Positions 1 through 64,000 of a stretch of DNA of 64,000 nt are shown here, in pieces. How positions within the stretch are numbered: position 1 is the stretch's first letter; each line of letters begins with the position of its first letter. The position numbers and the translations under genes were made by a program. The stretch covers positions 384,001-448,000 of the forward strand of contig CAWJTV010000005.1 of the NCBI GenBank assembly GCA_963845755.1, in the 5' to 3' direction. Under the pieces are notes generated by a model, which was not told where the DNA came from, searched no databases, and was given only the letters and a program-made list of their open reading frames with translations. The DNA comes from an uncultured Planctomycetota bacterium. Lineage in GTDB: Bacteria; Planctomycetota; Planctomycetia; Isosphaerales; Isosphaeraceae.

Positions 1-401
1 CGGTCAGTGGCCCCGTCCTCCTGATCCCTCTCGGCGGAATCGATGTCCGCCTCACGCACGATTGACCCGGCTTCGTCATCGCGATCGTCGAGGGTGAAGT
101 GACCGCCGGCGTGCCGTTGACGTAAGAAGTCGACGACCCGCGATTCGCACATTCGCCTGAGCCAGCCGCGGAACGTGCGGCGCGGGTCGTATTCGAATGT
201 CCTCATCCGGTCCGCCAGCTCGATCCAGACGCGCTGGCAGACCTCGTCGATGGAATTCTCGTCCAGGCCATAGCCGCGGCACCAGGTCCGCAGGTAGGGA
301 TCGTAACGGTCCCGGAACTTGATCCAGGCCGGATGATCTCGCCAGTCCGAGACCTCGCGAAGCAGCATCGGGCTTGTGGAGGCGTCTGCGACCAGACTCA
401 T
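1..401 (-). CDS. ECF-type RNA polymerase sigma-70 factor (partial, runs off window start)
   Basis: Own translation from ATG at 401: MSLVADASTSPMLLREVSDWRDHPAWIKFRDRYDPYLRTWCRGYGLDENSIDEVCQRVWIELADRMRTFEYDPRRTFRGWLRR. This is a sigma region 2 pattern with the TSxxLL/AWxxF/FRGWL motifs of planctomycete ECFs. Confidence 0.85.
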   Translation of the reverse strand, partial: MSLVADASTSPMLLREVSDWRDHPAWIKFRDRYDPYLRTWCRGYGLDENSIDEVCQRVWIELADRMRTFEYDPRRTFRGWLRRMCESRVVDFLRQRHAGGHFTLDDRDDEAGSIVREADIDSAERDQEDGATD

Positions 402-729
402 CGCTGTGTGCTCCCTGCACGGAAAGAGCCACGATTAAACGAGTTGGGGACGCTGAGGTCGTTCTTTTCGAGATCCGTGTCGAAACGATTCGTAAACCAG
501 ATAGAGGAAGATCCTTCGAGCGCAGTCTCCCTGAATTGCATTCATGTGAAATCCTAATGCCTGGCCGGGAGCAACGCAACGGGAAGGACTTCGATTCCGC
601 GCTGTCCGACGATCGACCAGACCAAGAGTTGCCGCCTGTTGGCGTCTGGAAGCGAGTAGAACTTTCGTTCGATTGTGGTTTGTGCGTTCTGGAGCAGAGT
701 CGCTAATCCTTCCATGGGCGAGGTACGCC

Positions 730-3700
730 GTGAGTCGCAACACAGTGGGTTTCCGGTGGCGGAGCCGTTCCGGCGCGGGCTGGATCGTGGGATGGCGATC
801 CCGGCGGGGGGATCGGCACCGGCTCCGGCCGGGATTGCTGGAGCTGGAGGAGCGCCGGCTGCTCGCGACGTTCCCCGTCACCAGCACGGCCGACGACAAC
901 AGCCCCGGCACCTTGCGGTATGAGATCAACGAAGCCAACGCGGCCACGGGTCCCACCACGATTGAATTCAGTGCCACGGTCTTCAGCACGCTGAAGACGA
1001 TCGCGCTGATCGGGAGCCAGCTCGAACTGAGCAACACCGATGGGCTGATCACGATTACTGGCCCGGCGGCGGGCGTGAACATCAGCGCCGGCGGCCTCAG
1101 CCGCGTCTTCCAGGTCAACAAGGGGGTGACGGCGTCGATCTCGGGCCTGACCATGACCGGGGGCAAGGTGAGTGGTAACGGAGGAGCCCTGGACAACCTC
1201 GGCACGGTCACCCTGACCAAATGCACGATCAGCGGCAGCACCGCCACGAGCAGCAGCGGCGGCGGCCTGTTCAGTACGGGAACCGCCTACCTGATCAACT
1301 GCACCGTGAGCGGCAACTCCGCCACATATGGCGGCGGCCTGTTCAATGACAAAGGCACGATGACCCTGACCGATGATTGCACGGTCAGCGTGAACAAGGC
1401 CGGGTACGATGGCGGCGGCCTGGGCAATTCCGGCACAGTCAACCTGACCAACTGCAACCTCAGCAGCAACAAGGTCTACCCTGGCGGTGGCGGCGGCCTG
1501 GACAATCAGGGCACGGCCTACTTGACCGACTGCACCCTCGAGTCCAACTCTGGCAAGGGTTACGGCGGCCTGTACAATTCCGGCACAGCCAAACTGACAG
1601 ACTGCACGGTCAGCAGCAACTTGGCCAATTTCGGCGGCGGCGTGGGGAATTTCGGCACAGCCAACCTGACCAACTGCATCCTCAGCGAAAACATGGCGGG
1701 CATCGCCGGCGGCGGCCTGGACGAGGGGAAGGGCCAGGCCACCCTGACCGACTGCACCATCAGCGGTAACGTGGCTCAACTCGGAGGAGGGGTGAGGATT
1801 GGCGGTGCGGGTAAGGCAACCCTGACCGACTGCACCCTTAGCGGCAACTCGGCGACGGCAGGCAGCGGTGGCGGCCTGCGCAGTAGTAGCTATGAAGCGA
1901 ACGCAGCAATCCTGACCGACTGCACCATCAGCGGCAACTCCGCGTCAAATCAGGGCGGCGGCCTGTATAAGGAGAGTAATGGCACGATGGATCTGACCGC
2001 ATGCACGGTCAGCGGCAACTCGGCCAGTAACGGCGGCGGGCTGTATAACACCAGCTACTTCAGCTCCAACTCCCAGGCGACGCTCACCGACACGATCGTC
2101 GCCGGCAATACTCTTCCGAACGGATCTACTCCCAACGACATCCAGGGTCCGGTCAGTGTCTCTGGCAGCGATAACTTGATCGGCCCCGGTGGTGCGGGTG
2201 GGCTTCAGAATGGGAGCGCCGGCAACATCGTGTTGGGCGACCTGAGCACCCTGGGCCTGGCCCCACTAGGATTCTACGGCGGCCCGACCCAGACCATGGC
2301 GCTCCTCCCCGGCAGCGCGGCCATCCACAACGGCACGATGGTCAGCGGCGTAACAACCGACCAGCGTGGCGAGTCGCTCGACTCACCCCCCGACATCGGG
2401 GCCTTCCAGGTTCAGACCGGGCTGGTCGTCAACACCATCAGCGACGGCTCGGTCTCGGTCTCCGGCGACCTGAACCTGCGCCAGGCCGTCAACCTGGCCA
2501 GTGCGCTCGACGCCTCCGAGACGATCACCTTCGACGCATCGGTCTTCGCTACTGCACAAACAATCACGTTGATGCAGGGACCGCTCGCGCTGAGCGACAC
2601 CGGTGGGACGGAGACGATCACAGGCACTTCAGCGGGGTTGACCATCAGCGGCGGGGGCGACAGCCGCGTGTTCGACGTCGCCGCCGGCGTGACCGCCGTC
2701 ATCTCGGAACTCACCATCACCGGCGGCTCGGCCAGTACTAACGGCGGCGGCCTGTATAACCAGGGCACGACGACGATCGCCGACTGCACCATCACCGGAA
2801 ACTTGGCGAAAGACAACGGTGGCGGGCTGGCAAGTGTTGGCACACTGGTCGTCACCAACTGCACGATCCGCGGCAACTCGGCCAGCGGCGGCGGCGGCCT
2901 AGCGATCAGCGGCACGGCGAGCCTGACCGACTGTACGATCAGCGGCAACTCCGCCGGCGGAACCGGCGGCGGCCTGTATAACCAGGGTGCGGCGACGTTG
3001 GAGGACACAATCGTCGCCGGGAATACCGGGAGCGGCGGCACCGCGAGCGACATCCACGGCAGCGTCGCGGGCTCCAGCTCGTTTAACCTGGTTGGCACCG
3101 GGGGCTCGGGTGGACTGAGCGTTTCCGACCACAACCTGCTCAACGTCGCCGATCCCGATCTGGCTCCACTCGGCGAGTACGGTGGACCGACGGAAACCCT
3201 GGCACTCTTGCCCGGGAGCGCGGCTATCGGCGCGGGCACGGCCGTGAGTGGTATCACCACCGACCAGCGAGGAGCATCCCGACCGAGTTCCGGCGGTGTC
3301 AACATCGGGGCCTTCCAGGATCAGGGTTACACCCTGGCCGTCTCCTCGGGAAGCTCTCAGAGCACGTTCGTCAGCCAGGCCTTCGCGTCTCCGCTGGTGG
3401 CCGAGTTGACCGAGAACGATACAAGCGCACCGCTCCCGGGCGTGACGATCGGCTTCAGTGCGCCGTCATCGGGGGCCAGCGCCACACTCGGTGCCAGCTC
3501 GGCGGTCACCGACTCGAGCGGGCGCGCGAGCATCACGGCCACGGCCAATGCGACCGCCGGCACCTACGTCGTGACAGCCTCCGTATCCGAGCTGACTTCC
3601 TCAGCTTCATTCACCCTGACCAACCAGGTTCAGCCGACCTTTTCGGGGCTGAGCAGCCAGACGATCAGTTATGGCAGTACGGTGACGTTCTCGGGCACGC

Positions 3701-6597
3701 TCGCAGCCGGTTCGCAGGTCCCGGTTGGCGAGGACGTTGCCGTCACGGTCGATAGCGTCACGCAAGACGCCACGATCGCCTCCGACGGTTCGTTCTCGAT
3801 CCAATTCACTCGTTCGAACGTGGTGCTGAACGCGAGCTTGACGGCCTACAGCGTCACCTACGTCTACGCCGGCGATCGTGTTTTCCTCGCGGTCGACGGA
3901 TCGAGCCAACTGACGGTCAACCCGGCGGCGCTGACGATCGCCGCCAAGAATGCCGGCAAGACCTACGGCCAGACGTTGACCTTCGCCGGGACCGAGTTCA
4001 CCACCTCCGGACTCGTCAACGGCGACACGGTCACCTCCGTCACACTGAGTAGCCCCGGCACGGCGGCGACGGCCACAGTCGCCGCCTCCCCCTACGCGAT
4101 CACCGCCACCGCGGCCGTCGGCACGGGCCTGGGCAACTACACCATCACCTACGCCCCGGGTCAGCTCACCGTCAACCCGTCGGCGCTGACGATCACCGCC
4201 AAGAATGCCGGCAAGACCTACGGCCAGACGTTGACCTTCGCCGGGACCGAGTTCACCACCTCCGGTCTCGTCAACGGCGACGGGGTCGGCAGCGTGACGC
4301 TGAACAGTCCGGGGGCGGCGGCGACGGCCACGGTCGCCGGCTCGCCTTATGCCATCAAAGCCTCCAACGCCGTCGGCACCGGCCTGGGCAACTACACGAT
4401 CACCTATGTCAATGGCCAGCTCACGGTGAACCCGGCGCCGCTGACAATCGCGGCGAAGGACCTCAGCAAGACCTATGGGCAGACGTTGACTCTCGCCGGG
4501 ACTGAGTTCACCGCCTCCGGCCTCGTCAACGGCGACGCGGTCAGCTCCGTCACGTTGTCAAGCCCCGGCGCGGCGGCGACGGCCACAGTCGCCGGCTCTC
4601 CCTACGCGATCACCGCCTCCGCGGCCATCGGCACCGGCCTGGGCAATTACACCATTAGCTATGTCCCGGGTCAGCTCACCGTCAACCCGGCGGCGCTCAC
4701 GATCGCGGCGGTGGCCGACACCAAGACATACGACGGCACGACGAACGCGACGGTGGTCCCGAAGATCACCTCGGGAAGTTTGGCCAATGGTGACATGCCC
4801 GAGTTCACCGAGACCTACAGCGCCCGGAATGTCGGCACGGGGCTGACGCTGACGCCGAGCGGGACGGTCAACGACGGCAACGGCGGCCACAACTACACAT
4901 ACACATTCGTGGCGGTGTCGACGGGCACGATCACTCCGGCCCTGCTGACCGTCACCGCCAAGAATGACGGCAAGGCCTACGGCCAGACGTTGACCTTCGC
5001 CGGGACCGAGTTCACCACCTCCGGACTCGTCAACGGCGACACGGTCAGCAGCGTGACGCTGAACAGCCCGGGAGCGGCGGCGACTGTCACGGTCGCCGGC
5101 TCGCCCTATTCCATCACCGTCTCCTCCGCCGCCGGCACGGGCCTGGGCAATTACACCATCACCTATATCAATGGTCAGCTCACGGTGAACCCGGCGGCGC
5201 TGACGATCACCGCCAAGAATGCCGGCAAGACCTACGGCCAGACGTTGACCCTCGCCGGGACCGAGTTCACCACCTCCGGACTCGTCAACGGCGACACGGT
5301 CAGCACCGTCACGCTGACTAGCCCCGGCGCCGCCGCGACCGCCGGCGCCGCCGGCTCGCCTTACGCGATCGCGGTCTCCAACGCTGGCGGCACGGGCCTG
5401 GGCAATTACACCATCACCTACGCGCCGGGAACGTTGACGGTTACCCCGGCCACGCTGACCATCACGGCGGGCGACGCGACGAAGGTCTACGGTGCGGCGC
5501 TGCCGGCCTTAACGGCGAGCTACAGCGGCTTCGTCAACGGCGACACGGCGGCCAGCCTTGCCACCCCGCCGTCGCTGTCAACGACCGCGACCGCGACGAG
5601 CCCGGTCGTGTCCGGCGGTTATCCGATCACGGCCTCAGGTGCCGTGGATCCCAACTATGCGATCACCTACGTGGCCGGGACGCTCACGGTCACCCTGGCA
5701 CCAGCGGCGATCTCGGTTTCCGCGCCCGGCGGCACGTTCAATGCCAGCCCCTTCTCGGCGTCCGTCACACTGAGCGGGACGGGCAACCCGCCCGCCGCCA
5801 CCCTGGAAAACGTCAGTCCCCGATTGACCTACTACGCCGGGTCGGGGACCTCGGGCACCAAACTCGGGTCGACGCCGCCGGCCCCCACGGGGACCTACAC
5901 CGTCGTTGCCGCGTTCCCCGGCAGCACCGACTTCGCCGCGACCCAGTCCTCGCCGATCTCCTTCACGATCGCCCAGGCTCCCTCGACGGTCGTGCTCACA
6001 TCCTCCGGCAACTTGGCCGTTTTCGGCCAACCGATCATTCTCATGGCGACCGTCACGGGCCCCGGGACCCCGGCCGGGTCCGTCCTGTTCACCGACGGCG
6101 GCACGACGCTTGCCACCGTTCCTCTTGACGCCTCGGGTCGAGCTTCGATCACCACCTCGGCCCTCGGCATGGGCTCGAACCCCATCGTCGCCACCTACAG
6201 CGGCAATAACAACCTTCTCGCCGCGACGTCCAGCTCTACCTTGGTATCAGTTACTAAGGCCGATACCCGGGTGATCCTGGTGCCGCGGGCCGTCAACAAG
6301 AGGAAGAAAGTCGCGTCACTGAGCCTCGATGCGGAGGTCCAGCCTTTACCGCCCGGGGCTGGTGTGCCCTCCGGCACCGTCACCTTCGAGGTCAGGCAGA
6401 AGAAGAAACTCAAGGTCATCAGCATCGTCCCGCTCAACAGCGGGTCGGCGACCGTGTCCGTCAAGCCCAGCACGGTGCGGAAGAAGTCGGTCACGATCGT
6501 GTACGGGGGCGACAGCGCATTCCAGTCGAGCAGTTCGTCCGCCACAGTGTCGGTCAGGCCGGCGACGGCCCTCGCGCGAGTCACGATCCGATCGTGA
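730..6597 (+). CDS. Large secreted surface protein/adhesin: planctomycete LExRxLL motif, beta-helix (GGGLxN) repeats, choice-of-anchor-Q-like segments, MBG/YDG repeats, Ig-like domains
   Basis: N-terminal RLRPGLLELEERRLLA; many TDCTISGNSAxxGGGLYN repeats; two GGPTxTxALLPGSAAI...TDQRG...IGAF motifs; MBG-like repeats; C-terminal Big-like domains. Start GTG 730 is my choice (ORF track 673). Confidence 0.85.
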   Translation: MSRNTVGFRWRSRSGAGWIVGWRSRRGDRHRLRPGLLELEERRLLATFPVTSTADDNSPGTLRYEINEANAATGPTTIEFSATVFSTLKTIALIGSQLELSNTDGLITITGPAAGVNISAGGLSRVFQVNKGVTASISGLTMTGGKVSGNGGALDNLGTVTLTKCTISGSTATSSSGGGLFSTGTAYLINCTVSGNSATYGGGLFNDKGTMTLTDDCTVSVNKAGYDGGGLGNSGTVNLTNCNLSSNKVYPGGGGGLDNQGTAYLTDCTLESNSGKGYGGLYNSGTAKLTDCTVSSNLANFGGGVGNFGTANLTNCILSENMAGIAGGGLDEGKGQATLTDCTISGNVAQLGGGVRIGGAGKATLTDCTLSGNSATAGSGGGLRSSSYEANAAILTDCTISGNSASNQGGGLYKESNGTMDLTACTVSGNSASNGGGLYNTSYFSSNSQATLTDTIVAGNTLPNGSTPNDIQGPVSVSGSDNLIGPGGAGGLQNGSAGNIVLGDLSTLGLAPLGFYGGPTQTMALLPGSAAIHNGTMVSGVTTDQRGESLDSPPDIGAFQVQTGLVVNTISDGSVSVSGDLNLRQAVNLASALDASETITFDASVFATAQTITLMQGPLALSDTGGTETITGTSAGLTISGGGDSRVFDVAAGVTAVISELTITGGSASTNGGGLYNQGTTTIADCTITGNLAKDNGGGLASVGTLVVTNCTIRGNSASGGGGLAISGTASLTDCTISGNSAGGTGGGLYNQGAATLEDTIVAGNTGSGGTASDIHGSVAGSSSFNLVGTGGSGGLSVSDHNLLNVADPDLAPLGEYGGPTETLALLPGSAAIGAGTAVSGITTDQRGASRPSSGGVNIGAFQDQGYTLAVSSGSSQSTFVSQAFASPLVAELTENDTSAPLPGVTIGFSAPSSGASATLGASSAVTDSSGRASITATANATAGTYVVTASVSELTSSASFTLTNQVQPTFSGLSSQTISYGSTVTFSGTLAAGSQVPVGEDVAVTVDSVTQDATIASDGSFSIQFTRSNVVLNASLTAYSVTYVYAGDRVFLAVDGSSQLTVNPAALTIAAKNAGKTYGQTLTFAGTEFTTSGLVNGDTVTSVTLSSPGTAATATVAASPYAITATAAVGTGLGNYTITYAPGQLTVNPSALTITAKNAGKTYGQTLTFAGTEFTTSGLVNGDGVGSVTLNSPGAAATATVAGSPYAIKASNAVGTGLGNYTITYVNGQLTVNPAPLTIAAKDLSKTYGQTLTLAGTEFTASGLVNGDAVSSVTLSSPGAAATATVAGSPYAITASAAIGTGLGNYTISYVPGQLTVNPAALTIAAVADTKTYDGTTNATVVPKITSGSLANGDMPEFTETYSARNVGTGLTLTPSGTVNDGNGGHNYTYTFVAVSTGTITPALLTVTAKNDGKAYGQTLTFAGTEFTTSGLVNGDTVSSVTLNSPGAAATVTVAGSPYSITVSSAAGTGLGNYTITYINGQLTVNPAALTITAKNAGKTYGQTLTLAGTEFTTSGLVNGDTVSTVTLTSPGAAATAGAAGSPYAIAVSNAGGTGLGNYTITYAPGTLTVTPATLTITAGDATKVYGAALPALTASYSGFVNGDTAASLATPPSLSTTATATSPVVSGGYPITASGAVDPNYAITYVAGTLTVTLAPAAISVSAPGGTFNASPFSASVTLSGTGNPPAATLENVSPRLTYYAGSGTSGTKLGSTPPAPTGTYTVVAAFPGSTDFAATQSSPISFTIAQAPSTVVLTSSGNLAVFGQPIILMATVTGPGTPAGSVLFTDGGTTLATVPLDASGRASITTSALGMGSNPIVATYSGNNNLLAATSSSTLVSVTKADTRVILVPRAVNKRKKVASLSLDAEVQPLPPGAGVPSGTVTFEVRQKKKLKVISIVPLNSGSATVSVKPSTVRKKSVTIVYGGDSAFQSSSSSATVSVRPATALARVTIRS
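3910..5690 (+). repeat. Intragenic tandem MBG-domain repeats, 255-bp (85-aa) period
   Basis: Related GC(C/G)AAG...AAG(A/G)CCTA(C/T)GG(C/G)CAGACGTTGAC blocks start at 3943, 4198, 4453, 4957 and 5212. A YDG-like unit lies at about 4700-4940 and a divergent unit at about 5460. Confidence 0.9.
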
Positions 6598-6649
6598 AGC
6601 GATCTCGCGTAGACGTGTCGCTCGGTCGTGCCGGTGCGGCGAACGAGGC

Positions 6650-7906
6650 TCAGGCGACGACCTCGGCCTTGGTCAGGGCGGAGTGCGGGACCCGAGCGCC
6701 TTCCACAGCCCGTCCGCCCTCTCCCAAGAAGAGACCCTGCCAGCCCCGGCTCACGGAAGCCAGTGTCAACGCCCCGCCGAGCCCGCCGGCCAGCGCGAAC
6801 GCGAGAAAGCCCCCGCCGAAGCTGCCCAACGTCTGTTTCAATACGCCCAGGACGATCGGCAGCACGAAGCCGCCGAGCCCGCCGGCCGCCCCGACGATCC
6901 CGGTCACCACGCCGATCTCCCTGGGAAACCGCTGCGAGACGATCTGGAACACGCACCCGTTGCCCATACCCAGCGCCGTCATGACCGCGAACAACAGGAC
7001 CGTCCCGGCGAACAGCGACGGCAGGGCCGACATGCCCAGCATCGTGGCGCCGACGACCAGATAAAGTGCAGTCAGCACCCGGACGCCCCCGAACCGATCG
7101 GCGAGATAACCACCCAGGGGCCGCAGCAGAGAGCCGGCGATCACGCAGAGCGTGGCGAAGCCGCCCGCCTCGACCTTCGAGAGTCCGTACTGGCTGAGGA
7201 AGAAGACGTTCAGGAAACTCGCCAGCCCGACGAACCCACCGAAAGTGATCGCGTAAAAGAAGCAAAACCACCAGGTGTCGGCGAGCTTGAGCACGGCGGC
7301 ATAGTCGGTAAAGGGCCGAGGCGGCGGCTGATCGGGACTGTCCTTGGCGATGATCAGGAGCACAGTGAGCGTCGCCAGGAGTGGGATCAGCGCCAGGCCG
7401 AACACGGCGTGCCAGCCCCAGGTCGCGGCGAGCCGCGGACCGAAGAACGTGGCCAGGGCTGTACCGCAGTTGCCGGCGCCGGCGATCCCCATCACCAGCC
7501 CCTGAAAACGCGGCGGATACCAGCGGCCTGCCAGCGGCAACGCCGCGGCGAAGCTCGCCCCCGCCACGCCCAGCAGCAGGCCGACCAGCAGCAGCGTGGC
7601 GAAGCTGTCCGCCCAGAGCCAGCCGAGCAGCAAGGGCAGCGTCGACAGCGACATCCCCAGAATGGTCGTCCGCCGTGCGCCGATCCGGTCGGTCAAGAGT
7701 CCCATCACCAGTCGCAGCACGGCCCCGCCGAGAAGCGGCACCGCCACCATCAAGCCCTTCTGCATGTCCGATAGGCCATACTCCGACGCGATCGAGTTCG
7801 CCAGCGCCGCGGGGATAAGCCAAACCATGCAGCTCACACCGAAATACAGGAAGGCACTCAGCAAGGTTGGCACATGGCCGGCACGGCGGAATTCGCTCAA
7901 GTTCAT
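6650..7906 (-). CDS. narK: MFS nitrate/nitrite transporter (NarK/NasA family)
   Basis: GHVPTLLSAFLYF, GASFAAALPLAGRWYPP..QGLVMGIAGAGN, FGGFVG and GMGNGCVFQIV motifs; about 12 hydrophobic segments; lies in the nitrate cluster. Confidence 0.9.
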   Translation of the reverse strand: MNLSEFRRAGHVPTLLSAFLYFGVSCMVWLIPAALANSIASEYGLSDMQKGLMVAVPLLGGAVLRLVMGLLTDRIGARRTTILGMSLSTLPLLLGWLWADSFATLLLVGLLLGVAGASFAAALPLAGRWYPPRFQGLVMGIAGAGNCGTALATFFGPRLAATWGWHAVFGLALIPLLATLTVLLIIAKDSPDQPPPRPFTDYAAVLKLADTWWFCFFYAITFGGFVGLASFLNVFFLSQYGLSKVEAGGFATLCVIAGSLLRPLGGYLADRFGGVRVLTALYLVVGATMLGMSALPSLFAGTVLLFAVMTALGMGNGCVFQIVSQRFPREIGVVTGIVGAAGGLGGFVLPIVLGVLKQTLGSFGGGFLAFALAGGLGGALTLASVSRGWQGLFLGEGGRAVEGARVPHSALTKAEVVA

Positions 7907-8159
7907 TGCTTCGAGGCTCCGGGTTTCGGGATATCGGAGTCGGATCGTTGCGAGCAGCTCGCGATGAGGTTGCATAAATTAAATCTATATATATAAATAT
8001 TAAAATAATTTATTTATTTTATTGACGCCGATGAATATAGTGTACGGGTGCTTCACCTGTTATTCCACCTGTTCTCAGGTAGACAGCTTTCAGGCGGTTG
8101 ACGCTCGGATCATGCGCGCGACACGCGCCGTGGGGTGCGCCACTCATTCGTACGGCGGC

Positions 8160-11123
8160 CTAGACGCAGGCCACCGCGCATGGCTTGGAGGCTCGGGCAC
8201 GGCGTTGCATCTCCTTCACGGGCGGCAGCTCGACGTACACGTCTTCCCCTTCGATCCGCATTGGGAAGACTTCAACCCGGTACGACTCGCCGGTCAGGCA
8301 CTCCCCCGTCTCGAGCGAGAACGTCTTCTTGTGCATCGGGCAGGCGACTTTGGGAACGCCTTGATGATCACCGAGGATGCCGCGAGAGAGGACGGCTTCG
8401 AGCTTGTGAGGGCAGGTATTCTGGCTGGCGTACCACTCGCCCCGGGAATCGAATCGGTAGACGGCGATCTCGGCATCGCCGTGCTTGATCGCGCGGCCGC
8501 CGTCGCGGGGGAAGTCGCTGACCGACCCGACGCGGACCCAGCGGGGAGTGTGCCCGAACTCGTGCGATCCGTCCTTCCGTTCGAGCGGCTGCCGGATCCC
8601 GAGCTGCTCGATGGGGACGAAGTCGCTAGGCCAATCGGCGGGGTGCTTCTGGCCTCGCTCCGACACGAACTCCACGCCCGAGGTCGCCTCGTCGGTGTTG
8701 GCGAACTGCTTGAAGAACCGCCGCTTTTCCGGGTCGTTGACAACGGCCTTCCATTCGCACTGGTAAGAATCCACGAGCCCTTGCATCTGCTCTTCGAGCT
8801 CATCCGCGATGCCGAGACGATCGTTGACGATCACGTCGCGGAGGTACTCGATCCCGCCCTCCAGGTTCTCGAGCCAGACCGACGTCCGGGTCAGCCGGTC
8901 CGCGGTCCGGATGTAGTACATCAGGAACCGGTCGAGATACTGAAGCGCCGTCTCTTCGTCGAGGTCGGCAGCGAGTAGGTCGGCATGCCGCGGCCGCACG
9001 CCGCCGTTACCGCAGACGTAGAGGTTGTAACCCTTTTCTGTGGCGATCAGTCCGAAGTCCTTGCCCTGGGCCTCGGCGCACTCCCGGACGCAGCCTGAAA
9101 CAGCCCCCTTGAGCTTGTGCGGGGCGCGGAGCCCCCGGTAGCGCATCTCGACCCGGATGGCGAACCCGACCGAGTCCTGGACGCCGTACCGGCACCAGGT
9201 CGAGCCGACGCAGCTCTTAACAGTTCGGACCGCCTTGCCATACGCATGGCCGCTCTCGAAGCCGGCCGCGACCAGCTCGGCCCAGATCTCCGGAAGGCGG
9301 TTGACCGGCGCCCCGAAGAGGTCGATGCGCTGACCTCCCGTGATCTTGGTGTAGAGGCCGTATTTCCGCGCAACCGTGCCCAAGACGATGAGCTTCTCCG
9401 GCGTGATCTCGCCGCCGGGAACTGCGCGGGACCACCGAGTACAGACCGCCACGCTGGATGTTGGCCAGGAAGCGGTCGTTGGTGTCTTGCAGCGTCGCGT
9501 GGGCCGCGTCGAGGACGTTCTCGTTCCAGATCGTCGCCATGATTGAAGCGACTGCCGGCTTGCAGATCTCGCAGCCCTGCCCGCGGCCGTGCGACGCGAT
9601 CAGGTCGTCGAACGTCCGGATCTGCTTGATCATCGCGATCTGATAGAGTTCCTGCCGGCTGTACGCGAAGTGATCGCAGAGCCGGTTGTCGACCCGTGCG
9701 CCCGCTGCCTTAAGCTCCGCCTTGAGGAGTTCAGTAACCCGCGGCAGGCAGCCGCCGCAGCCGGTGCCGGCTTGCGTGCACTCCTTGACCTGCACGACGG
9801 TCGTGATCTTCCCGTCCCGGATCACGTCGCGGATCTGACCTTCGCTGACGTTGTTGCACGAGCAGACCTGGGCGTCGCTGTCGTTACTGCAAGCGGCGCC
9901 CTTGCCCGCGGAGAGCATGTCGCCCGGTGAGATCGGGAGCGGCTTCTCGCTCTTGAACAGGCCGAGCAACGCGCCGAAGTCCGAGGCGTCGCCAACCAGG
10001 ATGCCGCCCAGCAGACGGGTGCCCTCGCGATTGAAGACCAGCTTCTTGTAAACGCCTCCGAACGGATCGTGGTACGTCAGCGCCCGCGCCCCCTCGGTCT
10101 CGTTAAACGGGTTGCCGAAGCTGGCGACGTCTACACCCATGAGCTTCAATTTGGTTGACATATCGAATCCGGAAAAGGCCCTAGGCGCCCCCGTAAGGTT
10201 CGCCGCGGCGACTTCGGCCATCGCGTACCCGGGCGCGACCAGGCCGTAGACCATATCCCGGTGTGCGGCGACCTCGCCGATGGCGAAGATGTCGGGATCT
10301 GAGGTCCGCATATTGTCATCCACGACGACCCCGCCGCGCCGGCCAGTTGCGAGTCCGCAGTCGTGGGCCAGCTCGTCGCGGGGCCGGATGCCGGCCGAGA
10401 TGACCACCATGTTGACCTCGAGCCGCCCGCCGTCTGCAAACGCCAGACCCTCAACCTTGCCGTTGCCCAGGAACTCCTGCGTGGCCTTCCCCAGATGGAC
10501 TCGGACATTCATCCCCTCGATTTTCTCGAGCAGCGTCCGCGCGCGGCGTCGTCGACCTGGCGGGGCATCAACCGCGGGGCGAACTCGACGACGTGGGTCT
10601 CCAGCCCGAGCTCGCGGACCGCCTTCGCGGCCTCGAGTCCGAGCAGGCCGCCGCCAATCACCGCCGCGGACGCCGCCTCCCCGGCGTAGGCGAGGATTCC
10701 TTCGAGGTCTTCAATAGTTCGATAAACGAACACTCCCCTCTTATCAACACCGGGGACTTTCGGCACGAACGGCGAAGAGCCGGTCGCCAGGACGACGGTG
10801 TCGTATTTGATCTCGCGGCCCGTTGACGAGATGACGATCCGACGCTCGCGGTCGATAGCCGTGGCGCGCTCGCCGACGTGGAGTGTGATCTCCTTCTTGG
10901 CGTACCACGTCGTGCAGGCCAGCTTCAGATGCTCGGCCTCGCGCCGCTCGAAGTATTTCGACAGGTTGACGCGATCATAAGCAGGCCGAGGCTCCTCGCA
11001 GAATGTCACGATCTGGTAGTTCTGGTCGACGTCGTACTCCACCAGCCGCTCACAAAACCGGTGACCGACCATCCCATTACCGATCACCACCACGGTTTTC
11101 TGCGGGCGATTCCGGGCGATCAT
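8160..11123 (-). CDS. nirB: NAD(P)H siroheme nitrite reductase large subunit fused to C-terminal NirD Rieske domain (two apparent frameshifts, ~10540 and ~9425)
   Basis: [12 protein letters not shown] motif, [13 protein letters not shown]-like [22 protein letters not shown] and [10 protein letters not shown] siroheme ligands, then CPHK...VACPMHK Rieske domain. Three track ORFs join by single-base indels. Confidence 0.92.
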
Positions 11124-13416
11124 TGGAGTAGGCTCCCCATGGTGGTTGTTTGTGGGAACACTGTGCCGAGCGGCGTCCCCGGTACGAGCTCATCGGGCCG
11201 GATCGCCCGGACCCGCGCCGCGCAGGCCTTGTAGGCGGGCTGCCGGGACTCGGGATCGAAGACGGCGTCGGTCAGTCGGTTGGTGGATCCGTCGTGCATG
11301 GGCAAGAAGAGATGTCGAATCGGGACGGTCGGAGTCAGGAACGCTCGGACGCGAGCCTGCCCCCGGCGTGACTCGACGATCACCCACTGGCCGGGCCGCA
11401 AGCCGAGACCCTCGGCGTCGGCAGGGTTGATCTCGACGTAGGGGTCCTGGGGATACAACTTCCGCAGGATATCGGACTTGCCCGTACGTGTCTGGGTATG
11501 CCACTGTGCGGCACTACCTCGGCCGGTCAGGAGCTGGAGAGGAAACTCGCCGCCCGGTGGCTCGGGCGTCGGGCGCGGCTCCTCGAAGACGAACCGGGCG
11601 CGGCCGTCCTTGTGGTAGAAACGGCCGTCGACGAAGAGACGCCGTTGCGGAGCGAGATCCGCGCCCTCGGTCGGGAACGGCCACTGGATACCGCCGGTCT
11701 CGTCGAGCATGTGGTAGTCCGTGATGCCGGAGATGTCGCAGGGCATCTCCGTCGTGAGCGTCTTTAGGGACCGGAAGACCGCCTCGGGCGATTCCCACAG
11801 GGCGAACATCGAGCCGCAACCGTAGTAATGAGCGACGAGCTTGAAGATGTGGAAGTCGGACAGGGCCTGGCCCGGGGCGCGGCGCACTTTCTTGATCAGC
11901 CCGATCCGCCGCTCGGAGTTAATGAATGTACCCTCCTTCTCACCCCAGGCGGCCGCCGGCAACACTAGGTCGGCAAGTCGGGCCGTCTCGGTCGAGTGGT
12001 ACATGTCCTGCACCACCAAGAAGTCCAGCCGGTCGAGGATGGCGCGGAGACGGTCCTGGTCGATCCAGGAGTGGGCCGGGTTAGTGCCGATCACCCACAG
12101 GCCACGGATCTTGCCATCTCGAATGCCATCGAGGATCTGATCGTAGGCCCAGCTCGCGCTCCTGGGGATCCGTTCCTCAGGGATCCCGAGCAGTCCGGCG
12201 ACCTTGGCGCGGTGCAAGGGGTTGGCGAAGTCGTGTCCCCCAAGAAGATTGGTGGTGTTCGAGAACAGTCGGGAGCCCATCGCGTTGCACTGGCCGGTGA
12301 TCGAGTTGGCCCCGGTCCCCGGCCGTCCGATCTGACCCGTCATGAGCGCCAGGTTGATGATCGCCTGCGCCGTGCGCACACCCTGATGGCTCTGGTTGAC
12401 GCCCATCGTCCACCAGAAGGAGACGCGTGAGCGCTCGTGGATTCGCCGTGCTGCATCGTGGATCGTTTCGGCGCTCAGACCAGTCTCGCCGGCCACCCGC
12501 TCATCATCGAAGGGGCGGACGAAGGCGGCGAATTCGTCGAATCCGGTCGTATGGGCCTCGATGAACGGCCGGTCGATCCAACGGTTACGGATCAGCACGT
12601 TTGCCAGGCTATAGAGAAGCACGAGGTCGGTCTTGGCCCGCACCGGAAGGTGGAGCGAGGCGGCCATCGCCGTCTCGGTCCTCCGGGGATCGACGACGAT
12701 GATCTCTGGCGAGTTGCGGTTACGCATCACCCGCTCCCAGAGGATCGGGTGGGCGATGCAGACATTTGCGCCGATCAGGACGATGCAATCCGACTCCTCA
12801 AGATCCTCGTAGGAGTAAGGCGGGGCATCGAACCCGAACGCCTGCTTGTAGGCCACGACGGCCGTCGCCATGCATTGGCGCGTGTTGCCGTCGCCGTGAA
12901 CCACACCCATGCCGAACTTGGTCAAGGCCCCGAGCATCGCCATTTCTTCGGTGGCGATCTGACCCGTGCTCAGGAAGGCGATGGACTCGTCGCCGTGGGC
13001 CGCCTGGATCGCTCGGAACCGGTCTGTCATCGCCGTCAGCGCAGTGTGCCAGTCGACCGGCGACTGCTGGCCATCCGCGCCCTCAGGAGTGGCACCGTGG
13101 CGCGGTCGGGGGCATCCAGGACGCTCAGCGCTTCCCAGCCCTTGGGACAGGCCAGGCCGCGATTCACGGGGTAGTTGGTCGTCGGGGTGAGATTAACCGC
13201 CTCGCCATTGCGGATGTGGATGGTGAGGCCGCAGCCCGTGGAACAGAAGCCACAGACCATCCCCGTCGTCGCGTCGGGTGTCTTGCCGGCGGGGACTTGC
13301 CCCAGCCCAAACCCGCCCTGAGCCCTGAGCAGTTCGCGAGTCAATCGGCCGTCGCGGGCACGGACGAAGTTGAGTGCGCGGTCGAGCAGTGTCGGGCTCC
13401 CGCTGGCGATCGTCAC
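11120..13416 (-). CDS. nasA: Molybdopterin nitrate reductase catalytic subunit (NasA/NarB-type), frameshift ~13070
   Basis: N-terminal CGFCSTGC...CPKG 4Fe-4S motif (tail of ORF 13036..15132), NTRQCMATA Mo-ligand motif, [20 protein letters not shown] and [15 protein letters not shown] start overlaps the upstream TGA. No twin-arginine signal. Confidence 0.88.
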
Positions 13417-15132
13417 GGCAGCAGCCCTCCCGGCATCTTCGGCCTGACAACCGCGGCGAAGAACAGGTACCGCTCGGCAGTCTCCGCTCCGATCGATGTC
13501 GCCAGCGCGAGGATCGCAATTGCCGCCGTCGTTCCGGGACGCGCCCCAGGCCGCTGCCGAGATGGCCAGCGCCGGCAAGACGACGCCGCCCGCCAGGCCA
13601 AGCGATTGTCGTAGCCTGGACTGTCGATTCAGCGCCCCGCGAAGCAGGAGTGCCGTTCTTTGCAATGTTCTCACATCGGACCGGGAGAAGTCGCGAACGA
13701 GCTTCGCCTCGAACCCGAGTTTGGCGAACGAAGAGGCGATCAAGCCCATTGCCACGAGCCACAAAGGAAACGACGAGATCGCGTCAAGTGCGTCGGCGCC
13801 GCCGACCTGAGCGATGCCCAGCGCCGCCAGTGCAGTGGCCAGGCCGAGTACAACCGCGGTTCCCGCGAACTTGATCCCGACGTAACACGCGCGCCAGAAC
13901 TCCCGTCGAACGGCGTGGTAGACCATCACCGAGCTAGCAAGGCCCGCCACTCCCGACGCGACAACGGCCCCGAGCAGAGCCAATCGCAACCCCGCCGAAA
14001 CGGGCACCCAGACCGGTCGAAAGAGATCCAGCGCCACGGAGACAGTCGCGAGTGCCGCGAAGAACCCGAAGGCGAGCACCTCGCGACTGAGCCACGAATG
14101 CCTCAGGCCGATGATCGCTCGGTAAGCATAGAGTGGCCGGCCCAGATGGAGGACGCTCGCTATCAGCCCCGCCCATCCCATGCCGAGGCAGAGGGCGGTG
14201 TGGAGGACCGTGCCGACGCCGTGGGTCGCCCCGCCTGCGACGGCGGCCAGTTCTACCACGAAGCCGCCGACCGCCAGTTGAGTCAGCACGAGCATGACGA
14301 CCAGTGGCCAGTGAGCGTGCTCGGGCTCGAGGCGGTGGTCATCCGCCGGCAACACGTCCCCGGGTCCCCGCAGGTGGCTCGACCGGTAAAAGGTTGTTGG
14401 TAGAGTGGATCCCGGATCCGGCACACCGGGCAGGAACACACCAGCCTCGGCCCGCGCGATGACCTCTTTGCGATCTACGATCCGAATAACGATCGCCTCG
14501 TGCGGGCAGGCCTGGATGCAAGCCGGGGCCTCACCGGCCGCGAGTCGATCGCTGCACATGTCGCATTTGCGGACGATTCCCTTGCCCGCGTGAAACCTGG
14601 GCGCATCGTACGGGCAGGCCAAGGTACAGTACTGGCAACCGAAGCACTGGTCGTCGAGATGCCGGACGATCCCCGTGACTGGGTCCTTCTCGTAGGCGTC
14701 GACCGGGCAGGCGGTCAGGCAGGCCGGTTCCAGACAATGATGGCACGCGGTTGTTATATGCTGAAGGATCGGCAGCCCCGGCTGTCCACCAAGGACCAGG
14801 CCCACCTCGCGCCAGGACTCGCCTTCGTCTAACCCGTTGAGGTTGTGGCAAGCTGCCACGCATGCCTTGCAGCCGGAACATCGGTCAAGGTCAACCTCGA
14901 ACGCATACTGCTGCCCAGGACCCGGGGGTTGGGCCGGCATCAGGGCCGAGTAGTACCGGCCCTGGAGCGGCGCATCCGCGTCTTCGTGGATCTGTGCGAA
15001 CCGCTCCACGGCGCTGAGGTCCCACTGCTCCTCCAGGAAGGAACCGATCAGGCCGGCGTTCGGCAGGATCGCCCCGAACGCTGGCTCTCGGTCCAGCACC
15101 GGCATCGTAACCTGCGATCCAGCGAAGTTCAT
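13413..15132 (-). CDS. Fused 4x[4Fe-4S] ferredoxin (DmsB-like) plus DmsC/YnfH-like membrane anchor, frameshift ~13545
   Basis: Cys groups CSGCKACVAAC, CHHCLEPACLTACP, CFGCQYCTLACP and CDMC...CIQACP, followed by HWPLVVMLVLTQ, SVLHLGRP..SWLSREV and AERYLFF (DmsC-type motifs). Confidence 0.85.
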
Positions 15133-15273
15133 AAAAACAAAGCTCCGGTCGAATGTCCGGCGTCAGGACGAGGAATCGCCGCTCGGGCTTCACTCGAATG
15201 GCTGTGCAGGTGTGGCCGCCAAGCACTGCCGGTGAGGAGAGGAACCAGATGGCGATCAGCGGATGAGGCAAGA

Positions 15274-15289
15274 AGCAGAGCTCGTGCCG
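15274..15289 (-). promoter_or_regulatory. Candidate sigma-54 -24/-12 promoter of the nitrate operon
   Basis: Minus strand reads CGGCACGAGCTCTGCT versus consensus TGGCACG-N4-TTGCW, with exact GG-N10-GC spacing, about 140 bp upstream of the first operon gene. Confidence 0.6.
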
Positions 15290-15442
15290 AGCTATGGGCC
15301 AGCCGTCACATCTAAGGTGAATCGCTTCGGAACGACGAAAGCCAGTTTCGGATGGCTTCGGTTTCCCTTCAAGGGCTTGCGCAAAACCGAAGGGTCAACC
15401 GCATGGACCCGAGATCGAGGCCCGCCCAGGCTTTGGGCGCGA

Positions 15443-15456
15443 TTGCTAAAGATCAA
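15443..15456. promoter_or_regulatory. Possible FNR/Crp-family box
   Basis: TTGCT-AAAG-ATCAA, one mismatch to TTGAT-N4-ATCAA, in the spacer upstream of the nitrate operon. Confidence 0.3.
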
Positions 15457-15586
15457 GGCACGCTCGCGGTGCCAGAGCTGGCCAGACTCGCTCGTGCGCA
15501 AGGACCAGTCGGGTTGTCTGGGAGCACTAATCCTCGTCGCTCTCCCGCCCCAGCGCGCTCAATGGAACTGGTCCCGGGACGACGTC

Positions 15587-16220
15587 TCAACTCGGGTCGC
15601 GGACGCCTTCTAACCCGACCTCGTGGACGACGGTCAGCCGCAGGAGTTCGATCAGTGAGCGGACCCCGAGCTTGCGCATAAGGCTCGATCGCCTCAGCTC
15701 GACGGCTCGGGGCGTGATCTGGAGCGAGCTCGCGATTTCCTTATTCGGCCGCCCCTCCTTGATCAATTCGAGGACCTCGCGCTCCTTGTCGGTCAGCCGG
15801 TCGAATCTCAGTGCCAGCTTCTCGCGATTGGCGATCCGGCCGCGGCGCTCGGTGTCGTTCTTGATCGCGCGCTGGACCTTGTCCAGGAGAGTCTGGCGAT
15901 TGAACGGCTTCTCGACGAATTCGACGGCACCGGACTTCATGGCCCGAACCGCCATCGTGACATCGGCATATGCCGTGATGAAGATGACGGGCATGCCTTC
16001 GCCACGCGCGACCAATTCTTCGAAGAGGTCGAGACCGCTTGTTCCCGGCATCCGCACGTCGAGGATCACGCAACCAGGCCCGTCCGGGGTGAAATCGCGG
16101 AGGAATTCGGCGGCTGAGGCGAATGTCTGCGGGGCGGAGCCCGACGGTCTTCATCAGCCAGCGCAGCGAGTCCCGCATGTCGGGGTCGTCATCCACGATG
16201 TAAACTGCTGACTGATCCAT
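15587..16220 (-). CDS. FixJ/LuxR-family response regulator, frameshift ~16135
   Basis: MDQSAVYIVDDDPDMRDSL..., then ILDVRMPGTSGLDL, AMKSGAVEFVEKPF and LTDKEREVL...NKEIA (LuxR HTH). Confidence 0.9.
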
Positions 16221-17670
16221 CGTCGATACTGCCGGACGGAAGCCTGAAGTGGAAGCTTGTTCTGGCGCCGGGACAGGATGTGACGCTGATCCGCCCCTGG
16301 TGGGCCTCGATGAGGGTTCGGCAGATCGCCAGGCCCATGCCCAGCCCACCGGCACGCGTGCTGAAGTACGCATCAAAAACCCGGTCCAGTGACTCGGGAT
16401 CGATCCCCTCTCCATTGTCGATGACGGCGAATTCGACACCCCCGGACTCGGCTCGCTGTGTCTGCATAACTAACATGGGCTGAAGCGGTTGCGCCGCGAG
16501 AGCCTCGAAAGCATTTCGAACCAGATTCACGAGGACCTGCTGAATCTGAATGGGATCGCCCCACAGATAAGGCAAATCGGGTGCCAGCTCTACCCGGACG
16601 GCAATCCCCCGCTGTTCGGCCTCTCCGCGGAGGATCTCCTGGACCTCCTCGACGACTCGGTTCGGCTCGAATCTCTCGCGCCTCAGTTCATGGCGGGTTA
16701 CAAACTTGCGGATCCGGTCGATGATCTGGCCGGCGCGGAGCGTCGTGGCCAGCAGTCGCTCCACCGCAGTACGGACTTCATCCAGGGCCGGCTGTGGCGC
16801 CGCGAGTTCGACCAGACAGCCCTCGGCGTAGTTGGCGATGGCACCCAACGGCTGGTTGAGCTCGTGGGCCAAGCCGCAGGCCATTTCGCCGATCGTCGTC
16901 GTGCGTGCGACGTGACTGAATTGCTCGACGAGCGCACGGTGCCGCTCGCCGGCGAACTCCAACTCGCGGGTCCGCAAGAGGACTCCGGCCTCCAGATCGT
17001 CACGCGCCTGCTTCAACTCGGAGATCCGGCGCCGGATCAGTGCAGCCGCCGGTCGGAGGATGAACAGGCCGATCGCCGCGAGGGTCACCAGGATCAAGCC
17101 CGTGACGATCCATCCGATACGACGAAGGTCGGCGACCCGACCTCGTGCTTCTCTCTCGTAAAGTCCGACGACTTGATCCATTCGTCGGAGGTATTCGGCC
17201 TCGTTGTCGAGGATGATTCCCACTTCCTCCCGTACCCTGGCGATGCCGTGCCGGAATTCGTTGTCGTCTTGCGTCATCTGCCGCGCCGCGTCGCGCATCT
17301 TCACATAGTAGGGATAGAGGCCCTGCAGCCTGTCCCGCACGATCTCACTACTCCGGCCGACTCGTGATGGAGCCTCTTCGTCGCGAAGGAGTTGTTCCTG
17401 GGAGACGGACCAGATTCCGAGCACCTGTCTCATCTCTTCGAGATAAGCCTGCGCCCCTCCGCCCCGCCCGCCTTCGATGGCCAGGGCAGCCTTGACCAGG
17501 CGCTGACTGAGCATACGCTGCCGACCGGCAACATTGATCAAGGGGGCATCGGTCATCAGTTGGATCAAATACGGCTGGACCAACACCTGATTGCCCAGGA
17601 CCAGGATCGCTACAACGGCTAGAGCGATCCAGTACCTCTGGCCGAAGATTTCCACAATCTGCTCATTCAT
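16189..17670 (-). CDS. Sensor histidine kinase with NarX/PilJ-like periplasmic domain and FixL-type kinase core
   Basis: TM1, then INVAGRQRMLSQR (P-box/N-box-like), TM2, GLAHELNQPL (H box), QVLVNLVRNA, DNGEG, FSTR and GLGMGLAI. Confidence 0.88.
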   Translation of the reverse strand: MNEQIVEIFGQRYWIALAVVAILVLGNQVLVQPYLIQLMTDAPLINVAGRQRMLSQRLVKAALAIEGGRGGGAQAYLEEMRQVLGIWSVSQEQLLRDEEAPSRVGRSSEIVRDRLQGLYPYYVKMRDAARQMTQDDNEFRHGIARVREEVGIILDNEAEYLRRMDQVVGLYEREARGRVADLRRIGWIVTGLILVTLAAIGLFILRPAAALIRRRISELKQARDDLEAGVLLRTRELEFAGERHRALVEQFSHVARTTTIGEMACGLAHELNQPLGAIANYAEGCLVELAAPQPALDEVRTAVERLLATTLRAGQIIDRIRKFVTRHELRRERFEPNRVVEEVQEILRGEAEQRGIAVRVELAPDLPYLWGDPIQIQQVLVNLVRNAFEALAAQPLQPMLVMQTQRAESGGVEFAVIDNGEGIDPESLDRVFDAYFSTRAGGLGMGLAICRTLIEAHQGRISVTSCPGARTSFHFRLPSGSIDDGSVSSLHRG

Positions 17671-18089
17671 AATTGTGTCTCGATGACATGGCTGCCTCAG
17701 CGCTTTGTGGCGATACGCTTGTCGATCGCCACCATGGCCCTGCAGACTCTGGGCATCAGGGCGGTCATCCGGGTCGTGCCCCTCCACGATCCGTTCGAGA
17801 TCCGTGTCCCGACACTCCTCGTTCCGATCACTCGGGGCTCGCTGTGTTCATTCTGCCGGTTCTGCCGGCAAGCTTGAAGAGGATGACCGGCAGGTTTTCC
17901 GGAGCTGGTCTGATCTTCGCACCATCGGCTTCGACCTGTAACGTCATCCTGGTCGGTATCAGCCATGGCTCGAAGAGCCCGGCGCGCCCTCATCATACGG
18001 AATCGGCCTCCCAGGACTTGCGGGCCTTCAGTATGATTGGCAGGTTCCGATACGGAGCGGGCAGGTCATCGCATCGAAAGGAGTCATCG

Positions 18090-20861
18090 ATGGTCACGAT
18101 TCCTGCATCTGTCCCGGTGCTCTTCCTGGTTCTTGCGATTTCAACTTGTGCGGCCGGGACGCCAGGGTCCGCACTAGCCGGCACGGGAACGAAACCCCGT
18201 ATCCTGAATCTCCGCGTTGTCGAGCGCGACGGGGAAAAGCCCATTGGGGGCGTGGCGATCCAATCCTTGCCGGGTCGCGAGGACAAACCGGAATTCCAGG
18301 GCACCTCGGATGCACAGGGTCGCTGCGCCATCCCGATCCCGTCCAACGCCGGGAAATCGCATCACTTCGCCGTCCTCGCGTGGAAAGATGGTTTTGTTCC
18401 CGTCCGTGTCATGTGGGGTCATAACCGGGAGTTCGAGTTCGAGGGAATCCCCGCGACCTACAATGTGATCCTCGATCGAGGCACCCCGATCGGCGGAGTC
18501 CTGCGCGACGATCGGGGCCGGCCCGTTGCCGGTGCCCGGGTCTTCCCGATGCTCAGCGATCGACGGAGTGAGATCGAATACCTGGATCTCCCAAGGGACA
18601 CGAGCTTCACCACCGATTCCGAGGGCCGATGGCGATCCACGATCCTCCCGGCCTCGCGGGAAACCGGCGAGATGCGCTTTCGTGTCGAGCACCCTCGCTT
18701 CCTCAGCAGCCGTCGAGACTTCGATCGGCGCCTGCCGATCAAAGAACTCCGCGCCCTGACCGCGACGATGGTGATGGAAACCGGCTTCACCCTGCACGGC
18801 ACGGTCACCGATCGGAAAGGCAAGCCGATCGAAGCGGCCGCGGTCGTCTGTTGGGGCGCCACTCAGGAGGACGACCAGGTCCGTGTGAAATCCGGGGCCG
18901 ATGGCCGGTTTCAATTCGCGAACCGCCCGCCTGGGATCTCCCTGATCACGGCCGAAGTGCCGGGTCTGGCGAGGGACGTGAAACAGGTCTGGCTCGGTCC
19001 GCCCGACTCGAATCCAGGTCCGCCTTTGATGGCGGTGGTCCCGTTCGCCCCCAACGACGCAAAGACACCCGCCCGCGACCTGTCGATCGAACCGGAGCCC
19101 TTTGCCTCCATGCCCGCAAACTTCTTCGCCAGCGACGCAACGCAGATCGCCCGGGACGGGCCTTGCAAGCCGCCGCTGATATTTTGCCTGGGGCCGGGAC
19201 GGACGATCCGGGGGCGTGTCCTCGACGCCAAGGGACGGCCCATTGCCGGGACGAGGGTCACGCCCGAGTTCAAGGGGCATCTGGACCTGCTCGGCTGGCG
19301 AGCCGATACCGACACCGATGGACGCTTCCGGTGGACGAACGCGCCGCAACCGACTTGGTTAGCCATCCGCCCTGTGAGACAGATGCCTGATGGCCAATTC
19401 CAGGCGACGAGCGCGCCCCTCGAGGTCATGGTCCTGAACGTGGAAAACCCGGCAGATGGCCAGAGGTTCCGCCGGTTCGGTCCGGGCGCGCAGGACGGCG
19501 AGTTCGTCGTCACGATGCCGCCCCCATTCCGCTTGCGTGGAAAGGTTGTTGACGCCGAGACGGGCCGGCCGATCGACCAATTCCGACTGATCGAGGGTGT
19601 CGTCTGGACCCACGATTTCGCTCCCGAGGATGACGAGGACCCGCCGGACTGGTCTCTCGGTCGAGGCGCCACGATCGTCGGCGGCCACTACGAAGTCCGC
19701 TTTCCCAGATTGAGCCCTCCGGACGAGATGCCGGATTTCTATTACACAATGCTGGTTATCCGCGTCGAGGCCGAGGGATATGCTCCGGCGATCTCGTGGA
19801 GATACGATGTCAAGGAGGGCGAACAGACCTGCGACTTCGCCTTGCACAAGCATCCCTGGATCAAAGGAGTGGTGCGCGCGCCTGATAATTCGCCGGTCGT
19901 CGGAGCCGAGGTCGCAGTCGCCGTCCCGGGCCGGCCTGCGCCGATCATCTACAACGGACGGCTGGCGCGAGGCTGGCCAGGAGATGTCGTCCGGACGGGG
20001 CCCGACGGGAGGTTCTCTATTGCGATCCCCGACCAGGGCGGCCGGATCGTCGTGGTGAGCGATCGGGGTCTCGCCCAGCGTACGCTCGAGGAGCTGATCG
20101 CTGAACCGATAGTGACCCTCGAGCCCTGGGGCGGAATCCGCGGACAACTCCGAGTCGGGACGAACGTCGGGGTGGGCCGGCTCGTCGGCGCGGTGGTCTC
20201 GCAGTCCGACCATCGCGGGGAGCCTGCGGTATCCTTGACCTCGCGGGCTCTGACCGACGCCGATGGTCGGTTCTTGATGGATCGGGTCGCGCCGGGCCAC
20301 GCGATGATCTTCCGGCCGCACTGGTTTGCCGACGGCACGTCGTATCACTCGCATCGCCGAGGGGTGGACATCGCATCGGGTCAGCAGGTCGAACTCACGC
20401 TAGGGGGCGCGGGTCGGCCGGTCATCGGCCGCATCACTCGGGCCGCAGGGCTGCCATCGTTCGACCTCGACTCCGTCACGGGCCGGCTCCGGTTCGTGCA
20501 GCCAACACCGCGGTTCCCCGAAGGCTTCCAGGAATGGGTCACTGAGAAGCAGCAGAGGTGGTGGCGTGCGTACTTCCAGACCGAGGAAGGACGGAGGTAC
20601 TACGAGCGGGCCAACGCCTACGTTGTGAAGGTCGAGCCGGACGGCTCATTCCGCCTCGACGACGTTCCGGGGGGCCGCTACCGGCTGAACTTCGAGTTCG
20701 AGACCGTTGCCCTCGACTCGTCTAAGGACCCGAACAACGTTCCGACCAGGATCGCCGTGCTGGAGATATACTTCGTCACGCCCTCCGGCCCCGACCACAA
20801 ACCGATGGATCTCGGCACGTTGACCCTGACGCCGCCCGCGCCGGATGTGGTCGACCAATAA
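18090..20861 (+). CDS. Secreted protein with repeated carboxypeptidase-regulatory-like beta-sandwich domains
   Basis: GGAG RBS and signal-like N-terminus; repeated GxVxDxxGxPIxGAxV...TDxDGRF units typical of planctomycete secreted proteins. Confidence 0.7.
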   Translation: MVTIPASVPVLFLVLAISTCAAGTPGSALAGTGTKPRILNLRVVERDGEKPIGGVAIQSLPGREDKPEFQGTSDAQGRCAIPIPSNAGKSHHFAVLAWKDGFVPVRVMWGHNREFEFEGIPATYNVILDRGTPIGGVLRDDRGRPVAGARVFPMLSDRRSEIEYLDLPRDTSFTTDSEGRWRSTILPASRETGEMRFRVEHPRFLSSRRDFDRRLPIKELRALTATMVMETGFTLHGTVTDRKGKPIEAAAVVCWGATQEDDQVRVKSGADGRFQFANRPPGISLITAEVPGLARDVKQVWLGPPDSNPGPPLMAVVPFAPNDAKTPARDLSIEPEPFASMPANFFASDATQIARDGPCKPPLIFCLGPGRTIRGRVLDAKGRPIAGTRVTPEFKGHLDLLGWRADTDTDGRFRWTNAPQPTWLAIRPVRQMPDGQFQATSAPLEVMVLNVENPADGQRFRRFGPGAQDGEFVVTMPPPFRLRGKVVDAETGRPIDQFRLIEGVVWTHDFAPEDDEDPPDWSLGRGATIVGGHYEVRFPRLSPPDEMPDFYYTMLVIRVEAEGYAPAISWRYDVKEGEQTCDFALHKHPWIKGVVRAPDNSPVVGAEVAVAVPGRPAPIIYNGRLARGWPGDVVRTGPDGRFSIAIPDQGGRIVVVSDRGLAQRTLEELIAEPIVTLEPWGGIRGQLRVGTNVGVGRLVGAVVSQSDHRGEPAVSLTSRALTDADGRFLMDRVAPGHAMIFRPHWFADGTSYHSHRRGVDIASGQQVELTLGGAGRPVIGRITRAAGLPSFDLDSVTGRLRFVQPTPRFPEGFQEWVTEKQQRWWRAYFQTEEGRRYYERANAYVVKVEPDGSFRLDDVPGGRYRLNFEFETVALDSSKDPNNVPTRIAVLEIYFVTPSGPDHKPMDLGTLTLTPPAPDVVDQ

Positions 20862-20944
20862 CGAGGCGGCCGTGAGTCGTATCGCCTACCCGAACCATGG
20901 GCGGGAAGGCCATGAGGACGCGAGAGAAGGAGATCCCGTATCCC

Positions 20945-21876
20945 TCAGGTCCCGCGATGGCGTGGCTCGTTGCCTCGAGAGGAAGGCTTCGAGGTGGACA
21001 CCTTCTTGGCCTGGGGCCTTTCGGGATCCGCGGGAATCAATGAAGTGGGCAGGACCTCGTCCTCGCTCGTCAGGTCGGGAAAGCCCGGTGCAAAAGTTGG
21101 CGGGACGACCGTCATGAGTTGCTTGGCCGACCAGATACCATGCCGTTCATTCCCGGGGAAGTAGACCGGGGTGTCGAACGTCAAGGGCTTGTCCATCGTG
21201 TATTGTGAGGCAAACCGCAGACCGAACATGCAAACGGGGAACTCGGGGGCGCGCTCCATGTCGCCCACCCTGATGGCTTTGGACAGCTCGATCCCGGCGG
21301 CCATGAAAGCTTTCTGGGTCATCTCGACGCAAGAAAGCGCCTTGTCGTCGAGGGAGAGCTCGTAGTCGAACGGCACTTGCTCCTGATACACCCTGTGACA
21401 GTAGGCCATGACCTCGGGGATGGCCCGGCGATACTCCGGACGCAACCGCTTGACGCCGATCCAGCCGACGTTGTCGAGGATCCAGACGCAGAACGGCTGC
21501 CGGGCCACGCCCGTGGCGGCGTGGTATCGTAAACCACCGGCCCCTCTTCCTCCATAGACACGACACCAGTATGCGAGAACGGGCTATTGCTGCAATTGGC
21601 CAGGAATCGGCTCATCGGGAAATAGCCGTGCAGGAGGCGGGCATCACCCCGGCGGAAAACGATGTCGCCATCGCGCAGCACCTGACGGCCCCATCGGTCC
21701 CAGCGCGCCATATGAGGGGTCATGACGATCGGAGGCATCCTCCCCTCGCGCCGGGCTTCCGTGGCCGTTGGACCATAAAAATTGCCCACGTAGCCCGAAG
21801 CCAACTGCTCGCTCATCTCACGCTCTTCGGGATGGAATAACACGATGGAGAGGAACCAAGCGAGGATTCCGGTCAT
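20945..21876 (-). CDS. Permuted papain-like amidase (YiiX/YaeF-like), frameshift ~21515
   Basis: LRDGDIVFRRG...FSHTGVV (His) precedes PFDYELSLDDKALSCVEM (Cys), the permuted NlpC/P60 order. Confidence 0.75.
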
Positions 21877-22325
21877 GACAAGTATGCCTCAATCCTTGTG
21901 TGCGCAGTCCTTGCATTGGGGAAGGCCCGTTCCCGCGGGCCAGCTAGTCAAGCAAGCCACGATATTGATCGGCCGAGAATTGTCGGAAAATCACCAGCCG
22001 GCGGGGGTATTCTTGCCGGCGGCATGTTGGGGTCCTGACAATCGGCCAAACCCCGGCTCTAGACTCTTCGAAGGATTTCGCCGGTAAAGTGTAACCAGCA
22101 ACTGCCGCGTTTTCGAGCAAATTCAATGGTGCCCAGATGATTCCAATGTGAGCCATCGGAGAAATCGATAGCTTCGATTCCTCAGGCACAACAAGACCAG
22201 GACATCCAGGCCAGGCTCGCCCCCGAGTTCTGCTCCCCTCGATCGCCACGTCCAGTTGACGTGCCCCGATCGTGCGCAATCCACCGTGGGCGGTACGAGG
22301 AGCATCGGGTTGGGCGGATCCCTCG

Positions 22326-22775
22326 TCAGGGTTTAGACGTTCTCGGAATCTCGTCGGCTTCCGACACGGGAATGGTCAGTTCATCGATGACCTTCGTGAC
22401 GCCCACAGTCTCAGCGGCCAGTGTCACGGCCTTGGTCTTCGCGGCCTTGCTCGGCACCGCACCCCGCAGCGTCACGACCCCGTCTTCGACCTTCAATGTC
22501 AGGGTGCTGGAGTGGAGCGCCTTGTCCCAGTGGAGTCGCCCGTACACACGCGAAATGACTCCCATGCTGTGGACCGAATCGCGTGTCTTGTGAAATCCCT
22601 CGCGAACGGCGTCCTCGGCCTTCTCTAGACCCCTCCTGATCTTTCGGCCGACCTCGTCGAGTTTCTCCCCGGCACGTGCGGCAGCTCCGTCCTGCTGGGC
22701 ACCGGCCATCCCGACCCAGGTTGCCAGCCCGAGTGCAAGCGACGCCACAACAGCGATCCCATAAACTCTTCGCAT
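22326..22775 (-). CDS. BON domain protein
   Basis: Signal/TM segment, then RLHWDKAL...KVEDGVVTLRGAV...AAETVGVTKVIDEL. Confidence 0.85.
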   Translation of the reverse strand: MRRVYGIAVVASLALGLATWVGMAGAQQDGAAARAGEKLDEVGRKIRRGLEKAEDAVREGFHKTRDSVHSMGVISRVYGRLHWDKALHSSTLTLKVEDGVVTLRGAVPSKAAKTKAVTLAAETVGVTKVIDELTIPVSEADEIPRTSKP

Positions 22776-23302
22776 GGCACCAAATCCTCCGTTCTTGGTC
22801 CCGGATGCCAATCTCCCCATCCAGATCTTCTCCCAGTCTACCCACTGCAGAAGCCGAATCCGAGCCCCAAACGCGCGATGCTACTGTACTTGTGAATTCA
22901 CTCAGGCAATGATTCTCGCTGACTGTCTTTATAACGACACTCACTGCAAATTCGGGTCCAAGTAGATCCTGACCACCTATCTCCCCGACCAAGCCTATCA
23001 GACAGAATGTCTGAGAGCCTCACGATGACACAGTCTTGTTGGGATGTTCCGTGCGATTCATGCCTCCGCGTTCGATTTGCGATCGTGGACCTGGGAGCAT
23101 CAGCACGATTCTGAACAGACGTTTAGAATGTGATGCATTCGAGATTTGTTGCTTGGATGCACTAGGCGCTGCTGCCCAGGATCTGTTATTTTTTAATGCA
23201 GTGATCCAAGGACGTGTAGAGGGAACCCACGGGGTTCGAACGTCTGATGTCGCCGGCTGCGGCGTCTACACGACCATCGCATCAGCCATCCAGGAGAACT
23301 CC

Positions 23303-23614
23303 ATGTTACCATCCGTCAGTCCGACGCCCGATGGCCGGCCAACCGAGACCTCTGAAGTGAGGCCGGCGCGGACTTCCCATCAGAAGGGCGGCTACACCGA
23401 TCACGCAACTCGCCGAATCACCGTACATCTTCGGCCCGATGACGAACGGAACCTGGAAAACATCCGCCATGCGCTCTCGCCGCTGATGCCAGTCGCCGTA
23501 TCGGACGCCGACGCAGTCCGGTACGCGATTCAACAGACGGCCGATCGTCTGACGGGCCGGTTACACATTGCCCGCACCGACCGAGACAAAGAGCCACTCG
23601 ACATCCAGGGATGA
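23303..23614 (+). CDS. Small protein, possible ribbon-helix-helix DNA-binding domain
   Basis: AGGAG RBS; TRRITVHLRPDDERNLENIR...VSDADAVRYAI fits a beta-alpha-alpha RHH pattern. Confidence 0.45.
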   Translation: MLPSVSPTPDGRPTETSEVRPARTSHQKGGYTDHATRRITVHLRPDDERNLENIRHALSPLMPVAVSDADAVRYAIQQTADRLTGRLHIARTDRDKEPLDIQG

Positions 23615-23858
23615 CGGACTACCACGGAGCCACCCGGCCGTTGACACGCAGCCTCTGGGCCAACCGGCCTGTCCCTAATGATGATCCGCCTACGGGCCGC
23701 CTTGGAATCGTACCTCCGGTCGCTCGAGGCGAGCGTGGCGGATGGACGCCCGTACGCTCGTCGGCGGGAACGGGAGCGACTCCCTGGCACGGGGCCGCGT
23801 CATGAGAGAGAATATCCCGGTCGTCTCGATCAGGATTGAACCGACCGGGAGTCCCAGC

Positions 23859-25307
23859 ATGATGAAGCGGTTGCCTCTCTTGATTCTCGTCGCCGAATGC
23901 CTTCTTGTCCCGATGGCGATGGCGGCAGACAACACTGCGCCCCAGGGTTTTGTCTCCCTCTTCAACGGCAGAGACCTGGCCGGATGGAAGGCGCCCGATG
24001 GCGATCATGGTCACTGGAAGGTCGTCGAGGGCGCGATTGACTACGACGCCCAGAGCGAGGCGACGGGCGAGAAGTCATTGTGGAGCGATCACGAGTATCG
24101 CGACTTCGTCTTGCAAGTCGATTGGCGAATCAAGGAAGCGCCATATATCAATAGAAATGTTGCCTACATCCTGCCGGATGGCACACACGCCAAGGACATC
24201 CGGGGCAAGGAAATGCGGTTGGCGTTGCCGGACGCGGATTCCGGCGTCTTCCTCCGAGGAGATGGGTGGTTTCAGGCCAACATCTGGTGCTGGCCCATCG
24301 GGTCGGGGGAGATGTACAGCGTTCGAATGGACCCCAAGACGCCTCCCGACGTTCGAGCCGCCGTCACCCCGCGAACTCGGGCCGACAAGCCGGTCGGTGA
24401 GTGGAACCATTTCGAGATCACGGTCAAGGGCAAGACCGTCAAGATAACGCTGAACGGAATCACCGTCATCCCCGGTGCCACGATTCCTGATCTTCCTCCC
24501 CATGGGCGCCTCGCTCTGCAACACCACGGAGGAAAGAGCAAAGCCGGCGACTGGACCGGACCGCCCAGCCTTGTCCAGTTCAAGAACATTTATATCAAAG
24601 AACTTCCCACTGCCGACGCGTCCGTTGGGCCGATCGACCGCGACCGTTCCGGGCCCGGGTCCGACGGGGTTCGCGGCCTGTTGATCACCGGCGGTCACGA
24701 ACACGAGACCTCGTTCTACTCGCTCTTTGACGGGTACCACGATCTGGCCCGTTTGCCCGTGATGGGCAGCGACTCGGCGTTTCAGAACGATTTGCGAAGC
24801 AAGTACGACGTTCTGATCCTCTACGACTTCTCCCGCGATTTGAATGAGACCGGCAAGAAGAACCTGCGCGATTTCGTTGCGAGTGGAAAAGGGATCGTCG
24901 TCCTGCATCACGCGCTGCTCGACTACCCGGATTGGTCCTGGTGGTCGGACGACGTGGTCGGCGGTCGTTATCGCCTGAAGCGGGAGGGAAAGATCCCCTC
25001 TTCCACCGTCAAGAACGACCAGCCGATCGATGTCACACCCGGCGCAGAACACCCGATCACAGCCGGGATCGGTTCCTTTCACGTGGTCAACGAGACGTAC
25101 AAGGGGATGTATCTCTCGCCCCGAATCCGGCCCCTCCTGACCACTGACAATCCCAGTAGCGACCGTTTCGTGGCATGGATCGGTCCCTGTGCGACCTCGC
25201 GTGTGGTCGCCATTCAGTTGGGCCACGGACCTTCGATCTTCGCCCATCCCTCTTACCGGGCACTGGTACACAAGGCCATCCTGTGGTCAGCGGGCCGAAT
25301 CCCTTGA
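23859..25307 (+). CDS. Secreted DUF1080 (3-keto-disaccharide hydrolase-like) plus ThuA-like domain fusion
   Basis: Signal peptide; GFVSLFNGRDLAGW, DSGVFLR, GEWNHFEITV, LQHHG and FKNIYIKEL (DUF1080); then LLITGGHEH, GKGIVVLHH, HPITAG and QLGH (ThuA). Confidence 0.85.
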   Translation: MMKRLPLLILVAECLLVPMAMAADNTAPQGFVSLFNGRDLAGWKAPDGDHGHWKVVEGAIDYDAQSEATGEKSLWSDHEYRDFVLQVDWRIKEAPYINRNVAYILPDGTHAKDIRGKEMRLALPDADSGVFLRGDGWFQANIWCWPIGSGEMYSVRMDPKTPPDVRAAVTPRTRADKPVGEWNHFEITVKGKTVKITLNGITVIPGATIPDLPPHGRLALQHHGGKSKAGDWTGPPSLVQFKNIYIKELPTADASVGPIDRDRSGPGSDGVRGLLITGGHEHETSFYSLFDGYHDLARLPVMGSDSAFQNDLRSKYDVLILYDFSRDLNETGKKNLRDFVASGKGIVVLHHALLDYPDWSWWSDDVVGGRYRLKREGKIPSSTVKNDQPIDVTPGAEHPITAGIGSFHVVNETYKGMYLSPRIRPLLTTDNPSSDRFVAWIGPCATSRVVAIQLGHGPSIFAHPSYRALVHKAILWSAGRIP

Positions 25308-25340
25308 CTCCATGAGTTCAACCCGAGCTGGGAGGCGATC

Positions 25341-26210
25341 GTGAGAGTATTCAAGTACATCCTGGTCGTGTCCGTGAGCCTAGTCATGGCGAACACGACC
25401 TTCGCGCAGGAAAAGCCGCGGCGCCTGCTGATCGTCGGCCAGAGCAAGGGCTATCAGCACGAGTCGATTTCCACGGCGATGGCCACTCTTTACCACCTGG
25501 GGCGGGCCACAGGCCGTTGGGATACCGTGTTCCGGACCGACTGCACCGCAATCACCAAGAAGCCCCTGAAGTGGGGGGCCAAGAATCTGGATGCCTTCGA
25601 CGCGGTTGTCTTCTTCACCGACGGCAACCTGGATATGGACGACTCACAGAAGGCCGACCTGGTGTCGTTCATCCGCGATGATGGCAAGGGGTTCATCGGC
25701 ATCCATAGCGCGGCCATCACGTTCCTCGCCTGGCCGGAATATGGCCGGATGCTCGGTGGCTACTTCGATGGCCACCCCTGGGGCGAGTTCGATGCACCGC
25801 TGATCGTGGAGGATCCTCGGTTCCCCGGCATGGCACACTTGCCCGGGACATTTACTCTCAAGGACGAGATTTATCAGATCAAGGATTTCTCGCGAGATCA
25901 CGTCCGTGTACTGATGCGCCTCGATGCCAGCAAGATCGACCTGTCCCGACGAGGAGTGCATCGCAAGGATGAGGACTTCGCGGTGATCTGGGCGCGAAAC
26001 TACGGCAAGGGCCGAGTCCTCTACAACGGACTGGGACATAGCCGCGAGGTTTGGGAACGATCCGATATCCAGAAGATGTGGGTCGAGATGGTGGAGTGGT
26101 CCATGGGCATCATCGCGGGAGACGCCACGCCGAGACCTGCACCAGCGAGGTCGCAGTCGCAGGCTTCCACACCGGCCCAGGTGGAACGGATCAATAAAGC
26201 TCGTCCCTGA
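25341..26210 (+). CDS. Secreted ThuA-like domain protein
   Basis: Signal peptide; KGYQHESI, GKGFIGIHSA, LGGYFDGHPW, DEIYQ and YGKGRVLYNGLGH. Confidence 0.85.
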   Translation: MRVFKYILVVSVSLVMANTTFAQEKPRRLLIVGQSKGYQHESISTAMATLYHLGRATGRWDTVFRTDCTAITKKPLKWGAKNLDAFDAVVFFTDGNLDMDDSQKADLVSFIRDDGKGFIGIHSAAITFLAWPEYGRMLGGYFDGHPWGEFDAPLIVEDPRFPGMAHLPGTFTLKDEIYQIKDFSRDHVRVLMRLDASKIDLSRRGVHRKDEDFAVIWARNYGKGRVLYNGLGHSREVWERSDIQKMWVEMVEWSMGIIAGDATPRPAPARSQSQASTPAQVERINKARP

Positions 26211-26502
26211 GCAGGAAGGCCAGTGGACGAACTCGGACATGACTCGTCGGGAACTCGAGGCGGTCGAACGTAGCACGATCCTCTGCGATTCTGCCGAAAC
26301 CGGGATTATGTCGAATGGCTCGGATTGGCGGCTGAACCGCGGTGCTCCGGCCATGCGGTGTTCGCCATAAGCCTGATGGATTATGGCATCAGCCTGGACA
26401 TCCGACAGTAGTTCAGGTTGAGTTCCCGCTCCCGACCTCATTGCGGACCACCCCGCGTCATGTTTCGTAAAGCAGGTCTTTGTCCAGGGGAAGATACTTC
26501 GG

Positions 26503-27304
26503 ATGGTTCAGTTCGGAATCGATCGCAGTTTTGGCCGCAGAGCATTCGGATCCGATCCCGCGAGCTACCATTCTGTTCGACCGCAGTATCCGGACTGGGT
26601 TTATACGACATTGGTCGAACGATGCGGTCTAGCCGACGGAAAGACTCTGTTCGAAATTGGGCCAGGGACCGGAACCGCCACCGGCCGACTGCTTGACCTT
26701 GGTGCGAGACCTTTAATCGCCATCGAACCAGACCCGAGCCTGTCTGCATACCTTCGCAAGAATAACTGGGACGCAGGCGCTCCAGGTGATGGTTTCGACC
26801 TTCGAGGAAGCGGCGCTGGACGAATCGGCCTTCGACCTCGGTTTCTGCGCCACGGCCTTTCATTGGCTTGAGGAAGATTCTGCCCTCGCGAAAGATGCAC
26901 GCCTTCTTCGGTCCGGGGGCTGGTGGGCGATGGTCTGGAACGTGTTCGGCGACAGCAGACGTCCAGATCCGTTTCACGAGGCGACAAAGCTGCTCCTTGC
27001 TGGGCCACGCGGGCCTTCAGCCGGGATTCATGGCATCCCATTCGCATTGGACTGCACGGCGCGTGTCGAGGCGCTCAGGCGAACCGGCGCCTTTGATCTC
27101 ATCGAGCATCGAAGCCACGCCTGGATGCTGGAGCTCGATGCCGACCAGACGGTGGCCCTGTACGCGACGTTCTCAGAGATCAACGCTCGCCAAGATCGGC
27201 AGACGGTTCTCACCGAATTGAGGCGCATTGCCCACGATGAATTCCAGGATCGCGTCACTCGAAATATGACGACTAGCCTTTATATCGCGCGGCGTTGTGC
27301 ATAA
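26503..27304 (+). CDS. Class I SAM-dependent methyltransferase, frameshift ~26775
   Basis: YHSVRPQYP and LFEIGPGTGTAT (motif I), continuing in another frame as TFEEAAL...ATAFHWL...LLRSGGWWAMVWN. Confidence 0.8.
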
Positions 27305-27399
27305 TTACAAATCTGGATGCTAAAATTCCATCCATTGAGGAAACTCAAGTCGAGACGTTTCCCATACCGCGCGGCAGCCTTGGCTTCCCAACGACCCGG

Positions 27400-27628
27400 T
27401 TCTTCCGCCTGGCTCGCGGGTTGCGGCGTCAAAGGAGTGCAGGCATATGGAGCGACTGACGACTTCGGTTATGAGGCCGTCGAGAACCCGGTGCACGTCG
27501 ATGATTTGCACGCCGCCATCCTGCACCTGATGGGATTCGATCATACCCTCTTGACGTTCTTCCACGGCGGTCGGAAGATGCGACTCACCGAACTTCACGG
27601 CCGAGTTGTACGGGACCTCCTGGCCTGA
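27400..27628 (+). pseudogene. DUF1501 C-terminal remnant
   Basis: AWLAGCGVKG..YGATDDFGYEAVENPVHVDDLHAAILHLMGFDHTLLTFFHGGRKMRLT matches only the DUF1501 C-terminus; the rest is absent. Confidence 0.75.
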
Positions 27629-27660
27629 TCCGGCGGATCAACAAAATAAGGTTTGAAATT

Positions 27661-28704
27661 GTGATCATCTCCCACAATCGGCTCGAACAAATCGTCAACG
27701 ATGTCTTTGCCGCGGCGGGATCCGGACCGGCGGAGCACCGGCGAATCGCGCACTACCTCGTCGAATCCAACCTCGTCGGGCACGACTCGCACGGCGTGAT
27801 TCGGGTTCCAACCTACATTGAGTGGCTACGCACGGGGAAGGTCCTGGCGAACCAGTCGCTCGAGACCGTGTTCGAGAACGAGACAATCCTTGTGGCGGAC
27901 GGCCGGTTCGGCTTCGGCCAGGTGATGGGTGAGGAGGCGATGCGACTGGGCATCAACAAAGTCGGGCGTCAAGGCGTGGCCGTGGTGGCACTACGGAACT
28001 CGGGCCACCTGGGCCGGATCGGCGACTGGGCTGAGATGGCAGCTAGGGCCGACAAGGTCTCGCTACACTTCGTCAATACGAGCGGCGGAGGGATTCTCGT
28101 CGCCCCGTTCGGGGGAACGCAGCGCCGGCTGTCGGCCAATCCGATCGCGGCGGGTATCCCCGTTCCGAATGGGGCTCCGATCATCGTAGACATCTCGACG
28201 TGCACAATCGCGGAGGGGAAGATCAAGGTGGCCTTCAATAAAGGAGCGACCGTCCCCGAAGGCTGCATCCTCGACGGCCAGGGGCAGCCAACCAACGATC
28301 CCAAGTCATTTTATGCGTCTCCCCCGGGCGCGATTCTTCCCTTCGGCGGTCACAAGGGCTTTGGCCTGAGCATCCTCGCCGAGGTGTTCGCCGGAGCTCT
28401 CACCGGCGGTGCGTGCAGCCACTTCGGCGTCGACCGTGTCTCCAACAACATGTTGAGCATCCTCCTCGACCCCGCCGTCTTCCCGACGTTCGATGGCTAT
28501 TCGAAGGAGCTTCTGGACTTCATCCATCATGTCAAGAATTCGAGAACCGTGACGCCCGACGGCGAGGTCCTCATGCCTGGTGAGCCCGAGACGCGCAGCC
28601 GTGCCCAGAGGCTACGCGACGGAATCGACCTCGACGACACCACCTGGGGACAGATCACGGCCACGGCTCGGTCGCTTGGTGTCGCGGTTGAGCCTACTTC
28701 ATAA
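27661..28704 (+). CDS. Ldh_2 family (malate/L-lactate/ureidoglycolate) dehydrogenase, YbiC/HcxB-like
   Basis: GHDSHGVIR, DGRFGFGQV, RNSGHLGRIG, LSANPI, PFGGHKGFGL and MPGEPE. Confidence 0.9.
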   Translation: MIISHNRLEQIVNDVFAAAGSGPAEHRRIAHYLVESNLVGHDSHGVIRVPTYIEWLRTGKVLANQSLETVFENETILVADGRFGFGQVMGEEAMRLGINKVGRQGVAVVALRNSGHLGRIGDWAEMAARADKVSLHFVNTSGGGILVAPFGGTQRRLSANPIAAGIPVPNGAPIIVDISTCTIAEGKIKVAFNKGATVPEGCILDGQGQPTNDPKSFYASPPGAILPFGGHKGFGLSILAEVFAGALTGGACSHFGVDRVSNNMLSILLDPAVFPTFDGYSKELLDFIHHVKNSRTVTPDGEVLMPGEPETRSRAQRLRDGIDLDDTTWGQITATARSLGVAVEPTS

Positions 28705-28757
28705 TGGTTATCATATTTGTATACATAAATCTGTAAATCTATTTTATCGAGGGATTC

Positions 28758-29513
28758 ATGTCAGACGCTTTTGAAGATCGCGTGGCCCTGGTCACCGGCG
28801 GATCTCGCGGCATCGGCCGATCGACGGCGATACGACTGGCCCGCGAGGGTGCGGACGTGGCCATCAGCTTCGCTTCTCGATCACGCGAGGCTGAGCAAGT
28901 AGTCAACGAGATCATCTCCCTGGGTCGCAAGGCGATCTGCGTCCCCTGCAAGGTGGCGAAGCCCGACGAGGTGGCTCGCCTAGTCTCGCAAGTCCGAGAG
29001 CATCTGGGACCGATCGACCTGCTCGCCCATTGCGGAGCGATCAGCAACCTCTGCGACCATACTACACTGACCTACGATCTCTGGCTCGAGACGATCGACG
29101 TGAATCTCAACGGAGCGTTTCTGATCGTCTTCGCGGTCAAAGACGAGATGATCGCGCGCCAATTCGGTCGAATCGTGATGGTCTCGTCCGTTGCGGCGCT
29201 GAGGCCAAGAAAGATGCAGATCCATTATGCCTCGTCCAAGGCGGGTGTCATTGCCCTGACGCGCTGCTGTGGTGAGGCATTTGCGTTGCATAACGTCCGA
29301 ATCAACTGCGTGGCTCCCGGCCTGATCGAGACCGAGATGGCCCGAGTAGTCCCCGACGAGGCGATGCAGCGCATCGTGGCCGATACACCCATGCGCCGGA
29401 TCGGTCAGCCGGAGGAAATCGCATCCGTCATCCGCTTCCTTCTGAGCGAAGAATCCAGCTTCATGACCGGTGAAACCATCGCCGCTAGCGGAGGACGGGT
29501 GACGCTGCCTTGA
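28758..29513 (+). CDS. SDR family oxidoreductase (FabG-like)
   Basis: TGGSRGIG, YASSK and NCVAPGLIET. Confidence 0.9.
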   Translation: MSDAFEDRVALVTGGSRGIGRSTAIRLAREGADVAISFASRSREAEQVVNEIISLGRKAICVPCKVAKPDEVARLVSQVREHLGPIDLLAHCGAISNLCDHTTLTYDLWLETIDVNLNGAFLIVFAVKDEMIARQFGRIVMVSSVAALRPRKMQIHYASSKAGVIALTRCCGEAFALHNVRINCVAPGLIETEMARVVPDEAMQRIVADTPMRRIGQPEEIASVIRFLLSEESSFMTGETIAASGGRVTLP

Positions 29514-29878
29514 TTGTGGAAGTCGATCGAGCGTCCGGCGGCTCAGGACTCGGGTACGGCCAGTCCTTCTGGATCGAGTTCGTTCCGACGGATCCGAAGT
29601 CTCTTGCGGTCCTTACACGATGGAACATCAGACAGGGGTCCTTGTGTGGTCTACACCCCATTTCTGCTGGAGTTCATTCCAGGCACTAGCCGGTTGTGAA
29701 ACGTGAGGATGAGATCGACAGTGCATCCCGCCTGGGCGGCAAGGTCCGCGTCGATGCCGCAGATGGCAAGAACGAAGGAATCGAAGGTCAGCCCGCTGGA
29801 CGCTGCCGGACATTTGCTGGGTTTGCTCAGGAGCGGGACCGAGGATCCAGCACGGGCCACGATCGACGCGATCAGTCG

Positions 29879-30784
29879 TCATTTGGGAGTATCATCCTTC
29901 TTCGTTCGTTTGGAGATAAAGACGAGGAATCGACCATCCGACGATGGACAGGGTGAGGAAGCGTCTTCGAACTGGGAGAACAACTGGGCCGGAGGCTCAT
30001 CCGGCCTCGCCGCCGAGAGCTTTACCATGACGTCGTCTGCGATGAAGCCGTTTGCGACCACGGCCTTCCCGTCGGGCATCCAGTTCGCACGATACCATCC
30101 GATTCCCAGCCTCTTCGTTTCGTCCGTTTGCAGGTCCAACACGCGGATTTCGGGAGGATTGTCCCCTTCGCGGAAGCAACAGGCGATCTTCTTCCCATCG
30201 GGCGACCAGCTCGGACAATCCCCTTGAGCAATGCCCTTGTCGCCCTTCCCATCCGCATTGCAAATGAAGACGACAGCCCCCACCTTCGCACCCCCGCCGG
30301 CTAATCCGCCACGGGAAAAGGCAATTTGCTTGCCATCCGGGGACCACTCCGGCCAGCGTCCAGGCCGAAGCTTCTGCTCGCCGGTCCCGTCCGACTTGAT
30401 GACGTAGATGTCGGCCTCCTGGTTCGGCTCGTTCTCGCTGCCCCGGATAAAGAGGAGCCGTTTCCCATCCGGCGACCAGCGAGGCGTCGCCCCATTCGTC
30501 AGCTTCTTCAACCCCGTCCCGTCACGGCGGGTGATCCAGACCTCAGGGCGGCTATTATTATATCCCTCCTTGTAGGCATCGAAGGCGACCCAGAGGCCGT
30601 CGCGAGAGAAGCAGGGCGACCCGAGCTCGCTGTAGCCCGGCATCACGATCCAGTACCCCTTCTCGTCCGGATCCATCGGCTGGACCCGGATGGTGTGCGG
30701 TGTGATCGCCAGTTCCTGAGCACAAGTCATCCCGGTGGACAGCATGCTAATCAGGATGATGGGGAGACATCGAATTCGCGTCAT
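29879..30784 (-). CDS. Secreted TolB-like/PD40 beta-propeller protein
   Basis: Signal peptide and repeated PxWSPDGK motifs. Confidence 0.85.
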   Translation of the reverse strand: MTRIRCLPIILISMLSTGMTCAQELAITPHTIRVQPMDPDEKGYWIVMPGYSELGSPCFSRDGLWVAFDAYKEGYNNSRPEVWITRRDGTGLKKLTNGATPRWSPDGKRLLFIRGSENEPNQEADIYVIKSDGTGEQKLRPGRWPEWSPDGKQIAFSRGGLAGGGAKVGAVVFICNADGKGDKGIAQGDCPSWSPDGKKIACCFREGDNPPEIRVLDLQTDETKRLGIGWYRANWMPDGKAVVANGFIADDVMVKLSAARPDEPPAQLFSQFEDASSPCPSSDGRFLVFISKRTKKDDTPK

Positions 30785-31094
30785 GGAATAGGCTCCGAGT
30801 TCAAGAGAGAACCGTCGTCGTTTAGCCAGTCTCAAACATGCGAGATCCGGGGGCAGCGCGGGCAGGGACGTCCGGTGGCGCCGCCCTTTGCCTCGATTCT
30901 CGGTCGATCAGTGACCGCTTCGCATGCTCGACGATTTTCGCGATGGCTTCGGACTTCCGACTCTCCTGCCACCGTGCGTCGAGTTGCGTCCGGGGGTTCG
31001 TCAGGTTGAACGAGCCATTTTCATGGACGTATACTCCTGACCTGATCTATAGTGCGTGCAACGATCGTAACTAGCGAGTCGCCTGCGAAGTGCC

Positions 31095-32018
31095 CTACCG
31101 CTTCGATTGGTCCTGGGATTCGACGAGTTCTTGCACTGTTCGCCGTAGCAACACCTCGCCGCCGAAGGTCATGCCCAATGCCCGGATCTTACCCGTCTCG
31201 ATCTGATTCTTCGGCCCGCGGTTGAGGTCGGCGACCTCGCTCCGGCTCCCAGTCAACTCCTTCGCAATCCTCGCCACCTCCTGCTCGGCAACATAGCAGT
31301 CGTAGCAGTTGAATGCCTGGCCGGCGATCTTCTTCGCGTCGGCATTCAACAGCAATTCGATGGCTTGGGCGACGTCGGCGGCGTGGACCTCCTTGCCGCC
31401 CTTCTGCGAGGTCACCGGCTCGCCACGTACGACCTGGCCTACGAGGTCATACCAGCGGCTGGCCTGGGCCGGATGAGCCAGGCCGTAGATGCCGGTCGGC
31501 CGTAGGGCACAAATGGGCCAGCCCTGTCCAAGGCCATAGCTGTGGACGAATGCCTCCAGCGCAGCCTTGTGCGCCCCGTAGTGGCTGGTCGGCCAGAGCG
31601 GATGAGTCTCGTCCAGCGGCCGATTGTCCATAATCACCTCATGGACGGCGCAGGTGGAGAGGAACACGAATCGTGGCACTCTGGCCTCGAAGGCAGTCTG
31701 GAAAAGTTGCAGTGAGCCGGTCAGATTGACGCCTAAGAACACGCCGGGTGCACCGTGACTGCCGCGGACCCGAGTGCGCCGGCCTTCCCACTCGACGGCC
31801 GCGTGGACGATAGAGTCTACACCCTGGACCAGCTCGCTGACCGACGACTCATCGCCGAGCGAGCCCGGCAGCCACTCGATGGCTTCAGCCTGCGACTCGA
31901 AACCGCTGCGATCGCTGCCCGGCCGATACCAGCAGCGAAGGTGATGGCCTCCGCCCGCCAGGCGACGCACCAGGTAGCGACCAAGGAGGCCCGTTGCACC
32001 GGTGATGGCGACGCGCAT
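31095..32018 (-). CDS. NAD-dependent epimerase/dehydratase
   Basis: MRVAITGATGLLG, YGAHK and LRPTGIYG. Confidence 0.88.
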   Translation of the reverse strand: MRVAITGATGLLGRYLVRRLAGGGHHLRCWYRPGSDRSGFESQAEAIEWLPGSLGDESSVSELVQGVDSIVHAAVEWEGRRTRVRGSHGAPGVFLGVNLTGSLQLFQTAFEARVPRFVFLSTCAVHEVIMDNRPLDETHPLWPTSHYGAHKAALEAFVHSYGLGQGWPICALRPTGIYGLAHPAQASRWYDLVGQVVRGEPVTSQKGGKEVHAADVAQAIELLLNADAKKIAGQAFNCYDCYVAEQEVARIAKELTGSRSEVADLNRGPKNQIETGKIRALGMTFGGEVLLRRTVQELVESQDQSKR

Positions 32019-32347
32019 GCTGGCCTCCGCAATACAGACGGGAATCCAAAGACTCCCCGACTCATTATAAAATGATTGAAGGGGAAGCGGCTCGATAGCG
32101 GTCTCCAAAGACCATCCTGTCCGATTCAGTCGTCTCCTGTGATCAGTGCGGTCGGAAGACACCGCACGGTTCGCGGTCCGTCCTCGATGTATTCGAGTCC
32201 GCGTATCATCGCATAAGGATCGATGTGGCGACCGTCCTCCCGCTAGATTCTGTCCCCTCTTAACGTTAGGATATTCTGGCATTCGCCGTCCGGCAATCCC
32301 ATGAAGGACACGGTCTCATCTCGGGCTCGATTTCAGGAGAGTTCACC

Positions 32348-33283
32348 ATGCGGAATCTGCTTTTGGGTGTGGCTGGGTTAATCGCCTTGCTCATCACCAC
32401 TCGAACCGGGAGCGGTGGAGATTGCCCCGCCGGTTCCTGCGGCACCAAGGAGAACCCAGCCAGGGTCATCCGCATCGGTGCCGTCGCCTACGCTCCAGGT
32501 GCCGTGACGGTCTTCGAAGGCATGCGCCGCTACTTCGATCGCAATGGTCTGCCCGTCGATTATGTCCTTTATTCCAACTACGACGTACTGGTCACGGCCC
32601 TGGACAAGGGGCAGGTGGACATCGCCTGGAACACACCGCTGGCTCATGCTCGCTACCATCTTAAGGCCGGCAATGCCAGTCAGACTCTCGTGATGCGGGA
32701 CGTGGACTGCAATTTCCGCTCCTTGCTGGTCGTACGGGCCGATGCGAAGATCGGATCTCTCGACGACTTGAAGGGAAAAACGCTGATCCTGGGAAGCTGG
32801 CAGGCTGCCGAGGCGACGGTCCTGCCGATCCATTTCTTGAAGGAAAAGGGACTGAAACTGAGCCAGCTCAAGTTTCTTAACCTCGACGCTCAGGTGGACC
32901 TGCGGGGGAATCCCTGTTCGAGCGAGATCCACGTTCTCAGCGCGCTCCAGGAAGGACGCGGGCAGTCGGGCATCATCGGCGAGAGGCTCTGGAACCGGCT
33001 GTCGAAGGAACAGCCCGACCAGGTCAGCCAATTGAAAGTCCTCTGGGTCTCCCCCTCGTTCAGCCATTGCGTGTTCACGGCGAACAAAGGATTCGATAAG
33101 GGGCTGGCGAGCCGATTCACCAGTCTGATGCTGCAGATGGACCCGAGTGATCCCCTGACTTCCGAAGTGATGCGGCTGGAAGGGACCAGGAAGTGGGTCG
33201 CAGGCAGCCCGGAGGGGTTTCAGGAATTGGTCAAGGCGCTGCGTGAGGAGCCAGGATGCTGTTCGTCAGAGTCTTGTCCATGA
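32348..33283 (+). CDS. PhnD-like (phosphate/phosphite/phosphonate) substrate-binding protein
   Basis: Signal peptide; IGAVAY, DYVLYSNYD, DIAWNTPLA, DDLKGKTL and FSHCVFT. Confidence 0.75.
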   Translation: MRNLLLGVAGLIALLITTRTGSGGDCPAGSCGTKENPARVIRIGAVAYAPGAVTVFEGMRRYFDRNGLPVDYVLYSNYDVLVTALDKGQVDIAWNTPLAHARYHLKAGNASQTLVMRDVDCNFRSLLVVRADAKIGSLDDLKGKTLILGSWQAAEATVLPIHFLKEKGLKLSQLKFLNLDAQVDLRGNPCSSEIHVLSALQEGRGQSGIIGERLWNRLSKEQPDQVSQLKVLWVSPSFSHCVFTANKGFDKGLASRFTSLMLQMDPSDPLTSEVMRLEGTRKWVAGSPEGFQELVKALREEPGCCSSESCP

Positions 33284-33419
33284 GAGCGATCCTCATCGAC
33301 GGTTATGGCGGGGTGAGCGGCTCCGGCTCGACGCGCGGCCGGATTGCGGCGCAGGCCTCGTCCATGACCGCGCGGCAGGATTCAACCCCGTGGAGTGGAA
33401 GATCCGCGGTTTCGTCCTC

Positions 33420-34722
33420 CTACTGCATTGTGTCGAACGTTCGCCTTTCCATCTCTCGGGTCCGCGCCTCATCGAAGCGGTGCTTTTTCAGGAACTCGTC
33501 GGTGATCCGGACTCCGAGTCCCGGGCCGCCAGGTGGAGCGACCGCCGCCTTGTCCCGACGCAGTCCCCCGTCGATAATTTCGCGGAAGACGGGCTCGTCC
33601 GGCTCGAAGAACTCGAGGACGAGGAAGTTCGGGATTGAGAGACACGCGTGGATCGAGGCGATGGTGCAGATCGGTCCGTTCGGGTTGTGCGGGGCGACCG
33701 AGACGTAGTACGTGTCGGCCATGGCCGCGATCTTCTTGAACTCGGTGATTCCGCCGGTGCGGGCGATGTCCGGCTGGATGATGCGCACAGCCTGGCGCTC
33801 CAGGAGTTCCCGGAAGCCATGCCGTCCGAAGAGGCGTTCCCCCGTGGCCAGGGGGACGCTTGCCGATCGCTGCACTTCCGCCATGGCCGCGATGTTCTCG
33901 GGCGGCACCGCCTCTTCGAGAAAGAACAGGCGGTAGGGCTCCGAGCGCTCGAATGATCTTGAGCGCGGAGTTGGTATTCCACCGGCCATGGACGTCGATG
34001 GCAATCTCATAATCCGCCCCGCCAGCCGCCCGCACCGCCTCGACTTGAGCCACGGCGCCTCGTAGTTCCTGGGGCGTGACCTCCCGATTGAAGGGCGAAG
34101 TGATGAACGGGTCGAACTTGCAACCGGTGAATCCCTTGGCTACCAGCTCCTTGGTCCGTCTGGCCAGAGCCTCGGGCGTGTGGGGGATCCCCTCGGTCCA
34201 ACCATTGGCGTAGATCCGCAGCGTCTCGCGGACCCTACCCCCGAGGAGGTTGTAGACCGGCACACCGAGCTTCTTGCCCACGATGTCGTACAGGGCCGTG
34301 TCGATGGCACTGATCGCGGCCATGACCACGCCGCCCATCCCGTTGTAGTAGAGGAAGCGATACATCCGGTTCCACAACTGTTCGATGTCCCAGGCCCTGG
34401 CGCCGACAACAACGTCGCTGAGTCTCTGGATGGCAGCCGCGATCGGCTGGACACCGGGGAAGTTCGTGCCTTCGCCCCAGCCGACGAAGCCGTCGGCCGT
34501 CTCGACCCGCACGAGGAGCCACGGCCCGTAACCCCTCACCCCGGTGAGCAGGTGGGGCTCGACCTTGACGACCCGGAGCGAGTCACCTGACTCCTCGGCA
34601 CCACGAGCCCAGAGGCGTCGCGAGGGGATACCGGACGCCAGAAGTCCACCGGTGATCCCCCGGGAGGCCTGCCGCAGGAACGATCGCCGTGAACCGAAGC
34701 CGACACCAGTACCCATCTTCAT
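33420..34722 (-). CDS. Tat-signal mandelate racemase/galactonate dehydratase-like enolase-superfamily enzyme, frameshift ~33948
   Basis: SRRSFLRQ Tat motif; GWGE, SAIDTALYDI.GK, KFDPF, DVHGR, FLEE, ATGER, QPD and APHNP. Confidence 0.85.
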
Positions 34723-35162
34723 CGGATGCCCTCTCTGCCTCGCCGGTGATTCGATGATGTCCCGCCCACAAAGGTAAGCCAGAGCGATTTGGCGGTAGAC
34801 GGACGCTCGTCGCCGCATGATTGCGTATCTTGAGCCGCTCGAACAGGGGTCTCCCACCAGGAACTTCCGATCCCCGACGCTCCGGGCATGAACCCGTCGC
34901 TATTCCGCTCCTAACAGCGCGAGACGGTGGTGTCGGAGAAGCTGGAGGCGCTGTTGAAGCTGGTAATCGGGTTCGCCAAGTCTTCACCGACCACGAGATG
35001 CGGTTGAATGGCGGTCAGTTTGCTGATCGGCGTGTTGGGGCGCGATCGATCTGCATGCCTCAATGCAGAGTCCTTCACCGCGACGAATCCGGTACAGGAT
35101 ATCGCCCAGGTTCGCGCAGTGATTATGCTCTCAGTGGCGCTAACAAGAAGGGGGACAGGCAC

Positions 35163-36660
35163 GAATGCCACGAAGTTAGTGCACAAATCCTGCCTTCTAA
35201 ACAAGTTGTAGCATCTTGAGCAAAGGAGGGGCTCCGGGCAATCTGGTGGTAGGTCCCAGCCACCCTGACCCCGAAGGAGCCCTCCCGTGCCGGTACGGAT
35301 TGTCACCATCTTGGGCCGTCTCAAGCAAGACCTCGCCGACGGGCTTTCTCGCGAGGCCATCGAGCAGGCATGCAAGCAGGAGAAATACTCGTGGCGCGCA
35401 GCGGATGCTCGATCCGGTCACGACCGTCTATCTGTTTATCCTCCAGATCCTTCACGGCAACACCGCCTGTTCGCACGTGGTCCACTTCGGCCGATGGAAC
35501 TTCACCGATGCCGCCTACTGTGCCGCGCGGAAGCGGCTCCCCCTGGCGGTCCTCCGCCGCCTTGCTGCGCGGATCGCCGCGAGTGTCCGGACGGCGACGA
35601 CGGCCCAATCGACCTGGCACGGCCACCGGGTCTGGCTCCTCGACGGGTCGAGCTTCTCGATGCCCGACACCCGCGAGCTGCAGGAGGCATTCGGCCAGCC
35701 CAGCGGCCAGCGGCGGGGATGCGGCTTCCCGGTCGCCAAGTTTCTGGCACTCTTCGACCTGGCCACCGGCATGCTCCTGCGGGTCGAGCCGGCGCCGCTC
35801 CGCTCGCACGAGATGGCGCAATGCGCCGTGGCCACCTCCGCTCTGAACCCCGGCGACATCGCGCTGGGTGACCGCGCCTTTTGCTCATACGCTCACCTGG
35901 CCATCCTCCTGAACCGCAAGCAGCACGGGGTCTTCCGCGCATCAGCGCCAGATCATCGACTTCACTCCGGGTCGGCCGCAGGCGGTGCGGGGCAAGGGGA
36001 AGAAGCCGCACGAGGCAAAGATCCGTCCGCATTCGCGGTGGGTGCTCTCGCAGGGCGAATCCGATCAAGTAGTCATCTGGTCCAAGCCCAAGTCTCATCC
36101 GAGATGGATCACCAAGGATGAGTATGCGTCACTGCAAGAAGAGATCGCGGTGCGTGAGCTGCGATATAAGGTCTCGACGCCGGGATACCGTGTCGGCGAG
36201 GTGACGCTGGTGACGACGCTCCTGGACGCGTCGGTGTACCCGGCGGAGGCGCTGGCGGATCTGTACTTCCGGCGATGGCAGGTGAAAGTTTATCTGAGAG
36301 ACTTGAAGATCACGTTGAAGATGGATGTGCTGAAGTGCAAGACAGTGGATGGCGTGTTGAAGGAGCTGGCGGTCTTCGCCCTGGTGTACAACCTGGTGCG
36401 ATCGGTGGCGTGCCAGGCGGCGCAGGCTCAGGGCGTGGCTGCGGGCCGGGTGAGCGTGACCGACGCAGTGCGATGGCTGGTGGGCGCCGAAGGGGACGAG
36501 GATCTGTCGGTGATCTTGACCGTCCCCAAGCGGAAGGGTCGATTCGAGCCGCGCGTCAAGAAGCACCGCCCGAAACAGTACGATCTGATGACCAAACCCC
36601 GCAGAGAACTACGTAAAGAGCTTCTGGACAACAAGGTTGCAGCTTAAATTCGCGGCATTC
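35163..36660 (+). mobile_element. IS4-family insertion sequence (1498 bp)
   Basis: Terminal IRs GAATGCCACGAAGTTA (left) and GAATGCCGCGAATTTA (right, reverse complement); 11-bp target duplication GGGACAGGCAC at 35152-35162 and 36661-36671. Confidence 0.92.
35287..36647 (+). CDS. IS4-family DDE transposase (two apparent frameshifts, ~35400 and ~35940)
   Basis: LLDGSSFSMPDT, LGDRAF and LYFRRWQVKVYLRDLK (YREK-like, with K at the expected catalytic E position); stop codon lies inside the right IR. Confidence 0.85.
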
Positions 36661-37524
36661 GGGACAGGCACCTCAAGAGACTGGGAGCCGTTCCCCTTTC
36701 TGTTAGCACCCGTGATGGTTTCGCGGGCAGCTTGGCTCGGCTGTGAACAGGTACCGGTCTTCCCGACCTAGCCCCTTGATTGCGATCCATCGGGCCGAGG
36801 GGGATAAGTGCCGGTGACCGGAAGGAGACTCATACCATGAACGCCGCGTTCTCTCGAAGGAAGCTCATCCAGGCCGCGGGCGCGGTGGCCTTGCCGTTTC
36901 CCGCCACGGCGGCGGCAAAGTCGTCCGGATCCCGGCATGAAGTCACAGACACACCCAAGATCTGCCTCGAACTCGGTGCAGGCGGCCTTGCAGGAGCCGC
37001 GCCGAACCATGCCGGGGCGCGGCGGGTGAAGCAGCTCGGGGTGGATCATGTGATTGCCAGGTACCCGGGCGCATCCCGTGGCAGGAGGCCCCGCTCCGGG
37101 AGCTGATCGACCGCCTGAAAAGCGAGGGTCTGACGGTGGGGAACATCATGATCAGCGGATTCCCCAAGACCCTCTATGGACGGCCCGGACGTGACGAGGA
37201 GATCGACAAGGTCATCCAGTCGATCCGCGCGGCCGGCAAGGTCGGTCTACCGGTCATCGAACGCCGATTTCCGCGGAGGGGAAACCGACTGACATTCTGA
37301 TCGGTCTGCACCGAGATCTGTAGGGGATCGCCCCGGTCGTTGTCAGTTCCTTCCTCGCCCTCGGTTCCGTCGCCCGTCAGGTACAGAGCCGGCGATGTCG
37401 TGATGGCAGGGGCCGATTCTTCCGCGATTTCACCGCGATTGCCTTCGAATGACCGCCGGCCGCGAGTAACCTGGCCCTCGGCTCGTCTCTGAAAACCGAC
37501 TGACAACCCGAGGGAGCACCGGTT

Positions 37525-37788
37525 ATGGATGACACCCAGTACCGGGAGTTCTTCGCCCGGCCCACGCAGCCGTATCACCGCCGTTACGAGGCCCTCCGTG
37601 CCGTGTTCCTCGACGGCCGTTCGCAGAAGGAGGTCGCCGAGCAGTTCGGCTACCGCTACAGCGCGCTGCGGCAGTTGGTCTATGAGTTCCGACGGCACGG
37701 CCGAGACCCTGGTGATGCCTCCCCCTTTTTCGAGAGCGGAAGTGCGGGCGCCCAGCCGCGTCGAGCACCGTGGCGCCGTCGCGAGTGA
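37525..37788 (+). CDS. IS ORF A, helix-turn-helix protein
   Basis: YEALRAVFLDGRSQKEVAEQFGYRYSALRQL HTH; contains SPFF encoded by CCCCCTTTTTC. Confidence 0.75.
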   Translation: MDDTQYREFFARPTQPYHRRYEALRAVFLDGRSQKEVAEQFGYRYSALRQLVYEFRRHGRDPGDASPFFESGSAGAQPRRAPWRRRE

Positions 37789-39128
37789 ACGAGGATACCG
37801 AGCCCGAGACGGCCGAGGTGGCGGACCGCCAGCAACTGGTCTTATCCGGCACCGATCCCTTGCGGCTGAAGACACGCGTCGCGGGCTTGTTCCTCTTCCT
37901 CCCGCTGTTGGCACGCCTGAGGTTCGACGAGTTGGTCCATCAGGCTGGCTACGCGGGGTCGCGCATGGTCCCCGCCGACGCCGCCCTGCTGAGTCTCCTG
38001 ACGCTGAAGCTCCTGGACAAGGAGCGGCGCAGCCACATCGACGACTTCAACTTCGAGGGGGCGCTGGGCCTATTCGCCGGGCTGAACATCCTGCCCAAGA
38101 AGAGCTTCGCCACCGATTACTCTTATCGCGCGGGGCCCGAGCAGCAGCGGCGGCTCTTGGCGGGCTGGGTGAAGTGTCTGGCGCCGGTGCTGCTGCCCGG
38201 GGCGAACGCCTTCGCGCTGGATTTCCATCCCATCCCCTACCGCGGCGACGAGGCCGTGTTGGAGAACCATTACATCCCCGGCCGGGGCACGGCCCACGCC
38301 AGCGTCCAGTCATTCTTCGCCCAGGAGCACGAGAGCCGGGTGCTCTGCTATGCCAACGCCAACCTGACGCGCGACGAGCAGTCGGCCGAGGTCCTGCGGT
38401 TCGTCGAGTTCTGGCACGAGTTGACGGGGCACGACCCGGAATGGTTGTACTTCGACTCGAAGCTGACGACCTATGCGGAGCTGTCGAGCCTGAACCGGCG
38501 GGGCGTCCACTTCGTCACCATCCGCCGTCGCGGGGCACGGCTGGTCCAGAAGATCCTCCAGCGGCCGGCGGGCGATTGGACGGGCGCCGTCATCGACATC
38601 CCCAAGCGCCGTCAGAAGCGCGTTCGGTACCTGGAACAGCCGGTCCGGCTACGTGACTACGAAGGCGCGGTGCGACAGATCGCCGTGACCGGCCTGGGAC
38701 GGGAGGAACCCACCCTGTTCCTGACGAATCACTTCGAGGCGCGGCCGCGCGACCTGATCATCAACTACGCGCGGCGGAACCGGATCGAGGACGGCCTGGG
38801 CACGAGTGTGGACTTCTTCCATCTCGACTGCCTGTCCAGCGAGGTACGCTTGAATGTCGATTTGGATGTGGCGTTGACGGTGATCGCCCACGGCTGTTAC
38901 CGCTGGTTGGCCAGCGGACTGAAGGGCTTCGAGAAGGCGAAGCCGAAGCAACTATATCGCAAGTTCGTAGAGACGGGCGGAGCGATCGAGGTGGCAGCGG
39001 ACCGCACGCTACGGGTCCACTTCGACCGCCGCAGCCATAACCCCATCCTGCGCGAAGCCGCCCTCGACCGCGACTGCCCGCCGGTCTCCTGGTTGAGTGG
39101 CTACCGCATCGAGTTCCACTACCGGTGA
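37770..39128 (+). CDS. IS ORF B, putative DDE transposase
   Basis: Acidic motifs ALDFH, YFDSK and YARRNRIEDG; lies between the IRs, in the -1 frame relative to ORF A. Confidence 0.8.
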   Translation: MAPSRVNEDTEPETAEVADRQQLVLSGTDPLRLKTRVAGLFLFLPLLARLRFDELVHQAGYAGSRMVPADAALLSLLTLKLLDKERRSHIDDFNFEGALGLFAGLNILPKKSFATDYSYRAGPEQQRRLLAGWVKCLAPVLLPGANAFALDFHPIPYRGDEAVLENHYIPGRGTAHASVQSFFAQEHESRVLCYANANLTRDEQSAEVLRFVEFWHELTGHDPEWLYFDSKLTTYAELSSLNRRGVHFVTIRRRGARLVQKILQRPAGDWTGAVIDIPKRRQKRVRYLEQPVRLRDYEGAVRQIAVTGLGREEPTLFLTNHFEARPRDLIINYARRNRIEDGLGTSVDFFHLDCLSSEVRLNVDLDVALTVIAHGCYRWLASGLKGFEKAKPKQLYRKFVETGGAIEVAADRTLRVHFDRRSHNPILREAALDRDCPPVSWLSGYRIEFHYR

Positions 39129-39985
39129 TCCCTTCGGTGTCGCCCGGAGACTCGAGAAATGTCAGTCGGTTTCCCTCCGCGGAAATCGGCGTCGAATACA
39201 ACTTCTATGCGCACCGGCTGACGGAAGGCTACTACGAAGAGACCGGCCGGGCCGGCGCGGGCATGACGGCCTTCGACTACGACAAGGTCAAAGACCTGCC
39301 TCCGTTGGAGCGGGAAGGCGCCCACTCGCTCGATGAGATGTGGGCCAACGTCACGTACTTCCTCAAGGCGGTGGTTCCCGTGGCCGAGCAGTCGGGAGTG
39401 CGCCTGGCCCTGCATCCCAACGATCCACCGGCTCCCATCAGCCGGGGATCGGGCCAGATCATGAGCACCCTGGCGGGTTGGAAGCGGCTGATCGACATCG
39501 TCAAGAGCCCCTCGAACGGCCTCACCTTCGATTGCGGCGTGACCCGCGAACTGGGGGAGGATCCGGTCGAGGTTTGCCGCTTTCTCGGAGCGCGCGACTG
39601 CATCAACCATGTCCATTACCGCAACGTGACCGTACGAAAGCCCTACGAGAAGTACACCGAGGTGTTCCTCGACGAGGGCGACAACAATATGTTCCTGGTG
39701 ATGAAGGAGCTGGTCAGGCAGAAATACCCGCGCCTGATCTACCCCGAGCATCCTCGCGCCCTCGATTACGACCGCGAACGGCCGAACTTCCGATCGGGGT
39801 ACCCGGGCGGCGGGGGCTATGCGGCATACGCGTTCAACGTGGGTTACACACGGGCCATGTTGCAGGCCGCCCTGTCGTCATCATGAGCCGGCTTGCCCTG
39901 TCCGCCTCGGGCTGCCTTCGGACACGGAAGGGTTTCCTGCCATTCCACGAGTGCAGAGTTACCACGCGCCTTCAGCCCTCGGGGT

Positions 39986-41389
39986 TCAGCTCCAGAGACG
40001 GTCGTTGGAGCGATCCCGATTCCACTCGTCCGTGGGTGCGAAGTACGGCTGGCCGGGCGCCAGATGGGCTCGGATCACCTCTTCGTTCAGCTCGATGCCG
40101 AGACCGGGTCGATCAGGGACGTGGACGAAGCCGGCCTTGACCAACGGTTTCTCGGGGCCGATCACGAGGTCTTCCCACCAGGGCACATCAATGCTATGGT
40201 GCTCGAGAACGATGACGTTTTGGGTCGCGGCCGCGCAATGGACGTTGGCCATGAACGAGATCGGCGAGCCGGCGAAGTGCATGGCCATACCGACGCCGCG
40301 TTCCTCGGCGTAATCGCCGATCTTCTTGGTCTCGAGGATCCCGCCGGCGCTGGCCAGATCGGGATGGATGAGGTTGACGGCATGCGCGTCGATGAGTTTG
40401 ATAAAATCTTCTTTCAGATAGATATCTTCACCCGTGAGGGTGGGCACCTCGATGGCGTTCGTGATCTGCTTCCAGAGCTCGGGGTACTGCCAGGGGACCA
40501 GGTCCTCGAGCCAGGCGAGCTGGTAGGGCATGAGCGCCCTACCGAGGCGAATCGCGTCGTTGACGGAAAAGTGGCCGAGGTGGTCGGCGGCGAGCGGGAC
40601 CGAGTAGCCGATGGTCTCGCGGACGGTCGCCACGTACTCGACGAGTCGCGCGATCGCCCGGTCGGTCAGCTGGATCGCGGTGAAAGGATGGGGGGTCATC
40701 CGGTCGGCCGACCAGTTGAAACCCAGCGGGGCGGTGATCAGGCCCGGCTGCCCCGCGAGGAGGTTGATGCCCAGGTCCATCTTGAGGAACGTGAAGCCCA
40801 GGTCGAGGCGGGCTTTGAGTCGGCGCGCGTAGGTGGCACGGTCGCGCGAGATGACCGTATCGGCATAGAGGCGGACCCGCTCGCGGTAGCGACCGCCGAG
40901 CATCTGGTACACGGGGACCTCGTAGGCCTTGCCGGCAAGATCCCAGAGGGCCATCTCCACGCCGCTGACGCCGCCTCCCTGCCGGCCGTGGGAACCGAAC
41001 TGCTTGAGTCGCTTGAACAGGCGTTCGACGTTGCAGGGATTCTGACCCAGGAGACGGCTCTTGAGCATGAGTGCGTAACGGGGACTGCCCCCGTCCCGAA
41101 CCTCGCCGTAGCCCGTCAGGCCCTGGTTCGTATCGATCCGGATGATCGGCACCTGAAATGGAGCGCCTCGGATCTGGGCGATCCGGAGATCGGTGATTCG
41201 GAGGTCGGAGGGTTTGGAGCTTCGATTGACGTCTTGTGAGGCGTAGGCAATCTGCTCTTCGACGGAGGCACTCATCATCGCGGCCAGGGAAAGGCCTCCC
41301 AGGCCTGCTGATTTGAGCAAGCCGCGGCGGGTGAGCGAGGCGCCCTCGGGAGAGCATTGAGGGGTGTTACGCGTCGTCATGGTGGTCAT
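39986..41389 (-). CDS. Tat-signal mandelate racemase/muconate lactonizing family enzyme
   Basis: TRRGLLKS Tat motif; GYGEVRDG, SGVEMALWDLAGK, KMD, DHLGH, WLED and TGEDIY. Confidence 0.9.
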   Translation of the reverse strand: MTTMTTRNTPQCSPEGASLTRRGLLKSAGLGGLSLAAMMSASVEEQIAYASQDVNRSSKPSDLRITDLRIAQIRGAPFQVPIIRIDTNQGLTGYGEVRDGGSPRYALMLKSRLLGQNPCNVERLFKRLKQFGSHGRQGGGVSGVEMALWDLAGKAYEVPVYQMLGGRYRERVRLYADTVISRDRATYARRLKARLDLGFTFLKMDLGINLLAGQPGLITAPLGFNWSADRMTPHPFTAIQLTDRAIARLVEYVATVRETIGYSVPLAADHLGHFSVNDAIRLGRALMPYQLAWLEDLVPWQYPELWKQITNAIEVPTLTGEDIYLKEDFIKLIDAHAVNLIHPDLASAGGILETKKIGDYAEERGVGMAMHFAGSPISFMANVHCAAATQNVIVLEHHSIDVPWWEDLVIGPEKPLVKAGFVHVPDRPGLGIELNEEVIRAHLAPGQPYFAPTDEWNRDRSNDRLWS

Positions 41390-41474
41390 CGCCGATAGAC
41401 TCCCAGGCTCCAGAGACGGCTCGACCGTGAGCGGGGCAGGTTCCGTCCGCGATAGCGGATGAGGCTCGGTTTTG

Positions 41475-42461
41475 TCACTTACCGCGGGGCGACCGTTCGC
41501 GAATCAGGGCCTCGATCGTGGTGCGCGGCACGTCCAATCGGTCCTTGTTCTGCATGAGCCAGCCGGTGAAATCCTCCTCGATCTCCCTGGTCCACCTGGT
41601 GTCGATCTGGCCCGGCGTGTAGGTCCCCTCGCGGAGGCGCTGATGGCCGAACCGGTCGCGAAGCATGATCCGCTCTGCCTGCTCGACGACCGCCTCGGCG
41701 AGTTGGGCGGGGATGAAGATGACCCCCTCGCGCTTGGCCAGGATGACATCGCCGGGGAGTACGGTCACATGTCCGATACGAACCGGGGTGTTCAGCCCCA
41801 TGAGCATCATGTCGCGGATGGCCGTCGGATCCCATCCCCGGACGAACGCGTTGAAGCCCTTGATCTCAGACAGTCCTTGGAGGTCGCGGACCGAGCCGTC
41901 GAATACGACACCGTTGCCGGACTTGGCGAAGATGGAGTTTCCCAGATTGTCCCCGATGAGGGTCCCGTCGTGGATCTTCCCGAAGCCGTCGGCAACGTAG
42001 ACGTCACCCGGCTGGAGGGCGTCGATGGGCCAGGAGTTCATGGCACCGACACGGCCTTCCTGATGGCCGCGGTCGAGCATGCGCCTGGCCAGCTCGGGGC
42101 GCGCGGGCATGTATTGAGCCGTGAGGGCGCGGCCCACCACGGGCACGTCATTGTGAATCATTTTCCAGTCGCCCTCGAATTGGGATGGGTAGCCGTGCGA
42201 GCGTAAATAACCCCATGCCTCTTCGATCGAGACCCTCCGCATCCGGGCCAAGACCCCATCGGGGACCTTGGGACGGCCGTCGGAGAAACGTTCGCCTTTC
42301 CATTCCGCCGTGAGGAAAACCAACTGCTCGCGGGAGATGGTCTGAGCCGGAACGACGTCGCCGAAACTCACGACGAAGCAGGCCATGAGCGACGTCGTCA
42401 GCAACATGACGCGCTGCTCTCGCCGGTTGTGGGACGATGCGATCTGGGTTGTCTTGAGCAT
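41475..42461 (-). CDS. RraA/HMG-aldolase-like protein with signal-like N-terminus
   Basis: DGRPKVPD, VGRALTAQYMP, GDNL, GVVFDGSVRD and VLPGDVILA..EGVIFIP; AGGAGG RBS. Confidence 0.8.
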   Translation of the reverse strand: MLKTTQIASSHNRREQRVMLLTTSLMACFVVSFGDVVPAQTISREQLVFLTAEWKGERFSDGRPKVPDGVLARMRRVSIEEAWGYLRSHGYPSQFEGDWKMIHNDVPVVGRALTAQYMPARPELARRMLDRGHQEGRVGAMNSWPIDALQPGDVYVADGFGKIHDGTLIGDNLGNSIFAKSGNGVVFDGSVRDLQGLSEIKGFNAFVRGWDPTAIRDMMLMGLNTPVRIGHVTVLPGDVILAKREGVIFIPAQLAEAVVEQAERIMLRDRFGHQRLREGTYTPGQIDTRWTREIEEDFTGWLMQNKDRLDVPRTTIEALIRERSPRGK

Positions 42462-42908
42462 GTCTGGCACCTCCTGAGGACGGTTACCGCGGGACGACCT
42501 TTTCGGGGCGTGATTCGGAGACCCCGCGCAGAACGCCACTGCGTCCCCCCTCACCCTATACATCGCCCCGCTGGCAGTGCTTTTTCCGGGGCCATTGATT
42601 CTCACCGGTCCCGGTGCCGTCGTCCAGGGTATGGTGAAGCCGGACGGCGCCGGCCTTCTCAATACGCGTTATGGACAGATGACGATGGCCTCGATCGCGC
42701 AGGCAGCGATCGATCGGCTTCGCCAGCGGCTGGCCCCACCGGTTGGCTGCCCGGGTGTTCGAACTCCGATGAAATGACCGACGGCGCTGTCGGGCCGTCG
42801 ATGATGTGATACACTCGGCGGATGGTCGACCCGCGTCCGGGAAGACAGGGGCGCGGGTCCAGGCAACGGTCGTCCTTCATCTCGCGAAGTCGCTACCGGA
42901 GACAACCT

Positions 42909-43946
42909 ATGCGAACGACCTGCCTCAGCATGCTGGTGGTCGTCCTGTCGGATCTCGGCGCGCCGGCCTATGCGTCCGACTACGCGGTCGGGGCCGACTT
43001 GTCGTTCCTGAAGCAGGCCGAGGACCGCGGCACCGTCTTCAAGGACGAGGGGAAGGCCCGGCCTGCCCTCCAGATCTTCAAGGATCACGGATACAACTGG
43101 GTGCGCCTGCGGCTGTTCCACTCGCCGAAGTCGCTTCCCAACAACCGCGACTACACGATCGCGCTGGCCAGGGCCGCCCGGGAGCAGGGGTTCCGGTTCT
43201 TGCTCGACTTCCATTACTCCGACACCTGGGCCGACCCGGGGAAGCAGTTCACACCCGCGGCCTGGAAGGGCAAGTCGCACGAGGAGCTGGTGCGAGCGGT
43301 CTTCGAGTACACACGCGACACCATCGCCGCGTTCCGCGCGGCGGGCGTGCCGCCCGACATGGTGCAGGTCGGCAACGAGGTCATCAATGGCATGCTCTGG
43401 CCCGACGGCGGACTTCCCGCGCGCTGGGACAATTTCGCCGACCTGGTGAAGGCCGGGATCCGGGGAGTCGAGGCGGGCCGTGGTGACGGCCCGCGCCCGA
43501 GGATCATGATCCACATCGACCGCGGCGCCGATCGGCGCGGCACCAAGGCGTTCTTCGACCGGCTGAATTCGTACCACGTCGACTACGACGTGATCGGCCA
43601 GTCGTACTACCCCTGGTGGCACGGCAGCCTGCTTGACCTGCGCGAGAACCTCGCCTTCATGTCCAGCGCGTACCAGAAGGAGATCCTCCTCGTGGAAGTG
43701 GCCTACTGCTGGCGTCCCACCGAGTATCGCAAGCGGCCCGGCCCGTTCCCCGAAACCCCCGAAGGCCAGCGTGCGTTCCTCGACGAGGTGAACCGGCTGG
43801 TGCTCGCTACGCCTGGAGGCCGCGGCATCGGCGTCTTCTGGTGGGAACCGGCCGTCGTCGGCCCGTTGCGGAGCCGCGGCTACTTCGACGACGACGGCGA
43901 CGCCCTGCCGGTTCACCAGGTATTCGATCGCTTCACCCGGAGGTGA
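42909..43946 (+). CDS. GH53 endo-beta-1,4-galactanase
   Basis: GADLS, NWVRLR, DFHYSDTWADPGKQ, MVQVGNE, SYYPWWHG and WWEP; signal peptide. Confidence 0.92.
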   Translation: MRTTCLSMLVVVLSDLGAPAYASDYAVGADLSFLKQAEDRGTVFKDEGKARPALQIFKDHGYNWVRLRLFHSPKSLPNNRDYTIALARAAREQGFRFLLDFHYSDTWADPGKQFTPAAWKGKSHEELVRAVFEYTRDTIAAFRAAGVPPDMVQVGNEVINGMLWPDGGLPARWDNFADLVKAGIRGVEAGRGDGPRPRIMIHIDRGADRRGTKAFFDRLNSYHVDYDVIGQSYYPWWHGSLLDLRENLAFMSSAYQKEILLVEVAYCWRPTEYRKRPGPFPETPEGQRAFLDEVNRLVLATPGGRGIGVFWWEPAVVGPLRSRGYFDDDGDALPVHQVFDRFTRR

Positions 43947-44311
43947 GCGGCAGATGCCGGATCGTCGGGAGGAGCCGCCATTGCAGGCAGTGTGGTAAGC
44001 GCGGCTCGCCTGCACGTTCCCCATGGGGTCGCGCCGACGGCTGTCGGGTCGAACATAATCGGCGTTATCAATCGGTTGTGGCATTGGACTGGTAGCCGCA
44101 TACTCTCACAGTTGCATCGCGCTTCATGACATCCCAAGCTCCTTTCGGGACGTCGCGAGGAATCAAGACTTCTGAGTTTTCGCTACCGGGCGGGCTAGCG
44201 CGAATCCTCCGTGGCTCCATTCCCCGGGTTTTCCCTGGTTCTCGACGGCTCGCAGGAGAGGCGTGCTCCCGGAACCGAACGATCGGGCCGGTCGATACGG
44301 AGACTGTCGTG

Positions 44312-45454
44312 ATGATTCAAGAGTGGCACGAGCATGTCAAGGAGGCGTATTCGTCCAGCCTCGGGCGGCCCCGAGGCGAGCTGGCCACGCCGGCCCTGAT
44401 CCTGGATCTCGATCTGGCCCGGCGCAACCTCCAGTTCATGGCCGAGAGGATGAAGACGTTCCCTGCGGGGCTCCGCCCTCATATCAAGGTTCATAAATGC
44501 GCCGAGCTCTCCCGGATGCAGGTCCAGGCCGGGGCCATCGGCGTCTGCACGGCCACGGTCTGGGAGGCGATCGTCATGAGCCGTGCCGGCATCGAGGACG
44601 TCTTGATTGCCAACCAGGTCGTCGGCGGCGACAAGATTCGGGCCCTGGCCAGCCGGCAGGGCCGCCTGACCGTGGCCGTGGATGATCCGCGCAACTGCGA
44701 CGAGCTCGACCGCGCGGTCCAGGCGGCCGGGAGCCGGCTCGAGGTCCTGATCGAGGTGGACGTGGGCATGAAGAGAGGCGGCGTGCGCTCGGCAGGCGAG
44801 GCTGTGGCGCTGGCGCATCACCTGACCCGGCTCCCGGGCCTCCGTTTCCGCGGCGTCCAGGGATATGAAGGGCATTGCATGCTGGAACCGGACCGGGACG
44901 TGCGGATCGCCAAGACCCGGCAGGCTATCGACGACCTGGACGCCGTCGTGGAGACCTTGCGCCGGGCGGGCTTCCCGAGTGAGGTCGTCTCCATGGGCGG
45001 CACCGGGACCTACGACATCACGGGCGCCGATCCTCGCGTCACCGAGATTCAAGCCGGTTCCTATATCTTCATGGATATGTTCCACGGGAACCTCGTACCC
45101 GGGTTCTCCCGCGCACTGACCGTGCTCGGCACGGTGGTCGCCCAGCACGACCGCACGATCGTGCTCGACGCCGGACGCAAGTCCATCGGCATCGACCTCG
45201 CCCTCCCGACCATGGTCCCCTATCCCTTCTACCAGGCCCGCTACTTCGCCGAAGAGCACGCGCTGTTTGATGTGGATGAACGCTGCCGGCTCGAGCTCGG
45301 CGGGACCGTCGAGCTGGTGCCGGGATATGCCCCGAGCACGGTCAACCTGTACGACGCGTATCATGTCGTGGAGGGCGGCGTGGTGACGGAGATCTGGCCC
45401 GTGATCCCGCGAGGACCCGGGCACGTGGGAATTCTTGCCGGAGCATCCCGATGA
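44312..45454 (+). CDS. DSD1/D-threonine-aldolase-like PLP enzyme (alanine racemase fold)
   Basis: TPALILD, LRPHIKVHK, GYEGH, GGTGT, EIQAGSYIFMD and EEH. Confidence 0.88.
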   Translation: MIQEWHEHVKEAYSSSLGRPRGELATPALILDLDLARRNLQFMAERMKTFPAGLRPHIKVHKCAELSRMQVQAGAIGVCTATVWEAIVMSRAGIEDVLIANQVVGGDKIRALASRQGRLTVAVDDPRNCDELDRAVQAAGSRLEVLIEVDVGMKRGGVRSAGEAVALAHHLTRLPGLRFRGVQGYEGHCMLEPDRDVRIAKTRQAIDDLDAVVETLRRAGFPSEVVSMGGTGTYDITGADPRVTEIQAGSYIFMDMFHGNLVPGFSRALTVLGTVVAQHDRTIVLDAGRKSIGIDLALPTMVPYPFYQARYFAEEHALFDVDERCRLELGGTVELVPGYAPSTVNLYDAYHVVEGGVVTEIWPVIPRGPGHVGILAGASR

Positions 45455-46401
45455 AGACGTTGACATTGCCGAAGCCGGTTTCCGCCCGGGAGTTCGAGCA
45501 GCTCTTCCGGGAACTCTCCAACTGGGGCCGCTGGGGCGAGGACGACGAGCGCGGCACGCTCAATTACATCAGGCCGGAGCACGTCAAGACTGCGGCCGGG
45601 CTCGTCCGCACCGGACGCAGCGTCTCCCTCTCGCTGCCGATCAACACGGTTGCAGGCCCCGACAACCCCCGCCCGGCGCTCCATTACATGATCCACCGTC
45701 ATGAGTCGGACCTGTCCGACGGTCCCCCGCGGTTCGCCACCGACTTCCTCGCCAGCGAGTTCCACGGCGACAGCTTCACGCACATCGATGCGCTCTGCCA
45801 CGTCAGCTATCAGGGGACCCTCTACAATGGCAAGCCAATCTCGAGCGTGACCGGGCGGGGGGCGCAGTTGCAGGATATCACTGCCTTCGCACACGGGATC
45901 GCGGGCCGCGGCGTGCTCCTGGACTTCCCTCGCCTGCGCGGGGTCCCCTGGCTGGAACCGGGCGAGGCCGTGACGCCACAAGAACTCGAAGCCGCCGAGA
46001 AGGCCCAGGGCGTCACGCTGGGCGAGGGGGATATCCTCCTCTTCCGCACCGGCCATCACCGGCGGCGCCTGGAATTGGGCCCCTGGAACAACGGTTATGG
46101 CGGCGAAGGAAAAGCGGGCCTTCACGTCTCGGCGCTGCGAACGCTCCACGAACGCGAGGTGGCGGTGTTCCTCCCCGATGGCGATGGGGAGACCGTCCCG
46201 TCCCGGGTCGAGGGGATCGCGTATCCCATCCACATCCTCCAGATCGTGGCCATGGGGATGGTCTGTGCGGATAGCCTCCAGTTCGAGGAGCTGGTCACGG
46301 TCTGCGAGCAGGAGCAGCGCTGGGAGTTCATGGTCGTGGCCTGTCCGCTCCGCTTGCCCGGGGGCACGGGGTCGCTCTTCAACCCCATCGCGATCTTCTG
46401 A
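45451..46401 (+). CDS. Cyclase family (kynurenine formamidase-like) metallohydrolase
   Basis: NWGRWGEDDERGTLN, HGDSFTHIDALCH, GRGVLLD and GTGSLFNPIA; ATGA overlap with the upstream gene. Confidence 0.9.
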   Translation: MKTLTLPKPVSAREFEQLFRELSNWGRWGEDDERGTLNYIRPEHVKTAAGLVRTGRSVSLSLPINTVAGPDNPRPALHYMIHRHESDLSDGPPRFATDFLASEFHGDSFTHIDALCHVSYQGTLYNGKPISSVTGRGAQLQDITAFAHGIAGRGVLLDFPRLRGVPWLEPGEAVTPQELEAAEKAQGVTLGEGDILLFRTGHHRRRLELGPWNNGYGGEGKAGLHVSALRTLHEREVAVFLPDGDGETVPSRVEGIAYPIHILQIVAMGMVCADSLQFEELVTVCEQEQRWEFMVVACPLRLPGGTGSLFNPIAIF

Positions 46402-46466
46402 GCCGCTCGGCCCGAGGGATCGCCTGAGAGAGGATCGATCGGCGATATCCGACTCCGGGCCGCCGG

Positions 46467-47237
46467 TCATTGGCTCATGATGTCGCCGCCGGTGACGAGC
46501 AAGTGCTCGCCGGTGAGGAAATCCGACAAATGGGAGGCCAGGAACAGGGCGACTCGGGCCACATCCTCGGGCTCCCCGACCCTCTTCAAAGCGGCCATCT
46601 CGGCCCAGGCCTCCAGGCTGTTCTCCTTCTGCCGGGTCGCCTTGAGGAAGCGTTCGGTCATGGGCGTCTTGATGGCGCCGGGGCAGATCGCGTTGCAATA
46701 GACCCCATGTCGCCCCAGCTCCTTGGCGATGACCCGGGTTAACCCAATGATCGCCGACTTGGACGCGCAATAGGCGGCCGCGCCCTCGGGTGTCGGCGCC
46801 ACGCCGGAGTCCGAGGCGATGTTGATGATCTTCCCGCCGCCTTGCCGCACCATGATCCGGGCCACGGCCTGTGAGAGCAGGAACGTCCCTTTGACGTTGA
46901 CGGTCTGGTGCCGGTCCCACATCTCCTCGCTGGTCTCGAGGAACGGCACCCATTCCTGCACCCCGGCATTATTCACCAGGACGTCGATCCGGTCGAACTC
47001 CTCCTCGATAACCGCGACGACGGCCCGGATCTCCGCTCCGTCCGCCACATCCAACCGGTAGGACCGCGTCGTCCCACCCGTCTTCTGGTGGATCTCCGCG
47101 GCGGTTTCGCCCACCTTCTGCTCCTGGATGTCCGTGAGGACGACGACGGCCCCTTCCACGGCAAGAGTCGTGGCGATTCCCTCGCCGATCCCTTGGGCCG
47201 CGCCCGTGACGAGCGCGACCTTTCCTTCGAGCAACAT
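46467..47237 (-). CDS. SDR family oxidoreductase
   Basis: TGAAQGIG, NNAG and YCASK. Confidence 0.9.
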   Translation of the reverse strand: MLLEGKVALVTGAAQGIGEGIATTLAVEGAVVVLTDIQEQKVGETAAEIHQKTGGTTRSYRLDVADGAEIRAVVAVIEEEFDRIDVLVNNAGVQEWVPFLETSEEMWDRHQTVNVKGTFLLSQAVARIMVRQGGGKIINIASDSGVAPTPEGAAAYCASKSAIIGLTRVIAKELGRHGVYCNAICPGAIKTPMTERFLKATRQKENSLEAWAEMAALKRVGEPEDVARVALFLASHLSDFLTGEHLLVTGGDIMSQ

Positions 47238-47619
47238 GAGTCACCTCCTGAGTCTCGGGACCCCTCTCGCGCCGCGGTGTGTCCCCCACATCTCGGCCGC
47301 TGACTCCGAGTTTAGGGCCTGCAACCGCAAGAGACAAATCGGATCGTTCCATTCGTCCTTGAATGCCAGTGCTCTGGGATCTCCCCGTGACGGACATCCA
47401 CCCCAGCGGCTGCGAGCTGGGATGGGGCCTCACCGGAGGAAGAAACCGTCTTGTCGTCGGCTCGGACACTTGACATCGGATCGAAATCGCCTCTAAGATC
47501 ACGTCCCGACTCTCGCGGCGGAGCCTCTCAGCAGGGATCATGCGGGAGCCTTCTGTAGACTCCTCTCGCATCGTTCAGCCGCGAGCATCCGTGGCGAATC
47601 AGCCGGCCCATCCGGGCCC

Positions 47620-49135
47620 ATGGTCGCACAGGCATCCCGCACCGAAATCCTTGTCCTGGCAGCCATCCCATGGACCCCCCGACCGCCCGATGCCAAACCC
47701 GAAGCGACCGGTCCAGAGACGCTAACGATAGCCTCTCAGGTTGGACTCCACCTCGGCGCCCTCAGGCTCCCCGAGATCGTGATGCAAGGCATCGCCCATA
47801 CGGCGCCTGCGACGGCCGTCCTGCTCACCCTGCCGTTCATCGCGTCCCACGCCGGCCTGGCCGCTCCCCTGGCCTACCTCATCGCCCTCCTGATCGTGCT
47901 GATGCTCGGCTTCGGGCTCTCGCAACTGGCCGGAGAAATGCCCTCCGCTGGGGGCTACTACACCTACGTGAGCCGGACCGTGGGCCCCCGCGCCGGTTTC
48001 CTGACCGCCTGGCTGTTCTTCCTCTATGCACCGACAACCCCGGCGTTCAGCCTGGCGATGATGGGCTGGGTGCTCGAGTCGGCCCTGAAGGCCGAGTATG
48101 GAATGTCGTTCCCGTGGTGGCTGTTCCTCATCCTCGGGGCGTCATTTACAACCTGGGCGACCTACCGCCGGATCGAGGTCTCGGCCGCGGCGCTGATGGC
48201 CCTTGGCTTTCTGGAAACGGGCATCGTCGTCCTGCTGGCCGGTTGGGGCCTGATCGCTCCCGGCCTGGGAGGCATCAGCCTCGCCTCGTTCAGCCCGGCG
48301 AGCGCGCCGAGCGGCAACGGACTCTACCTGGGCGTCATCTTCTCGCTCTTCGCCCTGACCGGCTGGGAGGGGGTCGTCCCGCTGGCCGAGGAGAGTGAGA
48401 ACCCCCGCCTCCTGCTGCCGCGAGCGATCGTGAGCACGATCGTAATCATGGGGGCTTACCTGGTCTTCACCTCGTGGGGAATCCTGATCGGCTGGGGTAC
48501 GGACGACCTCGGGGCTCTGGTCGCGTCCAAGGAGCTGCCCCCCTTCGTTCTGGCGCGGCGATTCTGGGGAGCCGGTTGGGTCGTCTTGTTGTTCGCTCTG
48601 CTCAACTCGATGATTGCGGTCTCCATCGCCAGCAGCCTCGTCTCGACCCGGATGTGGTACGCGATGGCGAGGTCCGGGGCGCGTACCGAAGTCGCTGGCG
48701 GCAATTCATCCCTGGCACAAGACGCCGGTCAACGCCGTGTCGTTCCAGGCGCTCGTGACCCTCATAGGCGGACTGGGGCTCGGCTACTGGGTCGGCCCGG
48801 ACCAAGTCTTCTACCTGATGGGAACAGTCTTGACCCTCGCACTGGCTCTCATCTACAGCGTCGGAAACCTCGGCGTGTTCCTCCATTATCGGAGGCATCG
48901 GGCCAGTTTTCGCGGGATCCCGCATGCGCTCTTCCCACTGATCTCAACACTCGCGGTCCTCTGGGTCGCCTACAAGTCGATCGTCCCACTCCCGCCTGGA
49001 CCACTGGCATATGCCCCCGCAATCGTCACCGTCTGGCTGCTCGCCGGTGTCACCGTCCTGATCGTCTCCAAGGGACTCGGTCGAGAGGATTGGCTGCTCG
49101 CAGCCGGGGCAGCCGCCCGTCAGACGGCGGAGTAG
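47620..49135 (+). CDS. APC-family amino acid permease, frameshift ~48680
   Basis: IAHTAP, PSAGGYYTYV, GWEG...LAEESENPR and STRMWYAMARSG, continuing in ORF 48614 as PKSLAAIHPWHKTP. Start position uncertain. Confidence 0.85.
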
Positions 49136-49723
49136 TCGCACGGCTGATCCTGTTCAGCTCGGCCCCTACAGGTGTTGACGATGGGCTAGGGCGGAGGCCG
49201 TCCATCCGACGTGGTAATCCAGAACTCCGGAGGAGAAATCCAGGAAGTGGCTCGCCCTTGTCCGGCTCATCGAAAGCGGGCGGACGAGATTTCACTGCCC
49301 CGCCATCCAGGACAGTCCGAGGAAACGTCTTTCACACAGGTCCTGACCCAACATTCGTGTACCGAGCGGCAAAGCAGCGAGCCCAAAGCTGTGCAGGTCA
49401 GACACCGTCACGGGCGGCACAGCCGCTGCGTTTGAACGCGGTTGAAACATAATCAAACGCATTATCGGACTCGCCGATGTCTGCCCAATACCCAACGCCA
49501 TGAGTGATCCGGCAGTCTCCTCCTCAGCCTGGCGTTCCACCGGACTTGCCCAAGGGCGATGGGATGACCGCTATCCCGATCCTGGCTGGTGTCTGCGCAA
49601 GCGACACTCCGCCGAGTCCTCCTGCTTAATTCCTCCGAAATTCAAGTTATAAATCAATGTGGATGGCATTAACCCTGCCAGGCCACACATCGCGATCCTT
49701 TTCTCACCATCGGAGGAATCATT

Positions 49724-50092
49724 TTGTCTCACATCGTGACCGTCAAGACCGAGGTCCGCGACCATGCCGCGGTCGCGGCGGCCTGCCGCCGGCTCGCACT
49801 GCCCGGGCCGGTCCAGGGCACCGCCCATCTTTACAGCGTCCATGTCGGCGGGCTGCTCGTCCACCTGCCCGACTGGCTCTACCCGGTCGTGATCGACACG
49901 GCCACGGGCAGCATCCGCTATGACAACTATGAAGGCTGCTGGGGCGACAAGAAGCATCTCCATCACTTTCTGCAAGCCTACGTCGTCGAGAGGTCTCTCA
50001 TCGAGGCCCGCAAGAAGAGCTACGTGACCACCGAGCAGTCCCTGGCCGACGGTTCCATCATGGTCGAGATCAAGGTGGGAGGCTCGGCATGA
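49724..50092 (+). CDS. DUF1257 (Ycf35-like) protein
   Basis: MSHIVTVKTEVRD..A...AC.RL, DNYEG.WG, FLQAY and EQSLADGSI; GGAGG RBS with TTG start. Confidence 0.75.
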   Translation: MSHIVTVKTEVRDHAAVAAACRRLALPGPVQGTAHLYSVHVGGLLVHLPDWLYPVVIDTATGSIRYDNYEGCWGDKKHLHHFLQAYVVERSLIEARKKSYVTTEQSLADGSIMVEIKVGGSA

Positions 50093-50283
50093 AGAAGATC
50101 ATCCGCGTGATCGTCGGCCCCAAGGGCGAGACGAGAGTTGAGACGAAGGGCTTCACGGGTGGTGAGTGCCGCGAGGCCAGCCGGTTCATCGAACAGGCCC
50201 TGGGTCAGCCGGTCAATGAGCAGCTCACGGCCGAGTTCTACCAGTCACAGGCCACCGACCAGCAGATCCAGCAGTCGCAGTGA
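50089..50283 (+). CDS. DUF2997 protein
   Basis: GETRVETKGFTGGECREASRFIEQALG...LTAEFY. Confidence 0.85.
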   Translation: MKKIIRVIVGPKGETRVETKGFTGGECREASRFIEQALGQPVNEQLTAEFYQSQATDQQIQQSQ

Positions 50284-50322
50284 TCTCGGCATCCCCCATG
50301 GTCTCGTTCGAGGAGATGCGCG

Positions 50323-50715
50323 ATGTTCGACACCTGCGAACAGACCCCCGAGTTTGCGCTGATCGAGGCCATTGCCGCGGCCCTGCGTGAGGAGTTGGGC
50401 ATTGAGATCGAGGACCAGCCCGGCTTCCACGATCCCTCCGAGGCCGGCGAGGTCAACAGGGCATTCCGGGTCATGGTCAAGACCATCCTCCGGAAATGCC
50501 TCCCACCGGGCGAGGATCTGCCGGTGTTCCCGAGCCGGGTCCTCGGGCGCCTCGCACGGCGACGGCTTGAAGCAGGTCTGCTCGACGCCCGCGAGGTCGA
50601 GCACCTGATCGGCCTGGAACTGGATGGCCGCGATGACTGGCTCGCCTCTCTGATCCTGACCGACTGGACTGAAATCGAGCATCTCCTGCAAACCCGCGGG
50701 CCCGACCATGATTGA
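50323..50715 (+). CDS. Hypothetical protein
   Basis: GAGGAG RBS, acidic 130-aa ORF in the operon orientation. Confidence 0.6.
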   Translation: MFDTCEQTPEFALIEAIAAALREELGIEIEDQPGFHDPSEAGEVNRAFRVMVKTILRKCLPPGEDLPVFPSRVLGRLARRRLEAGLLDAREVEHLIGLELDGRDDWLASLILTDWTEIEHLLQTRGPDHD

Positions 50716-50775
50716 TCCGGCCCCCTGACTGACCTCTTCCCCAACCCGATCCGACACCATCACGAGGAGGACCTC

Positions 50776-52268
50776 ATGACGCTTGCCGAGCGTTTGGCTG
50801 AGTTCGTGCGCACCGCCTTCACCGGCCTGTGGATCCAGTCGTTCGAGCACGACGACGCGATCGCCGAGATCGCCCGGCTCTGCCGCCAGCAACGCTGGGC
50901 GTTGGCGACCTGGGACATCGATCGCGGCCTTTCCATGGCCGGTCGGTCCGAGGATTCCGCCAGCGTCATCAATGCCACCGATCCGCTGGCCGCCATCCGC
51001 TCGCTGGGGGCGATGGCCAATCCCGACGGCACGTCGTTGCTCGTCCTTCGGAACTTCAACCGGTTCCTCAACAACATCGAGGTCGTCCAGGCCCTCGACT
51101 CGGCGATCTCCGCCGGCAAGACCGGGCGGACGTTCGTCGTCGTCCTCTCGCCCGTGGTCAACATCCCCGTCGAGCTAGAGCGGCAGTTCGTCGTGATCGA
51201 GCACGACCTGCCCGGCTGCGACCAGCTCGAGCGGATTGCCAGTGGCATCGCCACCGATCCCGGCGAGCTGCCCGAGGGCGATGCACTCACGGCCGTGCTG
51301 GATGCAGCGGCGGGCCTGACCCGCGTCGAGGCCGAGAATGCGCTCAGTCTGTCCCTGGTTCGGCATAACCGGATCACGCCGGATGTGCTCTGGGAGCTCA
51401 AGGGCCAGACGCTCAAGAAGAGCGGACTGCTGGCCTTGCATCGGGGCGGCGAAACCTTCGCCGACCTGAGCGGGCTGCAGGCCCTCAAGTCGTTCTGCAC
51501 TCGCCGCCCTGCGGCCGGGCCGACGCGCCGACGTCCAGGCTCGGGGCGTGCTCCTCCTGGGCCCTCCAGGGTCCGGCAAATCGGCCTGTGCCAAGGCTCT
51601 TGGCAACGAAACCGGCCGTCCCACCCTCTTGATGGACGTCGGCACGCTCATGGGTTCCTTGATCGGCCAGACCGAGGAACGGACGCGACAGGCCCTGAAG
51701 ATTGCCGACGCGATGGCGCCGTGCGTCATCATGATCGACGAGCTGGACAAGGCGCTCTCCGGCGTCGGCAGCACCGGCGACAGCGGCGTGTCCACCCGGA
51801 TGTTCGGGACGCTCCTGACCTACCTGAGCGACCACGACTCCGACGTCTTCATCGTCGCCTCGGCCAATGATATCTCGAAGCTGCCGCCCGAGTTCGCGCG
51901 CCGAGCGGTTCGACGGCGTCTTCTTCCTGGACCTGCCGGGCCAGAGCGAGCGGCAGACGATCTGGCAGATGTACATTCGCAAGTTCGGGCTCGATCCCGG
52001 CCAGCGCCTTCCCCAGGATCGCGAGTGGACCGGCGCGGAGATCCGATCGTGCTGTCGCCTGGCGGCCCAGCTGGACGTCCCATTGACCGAGGCCGCCTCG
52101 AACATCGTCCCGGTTGCGGTGACGGCCGGCGAGGCCGTGGAGAAGCTCCGGCAGTGGGCCAGCGGGCGGTGCCTGTCGGCCGAGCGGCCGGGGATCTACG
52201 CGCGCGAGGGCAACGGGATTCCCCAATCGGGGCGCAGCGTTCATCGCGGCGATCCCCGCGATAACTGA
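50776..52268 (+). CDS. Ycf46-like AAA+ ATPase (frameshifts ~51510 and ~51900)
   Basis: Degenerate N-terminal AAA domain (LLVLRNFNRFL), Walker A GPPGSGKS, Walker B IMIDELDK, ASANDISKLPPEF, RAERFD..FFLDLP and WTGAEI. Confidence 0.85.
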
Positions 52269-52407
52269 AGGGGAACGCCGGACGGGCGGATCGGTTCTGG
52301 GCACTGCCATGTGTCGTGCCTGGGATCGGTCGCTACGCGGCCACTCTGGAAGATGAAGCACTCGATCACCATCCCCTACCCACCACCGAACCACCGGAGA
52401 ACCTCGC

Positions 52408-52674
52408 TTGAGTATCCCCTACCGGATCGCCCTGGAGATCCCGGGTGAACCCCGGGAGGCCCCGACCACCGTCACGAGCTTCGAACAGGGCGTGGCGGCC
52501 TGCGTTGCTTATGCCCGTCAGCATCCGGGCGTCCCGGTGCGCATGTTCGTGCAGGTCGATGAGACGACCCTGTTCGATCATCATTACGCCGTGTTCGAGG
52601 TCAAGGTGCCGACGCTGGAGCCGTTCACGCGGGCCGGGATCCGGCGCCGGTTCGGCGAGGAGCCGCCGGTCTGA
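52408..52674 (+). CDS. Hypothetical protein
   Basis: GGAG RBS with TTG start; 88 aa. Confidence 0.55.
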   Translation: MSIPYRIALEIPGEPREAPTTVTSFEQGVAACVAYARQHPGVPVRMFVQVDETTLFDHHYAVFEVKVPTLEPFTRAGIRRRFGEEPPV

Positions 52675-52752
52675 GCCGGGATGCCGGTCCCCGTGGTCCG
52701 GCGGGAGAATTCCACTCCCGACCCGGACCGGCTCGACTTTCAGGAAACCCTC

Positions 52753-53229
52753 ATGAGAAACCCATCCGAGCTGTCGCGTGCGGAGCTCGAATCGATCGCC
52801 GAGCAGATCCGGGACATCCTCTGGCGCGACCACCGCACCAACGAGCTTGATCCGGACAAGGAATGGAACATCGAGACGATCGAGTACGTCTCGGGCGTGC
52901 TCGAGGATGCCGGGCTCAAGCCTGGGGCCCCGGCGGTACTCCAGGCCGATTCCGGACCTGTTGCGGCCGATGCTTCCGCCGAATCGACCAGTCATGAGCC
53001 GGCCCGTGATGATCACGAGACATCGCCGGTGGCCGCGATGCGGTCTGCCCTGGACGCCATCATCGACACGATCGAGGCCAGTGGTGGCGGCATCCGCGGC
53101 GAGGACGGACTGCTGTCGCCGGAGGGTGATCCCGACTGGATCGACCTGGGCGAAGCCTACGTCCTGGCCTGCACCGCGATCGGCCGAACTCCCCTGATCA
53201 TCGAGACAGGGGAGAGCGAACAAGCCTGA
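52753..53229 (+). CDS. Hypothetical acidic protein, apparently two small domains
   Basis: LDPDKEW..ETIEYVSGVL domain, a linker, then a DPDWIDLGEAY domain. Confidence 0.6.
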   Translation: MRNPSELSRAELESIAEQIRDILWRDHRTNELDPDKEWNIETIEYVSGVLEDAGLKPGAPAVLQADSGPVAADASAESTSHEPARDDHETSPVAAMRSALDAIIDTIEASGGGIRGEDGLLSPEGDPDWIDLGEAYVLACTAIGRTPLIIETGESEQA

Positions 53230-53294
53230 TGTCTTGCGGCGTGCGGAAGGAAGCGTTTCGGCATTCGAATCACCGACTCTCTTGAAGGAGAACC

Positions 53295-53735
53295 ATGCTC
53301 GTCATCCATCCCGAGAGCCACGTCAACCACGTCTCGGCGTGCCTCATCGAGGCCGCGACGTTGAGGTTCGCTGAGGTGACCAACCCCGACCGGCGGATCA
53401 TCATCGAGACCTTCGAACTGCCGGAAGAGGCAGGGACGGTCGCGTGTGCCTTGTACGGCCCGGCCCTGGGCGATCCGTCGCTGTGCGAGGACGAGGTCCA
53501 GTACCGGGTCCGCCCCGGACGCTCCTGGCCCAGCCGGACGGTGGCTCGCCCGGTCCGCCAGACCCGGACCCTGACCGTAATCGCCGGACCGAACAGCGGC
53601 GAGGACCTGGTCCTGTTCACCTGCCATGGCGGGCCGGCGGCCCCGCCGGAAGTCAATGATCCCAACCTCGAGCCGGCCGATCGGGCGGCGTCGCTCGCGT
53701 TCTGGAACGACCACGCCCTGGCCCTGGAGGCATGA
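53295..53735 (+). CDS. Hypothetical phage-like protein
   Basis: AAGGAG RBS; CALYGP..GD, RSWPSR, LFTCHGGPAAPPE and FWNDHAL. Confidence 0.65.
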   Translation: MLVIHPESHVNHVSACLIEAATLRFAEVTNPDRRIIIETFELPEEAGTVACALYGPALGDPSLCEDEVQYRVRPGRSWPSRTVARPVRQTRTLTVIAGPNSGEDLVLFTCHGGPAAPPEVNDPNLEPADRAASLAFWNDHALALEA

Positions 53736-54314
53736 TCGCGATGAAGACCGCGGCGGAACTCTGCGAGGGCTTGCTCTCCTGCGCCGGGCAACACGGCGAC
53801 GCCGAGGGCAGCGAGGTGCAGCTCGGCGATATCGAGGACTTCTTCCGCGCCGCGTTCGATCGGCTCACACCGGAGCAACTCGGCCGGTTCTGGGACGATC
53901 CTCGAGTCGCCGGGACCGTCCGGGAGATCCCGGAATACGAGGAACTGGCAGGAGAGGTCTATTACCGTGACCGGCCATCGGAGCCGACGGTCCGGGAGGC
54001 CAGCGATTTCCTGCCCCACACCAGGCCCGAGGCCGATCGGTCCACCGATCCAGTCGCGGATGATCAGAGGATCCCCGTGACCTTCACTCACGTCGAACAG
54101 GATGGCGACAAGACCTACCGGGCCGGCGGCCTCTATCTGAGCCTGGGAGGCGGCCCGGGCATCGGCCACGTGGCCATGCGCAGTCGATCCCGGCGGCCGG
54201 AAATGGGCGACCACTTACTATGCAGCCGCGGGCTGGCTCGTCGCCCAGGGCCTGCCGCACGACCGCGCCGCCTACCTGGTCGCCTGCGCGATCCAGACGC
54301 GCGACCAAACCTGA
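53732..54314 (+). CDS. Hypothetical protein, probable frameshift ~54180
   Basis: ATGA overlap; an alternative frame continues AVDPGGRKWATTYYAAAGWLVAQG to TGA at 54314. Confidence 0.5.
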
Positions 54315-54338
54315 CCCTCGCCACGAAAGGGAAACCTG

Positions 54339-54583
54339 ATGGCCAGACGCCCGCAACTCCGCTGCTCGCGCTGCGGGGAGCGGGAGGACTTCTTCGTCCG
54401 GATCAGCTCGCTGGTCACGCTGATCCGCGACGCCAATTCGGCCGATGGCCTCTCGATCGACATCTCCGAGAAGACGCCGCCGATTTCGACTGGATCGCGC
54501 TCCATTGCGGGCGATGCGGCCACGAAGGGCCGCAGGAGGAGTTCGAGATCAGGCCAGTCGCGAGAGTGGCCACAGGGTCTTGA
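54339..54583 (+). CDS. Small Zn-ribbon protein, probable frameshift ~54480
   Basis: LRCSRCG in one frame pairs with LHCGRCGHEG in the next. Confidence 0.55.
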
Positions 54584-55014
54584 GACGATCGCGACGCGGG
54601 TCCAGGAAATCATCGGCCCTGAGTCGTCCTGGCCACGGCGGGGCGCGCGATCTCGTGCGGGGATTCACCGGTGTTTCCCACGGCACCGAGGCGCCGGCCC
54701 CGGCCCTGGCCGAAGTTGATTAACGTTAATGGATCTCGAGGACCGGAGACACCTCGCCGCGAGGATCGCCTCGATGCTGCCCGAGCAATGGCGTGCACGG
54801 GTCCACCCGGTGTCGTCAGACTCACTCTTCCGGGGCCGTTCCCGCGACCAGAGAAAGTTCCAGGACGATCGCATCGCTGTGGCCATCCGACCCGACGCAC
54901 CGGCCTGGACCGAGGACAACCGCGGCGACGTCCTTGGGACGTCGTGCGCTCGGCGCATCCGAGACGGTCGCCCTTCGCTCCGTTCTGAAATGCATTCGAG
55001 AGAGGAGGTGAGAC

Positions 55015-55227
55015 TTGGCCGCTGTCTGGCTCAAGGTGCGGATCGACGTCGTCTTGGTCGGGCCGGAACGCGAAGTATCGGGGCCGGAAGCGACGGCGGC
55101 GGCCCGGGAGGCGGTCTGCAATGCCCTCCAGGCCGCCCAGGAAGCGGGCTTCGATCACGATCGGGCCGATGATCTTTCCCTGACGGTCAACTACGTCGAG
55201 GTAGCCGACTTCGATGCGACGGTCTGA
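55015..55227 (+). CDS. Hypothetical protein
   Basis: GAGGAGGT RBS with TTG start; 70 aa. Confidence 0.6.
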   Translation: MAAVWLKVRIDVVLVGPEREVSGPEATAAAREAVCNALQAAQEAGFDHDRADDLSLTVNYVEVADFDATV

Positions 55228-55270
55228 TTGCCCGATCCCGATTTACCCCGAGTCGAACAGGAGGCCGAAG

Positions 55271-55693
55271 TTGACCGATTGGTATTCGCTGTCCGGCCGC
55301 GTCCTGCTCCGCCAGTGTCCCGAGGCCGGCGCGATCGTCGCGCAGCTCCGGGACCTCTGCCAGGACGGGCTCGGCATCATCACGAAGGAGTTGAGCAGCA
55401 ATCAGATGGAATTGACCGTCCAGGGCCACGCCGAGCTGGCCGAGGCCACCGTGCGGGAGATCGAGCGGCTGCTCGAATCGCTCGGCCCCTTCGCGCTGGA
55501 CGCGGAGGTCTTCGAGAAGCAGTTCAATCACCTCCCGCGCGCGGTGGTCGTGGTCCGGCCGGGCGATGACGGGCGGGTCCTGCTGAGCGGTTATCGGATG
55601 GGGCAGATCCAGGATCTGATCGCGGACCTGGTCCCGGATCACCGCGCCTGGCTCATCGACCTGCTCCGGGAGCCGAAAGACCAGAGGGCCTGA
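55271..55693 (+). CDS. Hypothetical protein (paralog A)
   Basis: AGGAGG RBS with TTG start; aligns by eye with 56366..56782. Confidence 0.65.
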   Translation: MTDWYSLSGRVLLRQCPEAGAIVAQLRDLCQDGLGIITKELSSNQMELTVQGHAELAEATVREIERLLESLGPFALDAEVFEKQFNHLPRAVVVVRPGDDGRVLLSGYRMGQIQDLIADLVPDHRAWLIDLLREPKDQRA

Positions 55694-55796
55694 GCACCCG
55701 CCGTGGGCCGGCCGGCACCGCACGCCTCGCCTGCCGATGGCGTGCTGGCTTGCCGGCCGCTCCTGGCAGGACCGGCTCACGAGTCGGAGAACCCCC

Positions 55797-56285
55797 ATGA
55801 TCGACGTGCCTTACGTGCTGGTGGGAAAGCAGATCCCCCGTCACGCGGTCCCCGAGGGTCGTGAAGTCCATCCGGCTCCGTGCATCTTCTGCGGCGCGCC
55901 GATCGAGCACGTGGATGACGGCGGGATCGGCCGGCTGCTCGGTGCACGGGTCGACGGCGAATCGTGGGTTTACCTGTACTGCAATTCGGGTCCGTGCGCC
56001 CAGAGATCGGCGCCGTGGATCTGGCGGTGCGGGTGCGTCCCGGATTACGCCGAGAACGTCCGCGGTCATTGCTACCAGTGCCGGAAACCCCGGCATGAGG
56101 CGGAGCCGTACGATCGGGTCGAGTGCCCCGTCTGCGGCGAGGCGCACCGCCTCGACGACCGCCTGGGGATCGGCAACGGGAGGTGCCGGTCGTGCACCGC
56201 CGGGCCGGCCTACCTGCCGGTCCTTCACGAGACTCCCGAGTGGACGCCGTTGCGGGCGCTGCGGGGCGGTGTCCATGGCGAATGA
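55797..56285 (+). CDS. Cys-rich multi-zinc-finger protein
   Basis: CIFC, CNSGPC, CGC, CYQC, CPVC and CRSC motifs; GGAG RBS. Confidence 0.65.
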   Translation: MIDVPYVLVGKQIPRHAVPEGREVHPAPCIFCGAPIEHVDDGGIGRLLGARVDGESWVYLYCNSGPCAQRSAPWIWRCGCVPDYAENVRGHCYQCRKPRHEAEPYDRVECPVCGEAHRLDDRLGIGNGRCRSCTAGPAYLPVLHETPEWTPLRALRGGVHGE

Positions 56286-56365
56286 GATCGAGCGAGCGTG
56301 GTCCGGTCCTGGAGGACCAGGCCGGGCTGTCGGAGGAATCCCGCCAATTCCGCGAAGGTGAGAAA

Positions 56366-56782
56366 TCGAGCGCATTCTACGAGGTCTACGGCACGATCCG
56401 CGTTCGAACCGGCGCGAAAGCGAAAGCGATCGTCGCCCGGCTCAGGGACTTTCCCCAGTACGGCATCGAGATCGACAGCGACGAGTGCGAGCCGGGTGTC
56501 GTGTCCATCTCGCTCGAGGGCGGGAGTTCCTTTGCGGCCGGTGAAGTCCTCGACTTCGACAAGCTGCTCCAGTCGCTCGGCTCCCATGTCGTGGAGCCGG
56601 CGGTCCTGGACACCGAGTACGAAGGCGAAGACGGGGAGCTGGTCGTCGCCCGCTCCGACGCCGAGTCGGCAGAGACGCTCAGCCGGCATCGATTGGAGCA
56701 GATCGACATCCTGCTGCGCGATGTCACGCCGGAGGATCGGACGAAGCTGGCCGATAAGCTCCGATCTCTCCCGGCTCAGTAA
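56366..56782 (+). CDS. Hypothetical protein (paralog B), start codon uncertain
   Basis: SAFYEVYGTIRVR...AIVARLRD...LLQSLG...LSRHRLEQI parallels paralog A. Confidence 0.6.
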   Translation, partial: SSAFYEVYGTIRVRTGAKAKAIVARLRDFPQYGIEIDSDECEPGVVSISLEGGSSFAAGEVLDFDKLLQSLGSHVVEPAVLDTEYEGEDGELVVARSDAESAETLSRHRLEQIDILLRDVTPEDRTKLADKLRSLPAQ

Positions 56783-57000
56783 ACCATCCCTGTTGACCAT
56801 GATCCCTCGGGCTTGAGTAACGATTGCTCATGGTTCCGGGGCGGATTCCTGCGGTCCGTTCCACGTAGTCCATCCGACCAGACCCCTGATCGGCCCATCC
56901 ATTCGGCAGGGCCGGTCGAGGTCCGCATTCATCCCGCTTACGAACGGTTCTATCACGGACCGTTCCCGGCGGGGGCGGTCCCAGCATCAAGGAGACCGCC

Positions 57001-57615
57001 ATGTCCATCGCATCATTGAACGACGCCCGGCGCGAGTTCACGGCCCACCTCCCGGCCGTCGAGAACGCCACCCGCTTCGCCTTCCGGCGCCGGCGGCTGA
57101 GGCGCCAGGATTACGAGGACGTCCTGGCCGAGGCCGTCGCCGCCTGCTGGAGCGCCTGGGTCGGACTGATCTCCCGCGGCCGGGACCCGCTGTAGGTCGG
57201 CGTCTCCGGCATCGCCAACTACGCCATCCGCTACGTCCGGAACGGCCGCCGGATCGCCAACCGGTCAGGCGGCCGGGGGGCCATGGACGTCTATCACAAG
57301 AAGGCCCAGAAGGTTCTTGGTTTCCGGGTCATCAACTCCGGCGGCGACGAGACTGTCAACGAGGAGGACGCGGGGATTTGGACCAACTGCTGCACCCCGG
57401 CAGACGAGGCGTGCTTTCGCGTCAACTACGCGGCGTGGCTCGAGGCCCTGGCCCCGCGACGACGGACGACGGCCGAGCTGCTGGCGGCGGGGCACGGGAC
57501 GCTCGAGGTGGCGCAGCAAGTGGGCGTGACCCCGGCCGCGATCAGCCAGGCGCGGTCCTGGTTACACCAGAACTGGCGACGGTTCCAGGGCGACGGGCCG
57601 GCGGCGTGCGGGTGA
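57001..57615 (+). pseudogene. Sigma-70-like/HTH regulator with in-frame TAG at 57193-57195
   Basis: One frame across the stop: region-2-like EDVLAEAVAACW, then TPADEACFRVNYAAWLEALAPRRR...EVAQQVGVTPAAISQAR (region-4-like HTH). Confidence 0.7.
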
Positions 57616-57744
57616 AGAGTTGCTGGGTTCTCGCAGCAGTCCGCATCCCTGTTCGTACCCTTGTCTCAGCACTCGCGAGCGGCCGGACCCTGGTCGCCCG
57701 GAAAGCGTGATTCGTTGTCTTGATCCCGTTCCCTCGGAGGTGAA

Positions 57745-58734
57745 ATGCCCACCTTGCTTGACCACCTTGATACCGATCCCGTTTCGAGCCACGGCGTCGC
57801 CGTCACGACCAGTGCGGCCCAGCGGCTGCGCACGACCATGGCCGCCTGCCGCGTCTCGTTTACCTGGTGGGGCGTCCAACGCACGCTGACGTCCGAGCAG
57901 AAGGCCCAGGCCGCGCAGGCGTTCGACGCCGAGGGCGAGTTCCTCTCCGCCGGCAAGAAGTTGCTCGACACGAAACACACGGCGTTCCGAGCCGTGACGG
58001 CCATCCGCATCAGGATCGGCGATTACTGGAAGGGCCTCTCGCTCCCATTCCCGGAGTCCGGAGTCCGACTCATCAAACTGGAAAGCGTGGAGGAGTTCGA
58101 CCGCCAGATGGCCGACTATCGCGCCGAACTGGACGACGCGGTCGCCAATCTCGATCGCCATTTCGAGGAGCTGAAGCAGGCGGCGGCCCGCCGGTTGGGC
58201 TCGCTCTACAATCCGTCGGATTACCCGGAGACGCTGATCGGCCTCTTCGGCGTCTCCTACGACTTCCCCTCGATCGAGCCGCCGGATTACCTGGTCCAGC
58301 TCTCGCCCGGGCTCTACGAACGCGAGCAGGAGCGGGTCCGGGCCCGGTTCGAAGAGGCGGTTCGGCTGGCCGAGCAGGCGTTCGTCAACGAGTTCGCCCG
58401 CCTGGTCAACCATCTCACGGAGCGAATCTCGGGCACCAACGAAGACGGGACGCCGAAGGTGTTTCGCGACACCGTCGTGGGCAATCTCGACGACTTCTTC
58501 GAGCGTTTTCGCTCGTTGAACGTCCGGTCCAATCAGCAGCTCGACGACCTGGTGGCCCAGGCCCAGCGGGCCGTACGAAATGTCGGCGCGCAGGACCTGC
58601 GCGACAGCGAGGCAATCCGGAGCCAGGTGGCCACCCAGCTCTCTCGGGTTCAGTCGTCGCTCGACGCCATGCTGGTTGACCGGCCGCGGCGGCGGATCCT
58701 CCGCAACACGCCGAACTCGGAGTCTGAATCGTGA
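57745..58734 (+). CDS. DUF3150-like helical protein
   Basis: RVSFTWWG, AGKKLLD, SLPFPESGVRLI, RLGSLYNPSDYP and coiled-coil character; GGAGGT RBS. The family call is from memory of the motif pattern. Confidence 0.6.
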   Translation: MPTLLDHLDTDPVSSHGVAVTTSAAQRLRTTMAACRVSFTWWGVQRTLTSEQKAQAAQAFDAEGEFLSAGKKLLDTKHTAFRAVTAIRIRIGDYWKGLSLPFPESGVRLIKLESVEEFDRQMADYRAELDDAVANLDRHFEELKQAAARRLGSLYNPSDYPETLIGLFGVSYDFPSIEPPDYLVQLSPGLYEREQERVRARFEEAVRLAEQAFVNEFARLVNHLTERISGTNEDGTPKVFRDTVVGNLDDFFERFRSLNVRSNQQLDDLVAQAQRAVRNVGAQDLRDSEAIRSQVATQLSRVQSSLDAMLVDRPRRRILRNTPNSESES

Positions 58735-58976
58735 AACTGCTCGTCAAACCCGACGGGACGGTCCTGGCGATCTACGACGAGATGATCGATCTCAGCGTGC
58801 TGGGCCGTCCTACGATCACCCGGGCCAGCCAGGTCGAGCCCGACGAGCAGGGGCGCTGGCGGGCCGACCTGACGCCGGTGGGTGGACCCGTGCTCGGTCC
58901 ATTCGATCGCCGCAGCCAGGCCCTGGACGCCGAGCACGACTGGCTGGAACGCAACTGGCTGAACGGCTCCGTCTGA
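58731..58976 (+). CDS. Small hypothetical protein
   Basis: GTGA overlap with the upstream gene; IYDEMIDL..LG..TITRASQVEP...W.ADL.PVGGPVLGPF..RS.AL.AE..WL. Confidence 0.75.
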   Translation: MKLLVKPDGTVLAIYDEMIDLSVLGRPTITRASQVEPDEQGRWRADLTPVGGPVLGPFDRRSQALDAEHDWLERNWLNGSV

Positions 58977-59156
58977 AACCCTGCTCTTCTTCGTTCGACC
59001 TTCCCGCGGCCGGCATCCGGCCGTCTTTTCCTTCACTACCCTCGACATCACCCCGCGCCCGGACCCGCAGTGCTCCTCATCCCGGCGCACCCTGGCCGCG
59101 AGGTGGGTGCGCCGCCGAGATGCGGGGCACCAGGCCGGCTCGGGAGGAGTAACACC

Positions 59157-59471
59157 ATGACCCGGACCCAGCTTAATTGTTCGATCGCCGCGCGTACCGG
59201 CGAACCGCTTTCCGTCATCCGCCGCCTCGGATTTCGCCTCCTGGTCGAGCCGAGTGAGGAGCCCGTCGCCGAGGAGATCCGCCTGGTCGTCCACTGCCCG
59301 TTCTGCAGCGGCCAGGTGCCGTATCCCGGCCAATCCCGCGACGGCTCGAACGCCCTGGCCGAGTGCCACGGCTGCGATGTCTATTTCGAGTTCGAGGACC
59401 GCGACGTCTTCCCGGCCAGCTCGCGGGCGGCCGTGACCTCGCTGTCTCGTCGCCGTTACATCCCCGCCTGA
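59157..59471 (+). CDS. Small protein with N-terminal helical motif and C-terminal Zn ribbon
   Basis: GGAGGAG RBS; IAARTGEPLSVIRRLGF, then CPFC...CHGC. Confidence 0.7.
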   Translation: MTRTQLNCSIAARTGEPLSVIRRLGFRLLVEPSEEPVAEEIRLVVHCPFCSGQVPYPGQSRDGSNALAECHGCDVYFEFEDRDVFPASSRAAVTSLSRRRYIPA

Positions 59472-59547
59472 CCGCCAACGCATCCGCTCCTTGGCCGTAG
59501 CCCGAATCGTTCACTGGCCCGATTCACCGAAACAGGAGTCTTCCTGA

Positions 59548-61026
59548 ATGATCACCTTGACCCGAAACCAGGTCCGGCGGCTCCGTGTCGCCTTCCGCCG
59601 GGCGGCCCTGGGCATCACCCATCGGGGGACCGTCTCCGAGCTTGTGCTCCGCGCCGAAGGGAGTCAACTACGGGCGCAATATCGGTACTGCGACCTGGCA
59701 ATCGAGCACGTCGAGCCGGGTAGCTACCGGCCGGCCATGAGCCTCGCCATCCCGCTCGATGCCCTGGCCGACTTCGAGGGCTCAGCCGACTCGCCCGTCG
59801 TCCTCGAGTCGGTCGGCCCCGATCGGACCGTCGTCCGCTGGGAAGATCGGGGCATTCCCCAGAGCCGCGAGTACAACCTCGTGACGCCCGTCGATCGCGT
59901 GGAGCCGATGCCGGCGTCACCCGCGACCTGGGCATCGAATCCGGCCGACTTGCTGGACGCCCTGGCGGTGGCGACCGAGATCGGCCTCCCCGACTCGCCG
60001 CGCTACTCCTTGGAGTGTATCCAGCTTCAGGGGAACCACGGCAAGCTCCTGGCCACGGACGGCCGGCAGGGCCTGGTTCGCTCGGGCTATACGTTCCCCT
60101 GGTCTGACAACCTCCTGATCAAGGGTCGCCCAATCTTCGGCTGCCGGGCGATCCCTCACGATCAGCCGGTCGAGGTCGGAAAGACCGACACCCATGTCGT
60201 GATCCGCGCCGGGGCCTGGACGATCTACTCCGAGATCCAGAAGGAAGCGCGGTTCCCCGACCTGCAGCGGGTGATTCCCACCGACGGTGAGGTCTCGACC
60301 CGGCTGCGGCTGGACCCGGCGGACGCGCGGTTCCTCGAATCCGCCCTGGACCGCCTGCCCGGCGGCGACGAACTGAACAGCCCGGTAACCCTGGAATTGA
60401 ACGGCCGGATTGCCGTCCGGGCCAGCGCTGCCGACCAGACCGAGCAGGTGATGGAGCTGATCCTCAGCCGGTCGAGTTATTCCGGCTCGCCGCTCTGTAT
60501 CGCGACGAATCGCGTCTTGCTCGATCGGGCTCTCCGGTTGGGCTTCACGGAAGTCGGCTTCGCGGGAGTCGATTCGCCGTTCGTCTGCCGCGCTGAAGGG
60601 AAGATGTTCACGGTCCAACCCCTGAGCGGCGGGTCGCCGCTCGACGGGAACGCGCACGTGACGCGGATCGAGTCGAGCGCGGCGACCGGCGCCGCGAGTC
60701 GTGTCCCAACCCGCAACGAGAGCACGAGGAGACCGATGTCGGAATCCGCCGGGAGAAATGGCCACGCGACACGGGCCGCCGAAACCCATGGCCACATGGC
60801 GGCGACACGGGCCGAGACGACGAGTCCCTCCGGCGCCGAGCCGCCCGGCACCAACCTGGCCGCCCTGATCCAGGAGGCCGAGTCCCTGCACGCTGCACTG
60901 GCCGACGCGAAATCCCGAACGAGCCACCTGATCGCCGGCCTGCGGCGCCAGCGCAACCAGTCTCGGCTGGTCAGCGAAACCCTCAGATCGCTCCGCGAGC
61001 TGAAGCTCCAGGATGTCGTCGCCTGA
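59548..61026 (+). CDS. DNA polymerase III beta-clamp (DnaN)-like protein with C-terminal coiled coil
   Basis: [18 protein letters not shown] and [12 protein letters not shown] parallel the DnaN motifs VATDGHRL, FPDYxRVIP and IxFNxxYLLDAL. Confidence 0.55.
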
Positions 61027-61127
61027 CCAGACATCTCGAGACACCAGGCCGGCGTGCCACGGGCTCGATTAACGTTAGGCCGAATCGCCGGCCCGGTCCC
61101 ATCCCTGTCATGAAGGAGGCCCACACC

Positions 61128-61610
61128 GTGTCCTTGAAGTTGAACGTCGGGGTCTCGCGCAAGGTCGGCCAGCCGGATTACGGCTCGGTCGGCGCCTCGT
61201 GCCACCTCGAGCTGGAGATCGACACCGGCCTGCTGGATCGCGACCTGGATGCCTTCCATGCCCGGGTCCGTTGCGCATACGTCGCCGCCCATCAGGCCGT
61301 CCACGACGAACTGGCCCGCTTGAACTCGCCGGTTGCGGCGCCGCAAAACGCGCCGGCTTCACCGCCCCGCCAGACGACCCATGGCCACGCCAACGGCAAC
61401 GGTCGCACCGACCCTCCGCCGGCCGGGCGATCCCGAACTCGCAAGCCGGCGACCGAGAACCAAATCCGGGCGATTCGCTCCATCGCGACCCGGCAGCATG
61501 CCGACCTTGAGGGCTTGCTGCAGGAGTTCGGAGTCGATCGGCCGGAGGATCTGAGCCTGCCCCAGGCCAGCCGGCTGATCGACACCCTCAAGGCGGCAAG
61601 CCAGATCTGA
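61128..61610 (+). CDS. Hypothetical two-domain protein
   Basis: [33 protein letters not shown] domain, a disordered linker, then ATENQIRAI...[14 protein letters not shown]. Confidence 0.75.
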
Positions 61611-61672
61611 GCAGCCGTCGGTAAGCGTCGAGGACAACCCGGAATGACCATCCATCGAATGGAGGACCTGAC

Positions 61673-62267
61673 ATGGGCTTGACGGTCGCCGAGAAGACCC
61701 ACTGGCGAGACCGGATCGAGGCCAAGATCAACCGTCGGATCGAGGGGATCCTGACTGGCGATCCCGGCCTGCTGGACCGGATCAAGCTCTCGGCTCGAGG
61801 GCGCACCCTGGCCTCGCTGGGACTGGCCGAGTTCCAATCGGAACTGGACCAGATCGCCGCCCAGAAGGAGGTGCTCGCCCGGCGCGAGCGGCGTGCCCAG
61901 CGCGCCATGCTCGCTCGGGTGCGCGGCGTCGAGATCGACCAGATCGAAGAAGTCTATTACGGCCGACACGAGACCGAGGTCACCAGGGCGGTTTCCCAGC
62001 GGCAGGCGGTTCACGAGGACGAGTTGCTGGCCGAACACGAGGTCGGCCGCCGGATTCTCCAGCTCCGCGCCGAGAAGGATCGTTTGCTCGACACGGTCTG
62101 GCTGGCCTGTTCTCCGGCCCAGATCCGCCAGCTCTGGAGCAAGGTCGGCGAGTTGCTCGGCGACGAGCCGACCCAGCTCGAGCGCGAGGCGCTGGGTCGG
62201 CGACGAGCCGACCCAGCTCGAGCGCGAGGCGCTGGCGATCCCGCCGGCCGGCGAGGAGGGCGGATGA
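61673..62267 (+). CDS. Coiled-coil hypothetical protein; 3' end frameshifted by a 40-bp tandem duplication
   Basis: GGAGG RBS; removing one repeat copy gives ...GDEPTQLEREALAIPPAGEEGG and a stop at 62267. Confidence 0.7.
62157..62235 (+). repeat. Tandem duplication with 40-bp period
   Basis: TCGGCGACGAGCCGACCCAGCTCGAGCGCGAGGCGCTGG at 62157-62195 and 62197-62235. Confidence 0.95.
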
Positions 62268-62593
62268 GCCGACCCTATCCGAATCGTCGTCGGAAGCGTC
62301 CGGGCCGGCGTCCGCCGCATCGCTATCGTGGTGGCAAGCCGCCGGTCCGGCCGAACAGCTTCATGGACTTCGGCCTGAGACAAGTCTACGACCTGATATT
62401 CCCGACCATTCGCGGACGAGATCGGAAGACGTTTTTCAATCAGGCCAGTACGGGGTCTGTCGTGGCCATGGGATTCATAGCCGCGTTCATGGGGTACGAG
62501 GGAGCCGGTCTCCCCGGTGCGATCCTCGGCGGCGTCGCGGCGATGGCGCTGTCGGACCACGCGCTCCGCAAGCATCGTTTCTACCGTCCCTGA
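62264..62593 (+). CDS. Small membrane protein with Arg/Pro-rich N-terminus and Gly-rich hairpin
   Basis: GAGGAGG RBS with ATGA overlap; two hydrophobic Gly/Ala-rich segments. Confidence 0.65.
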   Translation: MSRPYPNRRRKRPGRRPPHRYRGGKPPVRPNSFMDFGLRQVYDLIFPTIRGRDRKTFFNQASTGSVVAMGFIAAFMGYEGAGLPGAILGGVAAMALSDHALRKHRFYRP

Positions 62594-62615
62594 GGCGACT
62601 CCCATCAACCAGACT

Positions 62616-62658
62616 GGCTGGCCACGGCTACGGCCGTGGCCAGCCTGCTCTCTTTCTT
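62616..62658 (+). terminator. Probable intrinsic terminator closing the module
   Basis: Perfect 13-bp stem GGCTGGCCACGGC/GCCGTGGCCAGCC with a TACG loop, then TGCTCTCTTTCTT. Confidence 0.7.
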
Positions 62659-62975
62659 AGCCCTCGAGGAAAACTTCGAACCGGACGAGCGATCGGAGCC
62701 CTGTCCATGTTGGCCAACCGGCCTGTCCCGTGCCTCGCGTCAGCCTGCGTAGACGTCCCGGTGCCCGTGAGGACTCCAAAGCTGCCGGGTTCATAACTCA
62801 TCGTCGATTGCTGGGGGTCATCTGGACCGAGAGAATCCGTGCCACTGGCCTGCAGGCGGTAGCTCCCGAGCACCGAGTCATCCTCGAACGACGAAGGGAA
62901 GAACGGCGACATGCTAGTCGGCCCATGAATTGCGAGGATTGCTTTCGAAAGACCTCGAAGAGAAAGGGTTGATCG

Positions 62976-64000
62976 ATGAGAGCACTCTGCTGGCACGGCA
63001 AGTCGGACGTCCGCGTCGATACCGTCCCCGATCCCAAGATCGAGGACCCGCGCGACGTCATCGTGAAGATCACCTCCACCGCGATTTGCGGCTCCGATCT
63101 CCATCTATATGACGGCTACATGCCGACGATGGAGCCCGGGGATGTCCTCGGGCATGAACCGATGGGAGAGGTGGTCGAGGTCGGCTCCGCGATCACAGAA
63201 TTCCGGAACGGCGATCGGATCGTCGTCCCGTTCACGATCTCCTGCGGGGCCTGCTGGTTCTACGAGAATCAACTTTTCTCGTTGTGCGATAACTCGAACC
63301 CCAACGACGAGATGGCCCGCAAGGTGATGGGCCAGTCCCCCGCCGGCCTGCTCGGCTATTCGCACTTGCTCGGCGGATTCGCCGGAGGCCAGGCGGAGTA
63401 CCTCCGCGTCCCGTACGCCGACGTGGGTCCGATCAAGATCCCCGACGGCATTCCCGACGAGAAGGTCCTGTTCCTTTCCGATATCTTCCCGACCGGATAC
63501 ATGGGGGCCGAGAACGCCGGCATCGAAAAAGGTGATACCGTGGCCGTCTGGGGCTGCGGGCCGGTAGGCCAGTTCGCCATCCTCGAGCGCCTGGATGCTC
63601 GGGGCCGGGCGGGTCGTTGCCATCGACCGCGTCACGGAACGACTGGCGATGGCCGAGAAATATGGCAAGGTCGAGACGATCCACTTCGACAAGGAGAAGG
63701 TCTACGACCGACTGATGGAAATGACCAAGGGCCGCGGCCCCGATCGCTGCATCGACGCCGTCGGTGCCGAGGCCCACGGCACCGGTTCATGGGATGCCAT
63801 GCTCGACAAGGCGAAGACCTCGGTCGGGCTGGCCACCGACCGCGCGCACGTGCTCCGCGAAGCGATCCTGTGCTGCCGGAAGGGTGGGACCATCTCCATC
63901 CCCGGCGTTTACATCGGCTTTCCCGACAAGCTCCCGATGGGGGCCGCGATGAACAAGGGGCTGGCTTTCAAGATGGGCCAGACCCACGTTCCCAAGTATC
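62976..64000 (+). CDS. Zn-dependent alcohol/formaldehyde dehydrogenase (YbdR-like), partial, frameshift ~63583
   Basis: Own translation: [14 protein letters not shown]...[13 protein letters not shown]...LGHEPMGEV...ISCGACWFY...LSDIFPTG...VWGCGPVG. Confidence 0.9.

Follow-up and report, generated by a model that had tools for sequence, protein, structure and literature searches.

From where does an assimilatory-type (Nas-type) nitrate reductase draw its electrons when its gene directly follows that of a fused DmsB-DmsC membrane protein? Classical Nas enzymes are normally soluble and receive theirs from flavoproteins that use NAD(P)H, from ferredoxin or from flavodoxin. A dmsBC-nasA gene pair is present on the minus strand at positions 11120-15132 of the window, i.e. 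the whole analysed stretch of 64,000 nucleotides from an uncultured Planctomycetota bacterium. A sequence-only reading had proposed a cytoplasm-facing, quinol-fed enzyme, and as far as computation can test this interpretation, it is supported.

Organization of the operon

The features read at 11120-15132 are all present (Table 1), yet the assembly shows frameshifts in the genes, a point that had gone unmentioned. The GTGA overlap between the fusion and the gene of the molybdenum (Mo) subunit was confirmed at 13416-13413, and in a tblastn search the last residue of the homologue P0001 aligned at 13416, in agreement with the fusion stop at 13415-13413.

Table 1. Features of the dmsBC-nasA locus, in positions of the window
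Feature	Position	Strand	Details
dmsBC fusion gene	13413..15132	-	572 codons + stop; Pfam, homologue alignment
dmsBC, N-terminal arm		-	conserved
dmsBC, DmsB-like domain	~14482-14910	-	four [4Fe-4S]
dmsBC, DmsC/NrfD-like anchor	~13413-14313	-	8 helices
GTGA overlap	13413..13416	-	Mo-subunit GTG start 13416-14, fusion TGA stop 13415-13413
nasA, Nas-type Mo-bisPGD nitrate reductase subunit	11120..13416	-	765 codons, one missing base allowed for
nasA features			54-residue N-terminal arm, FS0 Cys motif, Cys-Met Mo-ligand site; no BFD, no Tat signal
ATGA overlap, nasA stop / nirB start	11120..11123	-	ORF coordinates 11120..13030 and 10509..11123
NirB-NirD fusion	8160..11123	-	~987 codons; frameshifts near 10533-10545 and 9422-9424
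NarK-family nitrate/nitrite MFS transporter	6650..7975	-	intact; Pfam MFS_1
Sensor histidine kinase, PilJ/NarX-like N-terminal sensor domain	16189..17787	-	upstream of operon
LuxR/GerE-type response regulator	15587..16439	-	frameshift near 16130 splits gene
Extra base breaking dmsBC frame	13538..13543		tblastn frame -1 to 13543, frame -2 from 13538
Missing base breaking nasA frame	13078..13084		beside GGG run; frames -1/-3 meet at C5:397081-397084

NirB-NirD and NarK follow the pair, as had been read from the letters and as the Pfam matches bear out. The domains Pyr_redox_2, Fer2_BFD, NIR_SIR and Rieske_2 are spread over three ORFs, with NCBIfam matches to nirB and nirD; the corresponding proteins of relatives are ORFs of 982-1053 aa that align to the window in three frames. 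The NirB of the operon could in principle pass NADH electrons to the Mo subunit. NarK matched the NarK family model TIGR00886 with E 3.5e-82, under the cut-off of the model. The adjoining ORF 673..6597 (5.9 kb) is intact, which was unexpected given the estimated error rate.

Upstream of the operon lies a sensor kinase with PilJ (E 4.9e-09), HisKA and HATPase_c domains in Pfam, and orthologs of it are located upstream of dmsBC in L001, L002, L004, L007, L009, L011, L012, L013 and L034. The neighbouring response regulator carries Response_reg and GerE in the ORF 15587..16069, and its relatives' proteins align in two frames, C5:400400-400134 and C5:400126-399620.

Frameshifts in the assembly

Together dmsBC, nasA and nirBD contain four single-base indels within 8.5 kb, and neither dmsBC nor nasA is an intact ORF in this assembly. 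The indels in these two genes give rise to an artefactual chimeric ORF of 698 aa (13036..15132) and an N-terminally truncated ORF of 636 aa (11120..13030). At the nasA indel the window has 50 nt; L001, L002 and L004, the relatives that were spot-checked, have 51 nt.

Contigs from read runs spanned the indels at 13540 and 9424, while those at about 13082 and 10540 had no read coverage. An independent, near-identical 319-nt contig of run X1 with one mismatch to the window lacks the base at 13540; because its depth was 3.2, this contig may itself be wrong at that position. A contig of run X3, about 90% alike, lacks the base at 9424. Because frameshifts are frequent elsewhere in the genome and the X1 contig lacks the base at 13540, we read the indels as assembly noise, and the four indels of the operon are most likely assembly errors.

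If the indels were real, the operon would be a set of decaying pseudogenes and nothing functional would be encoded here. The density of four shifts in 8.5 kb would fit such decay, as would the intact state of the adjoining 5.9-kb ORF and the fact that a near-identical contig, at a depth of 3.2, contradicts only one indel of the four (13540). Yet frameshifts are equally frequent among the other genes of the genome (G000) that could be checked against relatives: with the four of the nas operon excluded, 5 of 15 were split by 6 shifts in all, and an MqnA-family gene on C39 was likewise split. Moreover, frameshifts aside, the proteins contain no stops or deletions and share 79-88% identity with intact relatives, and NarK is intact. 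Decay is thus rather improbable, and the window copy is a noisy example of a gene-pair family.

The DmsB-DmsC fusion protein

One reading frame holds Fer4_11 (E 3.3e-22, four-cluster Fe-S) and the DmsC anchor PF04976 (E 2.1e-13) in Pfam. Compared to P0001 (572 aa), the fusion shows 84% identity for residues 1-530 and, in the next frame, 80% for residues 532-572. Sixteen cysteines in four motifs (C84/87/90/94, C129/132/137/141, C162/165/168/172 and C189/192/204/208) were invariant in 20/20 fusions. The single polypeptide with four [4Fe-4S] motifs and a DmsC-like anchor, as initially read, is therefore borne out. The curated DmsB equivalog TIGR02951 gave 131-133 bits with the fusion and did not reach its cut-off of 214.

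The AF2 model of the fusion was poor for the Fe-S domain with a mean pLDDT of 59 and residues 77-213 below 50; the transmembrane part had a pLDDT of about 90. We used the helices of the AF2 model together with a hydropathy scan to assign eight transmembrane segments to the anchor. The best Foldseek match of the anchor was PsrC (2vpw_C) with a TM of 0.61 by target and a borderline E of 1.3e-3; no Foldseek match was at E 0.001 or better.

H325, S342, E347 and R539 were invariant in 20/20 fusions, and a profile alignment paired them with His65, Ser82, Glu87 and Arg271 of E. coli DmsC. In the available text of PMC8076601 the latter are described as necessary for oxidising quinol or as conserved residues of helix 8. 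The invariance of these quinol-site residues is consistent with the quinol-linked anchor that the sequence-only reading had inferred.

Positively charged residues (K+R) numbered 15-20 on the Fe-S side of the anchor vs 1-7 on the opposite side in 20/20 fusions, while E. coli DmsC displayed the opposite pattern with about 4 vs 8. A Tat regex matched 0/20 fusions. By its charge bias the Fe-S domain would face the cytoplasm.

The Mo subunit

The two ORFs of the window that carry pieces of nasA contain Molybdop_Fe4S4, Molybdopterin and Molydop_binding in that order, and Pfam found no BFD domain in the Mo subunit. In a PDB search the best solved relative was monomeric NapA at E 1.8e-109, and the alignment includes the Cys ligand. 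The ligand motif RQCMA(S/T), i.e. Cys-Met, was found in 26/26 fusion-linked Mo subunits. It is CM in five of the seven Nas-type references and CT in the other two (Hymenobacter, Streptomyces), CM in both NapA references and CQ or CH in the three FdhF-annotated references.

We computed a quick ML tree of 38 rows, without cyanobacterial NarB and Bacillus NasC. The 33 Nas-type rows formed a group (SH-aLRT 87) that excluded the two NapA and three FdhF-annotated references, and the fusion-linked rows were placed inside the Nas-type references. Thus the phylogeny called for at the outset yielded a Nas-type enzyme outside NapA and FdhF. The nearest named relative was a Cetobacterium Mo enzyme whose gene accompanies those of a small 4Fe-4S protein and an FAD oxidoreductase.

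The Mo subunit had been read as lacking a Tat signal, which agrees with our data: no Tat-like motif with a hydrophobic stretch was detected in 25 Mo subunits. The regex matched L056 only, without a hydrophobic region, and as a control both NapA references. All 25 fusion-linked Mo subunits have an N-terminal arm of 38-73 residues; the arm measures 6-18 residues in six of the seven Nas-type references and 41 in Hymenobacter, with the Streptomyces motif not found.

The following NCBIfam models did not reach their cut-offs with the Mo subunit: NasA_Halo scored 475 against 1000 and NasC 421 against 1100, while Fdh-alpha was slightly higher and on top with 486 bits, under its cut-off of 666. Because the cut-offs were missed, the nitrate assignment rests on motif, tree and gene context. 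The top score of Fdh-alpha would fit a Mo subunit that, as a formate dehydrogenase-like enzyme or another oxidoreductase, passes electrons on to quinone instead of reducing nitrate. We consider this very improbable in view of the Cys-Met shared with Nas and Nap in 26/26, compared to Cys-His or Cys-Gln in the FdhF-annotated references, the placement in the tree with Nas-type references, and the conserved position next to nirBD and narK. As judged from its sequence, the Mo subunit is Nas-type, and by the curated models it is a separate subfamily.

A periplasmic nitrate reductase of the NapA type was ruled out by the clade, the absent Tat signal and a NapA score of 329 vs a cut-off of 904. Likewise, TIGR01580 gave no NarG match at E 1e-10 in genome G000, which is 87.9% complete. 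The view that the enzyme is neither Nar nor Nap is therefore sustained.

Conserved pairing and predicted complex

In 78/80 related loci the fusion is directly followed by a Mo gene of the same type, and in the remaining two (L014 and L031) the contig ends at the fusion, so the pair co-occurs as had been presumed. By label, the 80 loci comprise 71 of Planctomycetota, 7 of Vicinamibacterales, 1 of Myxococcales and 1 unclassified, i.e. fusion loci occur in Planctomycetota, Acidobacteriota and Myxococcota. Counted from candidate Mo-gene starts relative to the upstream stop, the 78 junctions consist of 4-nt overlaps (32) and 1-nt overlaps (7), besides gaps of up to 50 nt (22) and longer ones (17). 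The design is patchy across the phylum with 32/401 sampled genomes, G000 counted. Paludisphaera soli and Singulisphaera acidiphila are among the carriers in culture. A literature search found no published description of the fusion-linked Nas-type design.

The predicted complex of the pair gave an ipSAE of 0.91, while the best of three controls reached 0.00; docking of the two proteins, as envisaged by the sequence-only reading, is thus predicted. This ipSAE mark was reached by 116/157 solved complexes and 2/215 mismatched pairs, counts that are approximate here because own alignments were used. Because related pairs of catalytic and Fe-S subunits have solved structures, the score may reflect likeness and not real binding. 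At least 90% of the contacts agreed between runs, and the partner pLDDT was at least 86. In the model NasA 19-52 and 86-95 (FS0 loop) lie against DmsB 23-59 and 82-124 (first Cys motif), and the conserved N-terminal arm of the Mo subunit sits in the confidently predicted Fe-S domain interface.

Proposed function

Because the Mo subunit adjoins a fusion of an Fe-S wire with an inward-facing quinol anchor, the nitrate reductase is probably fed from the respiratory quinone pool. The quinone of the genome is likely menaquinone, since MqnA-family genes of the futalosine pathway are present and neither UbiA nor MenA was found above the model cut-off.

In the proposed mechanism nitrate would be imported via NarK, and menaquinol would be oxidised at the DmsC-type site at the cytoplasmic end of anchor helices 2 and 3. 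Electrons would travel through the four [4Fe-4S] clusters of the DmsB-like domain to FS0 of the Nas-type subunit and on to Mo-bisPGD, where nitrate would be reduced to nitrite. The NirB-NirD fusion would then convert nitrite to ammonium with NAD(P)H. With the quinol and nitrate sites both cytoplasmic, the enzyme itself would be non-electrogenic and would build no proton gradient. We infer that quinol is the donor, which way the electrons flow and that the role is assimilatory; the computed basis consists of the genes present and their conserved pairing, the clade, the motifs, the charge bias and the predicted interface. Taken together, we consider it fairly probable that the product of the operon is a quinol:nitrate oxidoreductase bound to the membrane and facing the cytoplasm, from which NirBD receives its nitrite.

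Alternatively, the fusion could be a tether or relay whose Fe-S domain is fed by NAD(P)H via NirB, or by ferredoxin, with a DmsC part that does not turn over quinol. NirB was present in 48/80 loci, and in Paracoccus NasB/NasG/NasC the nitrate reductase receives its electrons from the flavoprotein of nitrite reductase, a precedent for such a route. The soluble wiring of the Cetobacterium tree neighbour, with its 4Fe-4S protein and FAD oxidoreductase, points the same way. The four invariant residues that match functional ones of DmsC are, however, difficult to reconcile with an anchor that is inert, and 32/80 loci are without NirB in the available flanks, some of which are short. We regard a mere tether as quite improbable.

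The same quinol-fed complex might work mainly in dissimilation, as an electron sink or in nitrate ammonification with NirBD at scarce oxygen. This reading is unlikely, although several points fit it. The NarX/PilJ-like domain of the adjacent kinase suggests that nitrate, and not nitrogen status, is the controlling signal, and in a genome without detected NarG (87.9% complete) the complex could be the sole route for nitrate as an acceptor. Electrons of complex I that reach quinol would conserve energy, and enterobacterial NirBD does work in dissimilatory nitrite reduction. On the other hand, the Mo subunit groups among assimilatory-type enzymes, an enzyme with both sites in the cytoplasm would build no proton gradient itself, and the carrier lineages are mostly aerobic heterotrophs. 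Moreover, assimilation and electron-sink roles can coexist. Thus we favor a quinol-fed enzyme with a presumably assimilatory role.

Comparison with known systems

The membrane module resembles E. coli DmsABC and Thermus PsrABC in its four-[4Fe-4S] subunit and haem-free 8-helix quinol anchor of the DmsC/NrfD type. E. coli DmsB and DmsC match the family profile with E 6e-40 and E 3.5e-13, respectively, with the quinol-site residues kept, and Thermus PsrC is the top structural match of the anchor. In contrast to both systems, B and C are fused in one chain and the catalytic partner is Nas-type instead of DmsA/PsrA-type. Tat export is absent and the charge bias inverted, and for these reasons the module would face the cytoplasm, in accord with the orientation proposed from the sequence.

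The Mo subunit shares with NasA/NasC/NarB of Klebsiella, Ralstonia, Paracoccus and others a cytoplasmic Mo-bisPGD subunit with FS0 and Cys-Met, the tree group, and the company of nirBD and a nitrate transporter. Unlike the proteobacterial references with 866-913 aa and only 7-18 residues before FS0, it has about 730-785 aa and an arm of 38-73 residues. The fusion-linked clade is without BFD, and its arm sits in the predicted Fe-S interface. For the Nas/Aio/Nap/Fdh clade, the available text of PMC7331816 states that no member is associated with canonical four-cluster or anchor subunits.

SoeABC, a sulfite:quinone oxidoreductase listed together with FqoABC in the available text of PMC8076601, is a molybdoenzyme, too, and combines a four-cluster subunit with an NrfD-like anchor. 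It differs in catalytic lineage, in substrate, in passing electrons to quinone and in its unfused subunits. The soluble part of SoeABC faces the cytoplasm and lacks a Tat signal, as proposed here.

Desulfovibrio desulfuricans monomeric NapA (2NAP/2JIM) resembles the Mo subunit over residues 46-739 and has an identical ligand segment, Cys-Met-Ala-Ser-Ala-Val, yet NapA is Tat-exported to the periplasm and the NapA references lie outside the fusion-linked clade. Finally, NarGHI is a membrane-bound enzyme that takes electrons from quinol and reduces, on the cytoplasmic side, nitrate imported via NarK, features that the present enzyme would share, its quinol feed being predicted. NarG, however, comes from another Mo lineage, in which Asp is the ligand, and its complex is anchored by NarI, a cytochrome b with two haems.

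Gene layout and reading frames of the nas operon

All nas-operon genes considered here are encoded on the minus strand. Mechanical ORF calling returned a 698-aa ORF (13036..15132) and a 636-aa ORF (11120..13030). The longer one contained a 4Fe-4S dicluster domain (Pfam Fer4_11, E 3.3e-22), a DmsC anchor (E 2.1e-13) and a C-terminal Molybdop_Fe4S4 domain, the shorter one Molybdopterin and Molydop_binding. Because the 698-aa ORF thus holds domains of both proteins, it is a chimera. Neither a programmed frameshift nor a genuine fusion of three domains was accepted as the explanation of this ORF: in relatives the genes are separate, and the sequence read out of frame is R-rich nonsense.

In a tblastn alignment to the window, residues 1-530 of P0001, a 572-aa fusion homolog, matched in one frame with 84% identity down to 13543, and residues 532-572 matched one frame further on, between 13538 and 13416. 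The frame change between residues 530 and 532 implies one extra base in the window near 13540. In nasA one base is missing at ~13080-13084 beside a GGG run, where a spot check of the segment between two conserved blocks gave 50 nt for the window vs 51 nt for relatives L001, L002 and L004. With both indels allowed for, the fusion has 572 codons and nasA 765 codons, equal to P0001 and the L004 ortholog. In this corrected frame the stop of dmsBC and the start of the Mo subunit form the GTGA overlap claimed by the sequence-only reading, and NirB-NirD and NarK follow the Mo subunit as it had stated, nirBD being joined to nasA by an ATGA overlap.

Positions of the nas-operon features and the adjoining ORF in the window
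Feature	Position	Strand	Remark
dmsBC (fusion)	13413-15132	minus	extra base near 13540
dmsBC stop TGA	13415-13413	minus	sequence, corrected frame
Mo subunit (nasA)	11120-13416	minus	one base missing
Mo subunit start GTG	13416-13414	minus	sequence
nasA/nirB junction, ATGA overlap	11123-11120	minus	
NirB-NirD fusion	8160-11123	minus	two frameshifts, ~10533-10545 and ~9422-9424
narK	7975-6650	minus	intact
1974-aa ORF	673-6597	plus	intact

NirB and NirD are one polypeptide of ~980-1050 aa in the window and in the close relatives L002, L004, L007, L012 and L034. The genes upstream of the operon encode a kinase whose sensor domain is PilJ/NarX-like and a LuxR-type regulator that is split. The 1974-aa ORF, which directly adjoins the operon, has abundant Gly/Thr/Ser repeats and many 'TYGQTLTFAGTEFTTSGLVNGD' units that are nearly identical; by its appearance it resembles a very large surface or adhesin-like protein.

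Origin of the frameshifts

In total the operon has four shifts in 8.5 kb. If they were real, the operon would be a pseudogene cluster in this genome, and the intact 5.9-kb ORF next door is in favor of that view. On the other hand, shifts are as dense elsewhere. When proteins of relatives were aligned to the whole genome, five of 15 usable genes outside the four nas-operon genes were split (6 shifts) and ten were intact; an MqnA-family gene on contig C39 was also split. The resulting density of ~1 shift per 2-3 kb is in line with that of the operon. Furthermore, contigs of three sequencing runs, X1 to X3, were compared with the window. X1 contained eight pieces at least 99% alike to it, and one 319-nt contig with a single mismatch lacked the base at 13540, although this contig, at a depth of 3.2, could itself be in error. 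A ~90%-alike contig of X3 lacked the base at 9424. These contigs covered two of the four indel sites, with ~13082 and ~10540 lying outside. We consider a pseudogene cluster improbable and read the four indels as assembly noise. The window's operon is an ordinary, typical member of the fusion-Nas group in a noisy assembly.

Genes split between frames were seen in many places of the genome (window 20945-21876, minus strand; C13:225145-226534; C13:27209-28562; C11:112160-113558; C39:237193-237973). This suggests that indel errors are uncorrected throughout the assembly (14.27 Mb, 49 contigs, 87.9% complete, 3.3% contamination) and that its gene calls need care.

Conservation of the fusion-Nas pairing

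The module is common, with at least 7989 related proteins in the protein collection and at least 532 confirmed relatives in a genome scan. Among the matches listed, the best relatives of the fusion are from Isosphaeraceae, and NCBI gives them no name beyond 'DmsC/YnfH family molybdoenzyme membrane anchor subunit'. From the scan 80 loci were kept, by record title 71 from Planctomycetota, 7 from Vicinamibacterales, 1 from Myxococcales and 1 unclassified. The association of fusion and Mo subunit seen in the window recurred in this synteny check: a Nas-type gene directly follows the fusion in 78 of the 80 loci, and the other two, L014 and L031, are on contigs that stop at the fusion. Of the 78 junctions, 32 showed a 4-nt and 7 a 1-nt overlap of the candidate start with the upstream stop; in 22 the start lay no more than 50 nt off, and in 17 the distance was larger. 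NirB was present in 48/80 loci, 36 times upstream and 12 times downstream, including 2 cases on the opposite strand.

Within the phylum the design is common yet patchily distributed: a full-length fusion was present in 32 of 401 genomes of an even sample, a count that includes the source genome and 20/20 genomes of one family of the same class. Several cultured planctomycetes possess the module, among them Paludisphaera soli JC670, Singulisphaera acidiphila DSM 18658, a Gimesia strain and Alienimonas chondri. Weaker fusion-like matches (E ~1e-90 to 1e-104) in genomes G093, G128, G228, G232 and G374 start only at profile position ~70 and are devoid of the N-terminal arm; these proteins may have a different enzyme partner.

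The membrane-anchored Fe-S protein

The four [4Fe-4S] motifs attributed to the fusion were recovered as 16 invariant cysteines, and its DmsC-like anchor was supported by the Pfam match and by eight transmembrane segments, assigned with a hydropathy scan and the helices of an AF2 model. For the full-length fusion this model was confident in the membrane part alone and poor in the Fe-S domain. The Foldseek PDB search with this model gave nothing at E 0.001 or better; the top match was the menaquinone-bound PsrC structure (target-based TM 0.61, E 1.3e-3). In the family profile His65, Ser82, Glu87 and Arg271 of E. coli DmsC correspond to H325, S342, E347 and R539, all four of which are invariant. 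According to PMC8076601, changes of His65 and Glu87 in E. coli DmsC affect quinol oxidation, and NrfD-like subunits share the Ser as well as the Arg of helix 8 as conserved residues.

In 20 of 20 fusions the loops on the Fe-S side carried 15-20 Lys+Arg and those on the opposite side 1-7, while E. coli DmsC showed a weaker bias in the opposite direction. DmsAB faces the periplasm, and positively charged loops are expected on the cytoplasmic side (positive-inside rule). Taken together, the module is predicted to be inverted with a cytoplasmic Fe-S domain, in agreement with the cytoplasm-facing arrangement proposed earlier.

Identity of the Mo subunit

Of the solved structures, Desulfovibrio desulfuricans monomeric NapA was the best relative of the Mo subunit (E 1.8e-109), and the ligand segment RxCMASAV aligned between them. 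All 26 fusion-linked rows had Cys-Met at the Mo-ligand site, compared to Cys-Gln or Cys-His in 3 FdhF-annotated references. In a quick ML tree of 38 rows, whose references came from plasmid records and included no cyanobacterial NarB or Bacillus NasC, the fusion-linked rows were placed among the Nas-type references on a long stem, with NapA and FdhF outside. The assignment of the sequence-only reading as Nas-type was upheld by this tree, and its statement that a Tat signal is absent also stood, as no Tat features were seen in the fusion-linked Mo subunits. The NCBIfam search met no equivalog cut-off for either fusion or Mo subunit. A conserved arm of 38-73 residues precedes FS0, the subunit's own Cys-motif cluster, in the fusion-linked clade. 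In the Nas-type references this arm comprised 6-18 residues in 6/7 and 41 in Hymenobacter; the Streptomyces motif was not found. No match for NarG was found in the source genome, which is 87.9% complete.

The nearest named tree neighbor was a long-branched Cetobacterium enzyme, a Mo oxidoreductase on Cetobacterium somerae plasmid p1 (L088). Its locus (3980-7738) also codes for a 4Fe-4S dicluster protein of 135 aa and for an FAD-dependent oxidoreductase, a set that may be a soluble counterpart of the fusion-Nas wiring. The source genome contains a second Nas/Fdh-like molybdoenzyme gene (C47:111661-113555), ~32% identical to the operon Mo subunit and frameshifted too; a genome-wide tblastn gave no fusion-like match on C47.

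Predicted complex of fusion and Mo subunit

Docking of the two proteins was modelled for Paludisphaera soli with its Mo subunit and fusion residues 20-260 as input, and an interface was predicted as anticipated. The complex score was 0.91, the best of three controls 0.00; the score mark was reached by 116/157 solved complexes and 2/215 mismatched pairs, counts which hold only roughly because own alignments were used. Contact agreement between runs was at least 90% and partner pLDDT at least 86. In the predicted interface the N-terminal arms of both proteins are joined, and the FS0 loop (residues 86-95) faces the Fe-S domain at its first Cys motif (residues 82-100), as is customary in enzymes of this type. 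Because similar catalytic/Fe-S subunit pairs have solved structures, the score shows likeness, not proof.

Physiological implications and comparison with known systems

Most likely the pair has a putative menaquinol:nitrate oxidoreductase activity on the inner face of the membrane. NarK would bring nitrate in, the menaquinol-fed Nas complex would reduce it at the inner membrane face, and the resulting nitrite would pass to NirBD. Futalosine-pathway genes are present in the genome and no UbiA or MenA was found above cut-off, which points weakly to menaquinone as its quinone.

More tentatively, the pair could represent a distinct bioenergetic class of nitrate reductase, a Nas-type enzyme connected to the respiratory chain from the cytoplasmic side. 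Electrons would flow from NADH via complex I, which conserves energy, to the menaquinol pool and on to cytoplasmic nitrate, making assimilation cheaper than via a soluble NADH enzyme. Nominally aerobic planctomycetes, acidobacteria and others could also dump electrons on nitrate when O2 is short. If this were true, gene surveys that count nasA as purely assimilatory and oxygen-linked would misread part of the nitrogen cycle.

The 2020 phylogeny of the family (PMC7331816) describes the Nas/Aio/Nap/Fdh clade as not associated with canonical four-cluster or anchor subunits, a rule that a quinol-fed, inward-facing Nas would break. The NrfD-type complexes listed in the accessible sections of PMC8076601 include no nitrate reductase of the fusion-Nas kind, and 'nitrate' occurs once in the whole text. 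Our search of full-text literature, with subscription journals and supplements outside its range, yielded no account of a Nas-type enzyme combined with a DmsB/DmsC module; the text consulted in PMC4013037, PMC10732223, PMC12769810, PMC4914600, PMC11355018 and bioRxiv 10.1101/2021.08.23.457424 had no bearing on it. The module would change how nasA counts in metagenomes are read. Assimilatory nitrate reductases are classically described as soluble enzymes whose electrons come from NAD(P)H flavoproteins, ferredoxin or flavodoxin; a quinol-fed Nas would constitute a fourth electron-donor class of these enzymes.

Follow-up and report, generated by a model that had tools for sequence, protein, structure and literature searches.

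The window analysed here, a stretch of 64,000 nucleotides from an uncultured planctomycete, carries a one-strand cluster of ~21 co-directional genes (49724..62593, + strand), which within 13 kb joins an AAA+ ATPase and two tiny partners to a DUF3150-type protein with its own small partner and to a private homologue of the beta sliding clamp. Every gene call in this interval lies on the + strand and the real frames carry a coding signature, with a G+C fraction of 0.72-0.94 at codon position 3 vs 0.40-0.56 at position 2. The initial annotation counted ~20 co-directional genes; what it observed here is confirmed, and its interpretation of the module is partly supported. On the left, a promoter-like block (CTTAATTC...ATAAAT, 49625..49654, + strand) is common to the window and to related loci L001, L002, L005, L008, and L020 in an alignment of the 300 nt before g1; the 12 aligned sequences show no conservation further upstream, and a consensus promoter scanner made no call at the block. 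Because similarity between loci starts at this block, it is the left boundary of the cluster. The right boundary is the intrinsic terminator already noticed after the last gene, a strong hairpin (62616-62645) with a 13-bp stem, 11 GC pairs, and a T-rich tail (62616..62655, + strand). Searches of 23 translated pieces against Pfam and PHROGs gave no match to integrase, capsid, terminase, relaxase, or T4SS families, in agreement with the first reading, which had seen no integrase, capsid, relaxase, or T4SS gene. The window's cluster holds no replication initiator, primase, helicase, partition ATPase, or recombinase, and a repeat search found neither origin-like nor att repeats in it.

The first gene, g1 (49724..50092, + strand, TTG start, GGAGG at 49712-49716), encodes a divergent DUF1257 (Ycf35-like) protein of 122 aa. 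The DUF1257 label proposed for it fails with the Pfam model, which is not detected even at E<=10, but stands on annotated homologues, since g1 is 27% identical over its full length to a DUF1257-annotated protein of a Manganitrophus plasmid (BLASTP, E=2e-7) and PF06868 is present in 6 of its 120 listed close homologues; its AF2 model (pLDDT 90) found no fold match in the PDB. The next gene, g2 (50089..50283, + strand, 64 aa), overlaps the g1 stop and passes PF11211 (E=9.6e-17, 61 bits vs a cut-off of 24.1), which settles its labelling as DUF2997, and g1 and g2 are both present in 13/13 loci with enough upstream sequence. The third gene, g3 (50323..50715, + strand), an orphan of 130 aa with no family match in our searches, occurs in some loci only (tblastn matches in L001, L002, L010, and L011). 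The fourth gene, g4 (50776..52268, + strand; PF00004, phrog_8638), encodes a classical AAA+ ATPase of the Ycf46 type and is read here in three frames. Its middle piece passes PF00004 (E=1.1e-23), as the AAA+ label required, and its AAA domain resembles Cdc48/p97/AFG2 (E=5e-37) and is of the Cdc48/p97 rather than the clamp-loader type. The gene is built as in Ycf46, with an N-domain of ~250 aa followed by one classical AAA domain, and the N-domain fold has its nearest matches in cyanobacterial and 'ycf46 family' clusters (TM 0.88 to the latter), so the proposed kinship with Ycf46 and Ycf35 holds as a lead.

Between g4 and g14 lies a variable slot, g5-g13 (52408..57615, + strand), which contains small orphans, two Cys-rich/Zn-ribbon genes (54339-54583 and 55737-56285, both + strand), the paralogues g10 (55214-55693, + strand) and g12 (~56318-56782, + strand) with a repeat common to both, and an ECF-sigma-like gene, g13 (57001-57615, + strand). 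The idea of a variable cargo slot is borne out, the distance from the AAA+ gene to g14 ranging from ~0.1 kb (L010, L011, L012, L015, L016, and L018) up to the window's 5.4 kb; the slot is missing or much shorter in 6 loci, its content differs among the remaining loci, and its parts are shuffled between the window and L013. The sigma-like label of g13 finds sub-threshold backing from its L007 homologue (Sigma70_r2, E=0.0017, under the cut-off) but no passing family match.

Within the cluster, conservation is highest for g14 (57745..58734, + strand, 329 aa), with >5083 matches, the best 120 of which are 70-95% identical, a family of 6162 clusters at 50% identity, and a dN/dS of 0.16-0.28. Here again the Pfam model fails the proposed label, DUF3150 being undetected in g14 even at E<=10 and in all members of its family examined (0/46), but the homologues and the fold support it: the AF2 model (pLDDT 91, pTM 0.82) matches a phage protein named DUF3150 (E=8e-16, TM 0.71-0.79), with no match in the PDB. 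The start of g15 (58731..58976, + strand) overlaps the g14 stop by 4 nt, and a homologue of this 81-aa protein follows g14 in 22/22 related loci, in keeping with the coupled partner of the initial annotation.

Downstream, the Zn ribbon, the clamp-like protein, two further proteins, and a small hydrophobic protein were all found as first described. The Zn-ribbon protein g16 (59070..59471, + strand; CPFC...CHGC), which may actually begin at the ATG near 59154, is present in 17/22 loci and has a sub-threshold Lar-like match as its best family match (E=0.0097). For g17 (59548..61026, + strand, 492 aa), a profile of 10 sequences matches 26 PDB sequences, 26/26 of them beta clamps (best E=4.8e-8); the best alignment pairs 128-341 with 129-344, in clamp domains II-III, one clamp aligns across 27-349, and the processivity factor family phrog_947 matches at E=0.0037. 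These profile matches indicate that g17 is a true but divergent beta-clamp homologue. Unlike DnaN, it has no detectable Pfam clamp domain, no clamp-loader-type AAA+ nearby, and an extra C-terminal tail of ~140 aa consisting of a low-complexity stretch and a conserved helical end. It is present in 16/21 loci with enough downstream sequence, and its family comprises 387 clusters only, 0 of them with a Pfam domain. Next, g18 (61110..61610, + strand, 166 aa; 16/19 loci) consists, by alignment, of a conserved N-domain, a disordered linker, and a C-terminal GemA/DUF3072-like motif (DUF3072 E=9.1e-5, GemA E=1.4e-4, both under the cut-off), and found no match in the PDB. It is followed by g19 (61673..62262, + strand), a helical protein of ~195 aa whose intact homologue is L011:13740-14306 (189 aa), and by g20 (62264..62593, + strand, 109 aa), likely a small membrane protein judging from its basic N-terminus and hydrophobic stretch, with weak homologues after g19 in L002, L003, L005, L009, L010, and L011. 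Among the loci examined, g16-g20 occur only in planctomycetes.

The order g1-g2-AAA+-slot-g14-g15-Zn ribbon-clamp-g18 recurs in 22 related planctomycete loci at different genomic sites, found in a scan of species representatives by peptide patterns; such patterns recover only close relatives, which makes the sparse distribution seen a lower bound. The AAA+ gene lies upstream of g14 in 17/20 loci holding upstream sequence. The genes thus co-occur in other genomes, and the objection that they might not falls away. The flanks differ in every locus, and the permease and ADH of the window show no convincing recurrence in the others. One MAG carries two copies of the cluster (L001 and L003), and in Tundrisphaera lichenicola a copy resides on plasmid pP12_2, where ParB is encoded upstream of it. 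Related large serine recombinases, which share ~50% identity, adjoin L001 and L010. All this bears out a mobile-element setting, and the cluster was not found on any characterised prophage or ICE. Of the recombinase or terminase linkage that the initial annotation proposed to look for, recombinases showed up in only 2/6 loci with scanned ORFs (L001 and L010), and tblastn with these recombinases detected them neither in the remaining loci nor in the window. Purifying selection acts on the core genes (dN/dS 0.12-0.66).

Cyanobacterial and plastid Ycf46, Ycf35, and DUF2997, of which Ycf46 and Ycf35 affect CO2 use, are the same three protein types as g4, g1, and g2. A vertically inherited host system, the planctomycete counterpart of these proteins with a physiological role, would account for a G+C content equal to that of the flanks, for the lack of a recombinase in the window, and for the cyanobacterial affinity of the g4 N-domain, and DUF2997-ycf35-fed7 forms a chromosomal cluster in cyanobacteria, according to PMC4284462. 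Unlike that cluster, however, the planctomycete trio is contiguous, lacks a ferredoxin gene, and sits on mobile DNA in linkage with DUF3150, a clamp, and a variable slot. The small number of loci (again a lower bound), each at a different site, the doubled and plasmid-borne copies, and the homologues carried by phages and plasmids make such a host role improbable.

Several of these homologues come from distant elements. For example, plasmids CP114559, CP114554, and CP114562 of Candidatus Manganitrophus carry adjacent genes for AAA, DUF1257, DUF2997, DUF3150, and an 84-aa protein, i.e. all five core genes, with 29.5% identity to g14 (E=4e-31) and 53% identity between g15 and the 84-aa protein (hhalign E=1e-29). 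The order in this cassette is permuted, with AAA first, and it has no clamp, Zn ribbon, g18, g19, or slot; its neighbours are RadC/JAB, primase, UvrD helicase, Fic, ParB, and PRTRC genes, and it is known from annotation only, no study of it having been found in the literature. Rhizobium phage vB_RleS_L338C (gp050-gp053), whose genome is of the virulent type, encodes an AAA+ protein (phrog_8638) that aligns with g4 over 95% of its length at 27% identity; DUF1257 (E=4.8e-9) and DUF2997 (E=2.5e-5) come after it. This AAA-x-DUF1257-DUF2997 group lies 2.7 kb from DnaB and PolA, and gp051 and gp055 show no detectable relationship to g14 or the clamp. Relatives of g14 with 22-28% identity were found in 48 plasmid records. 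On plasmids of Burkholderiaceae, Simplicispira, and Rhodovastum, they form a triplet of AAA_5 (MoxR-like), DUF3150-like, and DUF2201 metallopeptidase/VWA genes, often adjoining T4SS and PRTRC genes, in which the AAA+ belongs to another clade, VWA/metallopeptidase replaces DUF1257 and DUF2997, and the small partner is lacking. In 3/3 proteobacterial plasmid loci inspected the g14 relative directly precedes the VWA-like gene and has the AAA+ gene nearby, adjacent in the Burkholderia and Rhodovastum loci and 3.6 kb upstream in that of Simplicispira, which suggests that DUF3150-type proteins are tied to AAA+ machines generally. Because replication or maintenance genes accompany the AAA+ trio and the DUF3150 pair on plasmids and a phage of other phyla, the stand-alone AAA+ remodelling system offered initially as one option is doubtful.

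The distant plasmid homologues also lie amid Fic, RadC/JAB, ParB, DNA methyltransferase, and PRTRC genes, and a type I R-M system and a PIN gene stand just upstream in L012, which together with the fast turnover of the slot could point to anti-phage defence, or to anti-defence or establishment functions of a mobile element, with the AAA+ protein as sensor or remodeller, the small proteins as adaptors, and the slot supplying specificity or effector genes. The AAA piece resembles IetA/IteA (E ~1e-14), and PMC10954446 describes the IetAS and SgiAT pairs as plasmid stability systems with an AAA+ of the SpoVK/Ycf46/Vps4 group, the broad group to which g4 also belongs; these pairs, which count as stability and defence systems, combine the AAA+ with an S8 protease. 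On the other hand, the planctomycete cluster has no subtilisin-like protease partner and its IteA score is far under the family cut-off (51 vs 510 bits); PADLOC matched the 23 pieces with generic AAA only (IetA, TRIP13, and JetC, all to the middle AAA+ piece), family searches found no protease, nuclease, toxin, or other effector domain, and a sliding clamp has no place in the PADLOC models matched here. We regard this reading, whether as defence or as anti-defence/establishment, as rather unlikely.

The best reading is an undescribed mobile-element operon: we give a probability of about 0.4 to the region being one representative of an accessory operon conserved in planctomycete mobile DNA, probably serving element replication or establishment, a role suggested by the neighbours in distant elements and by the clamp. 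Such an operon would reside on plasmids or integrate in chromosomes, and its transcription would start at the conserved promoter ahead of g1 and stop at the terminator that follows g20. Its first layer would be a Ycf46-type classical AAA+, of the kind of hexamer that unfolds or segregates proteins, together with its DUF1257 (Ycf35-like) and DUF2997 partners, its second the DUF3150-fold protein and the translationally coupled g15, and its third the Zn ribbon, the helical-tailed clamp homologue, the GemA/DUF3072-tailed protein, the helical protein, and the small membrane protein, with fast-changing small genes gathering in the slot between the first two. On element DNA, g18 and the clamp homologue may assemble with the DUF3150/g15 pair, and the AAA+ machine, guided by its small partners, may remodel or recycle this assembly, in the service of the element rather than of host metabolism. 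Against this reading speak the lack of replication, partition, and recombinase genes and of origin-like or att repeats in the window's cluster, a G+C content no different from that of the flanks, and the finding of recombinases in just 2/6 scanned loci.

The window's copy has breaks in the AAA+ gene and in no fewer than five further genes, an observation absent from the initial annotation. The three g4 frames (50776-~51500, ~51500-~51900, and ~51900-52268) are collinear on phrog_8638 (21-284, 306-416, and 426-545 of 568), the breaks are single-base indels relative to L001, and the gene is intact in L001, L008, L011, L012, and L013. Compared with their intact L013 counterparts, g8 and the 54339 Zn-ribbon gene are frameshifted; g9 probably is as well, g13 carries an in-frame TAG at 57193, and an exact 39-nt repeat of 40-nt period in g19 (62157-62235, family D3) fuses it to the membrane-protein gene. 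These lesions, along with the absence of a nearby recombinase, could mark a decaying remnant of a once-active element, its pseudogenes now inert. The nirB, nitrate reductase, permease, and ADH genes of the same window are, however, split likewise, which makes assembly noise likelier than decay, and the same kind of break occurs in other long-contig MAG loci (L001 g1, L002, and L019); the breaks are thus most likely assembly errors. A 40-nt-period repeat and an in-frame TAG are atypical of single-base read errors, so the window's copy may be partly dead, but an inert remnant is improbable as well, given the high identity to intact relatives and dN/dS values <1.

The cluster at window 49724-62593 is real and conserved, and its parts belong to known domain families. 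All credible genes between these positions lie on the + strand, about 21 being called, and in their real frames the third codon position has a G+C content of 0.72-0.94, the second one of 0.40-0.56; the initial annotation's picture of some 20 co-directional genes followed by a terminator is thus borne out, a 13-bp stem being present at 62616-62645, 3' of g20. The front comprises g1 (49724-50092), g2 (50089-50283), g3 (50323-50715) and the AAA+ gene g4 (50776-52268) and leads into a slot, g5-g13 (52408-57615), whereas the back is made up of g14 (57745-58734), g15 (58731-58976), g16 (59070-59471), g17 (59548-61026), g18 (61110-61610), g19 (61673 to about 62262) and the membrane-protein gene g20 (62264-62593). 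Similarity between related loci begins at a promoter-like block about 100 nt 5' of g1. A terminator-like hairpin of 8 pairs with a T-rich tail lies in the g15-g16 gap (59006-59024) and may make the clamp block partly independent of the g14-g15 pair. No tRNA was detected in the window and no Rfam family in 48500-63500, nor were convincing flanking direct repeats or att sites seen around 49.4-49.7 kb and 62.6-63.0 kb.

When species-representative genomes were scanned with an alignment of g14, 22 loci were returned, all in Planctomycetota, including the chromosome of Singulisphaera acidiphila DSM 18658 and the Tundrisphaera lichenicola plasmid pP12_2. Presence was counted by tblastn of the window genes against these loci, six-frame clustering being set aside because it chained out-of-frame GC-rich ORFs, and each fraction counts only loci on contigs long enough to include the expected gene position. 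The genes do co-occur in other genomes: g15, the 81-aa protein proposed as a partner of g14, has a homologue in 22/22 loci, g1 and g2 are found in 13/13, and the AAA+ gene lies upstream of g14 in 17 of 20 (absent from L003, L007 and L021), with g16 present in 17/22, the clamp homologue g17 in 16/21 and g18 in 16/19. For the alignments, L012 was dropped from the g1 set and L020 from the g18 set, each having an internal stop. Flanking genes differ at every locus, two of the loci coming from one MAG. Against five relatives, dN/dS ranges from 0.12 to 0.66 in core genes and is lowest in g14, g2 and the AAA+ gene, these values being rough because synonymous sites are probably saturated and biased. 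The slot is as variable as had been suggested, being nearly empty in six loci (L010, L011, L012, L015, L016 and L018) and elsewhere holding other small genes, partly shuffled. Within the window, the paralogues g10 and g12 have a 61-nt repeat in common with g6, and g6 itself corresponds to the N-part of one gene of locus L013 joined to the C-part of the next (L013 1213-2391). Since these slot genes (window 52681-53229, 55214-55693 and 56318-56782) are modular and their parts have been recombined between the window and L013, the slot evolves by shuffling. In L012, g15 and g16 are separated by inserted genes for a PNPOx-like protein, an ECF sigma factor and a Ser/Thr kinase (11876-15608), and the operon lies just downstream of a PIN gene and a type I restriction-modification system (1-6115).

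Together, these comparisons show that the genes form a conserved, co-directional cluster under selection, which changes both site and replicon. In L001 and L010 it adjoins large serine recombinases that share about 50% identity, and ParB is encoded upstream of it on pP12_2. A five-gene core is also found to cross phyla. For example, Candidatus Manganitrophus plasmids carry a single block of AAA-DUF1257-DUF2997-DUF3150-84 aa, like the core of the cluster, whose 84-aa product shares 53% identity with g15 (E=1e-29) and whose neighbours are RadC/JAB, primase, UvrD, Fic, ParB and PRTRC genes. The first three of the five core genes occur in Rhizobium phage L338C, as AAA-x-DUF1257-DUF2997 near DnaB and PolA. 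The clamp, g16, g18 and g19, on the other hand, were found in planctomycete loci only. A vertically inherited cellular system of the Ycf46/Ycf35 type would account for a G+C content like that of the host but not for a distribution that is patchy and mobile. The mobile-element nature put forward in the initial annotation stands as regards movement, and not as regards machinery carried by the window copy itself, in keeping with its own observation that integrase, capsid, relaxase and T4SS genes were absent. Pfam and PHROGs revealed no prophage genes (capsid, portal, terminase, tail, lysis) among the 23 translated ORF pieces of the cluster, and genes for conjugation or an ICE (relaxase, coupling protein, T4SS, integrase) were found neither in the cluster nor among 30 larger ORFs of the window; the cluster did not map onto a characterised prophage or ICE. 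The L001 and L010 recombinases likewise had no tblastn match in the 64-kb window. In L010 (S. acidiphila, NC_019892, 4353-7687), g1 is interrupted: after its N-part (4353-4625) come a second, complete copy of g1 (4734-5093), a large serine recombinase on the opposite strand (5119-7251) and the g1 C-part running into g2 (7580-7687), an arrangement that suggests a recombinase-bearing insertion targeting or duplicating g1.

Of the labels given to the front block, DUF2997 and AAA+ withstood profile searches. The DUF2997 assignment of g2 is secure, PF11211 scoring 61 bits against a gathering cut-off of 24.1 (E=9.6e-17) over residues 1-47 of 47. The middle piece of g4 is a classical AAA domain (PF00004, 84.6 bits against 21.2, E=1.1e-23), a Walker A motif, GPPGSGKS, lies in its frame-2 piece, and its three pieces are collinear on the phage AAA+ family phrog_8638; g4 is therefore AAA+ as annotated, albeit broken in the window copy. 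The intact homologue in L011 has its AAA domain at residues 252-440 (E=5e-37), with Cdc48/p97 D2 and AFG2 as best PDB relatives, and by sequence the domain is assigned to the protein-unfolding clade rather than to the clamp-loader clade. For the N-domain of this homologue (1-245), the Atlas structural neighbours include a 'ycf46 family protein' (TM 0.88, from a tool that returns no alignment or E-value) and cyanobacterial AAA proteins; because no E-value is given, kinship with Ycf46 is a lead. The DUF1257 label of g1 holds in part. No Pfam model matched g1 even at E<=10, PF06868 (DUF1257) included, yet PF06868 is present in 6 among 120 g1 homologues listed (60-64% identical), and BLASTP aligns g1 end to end with a Manganitrophus plasmid protein annotated as DUF1257 at 27% identity (E=2e-7), this protein itself scoring 19.2 bits, under the PF06868 cut-off of 22.2. 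Since g1 misses the cut-off and homologues match, it is best described as a divergent DUF1257 relative, not a member by the Pfam rule.

A similar division applies to the DUF3150-like label of g14, for which fold and distant homology stand and family membership does not. Its AF2 model (pLDDT 91, pTM 0.82) matches a phage protein named DUF3150 (Foldseek E=8e-16, TM 0.71-0.79), and tblastn pairs g14 with a plasmid protein at 29.5% identity (E=4e-31) that passes PF11348 at 35.3 bits against 24.9, whereas 0/46 members of the g14 family match PF11348 at E<=0.01 and g14 itself does not do so at E<=10. The same fold is thus supported, and g14 belongs to a sister family of DUF3150. The two signature proteins g1 and g14 have confident models without a solved structural relative: Foldseek against the PDB gave nothing under E=0.03 for g1 and E=0.14 at best for g14, and PDB sequence-profile searches returned nothing better than E=0.75 for either. 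The g14 family is large, with more than 5083 matches in a set of 5.8 billion proteins (the best 120 of these being 70-95% identical) and 6162 clusters at 50% identity. Relatives of g14 occur in 48 plasmid records, mostly from Burkholderiaceae, of which 24 are conjugative, 10 mobilizable and 14 non-mobilizable. At the 3 proteobacterial plasmid loci inspected, the relative directly precedes a DUF2201/VWA-like gene, and a MoxR-like AAA+ ATPase is adjacent in two and 3.6 kb upstream in the third. No tblastn match to g14 was obtained in 50,697 phage records, and its similarity to a protein of phage Dylan in BFVD is weak (E=3e-3, TM 0.29), a lead. Corndog-type mycobacteriophages, considered as carriers of the g14-g15 pair beside an AAA-ATPase, were rejected (hhalign against Firecracker gp99/gp98, probability 0.3%), as were, on comparison, gp051/gp055 of phage L338C as g14-like or clamp-like proteins.

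In the back block, the beta-clamp-like label of g17 proved correct at the level of homology. A 10-sequence profile gave 26 PDB matches, 26/26 of them beta clamps (best E=4.8e-8), and a single PDB match covers all three clamp domains (E=0.016), the Pfam clamp models being silent. Sequence comparison thus identifies g17 as a real but divergent beta-clamp homologue, with an additional tail of about 140 residues, for which ring formation, loading and polymerase binding are predicted at most; it had no match in the plasmid collection. The C-terminal 40 residues of g18 give DUF3072 and GemA matches, both sub-threshold, and its PDB sequence-profile search returned nothing better than E=0.75. The sigma-like gene g13 gives only HTH_23 (E=0.048) from its window pieces; its intact homologue in L007 reaches Sigma70_r2 at E=0.0017 and 18.5 bits, below the cut-off of 24, and has no PDB match.

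The cluster coincides neither with a known defence system nor with the MoxR-VWA pair. PADLOC-DB v2 contained no matching system signature, the AAA piece alone giving generic IetA, TRIP13 and JetC matches and scoring 51 bits on NCBIfam IteA against a cut-off of 510. Unlike IetAS, the window cluster has no IetS-type protease partner. The MoxR-VWA chaperone pair combines AAA_5 with VWA, whereas the window AAA+ is of the PF00004 type and is accompanied by no VWA or DUF2201 gene, that pairing being seen around distant g14 relatives only. A defence or counter-defence role would fit the variable slot and the defence and 'leading-region'-type neighbours, but the operon has neither an effector nor a PADLOC signature. 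We infer instead that the AAA+ protein would be an unfoldase acting on the DUF3150/g15 assembly, that its adaptors or clients would be the DUF1257 and DUF2997 proteins, and that, with the clamp and the GemA-like g18, the unfoldase may act on the element's DNA in replication or establishment. This proposal draws on the private clamp, on neighbouring genes for replication or partition in three unrelated elements and on the repeated pairing of DUF3150-type proteins with AAA+ ATPases; against it, the cluster in the window has no initiator, primase, helicase or origin. More broadly, the putative Ycf46-type AAA+, DUF1257 and DUF2997 proteins together with DUF3150 and its small partner may constitute an unrecognised protein machine of mobile DNA, related to ycf46 and ycf35, carried by phages, plasmids and integrated elements in at least three phyla and having recruited its own clamp in planctomycetes, a tentative reading to which we give a probability of about 0.3. 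If true, mobile elements would encode a new kind of apparatus for replication, establishment or counter-defence, whose study could give ycf46 and ycf35 a biochemical function.

Ycf46, Ycf35 (DUF1257) and DUF2997 are proteins conserved across cyanobacteria and plastids for which we know of no biochemistry. Literature on DUF1257/DUF2997/DUF3150 and Ycf46/Ycf35 yielded gene-list and annotation-level mentions only, co-mentions of Ycf46 and Ycf35 being, among the matches listed, plastid or organelle genome reports, and no description of the cassette was found in full-text literature outside subscription journals. A cyanobacterial cluster DUF2997-ycf35-fed7 is listed in PMC4284462, a bioRxiv preprint gives both DUFs as unexplained, and antitoxins that are AAA+ proteins of the SpoVK/Ycf46/Vps4 group are mentioned in PMC10954446. 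The occurrence of AAA+/DUF1257/DUF2997 as a contiguous unit on phages, plasmids and in a widespread planctomycete operon, linked to a DUF3150-fold protein that is paired elsewhere with other AAA+ ATPases, offers concrete candidate partners for testing. In a recent study, the core plasmid replication elements of Isosphaeraceae are stated to be still unidentified, and ten plasmids carried no phage genes (PMC12603096); an operon with its own sliding clamp on an Isosphaeraceae plasmid is a candidate for plasmid replication functions worth testing.

Several genes of the window copy are broken. In the AAA+ gene, the reading frame shifts twice through single-base indels, close to 51500 and close to 51900; these positions are approximate because, for the second, global alignment places the base-level site unreliably and the net frame arithmetic misfits. 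Comparison with intact L013 genes reveals frameshifts in g8 and in the Zn-ribbon gene at 54339, g9 has a probable frame change near 54900 (from the frame plot only), and g13 has an in-frame TAG at 57193. In g19, two exact 39-nt copies (62157-62235), with starts 40 nt apart and one base between, shift the frame so that g19 is fused to g20; being atypical of single-base read error, this repeat may represent a genuine mutation or an artefact of the assembly. Housekeeping genes at window 8163-15162, 47620-49452 and 62976-63998 are split by frame changes too, namely a nirB-like gene, present as three overlapping ORFs, a molybdopterin nitrate reductase, present as two, and the amino-acid permease and Zn-ADH that flank the cluster; this suggests that the assembly is rich in indels throughout the window. 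The window copy might be a dead remnant in this genome, as the 40-nt-period repeat and the TAG are less typical of assembly noise, but nirB, nitrate reductase, permease and ADH are broken alike, and with the same type of split in these genes assembly noise is the simpler reading of the cluster breaks.

Some 11-14 kb upstream of the cluster, among genes of sugar-acid metabolism, lie a DDE transposase fragment and a well-coding 470-aa ORF without a Pfam match (35913-36644 and 37716-39125). An AT-rich palindrome, TTAACGTTAA (or TTAACGTTAG), lies immediately next to the g9 start (54720-54729), recurs in the g17-g18 spacer (61069-61078) and is found once outside the cluster (window 32260-32269), giving 3 sites against 0.11 expected by chance. 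Two related loci also have its 9-mer just before their clamp gene (L014 11758-11767 and L020 11738-11746), and the palindrome could be an operator or promoter element.
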